A stretch of 62,841 bases of DNA, the filler included, from Candidatus Woesearchaeota archaeon (GTDB taxonomy: Archaea > Nanobdellota > Nanobdellia > Woesearchaeales > B72-G16): NCBI GenBank assembly GCA_003650545.1. It is 12 parts of 12 records of this genome, joined end to end, with 100 filler letters (N's around TTAATTAATTAA, not from the genome) between each part and the next. Parts side by side here need not be neighbours in the genome. Positions count along the whole stretch, not along the records: positions 26,980 to 32,213 come from QMQO01000066.1; 11 more parts are not named here. One strand, given 5' to 3'. Shown here in pieces: positions 1 through 62,841 of the stretch. Each line of letters begins with the position of its first letter. Within the stretch, counting starts at the first letter, position 1. A program made the position numbers and the translations under genes. Under the pieces are notes generated by a model, which was given only the letters and a program-made list of their open reading frames with translations, did not search any database and was not told the origin of the DNA.

Positions 1-2
1 CA

Positions 3-2066
3 TCAGGATGTATAGATGAGGATGGGATTTTGTATAATGCAACAGGCAATAGAACAGCATTATATCAGATGACAGGAGGCAGAACACCGAATTTGACTAT
101 TAATCAAACCGACCTATCGAATTTTATAAAAGATTTTTGTAATGATACAGGCGTTTGCATGGCAATGGTCTGCCAAAATAAATCAATAGGGCCATGGTGG
201 CATCTATGGTGGCAGGAAACAACATTAAAAGGCGGACAATGCTGGATTATAAAAGGTAATGCAACAGGTGGAGAAACTATTGATGATCTAAAAGATGATT
301 TAGATAGTGAGTATGCGCCTTTTAGAATAGGCGCCGGCTCTTCATTTTTAGACGGGATAATAAACGATTATTATACTAACTGTACTGCAGGAATGAAGGC
401 AAAATGGCTGTTTTCAACATCTGATAATAGAATTCATCCACATCCTGATAGAGAAAGATTAGAAAGGATTTTAGAAAGAAATCAAATGCCCATAATTGTC
501 ATTCCAAAAGGCGAGGCTGATCTGTCTTTTACAAATGACCCTCCTGCATATATTGGATCAAGTCAAGTTGGTAGAGTTGATGAAGTTAGGAGATTAATAA
601 ATGATTCTTTTAAGGATAAAGACGGAAATACAATAGGACCAGTGATTATCATTTTAGAACAAGGGGCTGAATTATCTGATGCAGAATGTATTTTAGATGA
701 AGCGTCAGTTATAAAAGAATCTTATCCAGAAGTTTTGATTGCTGTTGACCCACCAAAAGAAAATAGAACTGAGTTTTTGGATATTGTGATAAAAGGAGAA
801 GGCGCCTCTGCTGTTCCTTGTAAAAATACTGCAACAGGAGAGATAAATTTTTCTTTTTGTGTTGATATGATAGCAGAAGATATTATATTTAATGATTATA
901 AAAACTGCAACGGCCATTATGTTGCTGCGCAGGTGCTTTATGCCGGCTTGGGAAATTTAAGAGACTATAGAAAACCAACAATTATCTATTCTTTTGGCGG
1001 ATATCCTGGAAATAATACAAACAACACATGCCAGTGGTTTGATACTGATATTGCAAATACTTATGAAACATTTATGAGAGATATTCCTGGTTTTGTGCAT
1101 GCAGGCATATTAGGCATGCAGCAGTGCAGATTAACAAACGATACTGCTAATATCAATCCTTTATGCAATAACAGCAATTATTCTGTGCTAAGAAAGTTTT
1201 ATGCACCCGGAGATCCTGATGAAGAAATCAGGCCTTTTAAGGTTTGGACTGTTAATTCCTGGGGATATGTAACTACTTCATCTCAATGCCCATTAATGTT
1301 TTCTGAAAATGGGGTAGGAACAGCCTGCTTAAAACTAATCAATCTACAATGGTTTAACCCTGATTATTTCTTAAATCCTCCAACAGAAGATGAACCATAT
1401 GAAGAAAGATCATATTCAGATATTGAATACACATTTTATGACGATGATTTTGAGGAATTAAAACAGATAGGAGATGAAGCATTAGATTTAAACAATATTT
1501 ATGAAGGCCATAATACATGCGTGCCTGCTTTTGTTTGCGGTGTTCATAAAAAATTTGGTGCTAGTCTTTTAGGAATTAGTGGTGGGTATGCTAGTATTAC
1601 TAATGATGAGTGTGCTTTAAATCTGACTGTGGCTGGATATGCAGACAGATACGATTTGGATATTTATTTAATATATGCGATTGTTAATGTAGAAGGTGAT
1701 GGGGATTTAAATAATAAAAGCCACGAATTTTACATGTCTTATAGGGAATGCCAGGAATTAATCAAGGAATATGAAGACCTTTCTTTTGGTGCAGACAATG
1801 TTAAAGATAGAGAACAGTGTTTAATCGCATTAGCATATTATGATTATTATAAAATAAAAGAATCTGGTGGAGAATACGGCGAATATGCTGAAGAACTGCT
1901 TAGGGGATTTAAGACGAATCCTGAGGGCCAAACATATTTTCTTCAGTACTTGAGTTATAAAAAAGATATGTTCCCAACAGATGCAAGAGACGCTCTTTAT
2001 TATTATGCAGGTTATCTTCGGGCCTGTGATTGGTACTATAAGTATGAAAACAGATGTTTTGACTGA
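3..2066 (+). CDS. Large Cys-rich hypothetical, probably secreted/surface protein, 5'-truncated; possible degenerate SLT/lysozyme-like C-terminal domain
   Basis: Frame is open from the window edge (SGCIDEDGILYNATG...). Many Cys and N-x-S/T sequons. C-terminal YADRYDLDIYLIYAIVNVEG resembles SLT motif I. Confidence 0.6.
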   Translation, partial: SGCIDEDGILYNATGNRTALYQMTGGRTPNLTINQTDLSNFIKDFCNDTGVCMAMVCQNKSIGPWWHLWWQETTLKGGQCWIIKGNATGGETIDDLKDDLDSEYAPFRIGAGSSFLDGIINDYYTNCTAGMKAKWLFSTSDNRIHPHPDRERLERILERNQMPIIVIPKGEADLSFTNDPPAYIGSSQVGRVDEVRRLINDSFKDKDGNTIGPVIIILEQGAELSDAECILDEASVIKESYPEVLIAVDPPKENRTEFLDIVIKGEGASAVPCKNTATGEINFSFCVDMIAEDIIFNDYKNCNGHYVAAQVLYAGLGNLRDYRKPTIIYSFGGYPGNNTNNTCQWFDTDIANTYETFMRDIPGFVHAGILGMQQCRLTNDTANINPLCNNSNYSVLRKFYAPGDPDEEIRPFKVWTVNSWGYVTTSSQCPLMFSENGVGTACLKLINLQWFNPDYFLNPPTEDEPYEERSYSDIEYTFYDDDFEELKQIGDEALDLNNIYEGHNTCVPAFVCGVHKKFGASLLGISGGYASITNDECALNLTVAGYADRYDLDIYLIYAIVNVEGDGDLNNKSHEFYMSYRECQELIKEYEDLSFGADNVKDREQCLIALAYYDYYKIKESGGEYGEYAEELLRGFKTNPEGQTYFLQYLSYKKDMFPTDARDALYYYAGYLRACDWYYKYENRCFD

Positions 2067-2104
2067 TTAAAAAGATAAAAAGAAAAAAGTTTAGAACTTA
2101 AATT

Positions 2105-3010
2105 TTAAAGTTCTACTTTAATTTTCAGCTCTTTTTTGAGCTCTCTGTATCTGTTTCTAATTGTTACTTCTGTGACGCCTGCTACATCTGCGACTTCTTT
2201 TTGTGTTCTGCGCTCGCCGTATATTGCGCTGGATATATACACAGCTGCTGCTGCAACGCCTGTTGGGCCTCTTCCTGAGATTAGTCCTTTTTTAACTGCT
2301 TTTTTAAGAATTTGTATTGCTTTTTCCTGTACTTTTCCGCTAAGTCTTAAAGAAGCGCAGAATTTAGGTACATAGCTTCCTGGGTTTGTTAATGGAACTT
2401 CTAAATCCAATTCTCTTCTTATAAATCTGTATGCTCTGCCGATCTCTTTTTTCTCTAAACCAGCAACTCTTGCGATCTCGTCTAAAGTTCTAGGAATATT
2501 TTGCAGTCTGCATGTAGCATAAATAACAGCTGCAACAACACTTTCAATTAAACGCCCGCGTATAAGCTCTGCTTTAACGCATTTCCTATATAATAAAGCA
2601 GCACTTTCTCTGGTGCTGTCAGATAATCCTAAATATGAAGCAATTCTGTCCAGTTCTCCTAATGCAATTGCCAAATTTCTTTCCATAGAAGAGGCTATAG
2701 AAGCCCTTTTATGCCATTTTCTAATCCTATGCAACTGGGCTTGTTTTTTAGGTGATATCTTAGCTCCTCTAATGTCTCTATTATATTGATCAATCTCAGT
2801 TACTAAACCTTTATTAGGTCTCATATATTTGATAGGCGCTCCTCCTCTTGCTCTTTTGCTTCTTTGTTCAGCATCAAAAGCCCTCCATTCAGGACCTACA
2901 TCAGCTATTTCTTCACTAACAACGCACCCACACTTCTTACAAATAAGCTCTCCTTTTTCATAATCCCTAATAAATTCTGTTGAACCACAATTTGGACATT
3001 TTTTCTTCAT
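2105..3010 (-). CDS. tfb: Transcription initiation factor IIB (TFB)
   Basis: Zn ribbon CPNC...CKKC, B-reader GPEWRAF, two cyclin repeats, C-terminal RTQKEVADVAGVTEVTIRNRYREL; GAGGTGA RBS upstream. Confidence 0.97.
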   Translation of the reverse strand: MKKKCPNCGSTEFIRDYEKGELICKKCGCVVSEEIADVGPEWRAFDAEQRSKRARGGAPIKYMRPNKGLVTEIDQYNRDIRGAKISPKKQAQLHRIRKWHKRASIASSMERNLAIALGELDRIASYLGLSDSTRESAALLYRKCVKAELIRGRLIESVVAAVIYATCRLQNIPRTLDEIARVAGLEKKEIGRAYRFIRRELDLEVPLTNPGSYVPKFCASLRLSGKVQEKAIQILKKAVKKGLISGRGPTGVAAAAVYISSAIYGERRTQKEVADVAGVTEVTIRNRYRELKKELKIKVEL

Positions 3011-3071
3011 ATTTTCACCTCAACACCTCAGCTTCTTCTTAATGCATAGCCATTGCCAGAATTAGCATTAG

Positions 3072-3087
3072 ATTTATAAATCTTTTG
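3072..3087 (-). promoter_or_regulatory. Archaeal BRE/TATA promoter of tfb
   Basis: Minus strand reads CAAAAGATTTATAAAT about 60-75 nt upstream of the tfb ATG. Confidence 0.55.
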
Positions 3088-3374
3088 CATATTTTTTATG
3101 TTCACAATCCTTTTTAAATCTTTCGGCAATTTCTGAAGTATTTAGATATTTTATTTGCTTTTTTATTTTTGGTTTTTTCATTTGTTTTTCTTAAAAGACA
3201 AAATGTAAACAAAATGTTTTCCTTAAAGAACAAAATGTAAAACACAATTAAATAACGTTTTGGGATGTTTTAGTTAATTAAGGTGTTTAAATATCAAAAT
3301 AAGTGTCAAGCAAGTTTTCTGATACTTATAAATTGCAACATATTTTGAGTAAAATTATTGCACAAACTTTTTTC

Positions 3375-4973
3375 TTATGTTTCTCCTCGTAGGCGCGCCT
3401 TTACAAAGTTTTTATCTAAAGATCCTATGAATGGCACAAGTCTTGGGCCTTTATCTCTCCCTAGTAGAAGTGCATAACAAATCTGGAAAAATCGTTTTAA
3501 TTTAACACCGCTGGTTTTTGTTATCTCCTGAATCTTTTTTATCTGCTCCTCTTCTGGCATATCCAGCACAGAAGCAAATTCTGTTAACACATTTTTCTCA
3601 TTTGGTGTCAACTCTTTGAACTCTCTGACTGCTTCTTCTTTTGAAATAATCTCTATCTTGAATTCAGGCGCCGCATAATGGGTAACCCAATAATGGGCTC
3701 TTTTTAATCGATCTCTTGCTAGCGCCTCATTTTTATCATCAACATGTCCCAACCCCTTTAATCTTTTGATTGCTTTATCTTCATCCATTAGCTGCATTAA
3801 GGTTGCTGCAAATGCATAGCTTATTCTGTTAGGATATTCTTTTGGTATCTTATTCATAGTCATCTCATACATTCTTTTAGTGTTTTCCTCACGCAATGGG
3901 CTTGAGATCTCTGCTTTGCTTTTGCCGAAATAAATCCTTTCTGCCTCGTCAAATTCATCTACTAATCTGAATATATGGGCTAATTCAAAATCCCTTTGTT
4001 TTTCAGGCCTTTTTGTGTAAAAATAATTGAATGCTTCTGGCTCCATAATCTTAACCATGTCCTGAGGGATAAAAACATTCCCAACAGAAGCGCTCATTTT
4101 TCTGCCGTCAACTAAGAAGAACTCATAAACAAAAGGAATTGGCGGCTCTTTTTCATATATTCTTTTCATAATCTCTTTGCCTGACGGCCACGATCCTTCT
4201 GCATGGTCTTTGCCAAAAGGCTCATACGTAGTATTAAATATCCCCCATAACGCAGGCCACTCAAACCTCCACTGCAGTTTTCCTTCAGACCATGGAACCC
4301 AGCCTTCAAAACCGCATCCTGCTGTTTTTCTGCCTTTTATTGGTTTTCCACGGCATGTTATATGAACCATTTTTTTATCTAAATCAAAATCATCAACATT
4401 AGATAGTGTTTTGCATTTAGGGCAGATAGCGTCAAATGGAATATACTCCTTTGATTTTGTCCTCTGCCATTTACTTATGATCTCTCCTACTAATTTTCTT
4501 TTTTCAAAAACCATTTTTATATACGGCTCAAACTTGCCTTCTTTGTATAATTTATTAACTGAGAAAAACATAGGATAAACCCCTATACCATCAAGTCCTT
4601 TTTTCCATACGTTTGTAAAATGCTCAGCCCATGAGGAACAGCACCCAAAAGGATCCGGAACCAGGAAAAGCGGTTTTCCCAACCATTTTTTTAAATCAGG
4701 AAATTCAGATGTATTATGCCACACACCATTTAGATCAACCAGGCGCAATGGAATGCCTTTTAATGGATCTCTGTCATCTGTCATATGCACAAATTCACAT
4801 TCCTTTTCGCGCAGTATAATCGACTTATAAACAAAGTATGCACGCATAACATCATTTAGATTGCCTATGTGTTTTCCTCCGCTAGGCGTTTCCTGGCATT
4901 TAATATTAGGCACGCGCCCTTCCTTTTCAGCGCGTTCTATTACTTTGTCTGCTAATTGATCAGCCCAAAACAT
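3375..4973 (-). CDS. lysS: Class I lysyl-tRNA synthetase
   Basis: MFWAD N-terminus, TPSGGKHIGN (HIGH-like), KLQWRFEWPALW, EPFGKDH, KMSAS (KMSKS-like), C-terminal GPRL. Start set at ATG 4973 after a GGGGGA RBS. Confidence 0.96.
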   Translation of the reverse strand: MFWADQLADKVIERAEKEGRVPNIKCQETPSGGKHIGNLNDVMRAYFVYKSIILREKECEFVHMTDDRDPLKGIPLRLVDLNGVWHNTSEFPDLKKWLGKPLFLVPDPFGCCSSWAEHFTNVWKKGLDGIGVYPMFFSVNKLYKEGKFEPYIKMVFEKRKLVGEIISKWQRTKSKEYIPFDAICPKCKTLSNVDDFDLDKKMVHITCRGKPIKGRKTAGCGFEGWVPWSEGKLQWRFEWPALWGIFNTTYEPFGKDHAEGSWPSGKEIMKRIYEKEPPIPFVYEFFLVDGRKMSASVGNVFIPQDMVKIMEPEAFNYFYTKRPEKQRDFELAHIFRLVDEFDEAERIYFGKSKAEISSPLREENTKRMYEMTMNKIPKEYPNRISYAFAATLMQLMDEDKAIKRLKGLGHVDDKNEALARDRLKRAHYWVTHYAAPEFKIEIISKEEAVREFKELTPNEKNVLTEFASVLDMPEEEQIKKIQEITKTSGVKLKRFFQICYALLLGRDKGPRLVPFIGSLDKNFVKARLRGET

Positions 4974-5037
4974 AACAGTCCCCCATAATTTTTGGAATGT
5001 TAAACACATATAGGATAAAAGTTTTATAAATATACTA

Positions 5038-5332
5038 TTATTTTTTCTTAAAACTTTCTTTTATTTGTTTTTTAGCCTGGTGCATGCACTCTTTTAGTAT
5101 CGGCGCTGGGTCGTCTGTGTCAAAATTGATGCCTGATGCATAAGGATGGCCTCCTCCTTCACCACCGAATTTTTCTGCAAGCACTTTTATTATTTCCGTT
5201 AAATCTACGCCAGAACCCAGCCATGTCCGCGCTGAAATTTTAATCTTTGTTTTTTCCTCTCTTGGAACAGCAATAAATGCAACATCTGCTATATTTTCGC
5301 TTAAGATAGTGCATATATTGCCTGCAAAAGAC
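5038..5332 (-). CDS. DHH-family phosphoesterase, C-terminal DHHA1 domain (5'-truncated)
   Basis: Manual translation gives ...KIKISART...FGGEGGGHPYASG...KK*, with the GGGHxxA motif of DHHA1. Absent from the ORF track. Confidence 0.8.
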
Positions 5333-5432
5333 NNNNNNNNNNNNNNNNNNNNNNNNNNNNNNNNNNNNNNNNNNNNTTAATTAATTAANNNNNNNNNNNN
5401 NNNNNNNNNNNNNNNNNNNNNNNNNNNNNNNN
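5333..5432. other. Artificial contig-joining spacer (first of 11)
   Basis: N44-TTAATTAATTAA-N44, which has stops in all frames. Identical spacers at 10753-10852, 16159-16258, 21543-21642, 26880-26979, 32214-32313, 37493-37592, 42767-42866, 47896-47995, 52894-52993, 57882-57981. Segment lengths fall monotonically from 5332 to 4860. Confidence 0.99.
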
Positions 5433-5433
5433 G

Positions 5434-5571
5434 ACGCTGGTGGAGGGTGATTTGGCGGCGGGTCATCACGCTGCGTTGTGGGACGCTGAAGATGCATCGG
5501 CGGGCGTCTATCTGGTTCGGATGGAGTCCGCTGGTTTCAGCGCGGTTCGCAAGGTCGCTCTGGTGAAGTAA
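5434..5571 (+). CDS. C-terminal T9SS type A-like sorting domain of a secreted protein (5'-truncated)
   Basis: TLVEGDLAAGHHAALWDAEDASAGVYLVRMESAGFSAVRKVALVK* shows the GxY...K CTD pattern. Confidence 0.8.
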   Translation, partial: TLVEGDLAAGHHAALWDAEDASAGVYLVRMESAGFSAVRKVALVK

Positions 5572-5604
5572 GTCGACCGATCATTCATCGGATTCCAACC
5601 TTCG

Positions 5605-5649
5605 AACTCCCCGGCTCGTGTCCGGATTCCGATCGGGTCGGGGAGTTTT
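5605..5649 (+). terminator. Probable intrinsic terminator hairpin
   Basis: AACTCCCCGGCTCG ... CGGGTCGGGGAGTT stem with two G:U pairs, ending in a T run, about 35 nt after the stop codon. Confidence 0.6.
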
Positions 5650-5862
5650 AAACGGACATTCACATGTAACAATCGTAACGAGAATATCCTAAGAACGAAC
5701 TTGGAGCGGTTGCGGCGGACGCGTGAACCTGTAACATACCAACCTCTCAGTAAACTATGGGTCAAACAGAGGCTGCAGCCGCTCCCTGTTTGCATAACGG
5801 ATATGAAAAATCAACGGGGTTTCTAAGACGTAAATTTCAGAAACTTAACTACTGGAGGCGAC

Positions 5863-8115
5863 ATGTCGATCAGACGAGCCATCATCGGGTTGTTCGCGGT
5901 TATTTCAGCCTTTTCGACGCTCCTTAGAGCCGAGGATCGACCCGCACTGGGTGTGACTGCGCAGTTGCAGCATTATGAATGCGTCGGTGAAAACCTCGCA
6001 ATATTGCGAATGGAAGCAGGAATCCAACCGTTGACTATTCCCTCGCGCCCTTCCATAAGGGATTGGTCAACGTTGGGTATTGACGAGTGGCTGCCGCTCG
6101 ATTCCTGCTTTGCCTGGGCGAATATCCCTCCCGGCGACCGCTACGTCATCCGTTTGAATCTTCCCGGTCGCTGTGTGGAAGAGGTTTTGCCGGAGAACGA
6201 TCTGACCGATTACTGTATGGAAGCCGTAGCCCGTGCACCCCGCTGGGTGCGGGCGGATCTGATCAACAATCTGAACCGCATCACCGGCGAATTCGGCGAT
6301 GAGTTCCGCGAATGGAACGCCGCCTCGATCCTGGAGGCTGAAGACCCCTATGTGGACGAAATTGCGTTCGCCATCGCGCACATTTCGCCGAACCTGCTGG
6401 GGGATCTGGCTGTCCCACCGGAACTCATCGTGGAGAACGTGGAGACTATTTACGCAGCCGACGAATATCTGGATTATGTCCGGATTGTCGATCACGGCGA
6501 AGTCGGTGACGACGACTACTGGACGACCCTCGAATACAATATCAAAACGGCGGATGATGACACGATCCAGGTGGAGATCGATCCCGAGATTTACTACTGG
6601 TATGTGGTTCATCCGCGGGTCACGGAAGAGGTGCCGCAGTTCATCAATCCGGCCACTGGTCGCTCGGCACAACCACCGCGGGGTGTCTTCTGGCGGGACT
6701 TTCTTTTGAATCATCCCGACGAGGGTTATCCTTCGTTGCGTGAAGTTCTCGAGGATTGCGGAGTGATGTGGAGCAATCTGTTCAATGACGGTTCACCTGA
6801 CAACGGTGCGGTAGGGATAATCACGAATTGGATTCAGACGGTTTTGGATTTCGATTGCCGGGAGGAACGACCCAATCAACCGGTGCGGATTTATCGTCTG
6901 CATATGGGTCGGTGCGGCGAACATTCCGACCTGGTGGCAGCTGCCGCTCGTTCGGCGCTGATTCCCTGCATCTGCAATATGACGTTCTGCAACGACCACA
7001 CATGGAATGAGTTTTGGGACGGGCATTGGATTTCGTGGGAACCGGTCAACACGTTCGTCGGCGATTCGCTGCACTATGAGAACGGGTGGGACTGGGTATT
7101 TCCGGCCGTTTGGGACTGGCGCAGCGACGGCTTCGTCTGGACGGTGACCGAACGCTACAGCGAGGGGGTTGCCGATCTGAACGTTCTTATCACTTCCCGC
7201 GGTCATCCTGTGGACGGTGCGAAGATCATGCTTGCCAGCGAAAACAACGGCGGCGGTTTCTCGCCAGCCACTTGGGGTTACACCAACGCTGAGGGTCGAG
7301 TTTCTTTCAAGGTCGGCGATGATCGCACTATTTACATTCGTGTGGAAAGCGAAGTCGGCAGCTTCCCGCCCCAAGCTAACACCGTAACGCGCATTATCGC
7401 AAATGTTCGTGCGGATGCGGTTTACGATTGGGATCACAATTTCAATCGCCGAATTGCGCTGGTATCTCCGGATGACGCTGAAGAGCCGGGTAATCCGACG
7501 AATCATTTCCATCTGAACGTCAATTACGAACTGCTCAGCGAGACGGTGAACGGTCAGATATTCCGGGACTCGGAGTTTTTCGCAGAAATTGCTTCCGGCA
7601 GGCTCGATTTCTTCATCTGCGACGAGGACAACTACCGGCTATATACCGAGGGTGAGGATTTCTCAGCTTTCAGCAGCGGTGCGCTGACGGGTGACGGCGA
7701 GATACAGTTCACGCTTCCGACCGACGGAGCATGGTATGCGGTATTCAGCAACGAGAACCACTTGGCTAACTACATGCTGGCGCGGATAGAAACTCGACTC
7801 TACCGCGACGAGAACGTAGCGGTCGGTGACGACCTGGCGGGTAAAGTCCCGGTCGGATATCGGCTTTACCAGAATTATCCCAACCCGTTCAACTCCCGCA
7901 CCAACATAGCTTTCGATATAATAAAAGGGGGAAAGACTAAGGTCACTATCTTTGACATGACCGGTCGCGAGCTGTTCGCAATGCCGTTGGGGGTGATTTC
8001 ATCGGGGCAGCACATTTTGCCGTTAAATGCTGCGATGTTGAATACTGGATCGTATCTTTACCAAGTGGAATGCGGGGATTTCAAGGCGCAGAAGACGATG
8101 ATACTTATCAGGTGA
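5863..8115 (+). CDS. Secreted transglutaminase-like protein with T9SS type A-like C-terminal domain
   Basis: Signal peptide; GRCGEH...DHTWNEFWDGHWISWEP core (Cys-His-acid); C-terminal YPNPFNS...GSYLY...K; GGAGG RBS. Confidence 0.85.
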   Translation: MSIRRAIIGLFAVISAFSTLLRAEDRPALGVTAQLQHYECVGENLAILRMEAGIQPLTIPSRPSIRDWSTLGIDEWLPLDSCFAWANIPPGDRYVIRLNLPGRCVEEVLPENDLTDYCMEAVARAPRWVRADLINNLNRITGEFGDEFREWNAASILEAEDPYVDEIAFAIAHISPNLLGDLAVPPELIVENVETIYAADEYLDYVRIVDHGEVGDDDYWTTLEYNIKTADDDTIQVEIDPEIYYWYVVHPRVTEEVPQFINPATGRSAQPPRGVFWRDFLLNHPDEGYPSLREVLEDCGVMWSNLFNDGSPDNGAVGIITNWIQTVLDFDCREERPNQPVRIYRLHMGRCGEHSDLVAAAARSALIPCICNMTFCNDHTWNEFWDGHWISWEPVNTFVGDSLHYENGWDWVFPAVWDWRSDGFVWTVTERYSEGVADLNVLITSRGHPVDGAKIMLASENNGGGFSPATWGYTNAEGRVSFKVGDDRTIYIRVESEVGSFPPQANTVTRIIANVRADAVYDWDHNFNRRIALVSPDDAEEPGNPTNHFHLNVNYELLSETVNGQIFRDSEFFAEIASGRLDFFICDEDNYRLYTEGEDFSAFSSGALTGDGEIQFTLPTDGAWYAVFSNENHLANYMLARIETRLYRDENVAVGDDLAGKVPVGYRLYQNYPNPFNSRTNIAFDIIKGGKTKVTIFDMTGRELFAMPLGVISSGQHILPLNAAMLNTGSYLYQVECGDFKAQKTMILIR

Positions 8116-8119
8116 CAGG

Positions 8120-8695
8120 TTGAAAAGCAAGGACAATTTGGCAATCTCCCACTCACCGGGGATATCCCTTCTTAATAGATCGGCAACGGCAATCCTTCCG
8201 ATAATCGGATTTACGCTCCTGACTTCTTTCGGCGCGGCAGTGAGGATACCGCTGCCGTTCACACCCGTTCCGATCACCCTTCAGACGTTTTTCGTCCTGC
8301 TGGCGGGATTGATGCTGGGGTCTTATAGGGGCGCGCTAAGCCAACTCCTCTATCTTCTGTGGGGGATCAGCGGCGCGCCCCTGTTTGCCGGCAGTGCCGC
8401 CGGGATGGCGGTGCTGCTGGGTCCGACCGGTGGATACCTGATAGGCTTTGTGACGTCGGCATGGCTGGTGGGGCGGCTTGTCCACAGCAACACACAGCCA
8501 GTGACGGTCGTTGCGTGGGTATCTTTGGGCAGTCTGACGATCCTTCTGTGCGGCTGGTTGTGGCTGTTGGCTTTCCACATCGGCGGAGCGATCGGGGCTT
8601 TCCAACTCGGGGTTTTACCCTTCCTGCCCGGCGACGTCCTCAAGACGCTCGCTGCCTCCGGAATTTATCTCTCTTACAGAAGAGCGATCCGCTGA
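8120..8695 (+). CDS. bioY: Biotin transporter BioY (ECF S component)
   Basis: IPLPFTPVPITLQTF, GPTGGYLIGF and PFLPGDVLK signatures; hydrophobic throughout. Confidence 0.95.
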   Translation: MKSKDNLAISHSPGISLLNRSATAILPIIGFTLLTSFGAAVRIPLPFTPVPITLQTFFVLLAGLMLGSYRGALSQLLYLLWGISGAPLFAGSAAGMAVLLGPTGGYLIGFVTSAWLVGRLVHSNTQPVTVVAWVSLGSLTILLCGWLWLLAFHIGGAIGAFQLGVLPFLPGDVLKTLAASGIYLSYRRAIR

Positions 8696-8825
8696 CGCAG
8701 TGGATTTGATAGTTGCATTGAAACGGCTGAGTCGGCGGCTCACAGAAGATGCATCTTCAGGTGGGGCTTCACACCTTATCGAATGATATTCAGTCAAATG
8801 AATCAATAACATAAGGACAATCGAT

Positions 8826-9512
8826 TTGGAACCATACGTAACCTCAGAAAACATCGACAGAAAGGCGCAGCAGTGGCTCGAAAGGATCGCGCCTTTCAAT
8901 CAGCATCGGATGCAGCTAAACCCGGACAAAGCTGCTCTGCTCGTAATCGACATGCAGGACTTCTTCCTGGACCCGTCTTCGCCGACCTTCACCTGCGGCG
9001 GTCTGGCAATAATCCCAACATTGAAAAGACTCATTGACACTTTTAGGAAGGCAAAACGTCCGGTGATCTTCACCCGGCACGTTCACAATCCCAATCTTTC
9101 CGATGCCGGAATAATGGGTTGGTGGTGGGAGGGCATGTGTCTTGAAGGCAGCCCGGAAAGCGAGGTGCACAAAGACATTGCCCCGCTTCAGAGCGAGAAA
9201 GTCATCCTCAAGCATCGCTATTCGGCTTTCTACAACACCGATCTGGAGACCGTGCTGCGTTGTCTGAAGGTTGAAGATATAGTCGTTTCCGGCATAATGA
9301 CTAATCTATGCTGCGAGTCTACGGCACGCGACGCTTATTTCCGCGACTATCGGGTGTTCTTCTTGGCTGACGGCACCGGAGCGATCAACGAGGAGATGCA
9401 TCTGGCGAGTCTGCTCAATCTCGCCTTCGGTTTCGCCTATGTGACAACTGCCGAAGATGTGATACAGCAGTTAGGTAAGAGTGACCATTCAACAGCTTCG
9501 GATCAACTATGA
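8826..9512 (+). CDS. Isochorismatase-family cysteine hydrolase
   Basis: ALLVIDMQDFF, KHRYSAF and GIMTNLCCESTARDA give the Asp-Lys-Cys triad. Confidence 0.93.
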   Translation: MEPYVTSENIDRKAQQWLERIAPFNQHRMQLNPDKAALLVIDMQDFFLDPSSPTFTCGGLAIIPTLKRLIDTFRKAKRPVIFTRHVHNPNLSDAGIMGWWWEGMCLEGSPESEVHKDIAPLQSEKVILKHRYSAFYNTDLETVLRCLKVEDIVVSGIMTNLCCESTARDAYFRDYRVFFLADGTGAINEEMHLASLLNLAFGFAYVTTAEDVIQQLGKSDHSTASDQL

Positions 9513-10752
9513 ATCTTGTTCTATTTGTGATCGTTTCAACATTTGCGGTATCATCCAGCCCTGCCAACGACGGTCTGGATTCGCTGCTTCAGGTTCAGCG
9601 GGAACGAGCGGGCATTTATGCTGAGCGACTGTTTCGGGTCATTGACAATTGCAGCGATAAAGAACCAAACCCCGAAGAACTATCCGACTTACGTTTTCTG
9701 ATCGCTTACCTTCCTCTTTCCGATCTGGCGTCTGTCGATGGTGAGGCACTTCTTGAAAATGTCAAGTTGGCACGGGAAGCGATGAACAGGTTTTCATGGG
9801 GTGAAATCATTCCGGAAGAGGTCTATCGTCATTTTGTCCTGCCTCATCGGGTAACGCAGGAGCCGTTCGTTCGCGGTTGGCGGGAAAGATTCTTTGAGGA
9901 GTTGACGCCACGGGTTGAGGGATTATCAATGGAAGAGGCAGCGTTGGAGGTCAACCACTGGTGTCATGAAAAGGCGACTTTCAAATCGACCACTCGACGT
10001 CACCAGGACCCGCTAACAACCATCCGTGCCGGATACGGGCGCTGCGGTGAGGAGACGATCCTGGGTGTCGCAGCGCTTCGTTCCGTCGGCATCCCGGCGC
10101 GTTCCGCAGCCACTCTTTTCTGGCCTCATCGTGACAATAACCATGCATGGGTCGAGGTATGGGTGGACTGTCGCTGGCGCTATCTCGGCGCCTGCGAACC
10201 GGAGCCTGAACTTGATCGCGCCTGGTTCACGAAAGATGCGGCGAGGACGATGCTGACAGTCGCAACCGCCTACGGCGACTATCATGGAGATGAACCTGTT
10301 CTGAAGCGATACGGACGATCGACGCTGCTCAACACGACCCCAAATTACGCTCCGACGCGGGAGCTTGAATTGACCTTGCTGAATAATAGCGGGCAACCGG
10401 CAGCCGGTGAAAGGATTGTTTTCAATCTGTTCAATTTCGGTTCGATTATGCCGTCGCTGGCGCTTGAGACCGATTCGGACGGCGTCTGCCGACTGCCCTG
10501 TGGGAAGGGAAATTGGCTGATCAGCACCGGGTATAATAATGATATTTTCTTTCATCATCTGAAAGCCGATAGTGAGAAAGTAATTCTTCGTTCCGATGAA
10601 TTGACTGATATTGAACGCTTAACAGAATTCACCTTCACACCGCCGCCTGAACCGCAGCTACTACCGTTTGCACCCCATGACAGCCTTTTCAGTCGGCGGC
10701 TGGCAACGGAAGACAGTTTGCGCGAGATTGAGGTGTGGAAAGCATGGTCTTA
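9509..10752 (+). CDS. Secreted transglutaminase-like protein (3'-truncated)
   Basis: Signal peptide; VNHWCHE, GRCGEE, RSVGIPAR, NNHAWVEVW, LGACEPEP motifs; runs into the gap. Confidence 0.88.
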
Positions 10753-11001
10753 NNNNNNNNNNNNNNNNNNNNNNNNNNNNNNNNNNNNNNNNNNNNTTAA
10801 TTAATTAANNNNNNNNNNNNNNNNNNNNNNNNNNNNNNNNNNNNNNNNNNNNAAATAATAGAAAAGTGAAGGAAAAAGAAAGATAAAGAATGGAAAAAAA
10901 TCATTTCAAAGCTAAAAAGTTTCCAATGAAGAGAATGTAGATAAATGAAAATAATTGAATGATGATGATAATCATGAATAGATAATATAATTGAATGGGG
11001 A

Positions 11002-11226
11002 TTGGATTTGAAACATATTCAAATAAACAAAACAACTGATATATTCATTTATAAAAATCGTGTTAAATATAAAAAACGTGTTCAATATTCACGTAAAAAT
11101 GGTTGGATATGGATACGTTTTGAAATAAATAAAAATGGAAAGATATCATTTGGCATTACTATGTGGTATCGTGGAAAATGGTATATCGTGGATGTCTTGA
11201 AAAATGGAAAAGTTGTGATTAGATAA
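11002..11226 (+). CDS. Small basic hypothetical protein
   Basis: 74-aa ORF; start uncertain. Confidence 0.45.
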   Translation: MDLKHIQINKTTDIFIYKNRVKYKKRVQYSRKNGWIWIRFEINKNGKISFGITMWYRGKWYIVDVLKNGKVVIR

Positions 11227-11248
11227 CTGTAGTGGTGGAGGTGGAAAC

Positions 11249-11545
11249 GTGTCACAAATACTAACCACATTCATATTCATAATGATTATAATCAACGTAC
11301 AATATGTAAATGGTACAAATACACAAATAATAATAATGGTAAAGCCTATTGATGATACAATATGTGCACATGTGTGGATTTTAAACGACGACTATTACAT
11401 AGAAAAAGAACCGTTATGTGGTAACAATATTGTGAAAATATTCAACGTAATAGAGAGTTATATCTATGACAAGTTACCGATAATTGAAAAAGTTGATGTC
11501 TATGTAATAACATCAGAAGGGGTGAAAGAACTTGGGAGACATTGA
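11249..11545 (+). CDS. Hypothetical protein with N-terminal hydrophobic segment
   Basis: GGAGGTGG RBS then GTG; signal/TM-like N-terminus. Confidence 0.65.
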   Translation: MSQILTTFIFIMIIINVQYVNGTNTQIIIMVKPIDDTICAHVWILNDDYYIEKEPLCGNNIVKIFNVIESYIYDKLPIIEKVDVYVITSEGVKELGRH

Positions 11546-11686
11546 AAAAATAATTATCATAAAACGAAAAAAGCGATTAATAGAGCATATAATTGAAGCA
11601 ATAATATCAATGATTCTAACGATAATATGGATATATATTGCTTGGTTGTTGTATATGGATATTTATCCATTTAAATAACGTTTTTA

Positions 11687-11846
11687 CATTCAATTATTTT
11701 TTGATTTTTCCTATTCAATTCTTTTTCATGTTTTACATATTTCATATTTTATATTTGTATATTCCGTTTCAATTCTATTAACATTTCCTGATGTTCATTT
11801 TCAATTCTATCACCATTAACATTGTTATTAACCATTCAATTCTTTC
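11687..11846 (+). repeat. Cluster of (A/T)TTCAATT(C/A)T motifs in intergenic DNA
   Basis: Copies near 11687, 11710, 11767, 11799 and 11831; the motif recurs in the next two intergenic regions. Confidence 0.7.
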
Positions 11847-11908
11847 ATTATGTTTCGTCAATTAAAAATTTAAATATTTCGAAACAACAATTTTTTATGG
11901 TGAAAAAC

Positions 11909-12253
11909 ATGAAAATACATGAAATGAAAGAACAAATTCACAACGAAATTGTTAAGTTTTTGAAAGATAATGGTTTCATAAGCATATATGTTTCCATTGA
12001 TGTTGATATAACATCATATGGAATGTGCTATGTTAGTGTTTATATTAATGCATTGAAAGTCAAATTCAAATCAATGTATTTGAAAATCGAGAATAGTGTT
12101 GGTGAAATTGTTCTCAACGATAATGAATTGAAAATAACAATTGCTTTAGCATATGAAGTTAATGATGATATTGCAAAAATTATTAACGATGTTGTCAATC
12201 AAATCAAAACAATTGTGAAAATCATTTTAATGATTGACATTATGTCATTATAG
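11909..12253 (+). CDS. Hypothetical protein
   Basis: Start set at ATG 11909 after TTTAAATA (11868-11875) and a GGTGA RBS. Confidence 0.7.
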   Translation: MKIHEMKEQIHNEIVKFLKDNGFISIYVSIDVDITSYGMCYVSVYINALKVKFKSMYLKIENSVGEIVLNDNELKITIALAYEVNDDIAKIINDVVNQIKTIVKIILMIDIMSL

Positions 12254-12254
12254 C

Positions 12255-12347
12255 CCATTCAATTATTTTTTTATTTCTTGTTCACCATTCAATTCTTTCA
12301 TTGCTTAATCAATTCTTTCTAATTGTTACTTCCTATTCAATTCTTTC
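12255..12347 (+). repeat. Cluster of ATTCAATT(C/A)TTT motifs
   Basis: Copies at 12255, 12284, 12308 (degenerate) and 12331. Confidence 0.7.
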
Positions 12348-12443
12348 AACAATAACAGTGTTATAGCAAATTTATCAATTTAGAAATATACATGAAAAAA
12401 TTAACAAATTGAACAATAGATTATTTTAAAAACGGGGGTTGAA

Positions 12444-12908
12444 ATGATGGAAATTGAAACAACAAACAAATGCATTTATCCGAATCCAATCGGAATGTTT
12501 GAAATTGAAATATGTGGCTATGATGAATCAATTAAATCACGTATTGACAATGAATTAACGAATATAATATTCGACTTTATGAAAATGTCTGATGAAATAT
12601 ATGAAATGCTATCATCTATTGATGTTAATATTGATGATGCAATCATTAAATTTGACACATTATTAGGAAAACGAATACAAATTTATACAATATTTAAACT
12701 ATCTCGTAAATATGATGAAACAATATGGTTACGTTTATCAACACATGATATGATAATCAAAATTGATTCGAATCAAATTGAAATAATGATAATGATTGAA
12801 ACATTCATTAATGAAATTGATAGTGTATTACTAAAGGTATTACCAGAAAAAATTGAAAAAGTTGTAAATGTATTGAAATCGTTATATTCAATGTTATATT
12901 CATATTGA
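12444..12908 (+). CDS. Hypothetical protein
   Basis: 154-aa ORF with GGGGG RBS. Confidence 0.7.
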   Translation: MMEIETTNKCIYPNPIGMFEIEICGYDESIKSRIDNELTNIIFDFMKMSDEIYEMLSSIDVNIDDAIIKFDTLLGKRIQIYTIFKLSRKYDETIWLRLSTHDMIIKIDSNQIEIMIMIETFINEIDSVLLKVLPEKIEKVVNVLKSLYSMLYSY

Positions 12909-13023
12909 TATTTTTTCCTTTTACCTTTCCTATTCAATTGTTTTTCATCAAATTTCAATTCTTTATTGTGCGAAATGTTTATAAATTCACCAATATAGAT
13001 TTCTTTACTGATGGGGAAGAAAA

Positions 13024-13440
13024 ATGTCTGGTGAAACCCAAATTCAAAACCAAATTCAAATTGAAACGATTAAATCTAATCAAACATCTACTTCAACACC
13101 GAAGTATCCGCAAAACTTCGAGGAGTTATGTACCGTATTCAATTCTTCCTACGTGAATTCAGCACCTGTAGGTGATGGAAAGATGTGGTACGTCCTTTGT
13201 GAATTATCATCAAAGGATAAGGTAGTGTTGATTAAAGCAGTACGTACTAATAAAGGATGGTTTGGTCGTTCACGTATAGGAATTGAGATAGAGAAAATAG
13301 AGACTGTCATTAGTATGCTAAAGAAGTATGAGGAGGAGGCTAGAAAGAGAGTAAGAGCTAGAATTGAGGAGTTACTAAAAGATGAAGTTACAAGAAAAGT
13401 GTTGATTGAAGAATTGAAGAGACTTGGAATTATAAAGTAA
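13024..13440 (+). CDS. Hypothetical protein, possibly PC4-like nucleic-acid-binding
   Basis: TTTATAAA box (12978-12985) and GGGGA RBS; beta-strand run followed by GIEIEKIETVISML and a long helix. Confidence 0.6.
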   Translation: MSGETQIQNQIQIETIKSNQTSTSTPKYPQNFEELCTVFNSSYVNSAPVGDGKMWYVLCELSSKDKVVLIKAVRTNKGWFGRSRIGIEIEKIETVISMLKKYEEEARKRVRARIEELLKDEVTRKVLIEELKRLGIIK

Positions 13441-13463
13441 AACAATAGAAAGGTGATAGGAGA

Positions 13464-13802
13464 ATGAAAGTAACCGTTATAGAATTGACAAGTGAATGGT
13501 TAGCAATACGTTACAACAATTCAATGATATATCTTCTCAATTCTAAAGGGACGTATATTGCTGTCGAAGATGTCATTAATGTTCCATGGTTTATGAGAGA
13601 CGTTGTAAAATCATTGATACGCAAATTGAAACGTTTAAAAATCATTGAAAAAATGCCTAAGGTTGAATCAATTACTGATGAACAAATACCATACAAATCA
13701 TTGAAAATCGCATATCAATTACACTATCACTACGGTTCATATCGTGGTCGTGAATTATATCGTTATTTTCGCTCATTACTCAATTCTTCTTCATCGAAAT
13801 GA
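13464..13802 (+). CDS. Hypothetical protein
   Basis: 112-aa ORF with AGGTGA/AGGAG RBS. Confidence 0.7.
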   Translation: MKVTVIELTSEWLAIRYNNSMIYLLNSKGTYIAVEDVINVPWFMRDVVKSLIRKLKRLKIIEKMPKVESITDEQIPYKSLKIAYQLHYHYGSYRGRELYRYFRSLLNSSSSK

Positions 13803-13886
13803 TGCTTAATTCTTTTTTTGTTGATTCTCGATTCTCGATTCGTTTTTACAGGGCTTATCTGCGTATACCCCCGTGGCATACAGACC

Positions 13887-13910
13887 AATAGATACCTCTT
13901 TTTATGGGGA
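13887..13910 (+). promoter_or_regulatory. Conserved 24-bp upstream element, copy 1
   Basis: AATAGATACCTCTTTTTATGGGGA, ending 5 nt before ATG 13916. Confidence 0.75.
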
Positions 13911-13915
13911 GTCCC

Positions 13916-14422
13916 ATGTCGGAGAAAACACATTCCAAATCTCCGGTTCTCGTAATAAATCTAGATGTTCATAAACCACATGAAATATTAGTAAATGTAA
14001 TAAGGGGATTGACAAATAATGGATTTGAGGTTAGAGAAGCTATGATGGACGCGTTAGAAACGGTAGTAGTAGCAACAAAAGAGGTATATGGATTTGATTG
14101 TAGCGTAAAGATAGAGGTAATGAACAAAGAGAAAAACATCTATGTATGGTTAAAAGCATACAAAGAAACCGATTTGATAACTGGTTACAATAAAATAGAA
14201 ATTGATATTGATGAGATAACAAACAGATTCATCGAATTATTAAGAAAACAGAAAAAAGCACTGGTTGATGAATTCAAGATTAAGAAAATAATAGAGTGTA
14301 TTGAAAACATGGGCTATCAGTTACAGAGCGATGAAAAAACATTGTCAATACCAATAACATTGCTAAAAAACAAGAAGTTTGTTAAGGATTTAGCATTTTG
14401 CATTAACACAATTAATCCATAA
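13916..14422 (+). CDS. Hypothetical protein
   Basis: ORF follows the conserved 24-mer; alternative in-frame ATG at 13904. Confidence 0.7.
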   Translation: MSEKTHSKSPVLVINLDVHKPHEILVNVIRGLTNNGFEVREAMMDALETVVVATKEVYGFDCSVKIEVMNKEKNIYVWLKAYKETDLITGYNKIEIDIDEITNRFIELLRKQKKALVDEFKIKKIIECIENMGYQLQSDEKTLSIPITLLKNKKFVKDLAFCINTINP

Positions 14423-14450
14423 ACACATTTTATTTTTTGTCTTTTTCCCG

Positions 14451-14474
14451 AATAGATACCTATTTTTATGGGGA
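14451..14474 (+). promoter_or_regulatory. Conserved 24-bp upstream element, copy 2
   Basis: AATAGATACCTATTTTTATGGGGA, ending 5 nt before ATG 14480. Confidence 0.75.
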
Positions 14475-14479
14475 TAGAC

Positions 14480-15007
14480 ATGTTCACGTCTCAAACGTTT
14501 GAAAATCTTAAATCTTTACCCGTTAAAGCCTTATGTGCAGATGAAAACATTGATGAATATGTCTTTCAATTCATTGATTTATTATCAAAACAAGGATTTT
14601 CAGTAATTGAAAAGAAGATATCTGATGAATTCGTAAAAGTAAAAACATTGCTAAACATTGATGGGTACGATATTCTAATTGGATTTCTGATGGGTAGAGG
14701 AACATGCAGACTGTCAATAATCTATAAATTCAGAAAGAAATATCATGTAGAATATGTTTATAGCAGAGATAAACCGTTAATTGATGTTATTAACAAAGTG
14801 AAAGAAGTAGCAAAGTTAATGATTGACCAAATACTTAACATTGAGGAATATAACGAAGAACTGTTTTACTGTCACGAAAAAGTTGATGCTGAATATGACG
14901 AAGAAACAAACGAATTAATACTAAGAATATCGCTACCAATAACAAAGGAAGATATCAAAGAATTAAAATCATGTTTAGAAGAGATATTCATCGGTGAACA
15001 ACGATGA
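14480..15007 (+). CDS. Hypothetical protein
   Basis: ORF follows the conserved 24-mer; alternative in-frame ATG at 14468. Confidence 0.7.
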   Translation: MFTSQTFENLKSLPVKALCADENIDEYVFQFIDLLSKQGFSVIEKKISDEFVKVKTLLNIDGYDILIGFLMGRGTCRLSIIYKFRKKYHVEYVYSRDKPLIDVINKVKEVAKLMIDQILNIEEYNEELFYCHEKVDAEYDEETNELILRISLPITKEDIKELKSCLEEIFIGEQR

Positions 15008-15291
15008 ATAACAAATCGTTTAACAATACCAAATCAACTAATAATGAAAAACAAAGCAAAGATTTTTCTTTATTCAACGAAGAAAAAACAATTCTGAAAA
15101 AACTAAAGTATTTATCGTTACGTCTTATTTTATCCATTACCGAAGTAACAAATGATATAATGTTCAAATTGTCTATTAAGAAACACAAATATAAAATGCC
15201 TGATGGATATTTGCTTATAATGATGCATGAACTTGCTGAATATAACTATGAACATCTTTTAATGCTTAAAATATTGATTGGTGATATTTGA
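15004..15291 (+). CDS. Hypothetical protein
   Basis: ATGA overlap with the upstream gene; GGTGA RBS. Confidence 0.6.
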   Translation: MNNKSFNNTKSTNNEKQSKDFSLFNEEKTILKKLKYLSLRLILSITEVTNDIMFKLSIKKHKYKMPDGYLLIMMHELAEYNYEHLLMLKILIGDI

Positions 15292-15452
15292 AATGATAAA
15301 CATTTTTTATTTTGTTTTATTCGTAATGCTTCTATTTCTCTATTTATCGTTTCTTATCTTCATTGCTGAATGCATATATACGTTGTTTTATGATTATGAC
15401 TAAATAAAACAACATTTTTATCAATAGACATCTTTATTGGTGGGGGATAAAC

Positions 15453-15776
15453 ATGGAGAAAACCTTCATATGTGTTAAAAACCATGAAATTGTTCTCAAA
15501 ACAAACAATTTGGTGTATATAAACAATGGTAATATCAGAAAGATAGTCATGAAGAAAAGATACGTTGCATTTATCGAAAGCAATGATAATGAATTTATCA
15601 TTCGATTGTATACGTCAACAAAATATGCATCTGAGGAATTTGAAAGAATTGAAAATAATCTGAAAACACATTATCGCTGTGTCGAAATGGAAGTTGAAAA
15701 ATCCACAATTGCACTAGCTGATATACTCGAAGATTTAGCTAATGAGCTAAAATACAGGGGTAAAATAGGATTTTAA
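15453..15776 (+). CDS. Hypothetical protein
   Basis: GGGGGA RBS within a degenerate copy of the 24-mer (15423-15447). Confidence 0.7.
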   Translation: MEKTFICVKNHEIVLKTNNLVYINNGNIRKIVMKKRYVAFIESNDNEFIIRLYTSTKYASEEFERIENNLKTHYRCVEMEVEKSTIALADILEDLANELKYRGKIGF

Positions 15777-15792
15777 AAACCATAATTTTACA

Positions 15793-15816
15793 AATAGATA
15801 CCTGTTTTTATGGGGA
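15793..15816 (+). promoter_or_regulatory. Conserved 24-bp upstream element, copy 3
   Basis: AATAGATACCTGTTTTTATGGGGA, ending 6 nt before TTG 15823. Confidence 0.75.
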
Positions 15817-15822
15817 AAAGCC

Positions 15823-16158
15823 TTGGCGGGTGAAACACCTAAACCCGAAAACAAAGCTCCGAATGCCCAAAAAATTGTGAGCCTTAGCGAGAAAGTTAGA
15901 AAAGCTGTGCAAAAGTTAGTAGATGAGGTAAAGCAGACTGGTAGACCAGCATCAATTGAAATTCTAGAGACTGATAGGTGGGTATTGCAGATACTGGTAG
16001 TGCCACCGGGTACCGTTAGGTATGGAGCTACTACGGTACAGCGTCAAGAACCCGGAGTACTGCTAAGCATTAGAAGCAAGGCTCTATGGAGAAACAACCT
16101 AACGATAAGAGACGTTGAGGGTATAATGAGTCTGCACAGATTGATAGATGGGTTCATA
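15823..16158 (+). CDS. Putative viral ssDNA-binding protein, SIRV2 gp17-like (3'-truncated)
   Basis: Helix-KQTGRPAS-RWVLQILVVP-LLSIRSKALWRNNLTI-helix pattern matches my recollection of the rudivirus gp17 family; not verified by search. Confidence 0.5.
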
Positions 16159-16937
16159 NNNNNNNNNNNNNNNNNNNNNNNNNNNNNNNNNNNNNNNNNN
16201 NNTTAATTAATTAANNNNNNNNNNNNNNNNNNNNNNNNNNNNNNNNNNNNNNNNNNNNAGTATTTAGTTATTAAAGCGTCATACGATTTATATGAATTTT
16301 TCGAAACGCAATTTCTCAAACTTTTGAGTTGCATACTCTTTGCACACACATACAATAAACAACTAAAGTATGCATTCTCTTCTTCCGCTAGTAAAACAAA
16401 CGTTGACACATCGACACTCCATGCTGACGAATTCATTAGCTCTTCATCAACTTAGTCATATGCAATGAACAAATATATAAATACTCTATGTATGTTTATA
16501 CAAAACTATACACACAACCTAATCAATCGATCAGAACTCAACTTCGATTGATACACTTTCTCTTCCGCTAGTATGCACAAGAATCTCCGAATAATCTTAA
16601 GATTCATATATGCAAAGTTCATGTACTTCACTGATGCTTATGATCGAAATACCTTCCGGACTTCTATAGTAACACTTCGATAGGTCAATTCATCGAATGA
16701 GCATGCAACGTATACACCCTGTGTACTACCCATGCACTGTGTATAGACTGTCCATGCACTACCTCTGCACTGCGTGCAGACTACATATTCACCGAATGGT
16801 CCTTCAACTTAAACACACTTTACATACTAAATCAATCGACAACACTTCAAATTCATCAATGTCGATACGAACAATCTCTGACACAACACTTTATAATTTT
16901 TTTATCGGATTGAAAATCATCATCTCAAATTTCCATT

Positions 16938-16999
16938 TCTTTGACTCGTCTTTGACTCGTCTTCGACTCGTCTTTGACTCGTCTTCGACTCGTCTTCGA
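16938..16999 (+). repeat. 11-bp tandem repeat TT(T/C)GACTCGTC, about 5.5 copies
   Basis: Read directly from the sequence. Confidence 0.9.
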
Positions 17000-17100
17000 T
17001 TCAATGAACACTAAACAAGAAATGCAAACTCTATGCATGCATACTTTGCATACGCACACACAAACACTCAACTGATGAACTTTGCACTACAAACTCAACT

Positions 17101-17163
17101 GATGAACTTCACATACCCCACGGATGAACTTCATATACCCCATGGATGAACTTTGCATACCCC
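17101..17163 (+). repeat. 22-bp tandem repeat GATGAACTTYRYATACCCCAYG, about 3 copies
   Basis: Units start at 17101, 17123 and 17145. Confidence 0.8.
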
Positions 17164-17526
17164 CGAATACCAAACAACCAAAGCATGCATTCTCATCTTC
17201 CGCTAGTAAAACAAACATTAACACATTAACATCCCATACCGATGAACCCATTAGCTCTTCATCGACTAAGCATATAATCAATTTCAATTTACAATTTTCG
17301 ATTTTCAATTTTCAATTTACAATTTCAATTTGCATTTTTCAATCTAATTGATAAATCGGAATTCATTATCGGTGGATGCAATGTCTCTTCCGCTAGCATA
17401 CATAAGAATCTTAGAAATTTATACACAACACTTATAACGGATCGAAAGTTCGAACGGAACACTGACTAGTTTTTTATGTTTTGATGTGATAGGTCAACTC
17501 ATCGAATGAGCATGCAACGTATACAC

Positions 17527-17645
17527 CCTATGCACTGCGTGCAGACTGCCTATGCACTGCGTGCAGACTACCTATGCACTGCGTGCAGACTACCTATGCA
17601 CTGCGTGCAGACTACCTATGCACTGCGTGCAGACTGCCTATGCAT
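17527..17645 (+). repeat. 22-bp tandem repeat CCTATGCACTGCGTGCAGACT(A/G), 5 full copies plus a partial
   Basis: Units at 17527, 17549, 17571, 17593, 17615; each holds the hairpin TGCAC-TGC-GTGCA; no spacers between units. Confidence 0.95.
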
Positions 17646-18530
17646 TCAACCATTCTTCAACCTAAAGACACTTTGCATACTACTCCGATCGACAACACTT
17701 CAAAAATAAACCTTTTAACACGAACGACTTCAACGACTCAACTTTATAAAAAATATTTTTTTCAACGAATCGGAAGTCATCGGATGAGAATTCCTTTTAT
17801 TTCAAACGATTTGAAACCAGATGTCAACTCATCGAATGAGCATACAATGAATACACCCTATGCACTGCGTACAGACTACCAGCTCATCGAATGAGCATTC
17901 AACCTAAAGACACTTTGCATACTAAATCAATCAACAACACTTCAAAAATACATCTTCCGATACAAAGTCCTCCGACAACTCAACTTTATAAAAAATATTT
18001 TTTTTCCATCGAATTGAACTTTGTCAACTCCATTTGCTATTTCTTTTCAAACGATTTGAAACCATAGGTCAACTCATCGAATGAATATGCAACGTATACA
18101 CCCTCTGGACTATGTGCAGACTACATGCAAACTACCTATCCATCGGATGAGCATTCAACCTAAAGACACTTTGCATACTACTCCGATCGACAACACTTCA
18201 AATTTATTGATGTCGATACGAACAACTTCAACGACTTAACTTTATAAAAAATATTTTTTTTTCAACGAATCGGAAGTCATCGGATGAGAAACTTCTTTTT
18301 CCGCTATTACTTAAACAATCTAAAAATCATCGATCTATTTGTCGAAGCTAGAGTCAACATATAGACCCTATGCACTGCGTACAGACTGTCTATCCATCGG
18401 ATGAGCATTCAACCTAAAGACACTTTACATACTAAATCAATCGACAACTCATCGATTCCGATACAATGAATACAAAGTGCCCATTCAATGCAAACTCCAT
18501 ACGCAACTAGTTCATAGACAATGCATACTG

Positions 18531-18671
18531 AATTTGTCATCGACTGAAAACCAGCGGAATGAGTACATAGCATGACATATAAAAATTTATTTTTGCAATT
18601 TCTCGAAAACCTCTGAGCAAAAAACTTTTTGAGATTTCAGATTTGAGCACGTATGCATTCGCGAATGTTCA
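18531..18671 (+). repeat. About 141-bp near-identical direct repeat, copy 1 (copy 2 at 19141-19281)
   Basis: AATTTGTCATCGACTGAAAAC(C/T)AGCGGAATGAG...GCATTCGCGAATGTTCA; one mismatch seen by eye. Confidence 0.93.
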
Positions 18672-19706
18672 TATAGATCATCTCATCAAGTTTGGATACT
18701 TTGTATGCAAAGTTCGCGTACTTCATCGATGCTTATGATCGGAACACCTTCCGGACTTCTATAATAACACTTCGATAGATCAATTCATCGACTGTTCATT
18801 GACTTTGCGTTTAATGTAGACACAGTCTAGATCAAACCAGCTCACAACATTTTTTGATTTTTAAATTTTCGATCATGAGATTCTTCCGACACAACACAAT
18901 TAAAAAAATAATTTTTTTATCGATTGGGAGTCATCGGATGAGAACTTCTATTTCTTCGTTATTTTGTCGATTCATCATCAGTTCATCGTTAGTTTGTCAT
19001 CAGTTCTTCCGCTATTTCGTCGACTCATCCGCTATTCGTCGTTAGTTCATCCGCTATTCAATGAACGCCAACTCAACGAACAGACAGTCTGGACTACGTG
19101 TGAACTTAGTGTGGACTGCATGCGAACTCAATGCGACTTGAATTTGTCATCGACTGAAAACTAGCGGAATGAGTACATAGCATGACATATAAAAATTTAT
19201 TTTTGCAATTTCTCGAAAACCTCTGAGCAAAAAACTTTTTGAGATTTCAGATTTGAGCACGTATGCATTCGCGAATGTTCACACGAATTCTTTCATCAAG
19301 TTTGCATACTTTACATACTCAACCAACTTTGCATACAATCCTCGTCAAATGCGCAAAGCTTCTCATCTTCCGCTAGTGAAACAAACATTGACATCTCAAC
19401 ATCTCCCGCTGATGTGATCATTAGCACCCGATGAATTCGTCGTTTGATGATACACGGATTTGTGGATAAATGTGCTTATTGATGAATTACGAATGTATCA
19501 CAGGTAAATCATAGATGAATTGCGAATGTATAAACTAATCAAATAATCAGAGCTAATGTTGACTGCCGCAATGTCTCTTCCGCTAGCAAACTGTGAGAAA
19601 ACAAAAAATAAACTGTTCATTCCGTGTATGCAAAGTTGCCAAGGATCGGTGCTTCGATGTGACAATTGTTGAAGGTTGGTCAATTAAAAAGAAAATATTT
19701 TTTGAA

Positions 19707-21080
19707 TTACATTTCTTCCGCTTCGATGCTCTCTAAATATTCAATCATGTATTTAATGCATTTCTCGACTGTTTCTTGAGTGAGTGTGAAAATATCATAC
19801 AAGGTTGATTCTCTCGATATCGGAAGTCTGAGTGTAGTTGATTGTTCAGTCGAAACCAGTAATATATCATGCTTCCCTCTGTATATAGTTTTCTTATCCT
19901 TTGTACTAACAAGCGGAGTTTGAAATATATCTTTGACAGTGAGTAGTTTCTCGACTGCTGGTCTATCCGTTATACGCATTATATTTAGTAAATTAACTTG
20001 ATTTTGTAATATTTCTTTCGGCGGAATTGAAGCGCGAATTGTTTCTATTAAAGATACGATGTTACTATGGTGTATCGTTATTTTTGAAGACATTTCTCTA
20101 GCTATATTTTCAATTCGTTTACATTGATTTGTTAACCCCATTATGTGCTCACATTCTTCAGACATGAGTTTTAAGCTATGATTTATATGAGGATGTGTTT
20201 TCAATTTAATTTCTTTGTCTCTTAATTCTTTAAGCAAATGGATCGATTCTATAAGTAACAAATCATCACCTTTATCCATTACCATATAGCATTTATATAT
20301 GGTATGTTTATTGATAGTCATGGTATTAATTTCAAATAATTTATCATGTGATGCTATACGCATTCCATTTAAAGAAATGAATATTGCTATATTAGGAAGT
20401 ATCTCGAGGATATCTCTTTCGAATTTATTTACTTCTGTAGAGGGTACTGTACGAGAATAATTCTTGACTTCTATATAGATATCATCTTCAACTTTTAGAT
20501 CCATTGAATGTCCATTGTTATGCGTATCGGTATATGATATGCCATTCTTGAGTAAGATCTCTTTAATTTTAATCTCACCTTGTCTTCCTCGTATATATGA
20601 AGTATCTTGTTTAGGTATAAGTAAGTCACGAATGAAATTACAGATTGATGATTCAATATATTTATTTTCATTACGAATAGTAGTCAATACAGTGTCGGAA
20701 GATGATTGCTGAATCATGGTTTCAACCAGGTTAATTATATGTGTTTTAATTTGGGTTATATTTTCATCTTGTGAGTTTATCAATTCTTGTAATTGATCAT
20801 ATGACATAGATTTCTTCACATAATGAGGTATTGTTTCCATGATCATATCTATTCGAGATTGAAAATCATGCATGAAAGTTTCCTGAAAGATCTTATTATG
20901 TTTTTGTGATTGGGTTACAAGTATATTCGCAATATCGGAAGCCATCGGAATGTTATGTTGTGTACTATGATATTCTTTGTGAAATATAGCTGCTATCTGA
21001 GAAGGTTGCAAAGTTTTAATCCATTGAATGACTTCAGGGCTATCGGACAATATATCAAGAGTCCTTTCAAAGATGGACAT
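19707..21080 (-). CDS. Coiled-coil protein with PD-(D/E)XK restriction-endonuclease-like domain (giant-virus-like)
   Basis: RGRQGE...HSMDL...IYIEVKNY...EVNKFERD gives the E..D..ExK core, flanked by helical regions. No Shine-Dalgarno; AT-rich upstream region. Confidence 0.7.
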   Translation of the reverse strand: MSIFERTLDILSDSPEVIQWIKTLQPSQIAAIFHKEYHSTQHNIPMASDIANILVTQSQKHNKIFQETFMHDFQSRIDMIMETIPHYVKKSMSYDQLQELINSQDENITQIKTHIINLVETMIQQSSSDTVLTTIRNENKYIESSICNFIRDLLIPKQDTSYIRGRQGEIKIKEILLKNGISYTDTHNNGHSMDLKVEDDIYIEVKNYSRTVPSTEVNKFERDILEILPNIAIFISLNGMRIASHDKLFEINTMTINKHTIYKCYMVMDKGDDLLLIESIHLLKELRDKEIKLKTHPHINHSLKLMSEECEHIMGLTNQCKRIENIAREMSSKITIHHSNIVSLIETIRASIPPKEILQNQVNLLNIMRITDRPAVEKLLTVKDIFQTPLVSTKDKKTIYRGKHDILLVSTEQSTTLRLPISRESTLYDIFTLTQETVEKCIKYMIEYLESIEAEEM

Positions 21081-21642
21081 TTAAAATGTATAAAAATAAT
21101 TGAATATTTTATTTTTGAATTCGTATCAAGATTTACTTTTATCACAAAAGTAACATAGTAAGGGATACGTAGTAAAATGGAATAAAAAGGTCATTATATT
21201 TCATAAATATACTTTGATCCTCTTTGACAATTATGTTAGAAGGGTTTAGTATCGATCTGAATTTGGTGTAAATTCAGATTTATAATTGGTTCTTTTTTTG
21301 GATCCTTGGATCTTATGAATTGGTATATTGAAAAGACGGCAGAAATATCGATCTTATTTAAATCATTTATTGCTATTTTTATTCTACCTTAGAAGCATGA
21401 CAATGAGTATATACTACTTTTTTAGCGAATTTACTACTTTTTTTTCTGCTAACTTTTACTTTTTGCTAAGAATCGAGTAAATTCTCTATTTATTTTAGAT
21501 AAAAATGTCGAGTTTATTTTTACCTTAGGAACCTCATAATTGNNNNNNNNNNNNNNNNNNNNNNNNNNNNNNNNNNNNNNNNNNNNTTAATTAATTAANN
21601 NNNNNNNNNNNNNNNNNNNNNNNNNNNNNNNNNNNNNNNNNN

Positions 21643-24600
21643 CCCCTGATAAATATATGCTGATTTATTTTTGTACAATGCAATAGTTTGTGGAAGTGGT
21701 GAATCTGGATTTTCAACAAGAACATTATATGTCCAATAAGTTCTTTTTGATGTCATTGGCGGATTTAATCCTATTTGTTCTGTTTCTGACTTCCCTGTAT
21801 CAAATGTGCTTGCCCATGGGCCAAAATCATCTATTTCGTCATTATTAAGGTCGCCAAAGTTATAAAATGTAACCCATCCGCCATTACTTAAAAAGTTAAA
21901 TTTTTCATTTATTGTATAGTCATCTTGTGGTTTGAGTTGCTTAGGCAACAAACATATAATAGTATCTCCTGCTCCACTACCACAGACACCCTTGTTTAAA
22001 ACAGATATATGAGTACATATGTTATTGTATGACTCTTCGTGCTTCTTTAAGGGATCTTTCAAATATACTGCAGGTTTAGAGCCTTCGTATTCGGCAAATC
22101 CCCATCCTTCTATTACCATCCAGTTATCTTCATCAGGAGAAGTAAAATTTCCACCACGTTCTGGATGCCCACTAGGATACACTCTGTTTATACTTGTTCC
22201 TAACCCATAGAACCACCATGCTCCATAAAGCGTACAATATCTTTCGTCTATAGGCGAACCATCGTTTATGTCGGACCCATCTAAATTGATGACAGTAAGA
22301 GCTCTGAACGCTGATCCCATACCTTGCATTGGCGTAGAACCAGATATTGTTGTGTCATCTATATTTATAACCCCGGAAATGTCACATTCATAGGTAACAT
22401 CATCTGTTGAAGTATCATCGAGAAATCCTAACTTTATAACACATCCAGAACCAAGATGATTGAAATATTGTCCGGTTATATTAAAATCTGTTTTTTGATC
22501 AGAACGTCCCTTTTTTGGAGATATCGAAGTAATTATAGGTGGACGTATATCTTTGTATTGAAAACCACTTGGTAGAATTCCAATTTGTCCATCACGATTT
22601 ACGACTTTTATATCAATATATCCAGAATCAACAATTGTCCAAGATGGTATATTGAGCAACAAGCCAGGACCGGCCGGATGTGTAAAATAATTTATATCTA
22701 TATATCTAGCCCTATTCACCTCAGTATAAATTCCAGAACCCGCGTTACTAAAGTATATTTTTGCATCCCAATCTAAATTGTCACCGTGCAACCAAACATC
22801 TATCCCACCATCAGGATGACCTTTTGCAGGATAACACGCAATTGGTTTTGGTGGCAACCTATATGTAAATGCTTTGCATCTTGGACATCTGTATCCACCT
22901 TGTCCTTTGTTTGCAGTTGTGTCCCATCCACCACCCCATTGATATTTGGCAAATTGGTTAGAAAGAGATGATCCATGTAAATAATTTTCATCATATACAC
23001 CAGGGGGATTTTGAATATATATATTCCACATCCCATGACTCCCGGATGGCACAGGGGGGGTTACAAATTCTATAGTATCAGAAACACACATGATATTATT
23101 AATATTTATAGGGTTAATTAATCTTACTCCACTACAACCGGGATATTCTTCCCATGTTTTAAGAACAGCTTCAGAAGCCATAAGAGGATTATCTTTCCCT
23201 CCAAGGGCATCAGGATAAAAGTATGCCCACCGCATGTCTCCGTTATCTTTACCGCCATCTGCCTTAAACTGTTCCATGTCCCAGGAATATTCGTCGGGTC
23301 TAAGTCTCCACATAAACACCCTTGGCAAAAGTCCGCCAGACGGATAAGCTCCGCTTGGCGCCCATAACATATTTCTACATTTTAACCTAACTGTTAATCC
23401 GCCTTCACAGGCGCCTTCTTGTGGGGTAAGATTATTATATAGGGGTTGCATTTGTGGTTTTTTAAATGAAATTGCACACGGGGCAACAGCATATCTTGTT
23501 TCTAACCCGGATGCACTATTTTTGTCATTAATAACATATAGATTTTTTATTTCGGTATCATCAAGAGCCATTCTTGGTGTTCTAGCCCATATAGTTGTCC
23601 CGTCAGCAGAAACATCTTCTATTTGCCCTTCTGGCAAAGAATATCCGTATTCTAAAACCTGTCCTCTAAGTCCATCCGTAACCCAAACGGATTGTCCGGT
23701 TCGCCCTTCACATGCAGCTGATGTATTGTCCTCGGTGCATAATCTTAGTTTGCCACCTATAAGTATCTGGATGTTTTCTTTGGCGTCAAATCCTGTTCCT
23801 TCAACAATCATTCTTGTATTTCCGTCTGGCCATGCGGTTCTTTGCAAAGTTCCAATAAATCCATGAGGATTAGTAGTATCTCCTGTTTCTAGGTAAACAT
23901 TTGAAATTGTTGGCAACTCTGGAATATCTACATAAGTATAAGCGTTTGGCAAAACACCAGATAGTCCATTGTCTGTAATCTTTTCTAGCGCATCATAATA
24001 CACAATAACGTCTTTGGTGCCTAAAGAATCTCCTTCTGGTACAACAAACATATAACCAAACATTTCAGATGTGTTTCCAAATTCATCAGTACAATAGTTA
24101 CCTAAATAATTTCCTTTGGCAAATTCGCATGGTTTTCCGTCTATCCAAATAGATCCTATATTGTCTTCAGAATAAAGTGTTACCACATTTCCTCCAACAA
24201 GTGGACCCTTGTTGGGGGACACATATTCTCCAGACGGTGGATTTATATAATAAAAGTTTTGTGGGGCTTTAGCCCACCAACCTCTAAACCTTGGGTCTTC
24301 ATATTGTTTGTTTTTTTTCGGATAGTCATATGCTAATGTCCAGTTGTCTATTAATGATTGATCTTGTGTCGCAAAGGAGGCTGGACCAGTAGGATTTATA
24401 ACAACAAGAATATATCTGCATTCTAGATATTTACCATCTGGTTCATTGTTATATCTCATTGCTTCTGGAATAGTACATGTAAGCTTTCTTCCAACAACAT
24501 ATCCATTAGGATTAATTCCGGATTCGTGTAATTGGACATTTGTACACCAAGCCAGTTTTGTTCTATCATCTAGCCATTTACATCCTTCACAGGGTACTAG

Positions 24601-26879
24601 AGATGGGTTAAACCATGCATCGCAAATTAAAAATACTTTTGGTAGTTCTAAGTTATCATTTTGGTAAAAGTTTCTCCCATATATTTCAAGTTCTAACCCG
24701 CCATGTGTAGTCCCATATCTAGGGCTAAAGTCGTATACGGACATAGCTGTTCCTACATAATGGAAAAACTGACATGGATATCTAGTAGAAGCAAATTCTT
24801 CTCCGTATTCACTGTATTCTTGTAGCCCGGAATTTGTTATTATAAACCATGGTGAATCCGCATAGGTTGATGGTCTTTCTGGCAAAGTAGCAGATAAAGA
24901 ATAACCGTTTCCACTTGGCAAATAATCATTTATTGGTACTTCTAACTCGTGCCAAGTAAACTCTTGAAAGTCAAATGTGTTTACTAAATGAGCTGGTATA
25001 TTACATTCGATTTCTGTTGTAGGTTCATACCATCCCATTTTAAGTTGCATTGTCCCGCTTGCTATATTTTTTCCATCAACAATTATGTTTGTTGTAGCAT
25101 TATGATCCCCAAAATTTGGCTCAATATTTGTTATCGTTGGTAAATTAATCCCTGTTGGTGGCGGCAATAAAGTATATGTGTGAGGATCATCGTCTTTGTG
25201 ATTTAATAGCCAAGAATACGGAGCCGTTACCATAATTTCATACGTTCCTGGGTTATTTAAGTTTTCAGGAATTCTAACAGCTACACCTCTTTTATTACAA
25301 CCATGATAACTAAGAATGTTGTTTGAACCTTCCATATATTCTAATTCTATTACATTATCGGGATTTTCTGGCAAAGGGTATTTCATATAAACATTAGAAC
25401 CAAAAACTATATTGTCACCTTCTATAAAAACAAGATTCCCACCGGTTAAGGGTCCTCCGCTAGGAAACACACTTTTTATTTTTGGTCTCCTTTGATATGT
25501 CCAGCCTAATGTGCCTGTTTTTTGGTCATGAACTCGTGTTAAAGATTCGCCAGAAGGCCAATATATATTCTGAAATATTGTTACTTCTTTGTATCCCTCA
25601 AAACCAAAAGGATAAACTTTTTCGCATCCAGAGCCATCAAAGCAAAACGGGGTACCGTCTGGTCCATATTCGTGATAAGTATCAACCCCAATCAATGGGG
25701 AACTTGGGGCTAGTCCTGTTATTTTATCAACAGCTCTATTTCTACCAAAGTGTCGTATATCTGTCCCGTATTGATCCATGAACATCCCAAAGTCACCAGA
25801 TCCACGATAACATGTATTATTTAAATATCTATCTTTATGCCACAAAACTGTAGTTTCTCCAGAACACATAACATCTTCTGGGTTATATAATAGAGTTCCT
25901 GTTATTTCAAATCTTACAGTTTCTCTTGGATCAGAATATGGTACAAGTGGTCTTAATCTATTAATTTCTATATTCGGTATTCTTTCTGCAAAGTCATCAT
26001 TTACATTATAAATTAATCTAGGTTTCCATACAGGTTCTTCAAAGTTTGTATCGTCAGTATCTGGACCTGGCCCGACTCCAGGGCTAGGACTAGCCCCAGG
26101 GCTAGGACCAGTGCTAGGGCTAGGACCGGTGCTAGGACTAGTACCAGGACCAGGACTAGCGCTAGGACCGGTGCTAGGGCTAACACTAGAACTAGGACCA
26201 GGGCTAGTACTAGGACCAGTACTAGGACTAGTACTAGGACCAGGACTAGGGCCAGGGCTAATACTAGGACTAATACTAGCAATACCGGCACTAATACTAA
26301 CAATACCGGGACTAACTCCAGGATAGGTATCTGGAATTTTGTCGCCAGATGCGCCATCTCCTCTTTGGCCTTCATAAGGCACTAGCATGTATAGAATGCC
26401 AAGCGTTTCGCCGGAATACGCATTGCCATCTTCCCACATACCAATTTCGTACCACTTTCTTTTATCTCTAGAAGGATATGGTGGTGTATTATCCGACAAA
26501 GAAACCATATCGTCATAAGCATATTCTGACGTAAGTTTTAACCCTAATGCAGAAAACTGAGAAGATGATGCCGCTTTTAAAGACGCTTGCGTAACATCAA
26601 AAAAATTCCATCCAGAAGTCAATGGTATAGCGCCATTACCGCCAACAAATGTGTGTTCGCTGTCTAAAGACGGTGTAGAAAGTTTTAGCCCGCTCCCGCC
26701 ATACACATCGTTCGGGAACATGTTTGCCAAATTTTCTAGTTTGTACATTTCTTCTGGTGTTAAAGTATCGGGGTCAGGACGATCTATAAAATAAACATGT
26801 ATCCCGCTAGGGGAGTTGCCTTGTGCTGCGCCGTCTTTCATGAATGGGTGTGTGGCATTATTGATGGCAAGTATAACGC
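21643..26879 (-). CDS. Giant multi-IPT/TIG (Ig-like) protein, truncated at both ends
   Basis: Frame open across the whole contig. About 9 IPT/TIG-like starts such as PKIKSVFPSGGPLTGGNLVFIEGDN, FSPRYGTTHGGLELEIYGRNF, PIITSISPKKG. Confidence 0.8.
26064..26320 (-). repeat. 6-bp-periodic low-complexity tract encoding a Ser/Pro/Gly/Thr linker
   Basis: AGT/GGT-CCT/ACT hexamer variants encoding SPSISPGPSPGPSTSPSTGP... Confidence 0.9.
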
Positions 26880-27249
26880 NNNNNNNNNNNNNNNNNNNNN
26901 NNNNNNNNNNNNNNNNNNNNNNNTTAATTAATTAANNNNNNNNNNNNNNNNNNNNNNNNNNNNNNNNNNNNNNNNNNNNACTTTACAATTGATAATAAAT
27001 AAAAATACCAACTAGTGGGTAAATAACATCATTTTATTTTTGTTTTAAAGCTATTTTCTATTATTATTTCTCCATTCCCGATTACGTATCTTGGTGATTT
27101 GTGGTAAAGTAGTAGTTCTCTTAGTATTTGATAATTGTGTATTAGTAAGTCGGCTCTGCATCCCTTTGTTATTTCTTTGCAGTAATCTCTTATCCCCTAG
27201 CTCTTGCCGCTCTCCACGTTATCATGTCATACAGTATCTTCATTTTACC

Positions 27250-28240
27250 TGGTGTTATTCACCACATTATGTGTGAAGCTAGGAATGCTACTTCTAACAT
27301 AATTATTTCTATGGATAGTAAGCGTCAACTATATTGTCTTGGTCCAATGCTACATTAACATTTTCCTCTAGTAATAGGTTTAGTCGTGCATAGAGAGGTC
27401 CTGTATGTGGGTCAACTACTACACCAATTTCAGCCTCCCTAGAACTCTGGCTAGTTTCCGAGTATATAGGTTTCAGGATAAAGTGTCATAGCTCTAGCAT
27501 GATGTGCAGTTACCCTTCCAATTCCAGCCGTATCGAGGTTTTTGTCTTTGCCAACTTCTCTGTTGTACGTAGCGTAGGGTCACCAGCATCATCTACAAGC
27601 ATTGATATATCTTTATTGTATTGTTTGGCTATTTCGAAAGTAGTTTCAATACGTTTTCATTCGTCTTCACTGTTATCTTCGATCCAGGGTATACCTCCAA
27701 TAACATCAGCTCCAAGCTTCATGGCCTTGCGTATAGTTCTTCTGTATCAGTTTCATGTATGATATCATCTTTGGGAAATACTACTACTTGGAGTACCATG
27801 TACTCCGCTCTTAGTAATGCTTTTACACCTTCAAGTCTAGTCTTACTATCTACATCAGCAAATCGGCGCATACAGAGTGCACCGCCTCCTCCAGTGTATG
27901 ACGGACATTGATGATAATACATCTTCCATCATACTTTTCCTTAACCTTACTAGCCAGTTCAATAGCACGAATAGAAGAGCCAATTCTTCTTCCTGATAAT
28001 ACCGTAGAACATCGCCACCAATTATCTTAGAGGTATAGACTTTACATGAGTGTAGGTGCAAGTTAACAAATACCAGGGTAACAAGATTTCCATTGGTATT
28101 TATTTCGCGCCCTCCTTTTCTGGAATATTTTCTGATATATACTTTACTATTCCATCAGTTATTGCTACATCAAAAACACCTTCTTAATTATTAGAGCAGA
28201 GAGATTCAATTCTATAATTGAATAACCTTTAGATTCCAAC
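27250..28240 (-). pseudogene. Decayed cytosine-deaminase-like amidohydrolase
   Basis: Fragments in different frames with stops: FDVAITDGIVKYI, FVNLHLHSCKVY (HxH), FADVDSKTRLEGVKALL, LQVVVFP, GADVIGGIPW, MLVDDAGDP, NVNVALG. Ends approximate. Confidence 0.8.
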
Positions 28241-28845
28241 TCCTTGACAAGATAAACTACATCATCTGAATTCTCCTCAATGCAGTTGCAAATAACTTTA
28301 GTATTAGTTGGTTGACCTGGCTTTGTCTATAACTTTAGCAAGTATATCCTCTCAATCGCTTAGCCAATATCTAATACCATAAGCATTCACAAAAACATAG
28401 GGAACTTTTAACTATAAAGGATGGAGGATGAGCGCTCTCGGATTTTAAGGCGATAGAACCTATAGTAACTCCTCTTATACTATACTCTATAGCCTTCAAT
28501 AACAAGGTATCATTAATATCATCTCCTGAAATAATGACAGAGTTCTTTAACTTAACCTCGCCTAAAGTAACAGATGAATCTACACTCATAAACAATCCCT
28601 TAGGATACTTCTAAAGATACCATCATATAAGGACATTTATGCAATCAACGAATATTAACAACTTCTAATGGAATGCTGGCTTCTTATATGAAGAGCTTGA
28701 GACAATGATTCCATTAACAGAATCATGCTATCCCTAGTACTAGTACTCGTAATACTATACATGGTAGTCAGAGTAATGAAGAAAATATATAGATATAAGA
28801 ATAAATCTCTTTTCATAACTTCTCAATAATTATTCGGGAAGAAGT

Positions 28846-29814
28846 ATGGCTATTAAGATCCTAGCAGTAATGCTATTGGTAGTTATTGTATTCGGCTCTG
28901 TTGTTAGCGTAGGTCTTAATACGATAGATAAAGGTGGTTTAAGAGAATTCCTTGAATCACAATATGTTCCTGAGGCAAGGTTGCTAAGAGCTGCTACTAC
29001 TGCTTATCCAGAAAATACTACTATCTGGATTGCTAGCGATAATCTCCTTGCTGCTAGGGCTCTTGCTGTACTAGGCTCTCCATATGCGCCTATAATTGAA
29101 ACAGAATTACAAAACAAGTATAATGGAGGGAGAAACGGGCAACACGAAGTATTGTTAGGAATAAACATACCAAACCAATTCTATGAACCAGTCATAGTAA
29201 TCCTGGGCACCATTTATTCCAGTAAGTTTAACGCTACATTAACTGTTAAGTATGAGTACCACAATGGCACATTGTTTAGTAATTGGCAGGATTATGCAGA
29301 CCTAATAGTTTATCGAGCTCTAGATAGCTTACTCGAGGGTTCAAGACCTTATGCTGAAGAATTGTTCAAGAAACTCATGTCTATGTGGGATGGATATGGC
29401 TTTAGAGATGGTGCATATGATGGTAAATACTCTACATACAAGCTTGCATTAGCTATCTACCTCTATCGCGCCCTAAAAGCAGCTGGTTCAAACATGTATC
29501 AATACGAGGACATCATAAGTAAATGTTATGAAATCATATCAGAGCTCCAAAGAAGTGATGGCGGTATAATAACGGATTATATGGTTAAGAATGGTGATAT
29601 CATACCTACTGGTGATGCAAACGTTGAGACAACAAGTATTGTGGTATTGGCTGTATACTCTGATTACCCAGAACTAATAGGAAAAACAGCATTAGAAAAA
29701 CAAGCCTTAAGCAACTTGTCTCTGGTCACAATTATTACATTATTAACGGTGTTAACGCTTATGGCTATAGTCTTTCTCTATATTTTCGTATTCAGAAATA
29801 ACACAACAAAATAA
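28846..29814 (+). CDS. Secreted, C-terminally anchored hypothetical protein, possibly an (alpha/alpha)-barrel glycan-active enzyme
   Basis: N-terminal signal, C-terminal TM, helical core ending LQRSDGGIITDY...NVETTS; adjacent to GH99. Confidence 0.7.
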   Translation: MAIKILAVMLLVVIVFGSVVSVGLNTIDKGGLREFLESQYVPEARLLRAATTAYPENTTIWIASDNLLAARALAVLGSPYAPIIETELQNKYNGGRNGQHEVLLGINIPNQFYEPVIVILGTIYSSKFNATLTVKYEYHNGTLFSNWQDYADLIVYRALDSLLEGSRPYAEELFKKLMSMWDGYGFRDGAYDGKYSTYKLALAIYLYRALKAAGSNMYQYEDIISKCYEIISELQRSDGGIITDYMVKNGDIIPTGDANVETTSIVVLAVYSDYPELIGKTALEKQALSNLSLVTIITLLTVLTLMAIVFLYIFVFRNNTTK

Positions 29815-30039
29815 AATACATTGAGAGCTTCCTAAGTACATTTCATAGGTGTCTAATACAATGGTTATATTTAGGCAATAGCATAACCAAGGCATGCTAG
29901 CATCATGTCAGATAAGTACCATTATTGATGCAATTGTTTAACTAATGATAAGCTTGTATAGTCTGACATTGATGATGACGATGCTAAGAAATAATGTTTA
30001 AAATCTTTGAAAAGTGATGCGTAAGATAGGTTAAGGATC

Positions 30040-31101
30040 TTGTATTTAAATAAATACATTTCTTGCCTATTTCTTGTAGTCTTATCTCTTATCTTACCCA
30101 TTGTATCACTAGCTGATACCACACCTATAGTTGCGGTCTACTTCTATGTTTGGTATGGTAATGGTCTAGGTTCTAGGCATTGGAATGATAGCCCCTATAC
30201 TCCAGTCATTGATGAACCATTAATAGGATACTATAGTAGCCTTGATCCAGACACCATAGAGTGGCAATTGCGCTTACTCAACGACGCTGACATAGATGTG
30301 TTGTTCATTAGCTGGTGGGGACCAGGTAGCTATGAAGATAAAGCAACTAGGCTAGTATTTGAAAATCTTAAACGTTATGGTCTCAAGGCTGCTATTCTCG
30401 TAGAGCCTTGGCTAGGTAATGATCCTAACCTATATGATAGTAAATGGTGGAGTCAAGTACTAGACTATATATGGAGAAATTACGTGGAGAAGTACCCAGA
30501 AGTTTACTTTTATTGGGAAGGCAAGCCATTAGTATTAGCATTTAACCCCATAGGAATGAACTATAGACCTATGTCAACAATCTTCACAATACGCATAGTA
30601 GGAAATGATATCGATAATGCTCATTACCAGGACTGGGATTTATGGCCAGACTACTTAGCTCCTTGGACTACATCTAAGGACATTGTACTTAGAGTAAGAT
30701 ATGATGGATATGTAGCAATAACGCCAAGATTCGATGACACGATATTTTGTGAACTAGGCATAAGAACAAACTGTGGTCAAAGACTAATAGACCCAGACTA
30801 CACCATTCAAGCCTACGTTAAACAATGGGAATGGATACTAAGAAACAAGGATAGAATACGGCTCATAGCCATCTACAGCTGGAACGAGTACCATGAGCGC
30901 AGCATGATAGAACCTCACTATGACTCTACGAAACCTAAAGAACTAGTATACGATCCCTATACCATAACCAAGAACTATACATCCCTACTCAGGAACGTAC
31001 ATAACGGTTTAACTAATATCAACTTAAACACAATAACATTAACAGTACTGATATTTATCGTCTCAATGCTTTCCATATATGCATATGTCAAAAAGGAGTA
31101 A
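30040..31101 (+). CDS. GH99-like glycoside hydrolase, membrane-anchored
   Basis: YFYVWYG, PLIGYYSS, ISWWG and SWNEYHERSMIEP (two catalytic Glu); signal peptide and C-terminal TM. Confidence 0.88.
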   Translation: MYLNKYISCLFLVVLSLILPIVSLADTTPIVAVYFYVWYGNGLGSRHWNDSPYTPVIDEPLIGYYSSLDPDTIEWQLRLLNDADIDVLFISWWGPGSYEDKATRLVFENLKRYGLKAAILVEPWLGNDPNLYDSKWWSQVLDYIWRNYVEKYPEVYFYWEGKPLVLAFNPIGMNYRPMSTIFTIRIVGNDIDNAHYQDWDLWPDYLAPWTTSKDIVLRVRYDGYVAITPRFDDTIFCELGIRTNCGQRLIDPDYTIQAYVKQWEWILRNKDRIRLIAIYSWNEYHERSMIEPHYDSTKPKELVYDPYTITKNYTSLLRNVHNGLTNINLNTITLTVLIFIVSMLSIYAYVKKE

Positions 31102-31160
31102 TTTTATATCATCCCGATTATTTACGTAGGTACTTATATAGTAAATAAGAGCTAAAGAAT

Positions 31161-31520
31161 ATGCGTGAAGGTCTTACACCTGAAGAACTCTGCAGGGATC
31201 CGAAACTATTCATAGAACTAATGGAAAAATATAACATCACTCTCAGGCAGCTGGGTATATTGCCTAACTATAAGGCGAAGATAAAATCTGGTTTAAAGAA
31301 GCCTAGCCTCGACTTATGCAGAAAACTTATGGAATTAATAGGCATAGAGAATAGTTTGGGAGAAGTGGCGGCCCGATCCCAGCTTGGGGGAGCTGCGGAG
31401 CCTCTCGGACTCCACAGCTACCCCCAACGCGGCCGGCTTAACTTCCGGGTTCGATATGGGACCGGGTGTTACCCGGCCGCTATGACCGGGTCGAGCCGCC
31501 GTATACCTTATCATTATTAG
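31161..31520 (+). CDS. XRE-like HTH ORF reading antisense through the 5S rRNA gene; possible N-terminal fragment of a split SSV-type integrase
   Basis: aa 1-68 are HTH-like (LMEKYNITLRQLG...KSGLKKPSLDLCRKL). From V69 (31365) the frame is the antisense of the 5S gene. Confidence 0.5.
   Translation: MREGLTPEELCRDPKLFIELMEKYNITLRQLGILPNYKAKIKSGLKKPSLDLCRKLMELIGIENSLGEVAARSQLGGAAEPLGLHSYPQRGRLNFRVRYGTGCYPAAMTGSSRRIPYHY
31373..31494 (-). rRNA. rrf: 5S ribosomal RNA (crenarchaeal type, stand-alone)
   Basis: Minus strand: CGACCCGGTCATAGCGGCCGGGTAACACCCGGTCCCATATCGAACCCGGAAGTTAAGCCGGCCG...CTGGGATCG, with conserved CGAAC and GAAGTTAAGC; the two ends pair as helix I. Confidence 0.96.
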
Positions 31521-31524
31521 TGGT

Positions 31525-31538
31525 GTTTTAAGTTTTTC
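31525..31538 (-). promoter_or_regulatory. BRE/TATA promoter of the 5S rRNA gene
   Basis: GAAAAACTTAAAAC about 25 nt upstream of the GGCGGC stem start at 31500. Confidence 0.6.
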
Positions 31539-31539
31539 T

Positions 31540-31815
31540 CTACTTTGGTTGCTTGACTTCTATTGTATAGATTGCCTGTATCTTCATTGGTGCTCCACAT
31601 TTGCTGCATTTTCCCTTTACTAATGATATGAAGTCTCCTTCTTCATAGTCTATTTCTAATACATTACCACACTTTGTACATTTTAGTAGAGTCCTTGTAA
31701 TTCTTGGAAGTTCTCTTGGTTTTCTTCTTGACTCTATGTAGAGTTGGAGAAGAATTACTGTAACACCTAGTATTATTACTATAAGCAATAGTGTTGGATC
31801 ATTAAAGAACGTCAT
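31540..31815 (-). CDS. Membrane-anchored Zn-ribbon protein
   Basis: N-terminal TM; CTKC...CSKC; overlaps the DUF1512 stop. Confidence 0.8.
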   Translation of the reverse strand: MTFFNDPTLLLIVIILGVTVILLQLYIESRRKPRELPRITRTLLKCTKCGNVLEIDYEEGDFISLVKGKCSKCGAPMKIQAIYTIEVKQPK

Positions 31816-32213
31816 TGTGCAACACCTATACTATTACCTATGCCTGCTATTATTATTGTTGATCCTTCCTTAGTTGCATTCTTGATAAGATTTAATAGGT
31901 AATCGACAGTTCTCTCCACAGCTTCATATAACTCCTTCTTCATGGCATGTAAAGCTTCTGGAAGACCCATCTTTATAACTATAGCTGATAACTGTATATT
32001 GTGCCTAGATGTTGCTCTCTCTATAGCTATTTTCTCTGGCCCAGGATCACCTATTGCTGCTCCTACACCCTCAGCTATTTCACCAAGTTCTTCACCTTCT
32101 AATTTAAGAGCGGCATCTATTGTAACAATTAGGTCAACATTGCCACTAAGTTTCTCAACAAGATCAGCTAGTACCTTACCAGGCTTACCCACATTGGATC
32201 CAGGGCCTTCAGC
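31812..32213 (-). CDS. DUF1512-family protein, C-terminal part (5'-truncated)
   Basis: GPGSNVGKPG, IDAALKLEGE..G.IAEGVGAAIGDPGPEK, GIGNSIGVAQ. Confidence 0.85.
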   Translation of the reverse strand, partial: AEGPGSNVGKPGKVLADLVEKLSGNVDLIVTIDAALKLEGEELGEIAEGVGAAIGDPGPEKIAIERATSRHNIQLSAIVIKMGLPEALHAMKKELYEAVERTVDYLLNLIKNATKEGSTIIIAGIGNSIGVAQ

Positions 32214-32313
32214 NNNNNNNNNNNNNNNNNNNNNNNNNNNNNNNNNNNNNNNNNNNNTTAATTAATTAANNNNNNNNNNNNNNNNNNNNNNNNNNNNNNN
32301 NNNNNNNNNNNNN

Positions 32314-32475
32314 TAAATATCCTTCTTTTAAGTACTCATCTATCAATACTCCAAATAATAACAATATTAACCAAAATAATAATCTTCTATACCAGTTTCT
32401 AAATGGTTTGTATCTATCAACTATTTTACTTTTCAAAGATTTCAACAAGTACTTCATATTGTTGTGGATATTCAT
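32314..32475 (-). CDS. Small membrane protein (3'-truncated)
   Basis: Basic N-terminus followed by LLFWLILLLFGVLI. Confidence 0.5.
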
Positions 32476-32965
32476 ATAGCTTCACCACAAATTTAACTTC
32501 ATAGTTTGGATTTGCTAAACGATAAATCAATTCGTTTATTATCATGTTTATATCTTGCTTTATATACTCTGGGTCTTCATCTCTTACTCCTTGTATTGCT
32601 TGGAAATAGTTTGTTACTCTTGCTAGTAGTGCTGATAACACTTCTATGAAGAAATATTTTCCGTATTTATCCCCATATATCGAAACTATTTTATCTGCGA
32701 ATTCTTCTTGTGGTGTTATATATGCCTTTGCCTTTATATATCCACATATCATCATAACTGCTTTTACCAATGGTGCATCTTTGATAAATGCTCTTCTACC
32801 AAATATTAGTTCTCTATCTGTCTTGAAATCTCCTGTTAAAGAAACGTTTATTTGGTGAACAGCATGGTAATGCAATAATCTCTTTGCTAGTATAGCTAGT
32901 AGAGAACCGCTTAGAGAAACAGTTTGGTTTGGCTGTATCAGTACTGCCATACTCATTATCAACAC
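32426..32965 (-). CDS. Hypothetical protein
   Basis: 179-aa ORF within the operon-like run. Confidence 0.65.
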   Translation of the reverse strand: MLIMSMAVLIQPNQTVSLSGSLLAILAKRLLHYHAVHQINVSLTGDFKTDRELIFGRRAFIKDAPLVKAVMMICGYIKAKAYITPQEEFADKIVSIYGDKYGKYFFIEVLSALLARVTNYFQAIQGVRDEDPEYIKQDINMIINELIYRLANPNYEVKFVVKLYEYPQQYEVLVEIFEK

Positions 32966-32966
32966 C

Positions 32967-33344
32967 TCAAATTTCTCTGCTACTGTATTTGAACAGTAGT
33001 AGTTTATACGGAATATCTATTGGTGAACCACCTGTTAATACCAACACTAGTTTGTATCTATCATTCGGTGTTAAGTATTTCGGTGTTACCATAACTATCG
33101 GGTCTGTTTGAACACCTCTAAACCTATATGACAGATACTTCTTGTATGTTCCTTGTGCCAAATCAATATATTCCTTCACTAATATTTCGTTATCACTTTG
33201 CATATTTGATAGGTCTAGATAACCAGTTACCATATAATACGCATTTATATCGCTTAATTCAATTATAACTACTTCTACATCATACACGTTAAGTATTTTA
33301 ATACCTTCATACGGGATTATATCACTTATGTACCACACGGGCAT
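32967..33344 (-). CDS. Hypothetical beta-rich virion-type protein
   Basis: 125-aa ORF, AGGTGA RBS. Confidence 0.65.
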   Translation of the reverse strand: MPVWYISDIIPYEGIKILNVYDVEVVIIELSDINAYYMVTGYLDLSNMQSDNEILVKEYIDLAQGTYKKYLSYRFRGVQTDPIVMVTPKYLTPNDRYKLVLVLTGGSPIDIPYKLLLFKYSSREI

Positions 33345-33397
33345 TTTTCATATCACCTTCTTTCATATTTTAAAAATGTTTATTGATTCTCATTTTC

Positions 33398-33994
33398 TCA
33401 TCCAAATGCACAATAACTTATATAGGTAAGTGTTTCATCGGTAAGTTTCATTTCAGCTTTTCCATTTTCTGGAAGCATTGCGTATGCAACCTGTGGCTCC
33501 ACCACAATAACAGCTACTCCAAGAACCATATTCTCGGGGTCTAGAAACATTGGATATATCAACCAGTTATATGCGTGTCCACCAAGTATGGTGTAGCCAC
33601 TCATTAACAATCCCCATAGCCTACCGCATGTATTCATCTTGTATCTATACGCTAGAAACTCTGCGAATAACCTAGCATAATCATCACAGTCAAATATCTC
33701 TCCGATGTACATAATGTTGTTCTCTCTTATGAATCTATCCCACTCCTCAAGTATTTGATATAGTGGTGGTGTTGGATACGGTGAGCAATACACTATATCG
33801 CTATAGATGAAGAATCTCTTTAGTTGGCTACGTACCCACTTTCCAAAATCATCATTTGTATTGAAGTTGATGCTTAGTCTCAACGCATCATCTAATAACG
33901 ATTCTATTACCTCTCTTGATAAACATACGAATTTTCCATTCCACGAAAAATTCTTGATTATATAGAACCCATTTCCCAATCTTTCAAAACTCAT
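33398..33994 (-). CDS. Papain-like cysteine peptidase (MOA agglutinin C-terminal-like)
   Basis: FDCDDYA...GGHAYN...VVEPQ gives a Cys-His-Glu triad. Start set at ATG 33994 after GAGGTGA. Confidence 0.7.
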   Translation of the reverse strand: MSFERLGNGFYIIKNFSWNGKFVCLSREVIESLLDDALRLSINFNTNDDFGKWVRSQLKRFFIYSDIVYCSPYPTPPLYQILEEWDRFIRENNIMYIGEIFDCDDYARLFAEFLAYRYKMNTCGRLWGLLMSGYTILGGHAYNWLIYPMFLDPENMVLGVAVIVVEPQVAYAMLPENGKAEMKLTDETLTYISYCAFG

Positions 33995-34017
33995 AACTTT
34001 CACCTCATTACATATTT

Positions 34018-34917
34018 TTACCATGCTAAATGAACTATGTCAAATGTAAATAATCCTATATAGGCATACCACACACTACGCGAACAATAGTCTCTGATTC
34101 CAACCAATACGAAGTTTGTACCATTCTTCAGATAAGGCTTTATATCGTATATCGCCATACCTACCCTAAGAACTGAACCAGATGTCCTTACCAATGCAGT
34201 ATTGTTTACATATATACCTGGTTCATCACCATAACATCTATATGATGATACAATATCGAAAACCACCAATCGTGCTCCGATAACCTTGTTAATATCAGGT
34301 ATATTGAAAGTGTATCCGACTCCTATAACGCCTCCAGATACCTCTCCACCAAAGTCATAGAGTTTGTATACAGCAACCTTTCCACTCAACCTTCTAGAGG
34401 TTGGAGTATCAATACTATATTCAACATTATATACATTTATAGATTTTGAGCTATAGCTACCGTTAATAACCTGCATATCCGATGGACCTATCCCACCATA
34501 TCTATCAACTATAACAGCTGCAGGGTCTATCTTCTCTGCTGTAACCGCATTATCAGCTATTTTAGGAGTTGTTACAGCGCCATCAGCTATTTTATCCGTT
34601 GTTACACCACCTGTACAAATAGTTAGTCTACCTTGGTCATCGAGGCATATGCTAGTGTTATCAACACTTACTTCAGCTCCTAGCTTCTTAACTGTTGTTC
34701 CATCTGGAGAGTATCTCCACTCATCTAAATCGCTTCTGTACCACAGCTTAACCGCTTCTAATGTTGGGTCAGATGTGAGAGCCGGAAACTTGATGCTATC
34801 CGGTAACAAATCAACAGTGTTCTTACCTATCCTCAGATACGGTAATCCCTCCTCTATCAAGTCCTTGATTAGCCACCAAGCTATACGCTTCTTAAACTTT
34901 TTGAATAGCCTACTCAT
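34018..34917 (-). CDS. Putative tail fibre/receptor-binding protein
   Basis: VTTDKIADGA/VTTPKIADNA/VTAEKI 10-aa repeats, VSVDNTSI motif, beta-rich C-terminal head. Confidence 0.7.
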   Translation of the reverse strand: MSRLFKKFKKRIAWWLIKDLIEEGLPYLRIGKNTVDLLPDSIKFPALTSDPTLEAVKLWYRSDLDEWRYSPDGTTVKKLGAEVSVDNTSICLDDQGRLTICTGGVTTDKIADGAVTTPKIADNAVTAEKIDPAAVIVDRYGGIGPSDMQVINGSYSSKSINVYNVEYSIDTPTSRRLSGKVAVYKLYDFGGEVSGGVIGVGYTFNIPDINKVIGARLVVFDIVSSYRCYGDEPGIYVNNTALVRTSGSVLRVGMAIYDIKPYLKNGTNFVLVGIRDYCSRSVWYAYIGLFTFDIVHLAW

Positions 34918-36560
34918 TCTACCACCTCCTCCAACTTGAACCTATACTTCTTACCAGATGGAGACACAAGGACAAGACCATATTTCGAGTCTTCAACAAT
35001 TCTCCAACCATTCCTAAACTCAAGGTCACCAACCCTAACCAAACTAGATGCATAAACCTCATTAGCGTTTATAGTATTCACATTCTTGATATTTCTACTA
35101 GAATCAATAACCTCGGTACCACCCACCTTAAGACTTCCTATATCAATGGCACCAGCTATATATGCATTTCTCCATTTATAGTTCTCATCTCCTAAATCAT
35201 AAGCATTATTAGATGAAGGTCGTATCTTGTTGTAGAAAATGATTTCTTTATGACTTGTCCATCCAAAAGGTAATATACTCTCTAACAATGGAGATGGTGG
35301 TACAATACTAGCCAAGATAAACTCGATAATCTTGGGATGTTGAGCACTATTAGTTCTCCTAATGGTTATAGTTATCCGTATATAATTATCGCCAGCGATA
35401 GGGCTGTTAAAGTAGATAAATAGAGCACCATCCCATAGCCGCACACTAGTATTCATTTCTGCTTTGACATTTGCTTCTGAGACAAAGTCGGAATAGCTGC
35501 TTGTTTCAACTTTAACATAGTCAATATAATAGCAATGTTGTACAAGTATTATTAAGCGTTCAGCATATGTCCAAGCATTTACTAAGTTATACCAAAATCT
35601 TAGTGTTAATTTATCTACACCGAGATTATCCATTATAGTAGCAAAGTCAAAATATGAATATTTCATATCTGTCAAACTTGAAAAGTCATAATCTCCTGTT
35701 ATATCTATCCATGCATTATTTGCTTCATCGAAATATTCAACTTTATATGGAGTTTTGAAAGCTAATGGATTACCCCATACTGGAGACATTGCTAATGCAC
35801 TATTTCCTGTCCAACTACGATAGTCTTTATAGTTTTCAATAGGGTTATAGCTCTTAGCAAAAACAGTTCCTTTAAACCATGCATTTCTCCATCCATATGT
35901 CGAGTTTCCTATATCATAGGCGTTATCAGCATTTGGCACAAAATGTGTATCAACATCAATTAAACTAATCTTTCTATTTGTTATCTTGCTAAAATCAATT
36001 TGGTTTACTATCAAGTTCTTATTAGCATCAACACTAAACTCTGAACCTAGTCCTTCAAATGGTTTATCTGGTATCTCGCTCCAGAATGGAGTACTGAAGA
36101 AATCTGTTATTTCTGAGCGTGTATGTGTATGGGGTTCTGGTGGATACTGGCTCGGTTTATCAGGGATGTTTTCCCAGAATGGACTGTTCCAAAAATCAGT
36201 AATTTCGCTACGAGTATGGGTATGCGGCTCTGGTGGATATTGAGATGGTTTATCAGGTATATTGTTCCAGAATGGTGTTGAGAAGAAATCACTGATTTTG
36301 CTCCTTGAGATAGATGCTATCTCCAGCCTACCATTAGTAACCTTGAACTCGCTACCAAGTGTAGAGAATGGCTTATCCGGTATCTTGCTCCAGAACGGAG
36401 ATGCCCATAAATCAGTTATCTTGTTTCTACTGACATTAGCTATTTTCTCATCTGTTATAGAGTTGTCTGGGTGGTCAATAGGTATCTTCTCCCTGTGCTC
36501 AGTTAATTTCTTAAACAGCTTCTTTATGAATGAGAATGATATTGCGTCGAACGGAGCCAT
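34914..36560 (-). CDS. Putative tail fibre protein
   Basis: Four IxD.....FW..IPDKP repeats, two with PPEPHTH; two P...NAYD(I/L)G.....WRN motifs; C-terminal SGKKYRFKLEEV. Confidence 0.78.
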   Translation of the reverse strand: MAPFDAISFSFIKKLFKKLTEHREKIPIDHPDNSITDEKIANVSRNKITDLWASPFWSKIPDKPFSTLGSEFKVTNGRLEIASISRSKISDFFSTPFWNNIPDKPSQYPPEPHTHTRSEITDFWNSPFWENIPDKPSQYPPEPHTHTRSEITDFFSTPFWSEIPDKPFEGLGSEFSVDANKNLIVNQIDFSKITNRKISLIDVDTHFVPNADNAYDIGNSTYGWRNAWFKGTVFAKSYNPIENYKDYRSWTGNSALAMSPVWGNPLAFKTPYKVEYFDEANNAWIDITGDYDFSSLTDMKYSYFDFATIMDNLGVDKLTLRFWYNLVNAWTYAERLIILVQHCYYIDYVKVETSSYSDFVSEANVKAEMNTSVRLWDGALFIYFNSPIAGDNYIRITITIRRTNSAQHPKIIEFILASIVPPSPLLESILPFGWTSHKEIIFYNKIRPSSNNAYDLGDENYKWRNAYIAGAIDIGSLKVGGTEVIDSSRNIKNVNTINANEVYASSLVRVGDLEFRNGWRIVEDSKYGLVLVSPSGKKYRFKLEEVVE

Positions 36561-36564
36561 TTTA

Positions 36565-37492
36565 TCACCTCAACAGAGTTGTCCATACATCGAGTGTTAC
36601 AGAGTATGAACTATCAAGATTAACAATCTGTATCTTTACATAGGGGGTGAATATAGGTATCAGAACAGTTCTCTGCTTAGTTTTACCCGATTCAAACGTT
36701 AAATCCTCATAGTTTCCTTGCTCCTCAGCATCTTCAGGACTATCATAGTTTGAGCCATCGGGGCTGTACAACCATCTAATCCTCACACCCTTAGTAGCAC
36801 TTGAATTATACGTAGCTCTAACAGTAACTACAATAGCTGAGTACCCATTTAAGTTGCTCTTGATTATCTCTTTAACAGAGTTAGCACCTAGCGAATAAGA
36901 AGATAGTTCTTTTGTAGGAGACGTTCTCCTCGGAGAAACATTGACTTTTAGCTCGTCTAAACCAGAGTCATACGCTTTTAGAATATCGCTTATCTTGACA
37001 GGTAGTGTTATAGCAGATTCCTTTATGCTTATAGGCACATTTATTGTTGAATCCTTAATTTTTATTGGCACATCTATTGTTGTTTTCTGTATATCTATTG
37101 GTAATACTATAGATGTATCTTTGAGACTGACCGATAATGTTACATCACTTTTAGCCAAATTAATTTTCAACAAATTGTTTTCATCATACGTTAATTTATC
37201 TGTCTTTAATTTTATAACCGTAAATAATTCAGCTACTGATTTATCAATATTTGAATTGTATAGCCTATTAGCAACTATTTGCAGTGTTGATTCTGATGCC
37301 CTTGTAGATAAGCCAACGTTTAGATTCTTGATATAGTTAGATAACTCGTTTCCTTCACTATCATACAATGTTCTTGGTAGTTTCTCAGCGAGTCTATTGT
37401 ATATATCTGTAAGTGTTCTTAAATCGGTACCCATTACCTCATCGAGATTCTGTACAGATGTCATTACATTACCAACGTTATCTACACGGAGA
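36565..37492 (-). CDS. Putative virion structural protein (5'-truncated)
   Basis: Frame open to the gap; 11-aa repeats (IKDSTINVPIS type) and LSTRASESTL. Confidence 0.65.
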
Positions 37493-37592
37493 NNNNNNNN
37501 NNNNNNNNNNNNNNNNNNNNNNNNNNNNNNNNNNNNTTAATTAATTAANNNNNNNNNNNNNNNNNNNNNNNNNNNNNNNNNNNNNNNNNNNN

Positions 37593-39893
37593 ATGCTTAC
37601 GGACTCGAATGGCTACATTAGAATGGTTAATCTAACGGAATTCTATGCTACGGGAACATATATATATAATGACTCAAGCCAGTCAAACTATACCACATTT
37701 AATCCATATACTTTTTTTGCAAATACGTCTACTTCTGGCTTCAATTGGACTGGAACAAATACAACTAACGTTGTTAGTAGTGAAATAATCGTAGTGTTGC
37801 TTGATAGAACTGAAACGTTGTATATTGACTTCATGAACCAGACTCCTTCGGATTTGGATTCCCTTTCTTTCGGCACATTAAATGTCACGTATAACGTTTC
37901 TAATTCAAGTGCGTTCAATCAGAGTTCCATGCTAATCTACTTCAAAATTAATTCAACTATCCTTAACGAATTTATGATATTTGAGAATGGGACAGGATCT
38001 TCAGGTTGGCAAAATATGAATATATCTGGCAGTGCAGGCGCAAACTATTGGTTTAGCCTGCTTAATAATGAATTTCTGCCCGCAACCTATAACTATCCTG
38101 AAGACTCGTTAGAAAACACTCCGAAGAACCATACCACTCTTTCAAGACCTACTCATTACGCCCTCATCAAACTTATGAATATTTCGACGCAGAAGAACTA
38201 TTCCTTCTTTGAAATTAATGTTTTCAATGTGTCTTTCCCAGCTTCGTCTCTGCGTTTGTACGTATGCAATGTGTCGTACGTTCCGGGAAAATCGCAGACT
38301 AGCTCATATTGTACGCAATTCTGCACAATCAAATCTAAAACTCCATTTAATCATACTCATTCGCCATATTCAAACCATCACGTCTGTCCAATAGCAATTA
38401 ACACAACAACGCAGTCCATCAGGAATCTAGTTGTGACAGACAATATGAGCTTCCTTGTACGTGGTCCTGTTGTTGGTCAGTGGAATATCAGCTTTATAAA
38501 CAATATTTCACGTATTGGCGCAAACCAAAATTCAACGGATGCAGGCAATTCATGGGTGAATCTTTCGGGTACTTATGATGCTCACGTACACCAGTTCAAT
38601 GGGAATGAAACATTCTGGTACTATTCATGCGGAAATCTCTCTGCGCCTAATGAAGACACTGGAAACTGTACACCCGTCCGCTATGACCTTTTGCAGCTTG
38701 GGGGTCTTCCACCAATGGCTCCTGATGTCTATTTGCCGATAGAAGCGGTATATTCTACGGTAATCGAGATCAATTGGACAGTCTCTATCTCTCCGAATGG
38801 CTATCCAATAACTATATATAATGTCAGTCTGCTGAATCTTGATGAAACGTTCAACAAAACGATAGTTAATAACTGGAGTCCGAACCTGAACTTTTCGTGG
38901 GACATATCAGGGGAAGCCAACGGAACGTATATAATAGAAGTCAATGCGTGCGATAACAATTCATTATGTGCAGCTGGCTTGAGTGAAAACTTCACAATTA
39001 ATATTACTCCTTCGTCATTCACACAGACGAATTATTCGTGGACACAAGACACAAACATTACTTCGAGTACCAAGTCAAATTGGTCATTTATTGTATACAC
39101 TGATGGTTCGGGTCTTGTAAATGTTTCACTATTGATGAACAGGTCTGGATCATTATATATAATAAATGGTTCGGGGTCATATATAGCTATTGAATCCAAT
39201 GGAAGTACTTGGATTGCTTGGAATACATACAATAATATAAGCCAGAATTGGACTATAATTGAGAATACTGGAACACTCAATTGCTATCCTGTGTCTCATA
39301 TAAGTTGGACAGGCAAAACGAATGCATCTATTTGCGAATTAACTCAACCCTTCTATTCAAACTATACAGCATCAATGAATATTCCACGACCCACTGGAAC
39401 AGATGAAACTCCAAACGTATATATATGTACTGGTTCAGTTTGTGAAAAAACTTTGAGTTCACATTGGACTAGAAAAGATTACACATATGACGATAATGTG
39501 ATATATGCAACTGATATTTTGAATACGCCTATCTATTATTTAATGGCGTATGATATAGTCACAGGTATTGCTGGTACAGAAGGGGATACGGGTGGCGGAG
39601 GAACAGTTGTAATTACCACTTCAAATGAGACAAAAACCATATTTGAAATAGACACTGGTGAAATTGAAGAAGGTCCAATATTTCCAATAAGAACTCTTGG
39701 AGACTTAAAAGGTGTATTAACGAGGAATATTGAGTTTTCTGTATTTGGTGGACGAGCAAAACTCCCAATTTGGTTTATATTAACAGGTAGTATGGCTCTA
39801 GTATTGATGTTGGCATATAAATTTAGGGGTGACATTAAGAAAATGTTGCCCAAACCTTCGTCAAAAGATGAATATACGGAGTTGATTGAATGA
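37593..39893 (+). CDS. Archaeal surface glycoprotein with C-terminal TM (probably 5'-truncated)
   Basis: Very dense N-x-S/T sequons, beta-rich, Gly linker, C-terminal TM with charged tail. Confidence 0.75.
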   Translation: MLTDSNGYIRMVNLTEFYATGTYIYNDSSQSNYTTFNPYTFFANTSTSGFNWTGTNTTNVVSSEIIVVLLDRTETLYIDFMNQTPSDLDSLSFGTLNVTYNVSNSSAFNQSSMLIYFKINSTILNEFMIFENGTGSSGWQNMNISGSAGANYWFSLLNNEFLPATYNYPEDSLENTPKNHTTLSRPTHYALIKLMNISTQKNYSFFEINVFNVSFPASSLRLYVCNVSYVPGKSQTSSYCTQFCTIKSKTPFNHTHSPYSNHHVCPIAINTTTQSIRNLVVTDNMSFLVRGPVVGQWNISFINNISRIGANQNSTDAGNSWVNLSGTYDAHVHQFNGNETFWYYSCGNLSAPNEDTGNCTPVRYDLLQLGGLPPMAPDVYLPIEAVYSTVIEINWTVSISPNGYPITIYNVSLLNLDETFNKTIVNNWSPNLNFSWDISGEANGTYIIEVNACDNNSLCAAGLSENFTINITPSSFTQTNYSWTQDTNITSSTKSNWSFIVYTDGSGLVNVSLLMNRSGSLYIINGSGSYIAIESNGSTWIAWNTYNNISQNWTIIENTGTLNCYPVSHISWTGKTNASICELTQPFYSNYTASMNIPRPTGTDETPNVYICTGSVCEKTLSSHWTRKDYTYDDNVIYATDILNTPIYYLMAYDIVTGIAGTEGDTGGGGTVVITTSNETKTIFEIDTGEIEEGPIFPIRTLGDLKGVLTRNIEFSVFGGRAKLPIWFILTGSMALVLMLAYKFRGDIKKMLPKPSSKDEYTELIE

Positions 39894-42766
39894 ATCTAAA
39901 ACAACTAGCACTGATTGTCATAGGACTCATATTCTTAGTTGGAGCTATTTCGGCTGAAATATTCCGCTCAAACGGGTGCGTAAAAGATACTCGATACGAG
40001 GATGAAATATTCCTTCAAAATTTCACGGATGTTTTGGATTGGATCAGAATACTTGATAAGCCCAAAGTATGTAATTTTGGGTCTAATCATAGTCTTAATA
40101 CAATGTACATTCGGGCTCTAATAGGTGTAGACGAATTGTATGGATGTATTCACAATTATACAATATATGGAGACATAGACCCCACGCTTGATATATACGA
40201 AATCTTGTATTATAATTCTTCCGAGATTTTTGAAACGGAAACGTGTCCGGAAACATACATATCGAAAGTATCGCCTTTTAAATACAATATAACCATAAGA
40301 CCCCACAATACACAAGGTGCTGTAAATATTAGTGTGCTTTCCGAAGAAATGATGAATTCTGTAAATTCATATATCTGGGAGAATTATACGCATCCTTATC
40401 TCTATGTTGAAGCGAAAAATCAGACTCTTAAAAAGATTGTCTATAACATAACTTCAATAGTCGAAATTTCCAAGCCATCAGTCTGTGATATTGGATATGA
40501 CTATTCCAAGAATAATATGTACTACAACGTGACACGTGAAACAATTTGGAATGGAACATCAGGTCAAATGGAAACAGAAGTATTGGCAGCCTGCGTTGAT
40601 AATATTCCGAAGTCAAAAGGGAATGGGGCATGGGAATTCAGTGCTATTGGAACTACGTATAAGGCAAAATGGATATTGAAATCGTACTACGATTGGATGC
40701 CACTTTCTGTCAAAAGTGCTTCCAATATCGAAATTGGAGGAAAATTGTATTATCATTACAATTTTCAAATAAACTTGTCTAATGAGACTATTTTGGTGCC
40801 GATTGAAATCATTCCCACGGTGGACAACGGTAAATTCATTGTTAGTGTGTCAAAGGGTTTCAATCTAGATATGGAAAATGAAGGTCAATATCTAGGATAT
40901 ATTGACCCTTATTGGAATACCTCGAAAACTAACAGAACGCCCCTTTTTGTGAATAATGTAGATTCTGTCGACCACATTCACGAACCGCTCCTCTATAACC
41001 TATCTGGTGTCTGCAATGATGTGGCACCAGCTGTCGTCTATAATTACAGCGGTACGCTTGGATTTTATCCGTTTTATAACATTAGCGGAAATGCAAACTG
41101 GAGTCCAAGCGATTGGACGCCGCCGACAGTAGATAGTGTCTATTTGCGAGTCATTGTGAACTCTACTGCTGGTGCAGGTATACACAATTGGGGAGAAGTA
41201 TATTGTGGCGGTGACCCAATAGCTTTGCCGCCATTTTTGGTTTTTTCAGATAATTTCACAGATAATAGAAATCATTGGAACTATCAAAGTACACCAACTT
41301 CAATAAACACTACAACAACAACCCTCGATATAATTCAAGATGGCTGGGGTGCGGGTGCAGCAATAAACATGACAATAGCAAATGGTACAATGTCTTTCAG
41401 ATATCTCTATATGAATACAACAGACGACGTCTATGTGAATATCGGTTGTATGGGATACCGTGAAAACGTTGGAATAATTGCATCATCACGTTGTGTCATA
41501 CCCGCATACACGCCTCAGGCACCTGCTACAACAATTATTTCAAACAATTCTCAGTCATGGATTGCAACATCATCATATCTGGATTACGAAACGTCTCGAT
41601 ATAGGTTCTATTCTGACGGAATCAATAATACCCTCTGGAATTATAATGAAACTGCGCCACACACTGGAAACTTATCCATTAAATGGGCTGGTTGGGCAAT
41701 GGATACATCTATTGGATTTGAAACGAGATATGATGAGGGCGGACCAGTAGTCTTGCGGGCAAAAATCGATGATTTTGCATTCGTGTGGTCGGGTCTTACA
41801 CCCTTGGTCTATGCGTTCACGTATAACCAATCCGCTTCGACGGTCACAGGTACAACGGAGGAAAGTGGTATAACGAATCTAATTTTGCCCAAAAATACAA
41901 CATATAATTCAACATCACGGGAATTCAGAGTTAATGTGACAGGCGATACTTATGCTTCATATACATGCAATTATACCCTGAATGGTGTCACCAACTCAAC
42001 TAATTTTACCGTCGTGAATGGTACAAATTATTCTGTCGACTGGACTCTGGATTTGTTAGGTTATAATCTTTCGACAACATGCTCAAACCAGACGACATCC
42101 ACTGCAAACGTTGTTTTTGCAATTCGGCAATTGGTTAGTTGGGTGAACACGTCTGACGGCACAACGGTGACAAAGTCAGCAATAAACGCGACCAATTGTA
42201 CAGCTAGCATATTGGGTTCACCCCTCTGGGTAAATTTCACAATATATAATTCAAGCGGTTATGCAGTCGTGAATAATGTGAATGGAACCCTATATGCTGA
42301 TGGAAACTGGTCTTCTATCAACTTCACGCCTGACGCGATAGGTATCTGGTCTTGCAATATAAGTGTGTACGACGGGACTGATATAATCACTAATAGTACA
42401 CAATTTTCAGTTGTCGGGTCAAACGCACCCAATATAAGTTCCATAAATACTAACAGAGGTTTGTCATTTGTTTTAAATTCGGACAATACGACATATTGCA
42501 AAGCTATTGTCACAGACGCTGATGGCAATGACACTATACAGTGGGTCAATTTCACGGTGAAAAACCCTGCTAGTGTAAACGTGATATCAAACCTTAATGG
42601 CACTAATATTTCAGAATCAGTCTGGATTTCCCAGAATTTCACACCTAGTACTATTGGATTCTGGAATTGTTATGTTGTAGCCTATGACGGTCTATCGATG
42701 CCGAATAATAATATCAATTTTGAAGTGATATCTTCAGGCGATGGCGGAGGAGGCGGAGGAGGCGGA
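39890..42766 (+). CDS. Secreted archaeal surface glycoprotein with Ig-like repeats (3'-truncated)
   Basis: Signal peptide; dense sequons; two similar C-terminal modules (WVNFT...FTP..IG.W.C....YDG); ends in poly-Gly at the gap. Confidence 0.75.
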
Positions 42767-42867
42767 NNNNNNNNNNNNNNNNNNNNNNNNNNNNNNNNNN
42801 NNNNNNNNNNTTAATTAATTAANNNNNNNNNNNNNNNNNNNNNNNNNNNNNNNNNNNNNNNNNNNNG

Positions 42868-43341
42868 TTTTACATATTCACAGCTGTAATCTTATGCACA
42901 TATTTATTCAGTTTGGTGTCTGTGATTTCACAAAAAACAGAAGAAAGCGACAAGTTTGAGATATTGAAGGAAAATTACGTAAAAGAGAGTTCAGAAGCAA
43001 TAAACTCTGCAGTATACAACAAGGGTGATGTTTCAGACCAGTTAGATGATTTTAGCACGAATTTTATTGATTATGCAAAGACAAAGGGTATTGATCTGGA
43101 GATGCTGACCATAGTGGTGCAAGATGACATAGAAATAAATAATTATTTAAATGGAGAAGCACAAATAAACAATAATGTCCTCAATAAGGGACAAAATTTA
43201 ATAATAGATAAAACAGACCAGATAACTGTTGAAGCATATGGAAATGAGTATGTTTTTGATATGTCTGATGAGCCTTTGCAATTGAAAGGCATGCTAAGAA
43301 CTCAGAAAGACAGTAACATACAGGTGCACATAATACAATGA
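42868..43341 (+). CDS. Pilin-like protein (5'-truncated)
   Basis: Frame open from the gap: FYIFTAVILCTYLFSLV hydrophobic N-terminal helix; lies in the pilin cluster. Confidence 0.55.
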   Translation, partial: FYIFTAVILCTYLFSLVSVISQKTEESDKFEILKENYVKESSEAINSAVYNKGDVSDQLDDFSTNFIDYAKTKGIDLEMLTIVVQDDIEINNYLNGEAQINNNVLNKGQNLIIDKTDQITVEAYGNEYVFDMSDEPLQLKGMLRTQKDSNIQVHIIQ

Positions 43342-43358
43342 AAAAAGAGGGAATAAAC

Positions 43359-43814
43359 ATGGTTTTGTATAATAAGAGAGGCATTGCAATCTGGATGTCT
43401 TGGGTGCTGTTGATAGCATTCATGGTAGCTTTAAGTGCATTTATGAACCAGTGGATAACTGGATATTCAAGATCTACTGCAGAAGATATAGAAACAACAT
43501 ATGATGAAGAGAGCTGCACAAGGGTTGCATTGGACATATCTGGGTGTCAGGAATCAGAAAAATTGAACATTGAAGTTGAAAATAATGGTGATCTGAGCAT
43601 AGATAAGATCATATTCAGATTATATGACCTATACAGTGAGGTAGAATCAAAAGAAAAAGAGGTTGACATTAAAGCAGGCAAGACAAAATACGTAGAAGTG
43701 CTGAAACAAGGAACAATCCACATGGTAGAAAGCATACCTGTTTTAGTAAGCGATGATGCAGTGACTGTGTGCAGAAACAAGATGCATGTGTTGGAAGACA
43801 TTGAAACATGCTAA
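43359..43814 (+). CDS. Archaeal type IV pilin-like protein
   Basis: Class III signal peptide NKRG|IAIWMSWVLLIAF. Confidence 0.8.
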   Translation: MVLYNKRGIAIWMSWVLLIAFMVALSAFMNQWITGYSRSTAEDIETTYDEESCTRVALDISGCQESEKLNIEVENNGDLSIDKIIFRLYDLYSEVESKEKEVDIKAGKTKYVEVLKQGTIHMVESIPVLVSDDAVTVCRNKMHVLEDIETC

Positions 43815-43882
43815 ATAAAAAAGAGGCTGTGCGAAATAAAATTTCGCTGGCCTCAGATTAAAAAAAATCAGAGGTGAGAAAG

Positions 43883-44182
43883 ATGGCAAGGCTATCTGAA
43901 AAAAATAAAGAATTGATTGACCTGGAGCTGGAGAAATCAAGGCTAAACAGAGAAAAGAGTGTCATGGTATTGAACAAGGCATTATTCCTTTATTTCTGCT
44001 TTTTATTTGTGGGAATTATTGGCTTTATCAATAAATCTATATCTGCAGCATATCTGAATATCTTAATAGTTTTAGCTTTAATAGCTTTGATTATAGGCAT
44101 CTTTCCTTATGTAAATGTGATGCATAAGGAAGAAAGAAGGTTAAATCAATTAATATCTAAAATAAAGAGAGGTGGAAAATGA
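43883..44182 (+). CDS. Two-TM membrane protein
   Basis: GAGGTGA RBS; two hydrophobic helices. Confidence 0.7.
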   Translation: MARLSEKNKELIDLELEKSRLNREKSVMVLNKALFLYFCFLFVGIIGFINKSISAAYLNILIVLALIALIIGIFPYVNVMHKEERRLNQLISKIKRGGK

Positions 44183-44682
44183 GAATAAGAAAAAAAGCGG
44201 TTAGTCCGTTGATCGCAACTGTGCTGTTGATTGCATTTGCAGTGGCTCTTGGAGCAGTTGTGATGAACTGGGGAAGAAGTTATGTAGAAACAACAGCAGA
44301 ATATGCAGAAAGAGGGTCTGACATACAGATATTGTGCAGCAGGGACATAAATCTGAAGGTAGTGGATGGAGTAGAAAACAGTTTGTGTTATAATGACACT
44401 GAAAAACAAATAAATTTTATGCTAGAGAATGCAGGGACGATAGACATAGAGGGTCTGCAAGTAACAGTAATTGGAGCAAGCGATATTGACACAACTGACT
44501 TAGATAATGCGACAATTGAGATAGGACATATTAAGAGATTTAATGTAAACTATAACAATGACACGATGGGTGAAATATTAGAGATCAAGTTTGTTCCTAT
44601 GATAGAAACAACAACAACCCAAACATCAGTTCCATGCGCTAACTCGCCATTGAGAAAAACAGACATTACAGAGTGTGAATAA
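44179..44682 (+). CDS. Archaeal type IV pilin
   Basis: RKKA|VSPLIATVLLIAFAVALGAVV, a canonical class III signal. Confidence 0.9.
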   Translation: MRIRKKAVSPLIATVLLIAFAVALGAVVMNWGRSYVETTAEYAERGSDIQILCSRDINLKVVDGVENSLCYNDTEKQINFMLENAGTIDIEGLQVTVIGASDIDTTDLDNATIEIGHIKRFNVNYNNDTMGEILEIKFVPMIETTTTQTSVPCANSPLRKTDITECE

Positions 44683-44686
44683 ATAG

Positions 44687-45088
44687 ATGGCTAAAAAACA
44701 GACAATAGCTGTTGTTGTTTTTTTAGCTATATTCATACTCCTTGGAGCGTATATTGCAGTAAGAACAGCAGTGATATACAGGATGGGAACTGGTTTTGCA
44801 AATGAGACATCAACGTCAACAGTGCAATGTGTCGGGTATATCTATGATATCCGAAATATAGAATACAGCAACAATCTGCTGGGTTTTGACCTGCAGAACA
44901 AGCCATTCAGCAGATATGACATCGATGAGATTGTAGTGATCAGTGAAAATGACCTAAAAGAGGTCATAACCAGGACTATCATCGGAACTTCGAAAAGGAT
45001 TGAGATTGATGATTTCAGCATCAACAACACGTTTTTGGTTGCTCCTGTTGGCTGCGAGGTGTATGGAAAGGCCTACAATATAACATGA
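44687..45088 (+). CDS. Membrane-anchored pilus accessory protein
   Basis: N-terminal TM and a beta-rich domain with a Cys pair. Confidence 0.65.
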   Translation: MAKKQTIAVVVFLAIFILLGAYIAVRTAVIYRMGTGFANETSTSTVQCVGYIYDIRNIEYSNNLLGFDLQNKPFSRYDIDEIVVISENDLKEVITRTIIGTSKRIEIDDFSINNTFLVAPVGCEVYGKAYNIT

Positions 45089-45099
45089 GAGAGGTATGA

Positions 45100-45777
45100 G
45101 TGGTCAAAAAACCTAAAAAAAGAGGGCAAGTATGGATTTCAGCAGTATTGTATGTGCTGATAATAGTTGTAGCGATAACAATTATCCTGAGCACAGGCCT
45201 GCCAATATTAGAAAAGATGAAAGATAAAACAGTGTTTACACAGGCAAAGAATACTCTGTTGAATCTTGACCAATATTTCCAAAGGATAAAAGATGAGGGG
45301 CAAGGAAGCCAGAGAGTTGTTCCTGTTGAGATCAGGAAGGGCAATCTTGCCATTGAAGGAGACAAGCTATTATGGCAGCTGGAAACAGAAGCAGAAATAT
45401 TACAGCCGCGCTCTTCAATTGATATAGGAAATATCAAGATAAGCTCAAACAGCGACGTAGATACGACTGAAACAGACAGCCATTATATACTGGAAAACAG
45501 CAAGATAAGAGCGAATATTTCAAAATGTTCGTCATGTCCTGCAAACCAGCTGATTGAATCGCTTTATTTCAAGGATACCTCTACCTTGCTGGCTGGAAAT
45601 TTTTCATTTGATCTGGATGGGCAAGATCTAACAGTAAATTACACGATGATGGTCCCTGAAGGAAACAACACAAACATAGGCTCAGCAACTGTAACTGCAT
45701 ATCTGATCAACCAAACCCAAGATTTATTATTAACATTAGAAGGAGGAGCAGATTTTATCAAAATCAACTTAGAATAA
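45100..45777 (+). CDS. Minor pilin-like protein
   Basis: KKRG|QVWISAVLYVLII class III signal with Gln at +1. Confidence 0.8.
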   Translation: MVKKPKKRGQVWISAVLYVLIIVVAITIILSTGLPILEKMKDKTVFTQAKNTLLNLDQYFQRIKDEGQGSQRVVPVEIRKGNLAIEGDKLLWQLETEAEILQPRSSIDIGNIKISSNSDVDTTETDSHYILENSKIRANISKCSSCPANQLIESLYFKDTSTLLAGNFSFDLDGQDLTVNYTMMVPEGNNTNIGSATVTAYLINQTQDLLLTLEGGADFIKINLE

Positions 45778-45778
45778 A

Positions 45779-47407
45779 ATGTCACCAAAACCAATAAAAA
45801 TTATCTCTACAAAGAATGAAAAAGCAAAGCCTGCCAAGAAGGCACCAGTACCTACAAAAAAAGGCGGGTTTCAGATAGATCTGATGCCGAAACTGGTTGC
45901 GCTGCCTGATATTGAAAAGGTAGACAAGACCAAGCTTAATGTTAGATATCCTTTGCTTCCACCCTATGCTTATGCCCATCTATTTTGGAATTCTAAAAAC
46001 AAAGAATTGGTTTATTTTGTTCAAGAACCTCTGCTAAATGATACTGAAAAAGAGCTGTTGAGGCTGGTCCAGCTGGGGCTGGAGGAGATGATAAATATCA
46101 GCTTTATCAAGGCTGTTAAAAGTGCCTCAGTAATGGAATATCTTGAAAGGAATGTGCAGAGCATATTACTTGAACTTGGGACAAAAGTAAGCAAAGATAC
46201 ATACAACAAGATAATGTATTATATCTACAGAAACTCTGTTGGATTAAACCAGATAGAGTCGCTGTTAAGAGATTTTTATATAGAAGTTATAGAGTGCAAC
46301 GGTACTGGATTTCCAATATATGTTGTTCATATAAAATATGGAAACCTGAAAACAAACGTGATGATCAAGACAAAAGAAGGATTGACTGATTTTGTTGAAA
46401 AACTTGCCCAGAAATGCGGCAAATATGTGAGTTATGCTAATCCGTTATTAGATGGAAGTTTACCTGACGGAAGCAGAGTAAATGCAACATACACAGAAGA
46501 CATAACAACAAGAGGGCCGACATTTACTATCAGAAAATTTACAAAAGAACCATGGACGCCCATCAACCTGCTCGCCTACAACACCGCTTCTTCAGAAGCG
46601 TTTGCATATCTCTGGATAGCTATAGAAAACAAGATGAATATCATGACCATAGGCGAGACTGCATCAGGAAAAACAACTTTCCTAAATACTATTGCACATT
46701 TTATACCTCCTGAATCCAGGATTGTAAGCATAGAAGATACAAGAGAGGTGGCATTAGCCCACATAAACTGGCTGCCATCTGTTACGCGAGTCGGGTTTGG
46801 CATGCCTGCTGCAGGACAAAAGATAGGTGAGATAACCTTATTTGACCTGCTTAAGGAAACTTTCAGACAAAACCCTGATTATGTTATTTTGGGGGAGACA
46901 AGAGGTGAAGAGACTTATGTATTATTTCAGGGAATGGCATCAGGCCACCCTTCATTGGCCACATTCCATGCAGGCTCTGTTGACACTTTTGTAAGAAGAT
47001 TAGAGACTCCTCCGATAAACCTCCCTGCCTCACTAGTGGAAGGCCTGGATATTATCTGTGTCACAACGCACGTCAAAACACCAAAGCTTAATATAAGAAG
47101 GGTCAGGGAGATCGATGAGGTAATAGAAGTCAAGGAAAAGATTGGTGCTGTCAAGTCCAATGTCTTATTTGAGTGGAACGCTATAAAAGACAAGTTTGAT
47201 GCTTTTGGGAAATCTCATGTCTTGCAAAGCATATCAGACAGGACTGGGATATCTATGAAGGAACTTACAAAGGAATTGAAAAGAAGAGCTGAACTTCTGG
47301 AAAAGATGCACAAAAAAGGTATCTTGGGCTTAAAGGAGTTTAGTGCAGTGATAAATGAATATTACAAAGATCCTGCTGCTGTCAGGAAAAGGTTTGGGAT
47401 CAAATGA
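45779..47407 (+). CDS. Type II/IV secretion (pilus assembly) ATPase, VirB11/FlaI/TadA-like
   Basis: LPDGSRV, FTIRKF, Walker A GETASGKTT, SIEDTRE, RQNPDYVILGE, GH..LATFHA. Confidence 0.95.
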   Translation: MSPKPIKIISTKNEKAKPAKKAPVPTKKGGFQIDLMPKLVALPDIEKVDKTKLNVRYPLLPPYAYAHLFWNSKNKELVYFVQEPLLNDTEKELLRLVQLGLEEMINISFIKAVKSASVMEYLERNVQSILLELGTKVSKDTYNKIMYYIYRNSVGLNQIESLLRDFYIEVIECNGTGFPIYVVHIKYGNLKTNVMIKTKEGLTDFVEKLAQKCGKYVSYANPLLDGSLPDGSRVNATYTEDITTRGPTFTIRKFTKEPWTPINLLAYNTASSEAFAYLWIAIENKMNIMTIGETASGKTTFLNTIAHFIPPESRIVSIEDTREVALAHINWLPSVTRVGFGMPAAGQKIGEITLFDLLKETFRQNPDYVILGETRGEETYVLFQGMASGHPSLATFHAGSVDTFVRRLETPPINLPASLVEGLDIICVTTHVKTPKLNIRRVREIDEVIEVKEKIGAVKSNVLFEWNAIKDKFDAFGKSHVLQSISDRTGISMKELTKELKRRAELLEKMHKKGILGLKEFSAVINEYYKDPAAVRKRFGIK

Positions 47408-47607
47408 GTGCAGAAGAACTTAGGCAAAAACTAGACCAGGTGGTTGTAGCAGCTGAGTTCTATGATGAATTGGGTAAACAGCTCATCAAAGACAATGTTG
47501 AGCTTGAGAACGTGAAAACAAAGATGAATTTTGCCAAGCAAGAGATTTTAAAACTGCTATTGGATGCAAAGCAGCACATTGAAGAGATAATCCACGAAGG
47601 GATTTAG
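47404..47607 (+). CDS. Small coiled-coil protein
   Basis: ATGA overlap with the ATPase gene. Confidence 0.55.
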   Translation: MSAEELRQKLDQVVVAAEFYDELGKQLIKDNVELENVKTKMNFAKQEILKLLLDAKQHIEEIIHEGI

Positions 47608-47623
47608 CTGGTGGAGATTTAGG

Positions 47624-47895
47624 ATGTTGAACAAAGCAATAAAGCCTTATGTAAAAAAAATTCTAGAACTAATCGGTGAGTTTGAACAGTATTCTTCATA
47701 TAAGAAAGATTTTACAGAAAGGGTTTATAAACTGAATAATGACTATCAGCGGAAAAAGCTGGATTATTTTGAATATTCTGAAAAGCTAAAAGATATCTTA
47801 AAAGGAAAAACAACAAAAGAGTGGCAGGACTATTATAATTCTGAGATACAGTCTCTTCTGAAAGAGATTGAATATTATAATGCCCAGCTGTATTA
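47624..47895 (+). CDS. Helical N-terminus of a truncated gene, possibly the TadC/FlaJ-like platform protein
   Basis: Position after the ATPase only; the diagnostic part would lie beyond the gap. Confidence 0.4.
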
Positions 47896-48014
47896 NNNNN
47901 NNNNNNNNNNNNNNNNNNNNNNNNNNNNNNNNNNNNNNNTTAATTAATTAANNNNNNNNNNNNNNNNNNNNNNNNNNNNNNNNNNNNNNNNNNNNACATA
48001 AAACATCTATTAAA

Positions 48015-48230
48015 ATGATAGTTGATAGAAGATTCAAATGGTTGACAAACAAACAAAGAGAGATAGCAAAGATAGCTATGGAAAAGACATTTGTGAGGTT
48101 GGGCGAAATAAAAATGTTTTACAGCTCAAAAGAGCATTGGACCAGGGCATTAACTAAGTTAATTGATTTTGGGATATTAATTCCTGATAGGGAATCAGCA
48201 TCTGCTGGTATATTTACAAAATATTTGTAA
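48015..48230 (+). CDS. Small winged-helix-like protein
   Basis: LTNKQREI...ALTKLIDFGILI pattern. Confidence 0.5.
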   Translation: MIVDRRFKWLTNKQREIAKIAMEKTFVRLGEIKMFYSSKEHWTRALTKLIDFGILIPDRESASAGIFTKYL

Positions 48231-48336
48231 AAACCTGGTCCAGAGGTAGATATAGTCCAAAAAAGATTATTCTCACATCAAACTATACATGGAAAAGAAC
48301 AGAATAATCAAAATACTGTGTGTGCTTTGAAATCTG

Positions 48337-48660
48337 GTGAGAAAAATATCACCTAGTGGAATAATCGGTAGATGGGAGAAGCAAAAGACATCAATGAATA
48401 TAGTTAGGGTATTAAGACAACAATTCAACTTAGATAGGATAGAAGAGATAATACCTAAGATAAACCAATTGGTATTAGAATCTGAATCAGTTAAAAAAAT
48501 TAAAAAAGATTTAGAGAACATACGAAATGAGTTCCACAAAAAGAAAATAGGAAAAATGAGAATTATACTTGATAGGGAGAAGGTAACATCAAAAAAGCAA
48601 GGTGTGCTGTACTTTGATAAAGCATACATAGGAGAGAGGGTAATAGTCTGGAGAAAATGA
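48337..48660 (+). CDS. Hypothetical protein with a DUF2080/AbrB-like C-terminus
   Basis: REKVT....GVLYFDKAYIGERVIV resembles the swapped-hairpin pattern. Confidence 0.5.
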   Translation: MRKISPSGIIGRWEKQKTSMNIVRVLRQQFNLDRIEEIIPKINQLVLESESVKKIKKDLENIRNEFHKKKIGKMRIILDREKVTSKKQGVLYFDKAYIGERVIVWRK

Positions 48661-49025
48661 AAAAACACAAATCAATCGGTTATCCATATGATGTTTGGAA
48701 AGCAGAGAAATTATATAAGAAGAACCCCAAAGAATACAGGCAGTTATCTCTTTGGAAACAGGAGAACATTAGAATAGCTTTTTTGGACAAGGATATATCT
48801 GTTTATTTTATAGCTAGGGTATTGGGACATCATTGTGGGTATTGTTTCAAGTACCAATTAGGTACTTCTTGCAAAGATTGTCCCTTACAATGCTTGAATA
48901 AAACATGGAATGAAATGCGATGGAAGCGTATATGGATGACTAAAAGAAATAAGAAAAAAGAGTTTGCCAAACTTCACAAGAAATGGTGCAAGGAGATAGG
49001 CTTGTGGCAGGATGATTGGGAATGA
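48657..49025 (+). CDS. Basic Cys-rich hypothetical protein
   Basis: CGYC...CKDCPL.C; ATGA overlaps at both ends. Confidence 0.65.
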   Translation: MKKHKSIGYPYDVWKAEKLYKKNPKEYRQLSLWKQENIRIAFLDKDISVYFIARVLGHHCGYCFKYQLGTSCKDCPLQCLNKTWNEMRWKRIWMTKRNKKKEFAKLHKKWCKEIGLWQDDWE

Positions 49026-49348
49026 GCCAAACAAAACAATCAATCCTTAAAAAAGAATGTTGCGAAATAAATCAAAGGAGAGGCATATTTACAGAAGAGC
49101 TTGCAGAAAACCTGAAACCGAGAAGTTATGGTAATACAGAAGCTGAAAGGCAAGTATTCGATGAATAGTTAATCGTTAAATATTATGCGTAATTTTTGCT
49201 TACGCAAAAACTTAAGGTTTGGAATGGAGGTTTTAAGAAATGGGAATAAAAGATACATCATGGAACAACAAGGTAAAGATGTCTTTGAATACGACATCTT
49301 CAACTGTCCTAAGGAGCTTAAAGGACAACTAAAGATAGGTGATTTCAC

Positions 49349-49891
49349 ATGTTAGATAATAAATTTATTCTTGATGCCTGTTGTGGCGGCCGCATGATGT
49401 GGTTTAATAAGAAACATCCTAACACAATCTATATAGACATCAGAAAAGAAAAGAAAGGCCATATAGCAGCTGTTCCAAATCACGAAGTAAATCCAGATAT
49501 CGTTATGGATTTTAGAAATATGGGTTTCCCAGATAAGTCATTTAAACTTGTTGCTTGGGATGTTCCTCATCTCTTGTCTAATCGATGCGGCCAGAATGGA
49601 ATATTTAGAAAGAAGTTTGGTTGCCTTAATGCAGAAACATGGCAATCTGATTTAAAGAAAGGATTTAGTGAATGTTGGCGTGTCCTTGATGATTATGGAG
49701 TGTTGATATTTAAGTGGAACGATAGAAACATTCCTACTAAGAAAGTCCTGCAGCTGCTTCCTAAGAAGCCGCTGTTTGGTAATATATCTTCTGGAAGTAG
49801 CCATAAGAACGCAAGTAAAACTTATTGGTTCTGCTTTATGAAGATACCTAAAGCGAATATGGAGGTAAGTGGCAATTCCTCGCAGAGTTAA
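49349..49891 (+). CDS. SAM-dependent methyltransferase (phage-type, probably DNA amino-MTase)
   Basis: ILDACCGGRMMWF SAM-binding motif, DVPH in place of DPPH, GFSECWRVL...GVLIFKW. Confidence 0.85.
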   Translation: MLDNKFILDACCGGRMMWFNKKHPNTIYIDIRKEKKGHIAAVPNHEVNPDIVMDFRNMGFPDKSFKLVAWDVPHLLSNRCGQNGIFRKKFGCLNAETWQSDLKKGFSECWRVLDDYGVLIFKWNDRNIPTKKVLQLLPKKPLFGNISSGSSHKNASKTYWFCFMKIPKANMEVSGNSSQS

Positions 49892-49912
49892 AACTCTGTG
49901 TATCCTCGCCAC
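49869..49912. mobile_element. IS200/IS605-like subterminal hairpin, solo
   Basis: GTGGC-AATTCCT-CGCAGAGT-TAAA-ACTCTGTG-TATCCTC-GCCAC; the loop supplies the MTase stop codon. Confidence 0.55.
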
Positions 49913-49949
49913 GTTTTTATGAGATGTCATAAATGTAAGAACTCATTTA

Positions 49950-50186
49950 TTGGAGGTTATGGTGGTTAAGATAAAATATAAAAGATTAATCAAAGCGATA
50001 GGATATGCAAGCTTGTTTGGGGGTTATATTTGTTTTATTTATATATTCCTTTCAGCTTATCTCAATCCAATGAAAATTGTGCTAGTGGATATAAACCATT
50101 TTGGAGAGGCAACATTGGAGATGTATCTAATTGTGATTTGTATACCATTTGTAATATCATTGTTTGTAGAAAGCTTTAAAAAATGA
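49950..50186 (+). CDS. Small two-TM membrane protein
   Basis: Two hydrophobic segments; GGAGG RBS before ATG 49959. Confidence 0.6.
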   Translation: MEVMVVKIKYKRLIKAIGYASLFGGYICFIYIFLSAYLNPMKIVLVDINHFGEATLEMYLIVICIPFVISLFVESFKK

Positions 50187-50398
50187 AAATACAAGAAGCT
50201 GTGATGGAATACAATAATGCTAGGACATTGTTGGTGAAGTCATTTAGAAAACTTAACAATAGAGTTGATAATAGGACATATAATAAGATTAGATACCTAT
50301 CAAATAAAAATTCAATCTTAAAAAAGTTGAGGCAGATGGACAAGATACTGTCTACTTTCATCGCTATCGAAAAAAGCGAAAACTATATAAATAAGTAG
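50183..50398 (+). CDS. Hypothetical protein
   Basis: ATGA overlap with the upstream gene. Confidence 0.5.
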   Translation: MKIQEAVMEYNNARTLLVKSFRKLNNRVDNRTYNKIRYLSNKNSILKKLRQMDKILSTFIAIEKSENYINK

Positions 50399-50418
50399 TA
50401 ATACCTAAAGGTGATAAT

Positions 50419-50721
50419 ATGGATATTGAACCAAAATGGATTGTGTATGGTGCATTAATAATCCCAACATTATATATAGTTATGGAATGGGAATTTAGTG
50501 TATTCATATTGGTTGGTTTGGTTATGGCTGGGTTTTATTTTTTCTCAAATAACTTTATCAACAAAGATAATTCAAGATTTAATGGAAATAACATTCCTGG
50601 TCCACAGTCTCCATTGGTTTCAGAACAACAGCGTTGGGACTATAAATATGATGCAGAAACTGGACAACCAGTACCTAGGAGAACTTATGTTCCACCAAAA
50701 AGTAGGAGATGGGATAGATGA
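50419..50721 (+). CDS. Membrane protein
   Basis: Two N-terminal TMs; AGGTGA RBS. Confidence 0.65.
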   Translation: MDIEPKWIVYGALIIPTLYIVMEWEFSVFILVGLVMAGFYFFSNNFINKDNSRFNGNNIPGPQSPLVSEQQRWDYKYDAETGQPVPRRTYVPPKSRRWDR

Positions 50722-51086
50722 ATCTTGATTTATTGCAAGAAAACTACTCACTAATCTTGCTTGTTATCATAGCTTTCATTGTTATTTCAAAGATTATACA
50801 GGATAGGAACAAAGACCTGCCACCAAAACCACCACCTGGATTCAAAGAGGCATATAATATTGAACAAGGTAATTATAACTTAGAGCAACGTAGAAATGAC
50901 TTGATTAACCAAATTAAGTTTGTTACTGAACAAAAGAATAGGCTTGAGAAAAATATGGATAAGATTAAATCAGAATACAAAAATAGGCAAGATGAATATT
51001 CTTTATACGACCAGCAATTATGGCTGACTCATAAATCATTAACACACCAACTGTCACTAATTGAAAAGTTAATCAAAAGTAAATAA
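50718..51086 (+). CDS. TM-anchored coiled-coil protein
   Basis: N-terminal TM, Pro-rich hinge, heptad-like helix. Confidence 0.65.
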   Translation: MNLDLLQENYSLILLVIIAFIVISKIIQDRNKDLPPKPPPGFKEAYNIEQGNYNLEQRRNDLINQIKFVTEQKNRLEKNMDKIKSEYKNRQDEYSLYDQQLWLTHKSLTHQLSLIEKLIKSK

Positions 51087-51104
51087 ATCTGCAAGGAGGT
51101 AGAA

Positions 51105-51314
51105 ATGGATTCAGATTTGTATAAAATAAGCAATTATATATCCAACCATAAAGGTGAAATAAAATTTTTGAATGAGCTTGTATCTGAAATTAACAATACA
51201 CCACCAATAAAAAAGAGGTTTACATCAAGAGAACTTGCACATAGGTTATCTTTGTGCAAGCATAAATTTGAGTGTAATGTTGAGATAATAAAGCCAGCAA
51301 TGTACAAATTTTAA
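51105..51314 (+). CDS. Small hypothetical protein, possibly winged helix
   Basis: GGAGGT RBS; 69 aa. Confidence 0.55.
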   Translation: MDSDLYKISNYISNHKGEIKFLNELVSEINNTPPIKKRFTSRELAHRLSLCKHKFECNVEIIKPAMYKF

Positions 51315-51324
51315 TTATGGAATG

Positions 51325-51702
51325 TTAAATCAATTCTTTTCTTTTTGCAATCCATTTATCAAAATCCATTGGCTCATGTCCGCTATACTCGCATTTACTT
51401 ACATATCTCTTATAATAGTCCATAACCAATTCACTTTTTCTTCCAGCTAGAATATCCTTTTCAAACAAGTCACTTTTAAACTTTCCTTCCTGTTTAACTC
51501 TTATAAAATAAACAAAAAGAATTAATGGCAGTATCCATTTCATAAGCATATACTTTCTGTAATACGCTGCAACAAAGAAAACAGCATACAAAAGAAAAGA
51601 CCATGCCTTTGGCTTCTTAAACTCTGATAGAATGTCAAATAAATCAAAAACTAATGATTTAATTGAATATACCAACAAATAGCCAAATTCCCTTATCCTC
51701 AT
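51325..51702 (-). CDS. Membrane protein
   Basis: Two central TMs; ATGA overlap. Confidence 0.65.
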   Translation of the reverse strand: MRIREFGYLLVYSIKSLVFDLFDILSEFKKPKAWSFLLYAVFFVAAYYRKYMLMKWILPLILFVYFIRVKQEGKFKSDLFEKDILAGRKSELVMDYYKRYVSKCEYSGHEPMDFDKWIAKRKELI

Positions 51703-52307
51703 TTTTCGCTACTAAAAAATTTTTCCAAAAATGAATCTTTCCTTACTGCTTTAACCCATGATGGCAACAATGACTTTTCAGCTACGCCTTCTCTTCCAGT
51801 AAATGGAGATATAGGTTCAATTAAGGTTGTAAATCCCCTTTCAGGACCTTTCATCATAACCTTGCCTATATAATATTTTGGTAATCTATATGGGTCTATT
51901 ATTGTGACACCAATCCTGTAAAACAAACCAGCACCATCCCTATGTTGTATATCAATTAATGGTCCAATTTTGGGTGTTGCCATTAGTGGGAACTGCCCCC
52001 ATGCTTTTTTTCTTATTGCTTCCCTTTCAACCAGCAATTCAGCTTCTTTTGGTGTTACTAAGTCTGTGGTGGCTTCATCCCTTCTTGATAATATGTAAAA
52101 TATAATCAGTATTCCAACAATGATTACAACATATTGGCCCTTTTCCTCTGTCATAATCATACTACGCCATACAAGAACTATTGCCACAATACCAGCAACC
52201 AACACAGTAGGAGGAACTTTCTGCCATGTTGGTTTTTTTTCTTTTTTCTTTTCATCCTCTTCCAATTCAGTTTCTTTTTCTTCAAACATTTTCCAAGCAA
52301 GCAACAT
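51699..52307 (-). CDS. Two-TM membrane protein with soluble C-terminal domain
   Basis: Charged N-terminus followed by two TMs. Confidence 0.7.
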   Translation of the reverse strand: MLLAWKMFEEKETELEEDEKKKEKKPTWQKVPPTVLVAGIVAIVLVWRSMIMTEEKGQYVVIIVGILIIFYILSRRDEATTDLVTPKEAELLVEREAIRKKAWGQFPLMATPKIGPLIDIQHRDGAGLFYRIGVTIIDPYRLPKYYIGKVMMKGPERGFTTLIEPISPFTGREGVAEKSLLPSWVKAVRKDSFLEKFFSSEK

Positions 52308-52893
52308 TATGCATTTTCTATCATATATGCCCTTTTCCTTTTGATTGTTAGTTTGTAAAGTATGTTTGTTCTTTTATCTGTAAGCTTTCTTGAACCACAG
52401 ATATGGCATTTTGTTTTGTTTGTGACTCTTGTCATTCTGATATTATCTGAATTGCAATATGGGCAAAGTTTTATGTTTTTATTTTCATCCCTTATAAACA
52501 CATCTTTAAAAAAAGTAGTGGTATAATTATATGATTGGCATGTAGGGCATCTTTGCTTTTTTCTAGATGGGTTTCTTTTGTAAGTTTTTCCACAGCCCTT
52601 GCATGTGATGCAATCTAAGCAAACACCGCATTTTTTGCATTTCCTATACTCTTCTTTTGAATTTGTTATTTCAGACACTTCCCAGCTATGCATTAGTTGA
52701 AAATGCTTCTGTATATGGATTATATCCCCTTCAAATTTTTCAGATGCTATTATCTCAACTTCATCATTAAATGCAAGTAAAGACAACAGTTGCCTGGCCT
52801 TTTTTGTGTAAATATCCTGCTTGAAGTCTGTTTTGTATGTTGCACCACACTTGCATCTGGCTAGTGCATAATGCACACCACATTGATGTGTAT
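52307..52893 (-). CDS. Multi-CxxC zinc-finger protein (probably 5'-truncated)
   Basis: CKKC, CLDC, CKGC, CPTC, CPYC, CHIC; frame open to the gap. Confidence 0.7.
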
Positions 52894-52993
52894 NNNNNNN
52901 NNNNNNNNNNNNNNNNNNNNNNNNNNNNNNNNNNNNNTTAATTAATTAANNNNNNNNNNNNNNNNNNNNNNNNNNNNNNNNNNNNNNNNNNNN

Positions 52994-53191
52994 AGATAGG
53001 ACGTTGGCTACTCGTTCTATAAAATCTATGGGTATTTCTTTGGTTTCTTTGTAATATTCTGGTTTGCTACTATCGACTTGGTGCCAGTGGTAGTATAGTG
53101 GGTTTATGATGGGGGTTGGATCGTCTATTATGAGTGAGACGGGGATTTTGTTTTTTGGGTAAAGTACTCTAAGCTTGTGTGTGAAGCTCAT
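52994..53191 (-). CDS. Hypothetical protein N-terminus (3'-truncated), possibly polysaccharide-deacetylase-like
   Basis: PVSLIIDDP motif. Confidence 0.45.
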
Positions 53192-53331
53192 GTTTAATTA
53201 TGTTATGAGTTTTAAGGATAAATTTTTGATGCATATGCATTAGAAATTTCATGATCGTTTAATATGTTTTAGGAATATTTTATACTTTAATAAAATTGAG
53301 GAAGTTTGGGAAAATCATTATGATAGCTGTT

Positions 53332-54768
53332 TTAAATGGTTCCTCTTCTTCGTAAGAATACGAATACTGCGACTGTTGCTACTGCGATTATTCCTGCTAT
53401 TAACCAGATGCTAATGCCTCCTTTCTTTTCGCCGAAGCCTGATGGTACTTCATAGCTTTTTAGGACATCTTGAGGTGTTATTAGATAGGTGCCCCATTTC
53501 CATGGTGTACCTCTAGTGCATATTAGTTCTACTATGACAACGTCACTGGCTTTTATTGAGTGTACTCCTGAATCAAGTAGTACGTATTGGTCTCTCTTTA
53601 GTCTTTGAGTTACTCCATCTATCGTTACTTTAACGTCTTTGGGGGCAAAGAGGACGCCTACTGTAGGGACGAAGATTTTTGTAAGTTCGTTAGGTCTTAT
53701 TCCCATCATGCTTACGTCTGGTCCCATATTCTCTGGTGTCTCAGAGCCACCTGTGCTACCAGCTAGGACTGTGATTTTACCTGTACTTTTTATTATTACT
53801 TCTTTCTTTACCTTGCCTAATTTGTAGAACCAGTAAGTATCCTGTGCTACATCGGTTTCTGTAAATGTCTTTTCAGCAATCTTATCCATTGAGGTTTCGT
53901 ATATTGTGACTTTACCTGGTTCGCATGGTACTATTATTAGGGCTGCAGTACCACCAGATACGTCATAGGTAAGGTATGTGAGGGCGAAGAATATTTTTCC
54001 TACATAGCCGCCTGTTACTGCGGGTACTGCCATGAATGATTCTGCTGTTACTGCTGCTACCATTACATAGTCATCGGTTGTTAATCTAAAGATCATGGAG
54101 TTTCCAGCGCCACGTGCTGGTTCCCCGTGTCCAACTCTGCACCAGAGTAAATATCTTTTACATGCTTGTTGATCTACTTCACCGCTTGCAGACCATTTTC
54201 CTGATGAGTCTAGTACTTTGAATTTAGTCTTTGCAAGACCCATTATTAGTAAGTTGTAGCCCATTCTAGTAGGTATGTAGCTGTCTGAAACTGTAAAGGG
54301 TATGAAGACAAAATCTGTACCTATGAACCCTCCCTCGGTAGAGGGATAGAAGCCTGAAGTCTCAAGGCTGTCCCCTCCCATTAGCATGGCTGCTATTCTT
54401 TTGTTGCTTATTATTTTGAAGTATGTTCCGTATGGTATGAATACTGTCCTCTTCTCCATAGAATTAACAGTAACCGAGGCTATTTCTTCTCCAGTTGATA
54501 TATCAATAACACTAACTCTAGTATTATCTTCTGTTCCTATTATGTCTAGTAGTGCTGTTCCAGGGGGTGGTGTGTAATTCCTTATCTCACCATTAATCAG
54601 CTCATCAATATTACCAATATCAGTACTAGGAGGAACATAACCATAGTAAACATACTCACCTTGTGATCTTGTAGTTATGAGAGCTATTGGTAGTAGTATG
54701 ATTATTGCTAAAGTTGTTATAAGAAGTGATCTATTAATGCTATAGGCTCTTCTGCTCCTGCTAATCAT
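53332..54768 (-). CDS. Secreted beta-rich protein with C-terminal TM (IgGFc-binding N-terminal-like)
   Basis: Signal peptide after GGAGG RBS; IIGTEDNTRVSV, ISNKRIA and ASDVVIV patterns; TM followed by RRR. Confidence 0.7.
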   Translation of the reverse strand: MISRSRRAYSINRSLLITTLAIIILLPIALITTRSQGEYVYYGYVPPSTDIGNIDELINGEIRNYTPPPGTALLDIIGTEDNTRVSVIDISTGEEIASVTVNSMEKRTVFIPYGTYFKIISNKRIAAMLMGGDSLETSGFYPSTEGGFIGTDFVFIPFTVSDSYIPTRMGYNLLIMGLAKTKFKVLDSSGKWSASGEVDQQACKRYLLWCRVGHGEPARGAGNSMIFRLTTDDYVMVAAVTAESFMAVPAVTGGYVGKIFFALTYLTYDVSGGTAALIIVPCEPGKVTIYETSMDKIAEKTFTETDVAQDTYWFYKLGKVKKEVIIKSTGKITVLAGSTGGSETPENMGPDVSMMGIRPNELTKIFVPTVGVLFAPKDVKVTIDGVTQRLKRDQYVLLDSGVHSIKASDVVIVELICTRGTPWKWGTYLITPQDVLKSYEVPSGFGEKKGGISIWLIAGIIAVATVAVFVFLRRRGTI

Positions 54769-55170
54769 AGGTATATCCTCCTTCTGCTGAAAAATGATCA
54801 TTATTAACTATCAAGTAGTGTACATATAAGTTTAAAGTCTATGATTATCGTTTCTCCTATCATTTATCATAATTTACTTGTAAGTCTTCTTTATGATACT
54901 GGTATAACTCTTATATTGATAAGAATCTGTATTATAAGGACTTCATTATTAGAGGGGTGATAATTGAAAACTCTTTTTCATTGTTTAAGATTTCATGTTT
55001 CCATTGGATAGAAGTCGACAATGTTACATATCTCCCAAGGATTGTCTTATACTTTCATCCTTTCTTTATTTCTTCGTTTGAAGACAGAAAAATTATCTGA
55101 AAGTATCTATTCTTTATAAAAAGTCTTAAATAATTAATATTATCTATAGATTTGTAATGAGGGCTTATTT

Positions 55171-57189
55171 ATGAGTGAAGAAGAAAAGGTGAAAGGTGTA
55201 TCTCCCAAGATATGGGCTTATATAACGATATGGACGCTCTTCTGGACAATACTAGTAACCCTTTCAACGCTCTTCATCCCACAGCCATGGGCTTCGGGCT
55301 CTAATCTAGGCCCTTCTGGATTTGTATTAATGATTGCGACAGGGCCCTACATGGTAATGTGGATCCTCTCAATACTTGTTGACGCTAAGATAATAAAGCC
55401 TATGCGCAAGGATGTCTTAGCATTAATATACATTACTACGCTAATCGTAGTTTGGTGGTGTACTTATAAGGGATTCTACTGTAGTTTTGCAGGGTTAAGC
55501 CACGCTAGGCTTGAGAATCAAGAAATACACGGATGGGCTCTACCCAATTTCTGGATGCCTTCTGCTGAAGCGATTAGAGCTAGCTTCTTCCCTCATTCTG
55601 AAGGGGCCTTCTTTGCGAACTTAAATGAATGGCTTCCGGTAACATTCACGTGGTCTTATTTTGGCTTTATAACTGCTATATTCTCCTATGGTCTTGCTAT
55701 TATCTATAGACGCTTATGGGTCGATATTGAGATGTTTCCTTTCCCACACGCGCAGGGCTGGCTTATTGGTGAGATGGCTGCTGAGGGTGTATATGGTAGT
55801 GAGACTGCAAGGAGAAGGAAGAAAGTAATATACATAGCAGCAATAATTACGTTCATATGGTATCTCCCCTTCATAGCTTATACTGCCTATCCTGGCTTAC
55901 CTGACTTCTATGGATGGCTTAAGTCACCGTACTATATCCGTTGGGCTCCTGGTGCCTTTCAAATACAGGATGCATATCCATCATTAAGGTCGATAATCGC
56001 AGGGCCTTTGAATATTTCAACAAACATTATATACTATGCTGTCATGTTCTTAGCACCTATAGATGCCTTACTTTCAATAACAGTAGCATATCTACTGTTC
56101 ATGCTTATCTTACCTCAGATTCTCTACTACTTTGGTTACTACTCAGGGATTTTCACTGCTACTACAGGGGGTAAGAACAGCCTAGTTCAGCGTCAAGATC
56201 CATTAAAACTCAATGCTATGGATGTAGGTATGGCTATAGGCATATTTCTCTTCCACTTTATAGCGAACTGGAGATACTACCTAGATACATTAAAACGTAT
56301 AAAGGAGAAAGTAGCTCCTGGTGACATACCTTACCTATGGGGCTATTTATTAGCAATAGTTGGTGCTTTAGGATTGGTAGCTCTCTTTGTAGCGAGCGGT
56401 GTAAGACCATGGGTAGCTCTATGGGCAGTGATAGTAGTATGGTTCCAGTTCACAGTATTCACTCGTGGTCATGCTTATACGGCTGCAGGACCTATTATTA
56501 GAGGAAGAACGTTCTTCAAATGGATCTGGGGAGAAACCATGCAACCAGCACCTCGTTGCACAGCAGAGCAACTTTTCCTAGGTACTCAGGTTAATTGGGT
56601 TCTCTCAGGTTCCGATACCTTTATGGGATATGCTCCACTAGCTAATGGTCTAGATTCCTTTAAAGTAGCTAGTATGGCTGGTCTTTCACCTATGGATGCC
56701 TTTAAGGCTATGATGATTGCTACTGTCATAGTCTCAGTAATACATGTTGCTTTAACATTCTACTGGTTACACTACTTTGGCTTTATGGTAATACCTGCTA
56801 GTAAAGAATGGGACTTCATGTGGACTGGCGACTCTGGCTGGTATAATAACTGGCCTGCATACCCACCGTACTGGCCACATATGCTAGCAGGTATTGTAAT
56901 AGCTGTTGCAATCTACTTTATGAGACTTCGTTATGCTTGGTGGCCATTAGAACCTATAGGCTTCTGTGTAGCACTAAATACTCAAGGAGGCGGTTACTAC
57001 CCGGCAATAGGATCCCTTACAGCACCCATTGTTTGGATTATAAAGTATGTACTAATAAAGATAGGCGGAAGAAGAGCCTATGAAGAGTATGGAGTACCAG
57101 CAGCCTTAGGCATAATAGCAGGTTATACAACGGGCGTCTTAGTAAACAGTTTAGTAGCTACAGCAAGGTGGGCTATGGGCGGCGTATAA
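55171..57189 (+). CDS. Polytopic OPT-like membrane transporter (DUF6785/DUF6784-like)
   Basis: Many TMs; RRLWVDIEMFPFP, YAWWPLEPIG and KIGGRRAYEE motifs. Confidence 0.75.
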   Translation: MSEEEKVKGVSPKIWAYITIWTLFWTILVTLSTLFIPQPWASGSNLGPSGFVLMIATGPYMVMWILSILVDAKIIKPMRKDVLALIYITTLIVVWWCTYKGFYCSFAGLSHARLENQEIHGWALPNFWMPSAEAIRASFFPHSEGAFFANLNEWLPVTFTWSYFGFITAIFSYGLAIIYRRLWVDIEMFPFPHAQGWLIGEMAAEGVYGSETARRRKKVIYIAAIITFIWYLPFIAYTAYPGLPDFYGWLKSPYYIRWAPGAFQIQDAYPSLRSIIAGPLNISTNIIYYAVMFLAPIDALLSITVAYLLFMLILPQILYYFGYYSGIFTATTGGKNSLVQRQDPLKLNAMDVGMAIGIFLFHFIANWRYYLDTLKRIKEKVAPGDIPYLWGYLLAIVGALGLVALFVASGVRPWVALWAVIVVWFQFTVFTRGHAYTAAGPIIRGRTFFKWIWGETMQPAPRCTAEQLFLGTQVNWVLSGSDTFMGYAPLANGLDSFKVASMAGLSPMDAFKAMMIATVIVSVIHVALTFYWLHYFGFMVIPASKEWDFMWTGDSGWYNNWPAYPPYWPHMLAGIVIAVAIYFMRLRYAWWPLEPIGFCVALNTQGGGYYPAIGSLTAPIVWIIKYVLIKIGGRRAYEEYGVPAALGIIAGYTTGVLVNSLVATARWAMGGV

Positions 57190-57425
57190 GGGCCAATAAT
57201 CATTGCCCTATTTTTTATTATATTTTTATTATAGTAATTGGTTAACTCTACAGCTGTTTTCTCAAATCAGTTATCAGCGATCTTAGGTAAGTCTGTAGTA
57301 ATAATGTCTGCAACTAGAAATCCTATTATTACAATTAACAATTAAAACGCCCTTTTAATTCTAAAAAGCTAAATTCTTTGAAATTTTTCAATTATTCATT
57401 CTTCTTACTAAAAGGCATGTTAAGT

Positions 57426-57749
57426 TTATCTGGAGAGAATTATAGGTCGTTTTTCTACTAAGGCTTGCGTAATTTTCTTTCGACCACTACTTAGAGTTCT
57501 CCATAAAGTACCTCTTGAGACTCCCATACGTCTAGCTGCTTCTTCTTGAGTAAGGTTCTCTAGGTAAACAAGCCTTAGTGCTTCTAGTTCGTCTGGCATT
57601 ATATATATAGGCTCATTAGAAATTGGTAGACCTCTTTCATCAAGTGGTATAAAAGTAACATAACGCATCTCTATACTAATTATCCTATGCTTAGGTGGTC
57701 TTCCTCTTCCTCTTCGTCCCCAGCGCCATCTCCAAGGTGGTCCATACAT
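57426..57749 (-). CDS. DUF134-family predicted DNA-binding protein
   Basis: GRPPKHR, DELEALRLV..ENLTQEEAARRMGVSRGT.WR.L.SGRKK. Confidence 0.92.
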   Translation of the reverse strand: MYGPPWRWRWGRRGRGRPPKHRIISIEMRYVTFIPLDERGLPISNEPIYIMPDELEALRLVYLENLTQEEAARRMGVSRGTLWRTLSSGRKKITQALVEKRPIILSR

Positions 57750-58105
57750 TATATGACAAGCCTCCTAGACCCTCTAATAGGGGATACACATAAATGATAT
57801 CTAGACCATATAGTACCTCTCATTATTTATAATCCTTACCTTGATTATGCCTTCTTTAATTAATCTCTCTATCACTCTAAGNNNNNNNNNNNNNNNNNNN
57901 NNNNNNNNNNNNNNNNNNNNNNNNNTTAATTAATTAANNNNNNNNNNNNNNNNNNNNNNNNNNNNNNNNNNNNNNNNNNNNCCCACTCTCCCGACTCTGC
58001 CTTAAAGAGAGGTTTTATATCATCGACGAGAGGAGAATCTGTATAAAAGGACTCGTCACCAATTTTTAGGAGCATAAAAAGAATTGTTAAAAGAAATTAA
58101 AAAAA

Positions 58106-58477
58106 TTATGCAAACCATATTAGCCAAGCATTTATCGCAACAAAGAGCAACGTCAGGAACACCTGTCCCCAGCTCAACCCCTTGAATATGCTGATGGCGT
58201 TTCTGATGCCGAGGACAAGAGTGAACACTGCCACAAGCACTATGAGCCAGTCCACATCAGGAAAGCTGGAAATCTGTGGCTCTAAAAGAAGCCACGACCA
58301 CCAGAGCATGATTGCACCGATTGCAGTAAAAGCCAATCTTCGCAGAAGTTCCATAGCTCCGTATTCGATGTTTTCAAATATGCTCATTGTGAGTGGGGGA
58401 TGCTGGTAGTACCTGCTACTGCTTACTCCATCCAACCTCCTGAAGAATCTGTACTTTTTCCTCATCATGCGAACCAC
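58106..58477 (-). CDS. Small three-TM membrane protein
   Basis: Basic N-terminus with KYRFFRRLDG, three hydrophobic helices, followed by a T-rich terminator-like tract. Confidence 0.75.
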   Translation of the reverse strand: MVRMMRKKYRFFRRLDGVSSSRYYQHPPLTMSIFENIEYGAMELLRRLAFTAIGAIMLWWSWLLLEPQISSFPDVDWLIVLVAVFTLVLGIRNAISIFKGLSWGQVFLTLLFVAINAWLIWFA

Positions 58478-58495
58478 CCCTCTAAAAAATTAAGG

Positions 58496-61400
58496 TTATT
58501 TGAGCCTCCTGAAGAACCTGAACCTCTTGGTGCTCTTCTCCTCGGCTGTCAGTCCGTATTTGCTCGGCACTTCTTCTCCGTCCAGCCTCCTGAAGAACCT
58601 GTATCTCGGCTTAGTCCTCTCCTTCACTGTCCCCAGCAGAGAATGGACTACAGCGAGGACGAAGAGTATCGCAATCAGTATTACCAGAAGCCAGAGCCAC
58701 CACGGTATGTTCCATATCGTCACCTGAATCCTCTGGTAGTCGTTCTCAGTCCAGTAGTCTACGGTTGCCGATGAGACGTTCCATGTGTGGGTCTCGTAAA
58801 CACCGCTAAAGTTGAACTGCTGTGCTTCAACTGCTTGCCCTATTACAGGTGCTGTAGCTTTTAGCCTGACCTTCATTTCAGGTTCTGTTATTTCCACATG
58901 TGCTGTTCCTATTACATCCTCGGTGTCCTCATCGTAGACGCTGACGGTAGTCCCCCTGCCGATTGCATTCGACCTCAGTCCTACGGTAATGTCAACGTCT
59001 TGCCCACTCTGGACGAGGAGTGCTCCTACGGAAACATTACTGACTTCAGTATCTGGGAATATCTTAATCGTTGTGTTGACGTAGTTGTTCCATCCCATGT
59101 ATTCCCACGGATGGTAGATTGAAGCGTTTACGACGATTTTATCTGTGAACGGAACTGTAATGGTTGTGTTATACCAGATTGTAGTGTTTGGCTTGAACGT
59201 TGCCACAACATCCTGATGTCTTTCTATAGGCATCAGCTTCTTTGCAAAGAGGTCGTGCTTGTTTACGTCCGCCCTGATTTCTATCCCTGAGAGCTTGCAC
59301 GGAATCATGTAGCCGATGTCTACTTCAATAACGTCCTCTGGCAGAATTGCAAGCGGGGTCTTCTGCTTAACTGGTTTCCAGAGCACCGTCACAGACAGGT
59401 CTATGAACGGCTTGATGGTCACGCTGTTGCTCCTCATCCTGTTGTTTTCAGAGTTGGTATCCTGCTCGTAGCTCGTTATAGTAACTTCCACAGCAACATA
59501 CTTGGTCTCGTTTCTCACACCGAGGTAGACCCAGTTCATGATGTAGTTCACTCCCGCTTTCACATCAACAGTCAACTCGGTTTCATTCAGCGTTTCGTTC
59601 GTATCAACGTCGAAGGCTCTGTAGTGGAGCGTTACTGTCTGTGGCACATTCGAGAACACCCATGTTTCAACGAGATGCGGAGTCTCTCCATAGTACCAGC
59701 CCATACCCCAGTGGATTTTCAGAACTACATCGCTAATTGCAACCTCTGGAGCGAAGTAATCCGAATCTTCGGGAACTGTTGCAACAACCCTCTTATCTTT
59801 GTCCATTGTTATACCAGTAAAGTTGAATGTGTGGTTGCCCGCAACCACTTCGATATCTACAACCTTCCCTGACTCAATCATGAACCTCGCAAGACCCAAG
59901 CTGTCTGTATCCTGAGTGAACAGTACTGTTGAAGTGGCATTATCCTTCACCGTTACGGTTGCACCTTCGTAAGGAGCACCATCCCTGTACTGGACAAGTG
60001 CTTCGAGCTTGTAGTATCCCGTCACTCCTTCTGGATTCAACGGTATAACCACAGACATGTTGTCGAAGACGTTCAGACTTCCTTCATAGGTCTGATATCC
60101 GCTCTTCTCAACCCTTATGCTGTGGAATCCAGTAATGGTGGTGTCATTAGCCCATCCGCTGGCATCAGTTGTGCCAAACAGACTTCCGTCGAGGTAGACA
60201 TCCGCACCCTGAAGTGCTGTGAGGTTTACAGCATCCACAACCCTGACGTTCAGCACCACAGGAGTTTCGCTTGGCGGTAGGTTCGGTGGTGGGAAGTAAG
60301 TCACCCTGTCCGAGTCATCAGACAGAACCTTGTTGTATGTGGCGTTCACTATTGTTCCGACTGCTTCAAAGAACCCCCTCGGAGCATGCTCAATGGCTTC
60401 TGCCACAAACTTCTGTATGTCGTAGAACTGTGTGTAGGTGTCGTTCGCAGGTATTGTTACAGTAAGCGTTCTCGTTTCATTCATTGTGTAGACGGGTTTG
60501 TCCTCGCTGTCGAGATATCCTGCCCTCAGCACTATCTCCACATCCACTGTGTTGTCCTCCGTACCCGTAGCTCCGAGCCACACAACGAGCTGTCTCGGTA
60601 TCACACTTGCCCTGTTCGTTCCGTTTAGATACAGTCCTATCCACGCATTCCCGATTGCCGATGTGTTGTTAGCAGGCAAGGGCTGTGTATCGTTTATCGG
60701 CAGGGTTTCGTTCTTCTCTGGCTCATAAGGCTTCACTGGTTCGGTGTACCAGTATCTGAAGATGTATCTCTTACACGTCTGCATTCTCGCTCCGTTTGAT
60801 GGGTCGAGGAACTTGGGGTCTTGAGTTACGTAGTAGTACCTCTTACCGCTTGGAGAAGATGTATCGTCTATTACCTGACTCAGCTCGAAGTAATTCGTGA
60901 TTTCGAGGGGTTCAACCCTGCCGTAGAGGAGCTTAATTTCTCTCTCTGCATACTCCATCGGATAAGGCATGTCAACGAATTCCATCCTCTTTGTGACTAT
61001 TACGAGGTTGTTTTCTCCGTATTTCCAGTCGTAGTGGAAGTTAGCTTCGTAATAGCCACCCCTATCGACCATAGGTGTTTTTACGAGTGTGGTTGTCTTT
61101 AGCTGGAATATGGCTCTCATGTGCTCTGCGTTCGGGAATCTCACAATGAGCTTGTCAGTCCCTACTGGCAATGTGAATTGTGCAATTGCTCCATCCGTGC
61201 TCGGTGAAACATCGTACTCCTGACCGTTTATCTCGACCTTCGGTATGAGCGATGCTATTTCCTCTGGGTCTTTCGTCTCGAATCCCGACACTATTCCAGA
61301 TACCTGTATGCTGTTTCCGTAGACGATTGTTGCAAGAGCTTCGTGGTAACCTCCTCCGAGGAGGTCGAACGACGATGCGTAACCAGACGTAATTGTATCT

Positions 61401-62841
61401 ATTACGATAACGATTTTATCAATTCTCAGCCTTTCAGTCGGGGCTTCCGTAATCATTTTTGAAAGTTCGAGCAAGTTAGTCTTCGGAATTTTTCCAGCCT
61501 CAATGATGTCCATGTAGTTGTCCCAAGTGTCCGTAATGTAAGACACTCTTATTTTGATGTTGGAGCTTGGAATTCCCAATCTTTCGAGATAGCTTATTAC
61601 GTGGTTCTTGAAGTCGTTCTCGTGCTCACTCGCTTCCATTGGCAGGAAGTACTCGACTACGGCGTATCTCTCTCCCGTTTTTGAATCGACGAGGATTGGA
61701 ATTGTGTAAACCGTCGTTTTGATGTTCTCGTATTCTTTCAGGTTCTCGTAGTGGGTGTAGAACTCCGCTCCAGCGTCAACTGCGAGAGCCAGCCCCACTA
61801 CGAATAATGCTCTCGAACCCCATTTCGTTGCTCCTCTCGCCCACATTGAAACTGCATCGTGGATTGCAAGCTCGTCATATCCTTTCGCTGTAAGATATCG
61901 TTTGAGCCATCCGCTTCCGAGGGATTTTGCTGTGTACAGGCTCGCCCCGCTACCCATTATCTGTCCGCCTACACCCATCAGCTCTCCCGCTGGGTTGAAC
62001 TGTGGTATCACAACTGATACTGCAAACTTGGGGTCTAATGTAAGTTCAGAATAGGGTGTCAGCTTTGCATTCAAAGGAACTTCTATAATCACTCCAGAGT
62101 CCGCTGTAGAAGCTGAAACTCCGAAAAACCTCGCATAAGTCCACGTTTGCAAGACGTGAGTTCTCTCATATACGACAGTTCTTTCATCCTCTTTTGTGAG
62201 CTTGTGGTCTTTTACGGTTGCTCCATCTGTGTAAATCACATCGTATCTGACGAGACCTCTATCTTTCATGTTTCCGAGCTTTCCGTTCACAATGTCGCTG
62301 TCGGTAATGAGTTCTACAGGTCTCTCCTCTGCGGAGAGATATGTGATTTTTATCTGCCCAGATTCGAAGTAGATGTGGTAGGGCTTGTCCTTGGGAGCTT
62401 CGAGGGTGAAAGCAGAGGACAGCTCCCACGGATAGGACTGGGTTGGGTTGTAAATCAAGTCACCTTCGAACCTCAGTCTCGGCTCTCCGCTCTGGATGTC
62501 CTGCTTTACGAGCACATACAGAGTTTTTCCAGCAAACAGATAGTTACCCTGTAAGCTGACTGCCGTAGCTTTACCTATTCCACTCCCACTATAAGTCCAG
62601 TATCTCCCCGTCTTTACGTCAACGAGAACTGAAACGTATGGGTCGGTGTTTGTGGAGAAGGCAACAACTGTGACTTCTAATGGACTCCATCTGTTGTAGA
62701 ACGGGTTGTAGAACCTGCCTGTCGTTCCTGTTTGATTGCTGTCCAGATGGAGCACCTCTTCGAATACGTAACCACCAGCCTCGCTCACTTCGAACCTGAA
62801 TACGTAGATGTGTCCGTTGTCCGTTCCGACGAGGATATATC
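58496..62841 (-). CDS. Large membrane-anchored surface/spike-like protein with PEGA/carboxypeptidase-regulatory-like and CARDB-like domains (5'-truncated)
   Basis: Frame open to the window end (ILVGTDNGHIYVF, propeller-like). GADVYLDG..GTTD.SG, DTNSENN, C-terminal TM and basic tail. Confidence 0.8.
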   Translation of the reverse strand, partial: YILVGTDNGHIYVFRFEVSEAGGYVFEEVLHLDSNQTGTTGRFYNPFYNRWSPLEVTVVAFSTNTDPYVSVLVDVKTGRYWTYSGSGIGKATAVSLQGNYLFAGKTLYVLVKQDIQSGEPRLRFEGDLIYNPTQSYPWELSSAFTLEAPKDKPYHIYFESGQIKITYLSAEERPVELITDSDIVNGKLGNMKDRGLVRYDVIYTDGATVKDHKLTKEDERTVVYERTHVLQTWTYARFFGVSASTADSGVIIEVPLNAKLTPYSELTLDPKFAVSVVIPQFNPAGELMGVGGQIMGSGASLYTAKSLGSGWLKRYLTAKGYDELAIHDAVSMWARGATKWGSRALFVVGLALAVDAGAEFYTHYENLKEYENIKTTVYTIPILVDSKTGERYAVVEYFLPMEASEHENDFKNHVISYLERLGIPSSNIKIRVSYITDTWDNYMDIIEAGKIPKTNLLELSKMITEAPTERLRIDKIVIVIDTITSGYASSFDLLGGGYHEALATIVYGNSIQVSGIVSGFETKDPEEIASLIPKVEINGQEYDVSPSTDGAIAQFTLPVGTDKLIVRFPNAEHMRAIFQLKTTTLVKTPMVDRGGYYEANFHYDWKYGENNLVIVTKRMEFVDMPYPMEYAEREIKLLYGRVEPLEITNYFELSQVIDDTSSPSGKRYYYVTQDPKFLDPSNGARMQTCKRYIFRYWYTEPVKPYEPEKNETLPINDTQPLPANNTSAIGNAWIGLYLNGTNRASVIPRQLVVWLGATGTEDNTVDVEIVLRAGYLDSEDKPVYTMNETRTLTVTIPANDTYTQFYDIQKFVAEAIEHAPRGFFEAVGTIVNATYNKVLSDDSDRVTYFPPPNLPPSETPVVLNVRVVDAVNLTALQGADVYLDGSLFGTTDASGWANDTTITGFHSIRVEKSGYQTYEGSLNVFDNMSVVIPLNPEGVTGYYKLEALVQYRDGAPYEGATVTVKDNATSTVLFTQDTDSLGLARFMIESGKVVDIEVVAGNHTFNFTGITMDKDKRVVATVPEDSDYFAPEVAISDVVLKIHWGMGWYYGETPHLVETWVFSNVPQTVTLHYRAFDVDTNETLNETELTVDVKAGVNYIMNWVYLGVRNETKYVAVEVTITSYEQDTNSENNRMRSNSVTIKPFIDLSVTVLWKPVKQKTPLAILPEDVIEVDIGYMIPCKLSGIEIRADVNKHDLFAKKLMPIERHQDVVATFKPNTTIWYNTTITVPFTDKIVVNASIYHPWEYMGWNNYVNTTIKIFPDTEVSNVSVGALLVQSGQDVDITVGLRSNAIGRGTTVSVYDEDTEDVIGTAHVEITEPEMKVRLKATAPVIGQAVEAQQFNFSGVYETHTWNVSSATVDYWTENDYQRIQVTIWNIPWWLWLLVILIAILFVLAVVHSLLGTVKERTKPRYRFFRRLDGEEVPSKYGLTAEEKSTKRFRFFRRLK

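Follow-up and report, generated by a model that had tools for sequence, protein, structure and literature searches.

The window described here is the whole stretch of DNA that was analysed, 62,841 nucleotides from an assembly of a Candidatus Woesearchaeota archaeon (GCA_003650545.1). It is made up of 12 pieces in falling order of size, from 5332 down to at least 4860 bp, which are joined by N44-TTAATTAATTAA-N44 linkers. The locus of interest lies on one of these pieces, and its true context is that contig only (positions 26980-32213; a linker begins at 32214). An ORF on the plus strand (31161-31520) encodes a predicted protein of 119 aa and is free of stop codons from a helix-turn-helix (HTH) part into a 5S rRNA gene carried on the minus strand. 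The first part of the ORF (31161-31364) is Int(N)-like and is predicted to encode an XRE-like HTH at approximately aa 6-61 (profile A1: 87.9 bits, aa 6-61) followed by a few linker residues. The remainder (31365-31520) is a read-through tail of 51 codons and a stop, antisense to the 5S gene in a frame that stays open across it. Codon 69 begins at 31365 with the sequence GTG GCG GCC CGA (VAAR). These features confirm an initial sequence-only reading of the locus, in which a stop-free HTH frame was noted to reach the 5S gene at 31365.

The 5S rRNA gene is complete. Positions 31374-31493 on the minus strand match Rfam RF00001 over model positions 1-120 of 120 (66.9 bits; gathering score: 38), and this is the single RNA gene found in the Rfam scan of the window. 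No tRNA was found in the window by ARAGORN. In the predicted fold of positions 31355-31510 of the minus strand (MFE -94.2 kcal/mol, z = -8.3), nucleotides 31500-31485 are paired with nucleotides 31382-31367. Helix I is thus longer than in the Rfam model, and the gene as a whole can be assigned to approximately 31367-31500 because the fold pairs its 3' strand with the GGCGGC at its 5' end. The sequence GGGCCGCC was considered as a tRNA-like 3' end and rejected; in the fold it supplies the 3' strand of helix I in the 5S RNA. The resemblance to a tRNA 3' end that had been proposed for the 3' flank (...GGGCCGCCA) does not hold for the same reason, as this is the strand of helix I that pairs with the 5' GGCGGC. 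The description of the ORF as entering the 3' flank of the 5S gene is right with respect to the antisense orientation and the 3' end. It is wrong with respect to the flank: because the 3' stretch folds as helix I, the point of entry lies within the 5S gene proper. The RNA gene is therefore intact at the junction (complete Rfam match, stable fold and closed helix I), as is expected for a target gene that has been rebuilt at such a junction.

Three features lie on the ORF side of the 5S gene. A gene encoding a putative GH99-like glycoside hydrolase (30040-31101, plus strand; Pfam Glyco_hydro_99, E-value: 3.5e-12) is common to the window and to a related locus, L001, that is described below. A 322-aa ORF (28846-29814, plus strand) has no Pfam or PHROG match and falls outside the stretch compared with L001. 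Positions 27150-28844 on the minus strand hold a decayed Amidohydro_3-like pseudogene with many stops in every frame; the Amidohydro_3 match (E-value: 8.3e-5; 22.7 bits, below the cut-off of 29.7) was obtained with X at the stop positions. On the host side, upstream of the 5S gene, are a gene for a small Zn-ribbon protein (31540-31815, minus strand; weak Zn-ribbon Pfam matches) and the part of a DUF1512 gene that encodes the C-terminus (31812-32192, minus strand; DUF1512_C, E-value: 2.8e-47, profile positions 51-175 of 175), which is truncated at the contig end at 32213. Accessory genes and a pseudogene had been placed on the ORF side from the sequence, and this is what the GH99-like gene, the 322-aa ORF and the decayed Amidohydro_3-like pseudogene represent. 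Housekeeping-type genes had been placed beyond the 5S gene; only the Zn-ribbon ORF and the cut DUF1512 gene truly adjoin it, and the others belong to different contigs. The proposal that positions 26980-31364 are the cargo of an island is not supported, as 26980 is the end of the contig rather than an island boundary and the neighbouring genes are atypical of mobile elements: neither the GH99-like gene, the 322-aa ORF nor the decayed amidohydrolase is of a kind typically found in them. The GH99-like gene may or may not belong to a mobile element.

One of the three plus-strand frames is open across the whole 5S gene, which has a GC content of 67%. Full read-through of the 5S is consequently a one-in-three event that on its own carries little weight, and the 51-codon tail is most likely a by-product of the junction rather than a functional peptide. 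One alternative explanation draws on this composition. The ORF could encode a stand-alone small regulator of the XRE family that has a conserved convergent 5S neighbour, in which case the long tail would reflect the few stops in a GC-rich antisense rRNA gene, and the fusion of the same domain to integrases (see below) would be a separate case of domain shuffling. That composition alone leaves one in three frames open through the 5S favours this alternative, as do the ordinary neighbouring genes. The reading preferred here, that the ORF is the N-terminal remnant of an integrase gene split at the 5S, draws instead on what rises above chance, which is the entry of a whole family of ORFs into 5S 3' ends and not the lone read-through in the window ORF.

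A phmmer search with the 119-aa ORF against 1.84 billion representative sequences gave 22 matches with E-values of 1e-3 or lower, down to 1e-34. These share only aa ~5-67 with the query; 20 of them are 84-134 aa in length and P0014 is 241 aa. P0005 (1329 aa, six matched stretches) was dropped as a repeat-protein false match. Alignment A1 of the HTH part has eight invariant columns. The conserved domain HTH_3 (Pfam) matches nine of the 22 family members at E-values of 1 or lower (best: 1.3e-6), and scores 13.9 bits against aa 1-68 of the window ORF (E-value: 0.057), below the cut-off of 23. In the PDB, the HTH profile matches an immunity repressor (8bny; E-value: 2.7e-4). The AF2 model of the HTH has five helices (pLDDT 77), and its best PDB look-alikes are of the XRE type, all of them weak (E-values above 0.08). 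By its predicted fold the window ORF encodes an XRE-like HTH, yet it falls short of formal membership of Pfam HTH_3. No match for the HTH was found in the phage collection, and in the protein atlas it matches generic HTH clusters only.

These results bear on the possibility that the ORF is not a gene, and that it either arose by chance or was called in error next to a GC-rich RNA gene. The window ORF is without a Pfam match above threshold and its tail is clearly non-coding in origin, both of which would suit an artefact. Such an explanation is already contradicted by the 22 homologues with E-values down to 1e-34 and by the eight invariant HTH columns, and it is further opposed by the confident domain model and by the excess of dS (0.133) over dN (0.034) in the comparison with L001. 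It can be regarded as extremely improbable.

The tails of 31 HTH-bearing ORFs, including those of the window and L001, were surveyed. Eleven are antisense to a 5S gene, which they all enter at the 3' end (blastp-short E-value below 1e-3 against the window 5S frames); nine of these are database proteins other than the window and L001 ORFs, and the eleven together use all three frames. Another 16 of the 31 carry tRNA-derived peptides, as judged from peptide signatures and our reading of these rather than from DNA, and three are unclassified. Eight ORFs have the peptide signature of a tRNA T-arm read antisense (degenerate in P0040); eight others appear to run in sense through an entire tRNA, starting at the 5' end, a geometry that departs from the classical 3'-half one and counts against the integrase reading. 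The only named hosts of 5S-type matches are those of P0023 (Pyrofollis japonicus PYJP_03980) and L001 (a Desulfurococcales MAG).

The family survey cuts both ways for a stand-alone regulator. The pairing of the HTH with a 5S gene persists in relatives that are only 44-63% identical, as a conserved convergent neighbour would. A regulator would be expected to have its own stop, however, and 27 of the 31 family ORFs run into 5S or tRNA sequence. Stand-alone regulators of approximately 70 aa ending before the 5S gene had been named at the outset as the observation that would speak against an integrase fragment; the opposite was seen, with the short members running into RNA genes. The frames used also differ, even between ORFs with identical HTH parts. 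P0002, which shares 90% identity with the window ORF across aa 1-67, has the same residues as the L001 ORF in all 58 HTH columns aligned for the tree, but its 5S frame is a different one. In the HTH tree the window falls inside a clade of six 5S-type rows (support 92/86), and the other five 5S-type rows are unresolved among the tRNA types. For this reason the tree does not distinguish a single from a repeated origin of the putative 5S target.

In SSV-type integrases the attP is part of the coding sequence, and the gene is broken into int(N) and int(C) upon integration (PMC7253208, PMC8371274; available text of both). Among longer proteins, profile A1 had seven matches, including P0024 (408 aa; 80 bits, E-value: 2.6e-17), which has the Pfam domain PF16795 (Archaeal phage integrase; 28.7 bits, cut-off 27). 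Residues 17-60 of the window ORF are 52% identical to residues 15-58 of P0024 over 44 aa (E-value: 1e-10). Searches from P0024 and with profile A3 gave 27 distinct proteins, 20 of which have a precomputed PF16795 assignment. In four of these proteins, which are 404-428 aa long and come from different clusters (P0024, P0040, P0041 and P0046), the HTH is in frame with the recombinase. The comparison of aa 1-68 with archaeal integrase N-termini that had been suggested from the sequence thus gave a positive answer: the profile and pairwise comparisons show the predicted HTH of the window ORF to be homologous to the N-termini of full-length PF16795 integrases, P0024 being the example at 80 bits and 52% identity over 44 aa. 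That the same domain forms the N-terminus of four PF16795 proteins argues against a stand-alone regulator.

The full-length proteins also carry the trace of a putative att site. In three of the four, the stretch that joins HTH and recombinase holds an antisense-tRNA T-arm peptide signature (aa 73-78), and six shorter integrase forms begin within 30 aa of this signature. The short protein P0013 and the long protein P0032 have 25 of 28 residues in common up to the end of the tRNA-derived peptide, and then diverge; divergence of short and long forms just past an RNA-gene-derived peptide is likewise contrary to a stand-alone regulator. According to its AF2 model, P0024 begins with a confident HTH (aa 9-64), continues with a disordered stretch (aa 65-119) that includes the att-encoded peptide, and ends in a two-domain recombinase. 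The latter resembles XerA, XerH and Cre, and the catalytic domain of SSV1 Int (3uxu: TM 0.69 on target, rmsd 3.9; 3vcf: TM 0.64). No chain in the PDB was matched by profile A3 at an E-value of 0.01 or lower. PHROGs has no family for the HTH or for P0024, and P0046 matches an integrase family there (E-value: 2e-8). The phage collection gave a single weak integrase match, to Archaeoglobus profundus pleomorphic provirus 1 (30% identity over 34% of the query). The SSV-type layout, with attP inside the gene, had been taken as the precedent for the window ORF. Peptide signatures in the predicted tRNA-targeting relatives show this layout, the attP lying in the linker: a tRNA-antisense peptide sits between HTH and recombinase in three of the four full-length proteins.

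A 5S-derived peptide was absent from all 27 integrase-domain proteins, in a search that covered few proteins and depends on shared 5-residue words. Because of this result, the 5S type is so far known only as short ORFs. This leaves room for another explanation, in which the locus is indeed the edge of an element with its att site at the 5S 3' end, with the HTH being encoded by a separate gene adjacent to attP (a regulator or directionality factor) rather than by the front half of an integrase gene. No fused 5S-type integrase was found, and the HTH part looks selected. In addition, the available text of a review assigns control of multimerisation to the N-terminal extremity of IntSSV2 and never mentions 'helix-turn-helix' (PMC8371274). 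This explanation has to contend with the HTH being in frame with the recombinase in four tRNA-type relatives from different clusters, and with short forms that have no stop before the RNA gene. We consider it quite unlikely, and prefer to regard the HTH as the front part of the integrase itself.

A genome scan with a 5-sequence HTH alignment identified a sole true relative of the locus, L001, from an uncultured Desulfurococcales MAG. Four short bacterial matches from the same scan (Saprospiraceae and Polaribacter; 24-28 residues) were set aside as chance. Window positions 29985-31502 correspond to L001 positions 1-1523 at 96.1% identity, a stretch that takes in the GH99-like gene and the HTH ORF together with the entire 5S gene (L001 copy: 62.4 bits against RF00001). 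The homology ends at the 5' end of the 5S. Upstream of the 5S, L001 has a tRNA-Gln gene followed by ordinary chromosomal genes, for an HD-domain protein, MarC, a glycosyltransferase, asparagine synthase, CobD and CobS, and the Zn-ribbon/DUF1512 flank of the window is missing. An empty site at the 5S locus of a relative, which had been suggested as a comparison, was not found in L001, as this locus shares the ORF-side genes and has a different 5S upstream flank. A difference in this flank between two MAGs that are 96% identical here is not what a conserved regulator with a conserved 5S neighbour would predict.

Identity between the two loci varies along the junction. The GH99-like gene (30040-31101, plus strand) is identical at 1034 of 1062 positions and is under purifying selection (dN/dS 0.15). 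The HTH part of the ORF is identical at 182 of 192 positions, but the two loci agree at only three of 12 in the short patch that separates the HTH from the 5S 3' end (31353-31364). The 3' part of the 5S (31365-31436), which is the candidate att core, is identical at 72 of 72 positions. Identity then drops to 59 of 64 in the 5' 64 nt of the 5S and to 27 of 60 in the next 60 nt past it; because of this drop, the boundary between shared and locus-specific DNA is placed inside or at the 5S. If five differences were scattered by chance over the 136 nt, all would land in the 5' 64 nt approximately 2% of the time by our own arithmetic. A boundary at this position is compatible with an att core located in the 5S 3' part. 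It is equally compatible with homologous exchange between two 5S copies, or with an assembler join through a 134-nt repeat.

Between the window and L001 the HTH part has a dN/dS of 0.25 (dS 0.133, dN 0.034), a value based on only five synonymous and five non-synonymous changes. Judging from these, the HTH stub is not visibly decaying; it may be young, or may be retained for a function of its own. The apparent purifying selection on the HTH part favours a stand-alone regulator and counts against an integrase remnant.

Evidence for the other half of the putative integrase gene was sought in the window and in L001. No recombinase domain was found in six-frame ORFs of either sequence (best profile A3 E-value: 0.8) or in Pfam scans of either. 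The window contains no second copy of the 19-nt junction with up to three mismatches, and no partial 5S copy was found in it by blastn-short, the best other match being 17 nt from the 5' part of the 5S (E-value: 0.19). L001 contains no partial 5S copy. The prediction made from the sequence, that a second copy of the junction would be followed by a recombinase catalytic domain, was thus not borne out in the window or L001. These negative results are weak because the contig reaches just 4.4 kb beyond the ORF on its upstream side in the window, and 1.2 kb in L001, and because the protein searches were small and word-limited. A stand-alone regulator is consistent with the failure to find int(C), a 5S repeat or a full-length 5S-type integrase; with the frames, stops and integrase fusions described above taken into account, it is nevertheless an unlikely explanation.

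The ORF is probably an int(N) remnant of an HTH-bearing, SSV-type ('suicidal') tyrosine integrase at a 5S rRNA att site. That an int(N) lies at a 5S att site had been proposed from the sequence alone. In favour of this proposal are the N-terminal homology, the SSV-type layout of the relatives and the recurrent entry of the family into 5S genes. An int(C), a 5S repeat and a full-length 5S-type integrase were not found in the searches described above. We infer that the 5S serves as the att site at this locus, and that int(C) and a partial 5S repeat are present, or were formerly present, further upstream.

The proposed model for integration at the 5S gene is as follows. In this integrase subfamily the N-terminal domain would be an XRE-like HTH, and the att site would lie in the DNA encoding a disordered linker before the recombinase domains. 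A circular element would carry HTH, attP and recombinase as a single gene. This gene would be split when attP recombined with a 5S rRNA gene of the chromosome at its 3' end. The window would then represent one junction, with the element arm and its int(N) first, then a core formed by the 5S 3' part, and finally the remaining 5S sequence and host DNA. The frame would continue through the GC-rich antisense 5S to the first stop, and because it does so the 51-codon tail would be a by-product.

A broader version of this model has a little less than an even chance of being correct. In it, a suicidal integrase subfamily of Desulfurococcales-like archaea would have 5S genes as genuine attB sites. Because attP would lie in DNA coding for the disordered linker between HTH and recombinase, the linker peptide would be free to be anything, and this freedom would have let the targets switch from tRNA to 5S genes. 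The presence of the GH99-HTH block at two 5S loci, in MAGs 96% identical there, would record either integrase-driven movement or exchange between 5S copies. The int(N) would be expressed, with an mRNA that is antisense to the 5S RNA.

According to the available text of PMC8371274, archaeal attB sites are mainly tRNA genes, with some protein-coding genes and intergenic regions, and can extend over the D-loop and past the tRNA gene. The available part of a 2026 Thermococcales preprint states that every integrated element found uses an SSV1-like integrase at a tRNA gene. Neither 'rRNA' nor 'ribosomal' occurs in the available text of the review (PMC8371274), and 'rRNA' does not occur in that of PMC7253208. 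Literature searches gave no report of a 5S att site, though att-site tables supplementary to the integrase papers could list non-tRNA targets. The impression that no 5S-targeting case had been described is supported to the extent that these searches found no paper that names rRNA genes among the targets.

A 5S target, if true, would widen the known rules for the landing sites of mobile DNA in archaea. Location of attP in DNA that encodes a disordered linker would explain how a target could change without breaking the enzyme. A small HTH ORF running antisense into a 5S gene would become an annotation flag for the edges of elements, and 5S genes would be candidate hot spots of genome rearrangement in hyperthermophiles. 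The family survey also shows many public 'hypothetical proteins' of 85-135 aa to be HTH stubs fused to translated RNA genes.

The putative system can be compared with three that are known. The first is the SSV-type integrases found in hyperthermophilic archaea (SSV1 and SSV2 of Sulfolobales; pTN3 and pT26-2 of Thermococcales and Archaeoglobales). Like these, the relatives of the window ORF have a catalytic domain that matches PF16795, 3uxu and 3vcf, and a short N-terminal fragment extends antisense into an RNA gene, entering it at the 3' end. Unlike these, for which the targets described in the available text are tRNA genes, the window ORF enters a 5S rRNA gene, and no int(C) was found for the window locus. 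The N-terminal domain of the window family is a predicted XRE-like HTH, whereas the same text gives the N-terminal extremity of IntSSV2 a role in control of multimerisation, and the family is remote by sequence from solved structures (profile A3 against the PDB: none at E-values of 0.01 or lower). The second system is the tRNA-type HTH-integrase relatives (P0024, P0041 and P0046 at full length; P0013, P0015, P0017 and P0018 as short forms). These have the same HTH (66-97 bits) and an RNA-gene-derived segment at a similarly short distance past it; their peptide appears, from its signature, to derive from an antisense tRNA T-arm, whereas that of the window derives from the 3' end of the 5S. The third is the XRE-family regulators (Pfam HTH_3; C-proteins, SinR, HipB and phage immunity repressors). 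The window family resembles these in its predicted five-helix fold, but its associations are with integrases and RNA-gene junctions, not with the operators of neighbouring genes.

The HTH ORF (31161-31520, plus strand), which reads antisense into the 5S rRNA gene, lies on the same contig as a heavily decayed, amidohydrolase-like pseudogene (27150-28844, minus strand) with many stops and frame changes. The genes adjoining this pseudogene are intact. A TATA-like sequence, TTATATA, is visible by eye at positions 31134-31140, approximately 24 nt 5' of the ATG of the HTH ORF. As judged by eye, its position would fit a leaderless transcript heading for the 5S gene.

Between the end of the HTH and the 3' end of the 5S gene is a 12-nt patch (positions 31353-31364 of the window and 1374-1385 of L001, the related locus from an uncultured Desulfurococcales MAG) in which 9 of the 12 positions differ between the two loci. 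The sequences surrounding the patch are 95-100% identical. P0002, a database protein with HTH columns identical to those of the L001 ORF, has a patch of the L001 type, yet it enters the 5S sequence in a frame unlike that of L001. From the protein sequences, we infer that a 1-nt indel underlies this frame difference.

The 12 contigs of the window are ordered from longest to shortest and are joined by linkers of the form N44-TTAATTAATTAA-N44 (5333-5432, 10753-10852, 16159-16258, 21543-21642, 26880-26979, 32214-32313, 37493-37592, 42767-42866, 47896-47995, 52894-52993 and 57882-57981). Gene neighbourhoods that span these linkers are not real, and any ORF that seems to run through a linker (for example 21595-26841 or 32266-32475) is a truncated gene. 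Contig 5433-10752 has a GC content of 54%, compared to approximately 36% elsewhere in the window. Its genes code for BioY, an isochorismatase and a transglutaminase-like protein that bears a Por_Secre_tail domain (type IX secretion sorting). The contig has a bacterial appearance and probably represents contamination of the archaeal bin. Contig 57982-62841 (48% GC) is unlike the rest of the window in composition; its minus strand carries a single very large ORF (at least 1447 aa), in which PEGA and CarboxypepD_reg domains are present.

Matches to phage protein families are found on contigs other than that of the HTH ORF. Three neighbouring minus-strand ORFs of 299, 548 and 299 aa are located at 34018-37464. 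The first two show weak similarity to tail-fibre or minor-tail PHROGs (lowest E-value: 1.5e-8), and the 548-aa protein contains an internally repeated motif of approximately 30 residues. The third matches a single PHROG, phrog_10590 (a family of unknown function; E-value: 2.9e-5). This region, on a contig separate from that of the HTH-5S locus, may be a fragment of a virus or provirus. For a 180-aa ORF at 49349-49891, the PHROG match is phrog_954, a family of phage DNA methyltransferases (E-value: 2.9e-63); the other ORFs of its contig are small and have no assignment.

Members of the HTH family also occur in other layouts. P0014 (241 aa) joins the HTH to a C-terminal part of 178 residues for which a Pfam search returned no match; this part is neither RNA-gene read-through nor a recombinase. 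Based on peptide signatures and manual reading, eight members (P0008, P0009, P0010, P0011, P0019, P0022, P0025 and P0026) seem to run in the sense direction through an entire tRNA, starting at its 5' end. Classical att sites in tRNA genes lie in the 3' half, whereas sense read-through of the whole tRNA in these eight proteins would represent a different geometry.
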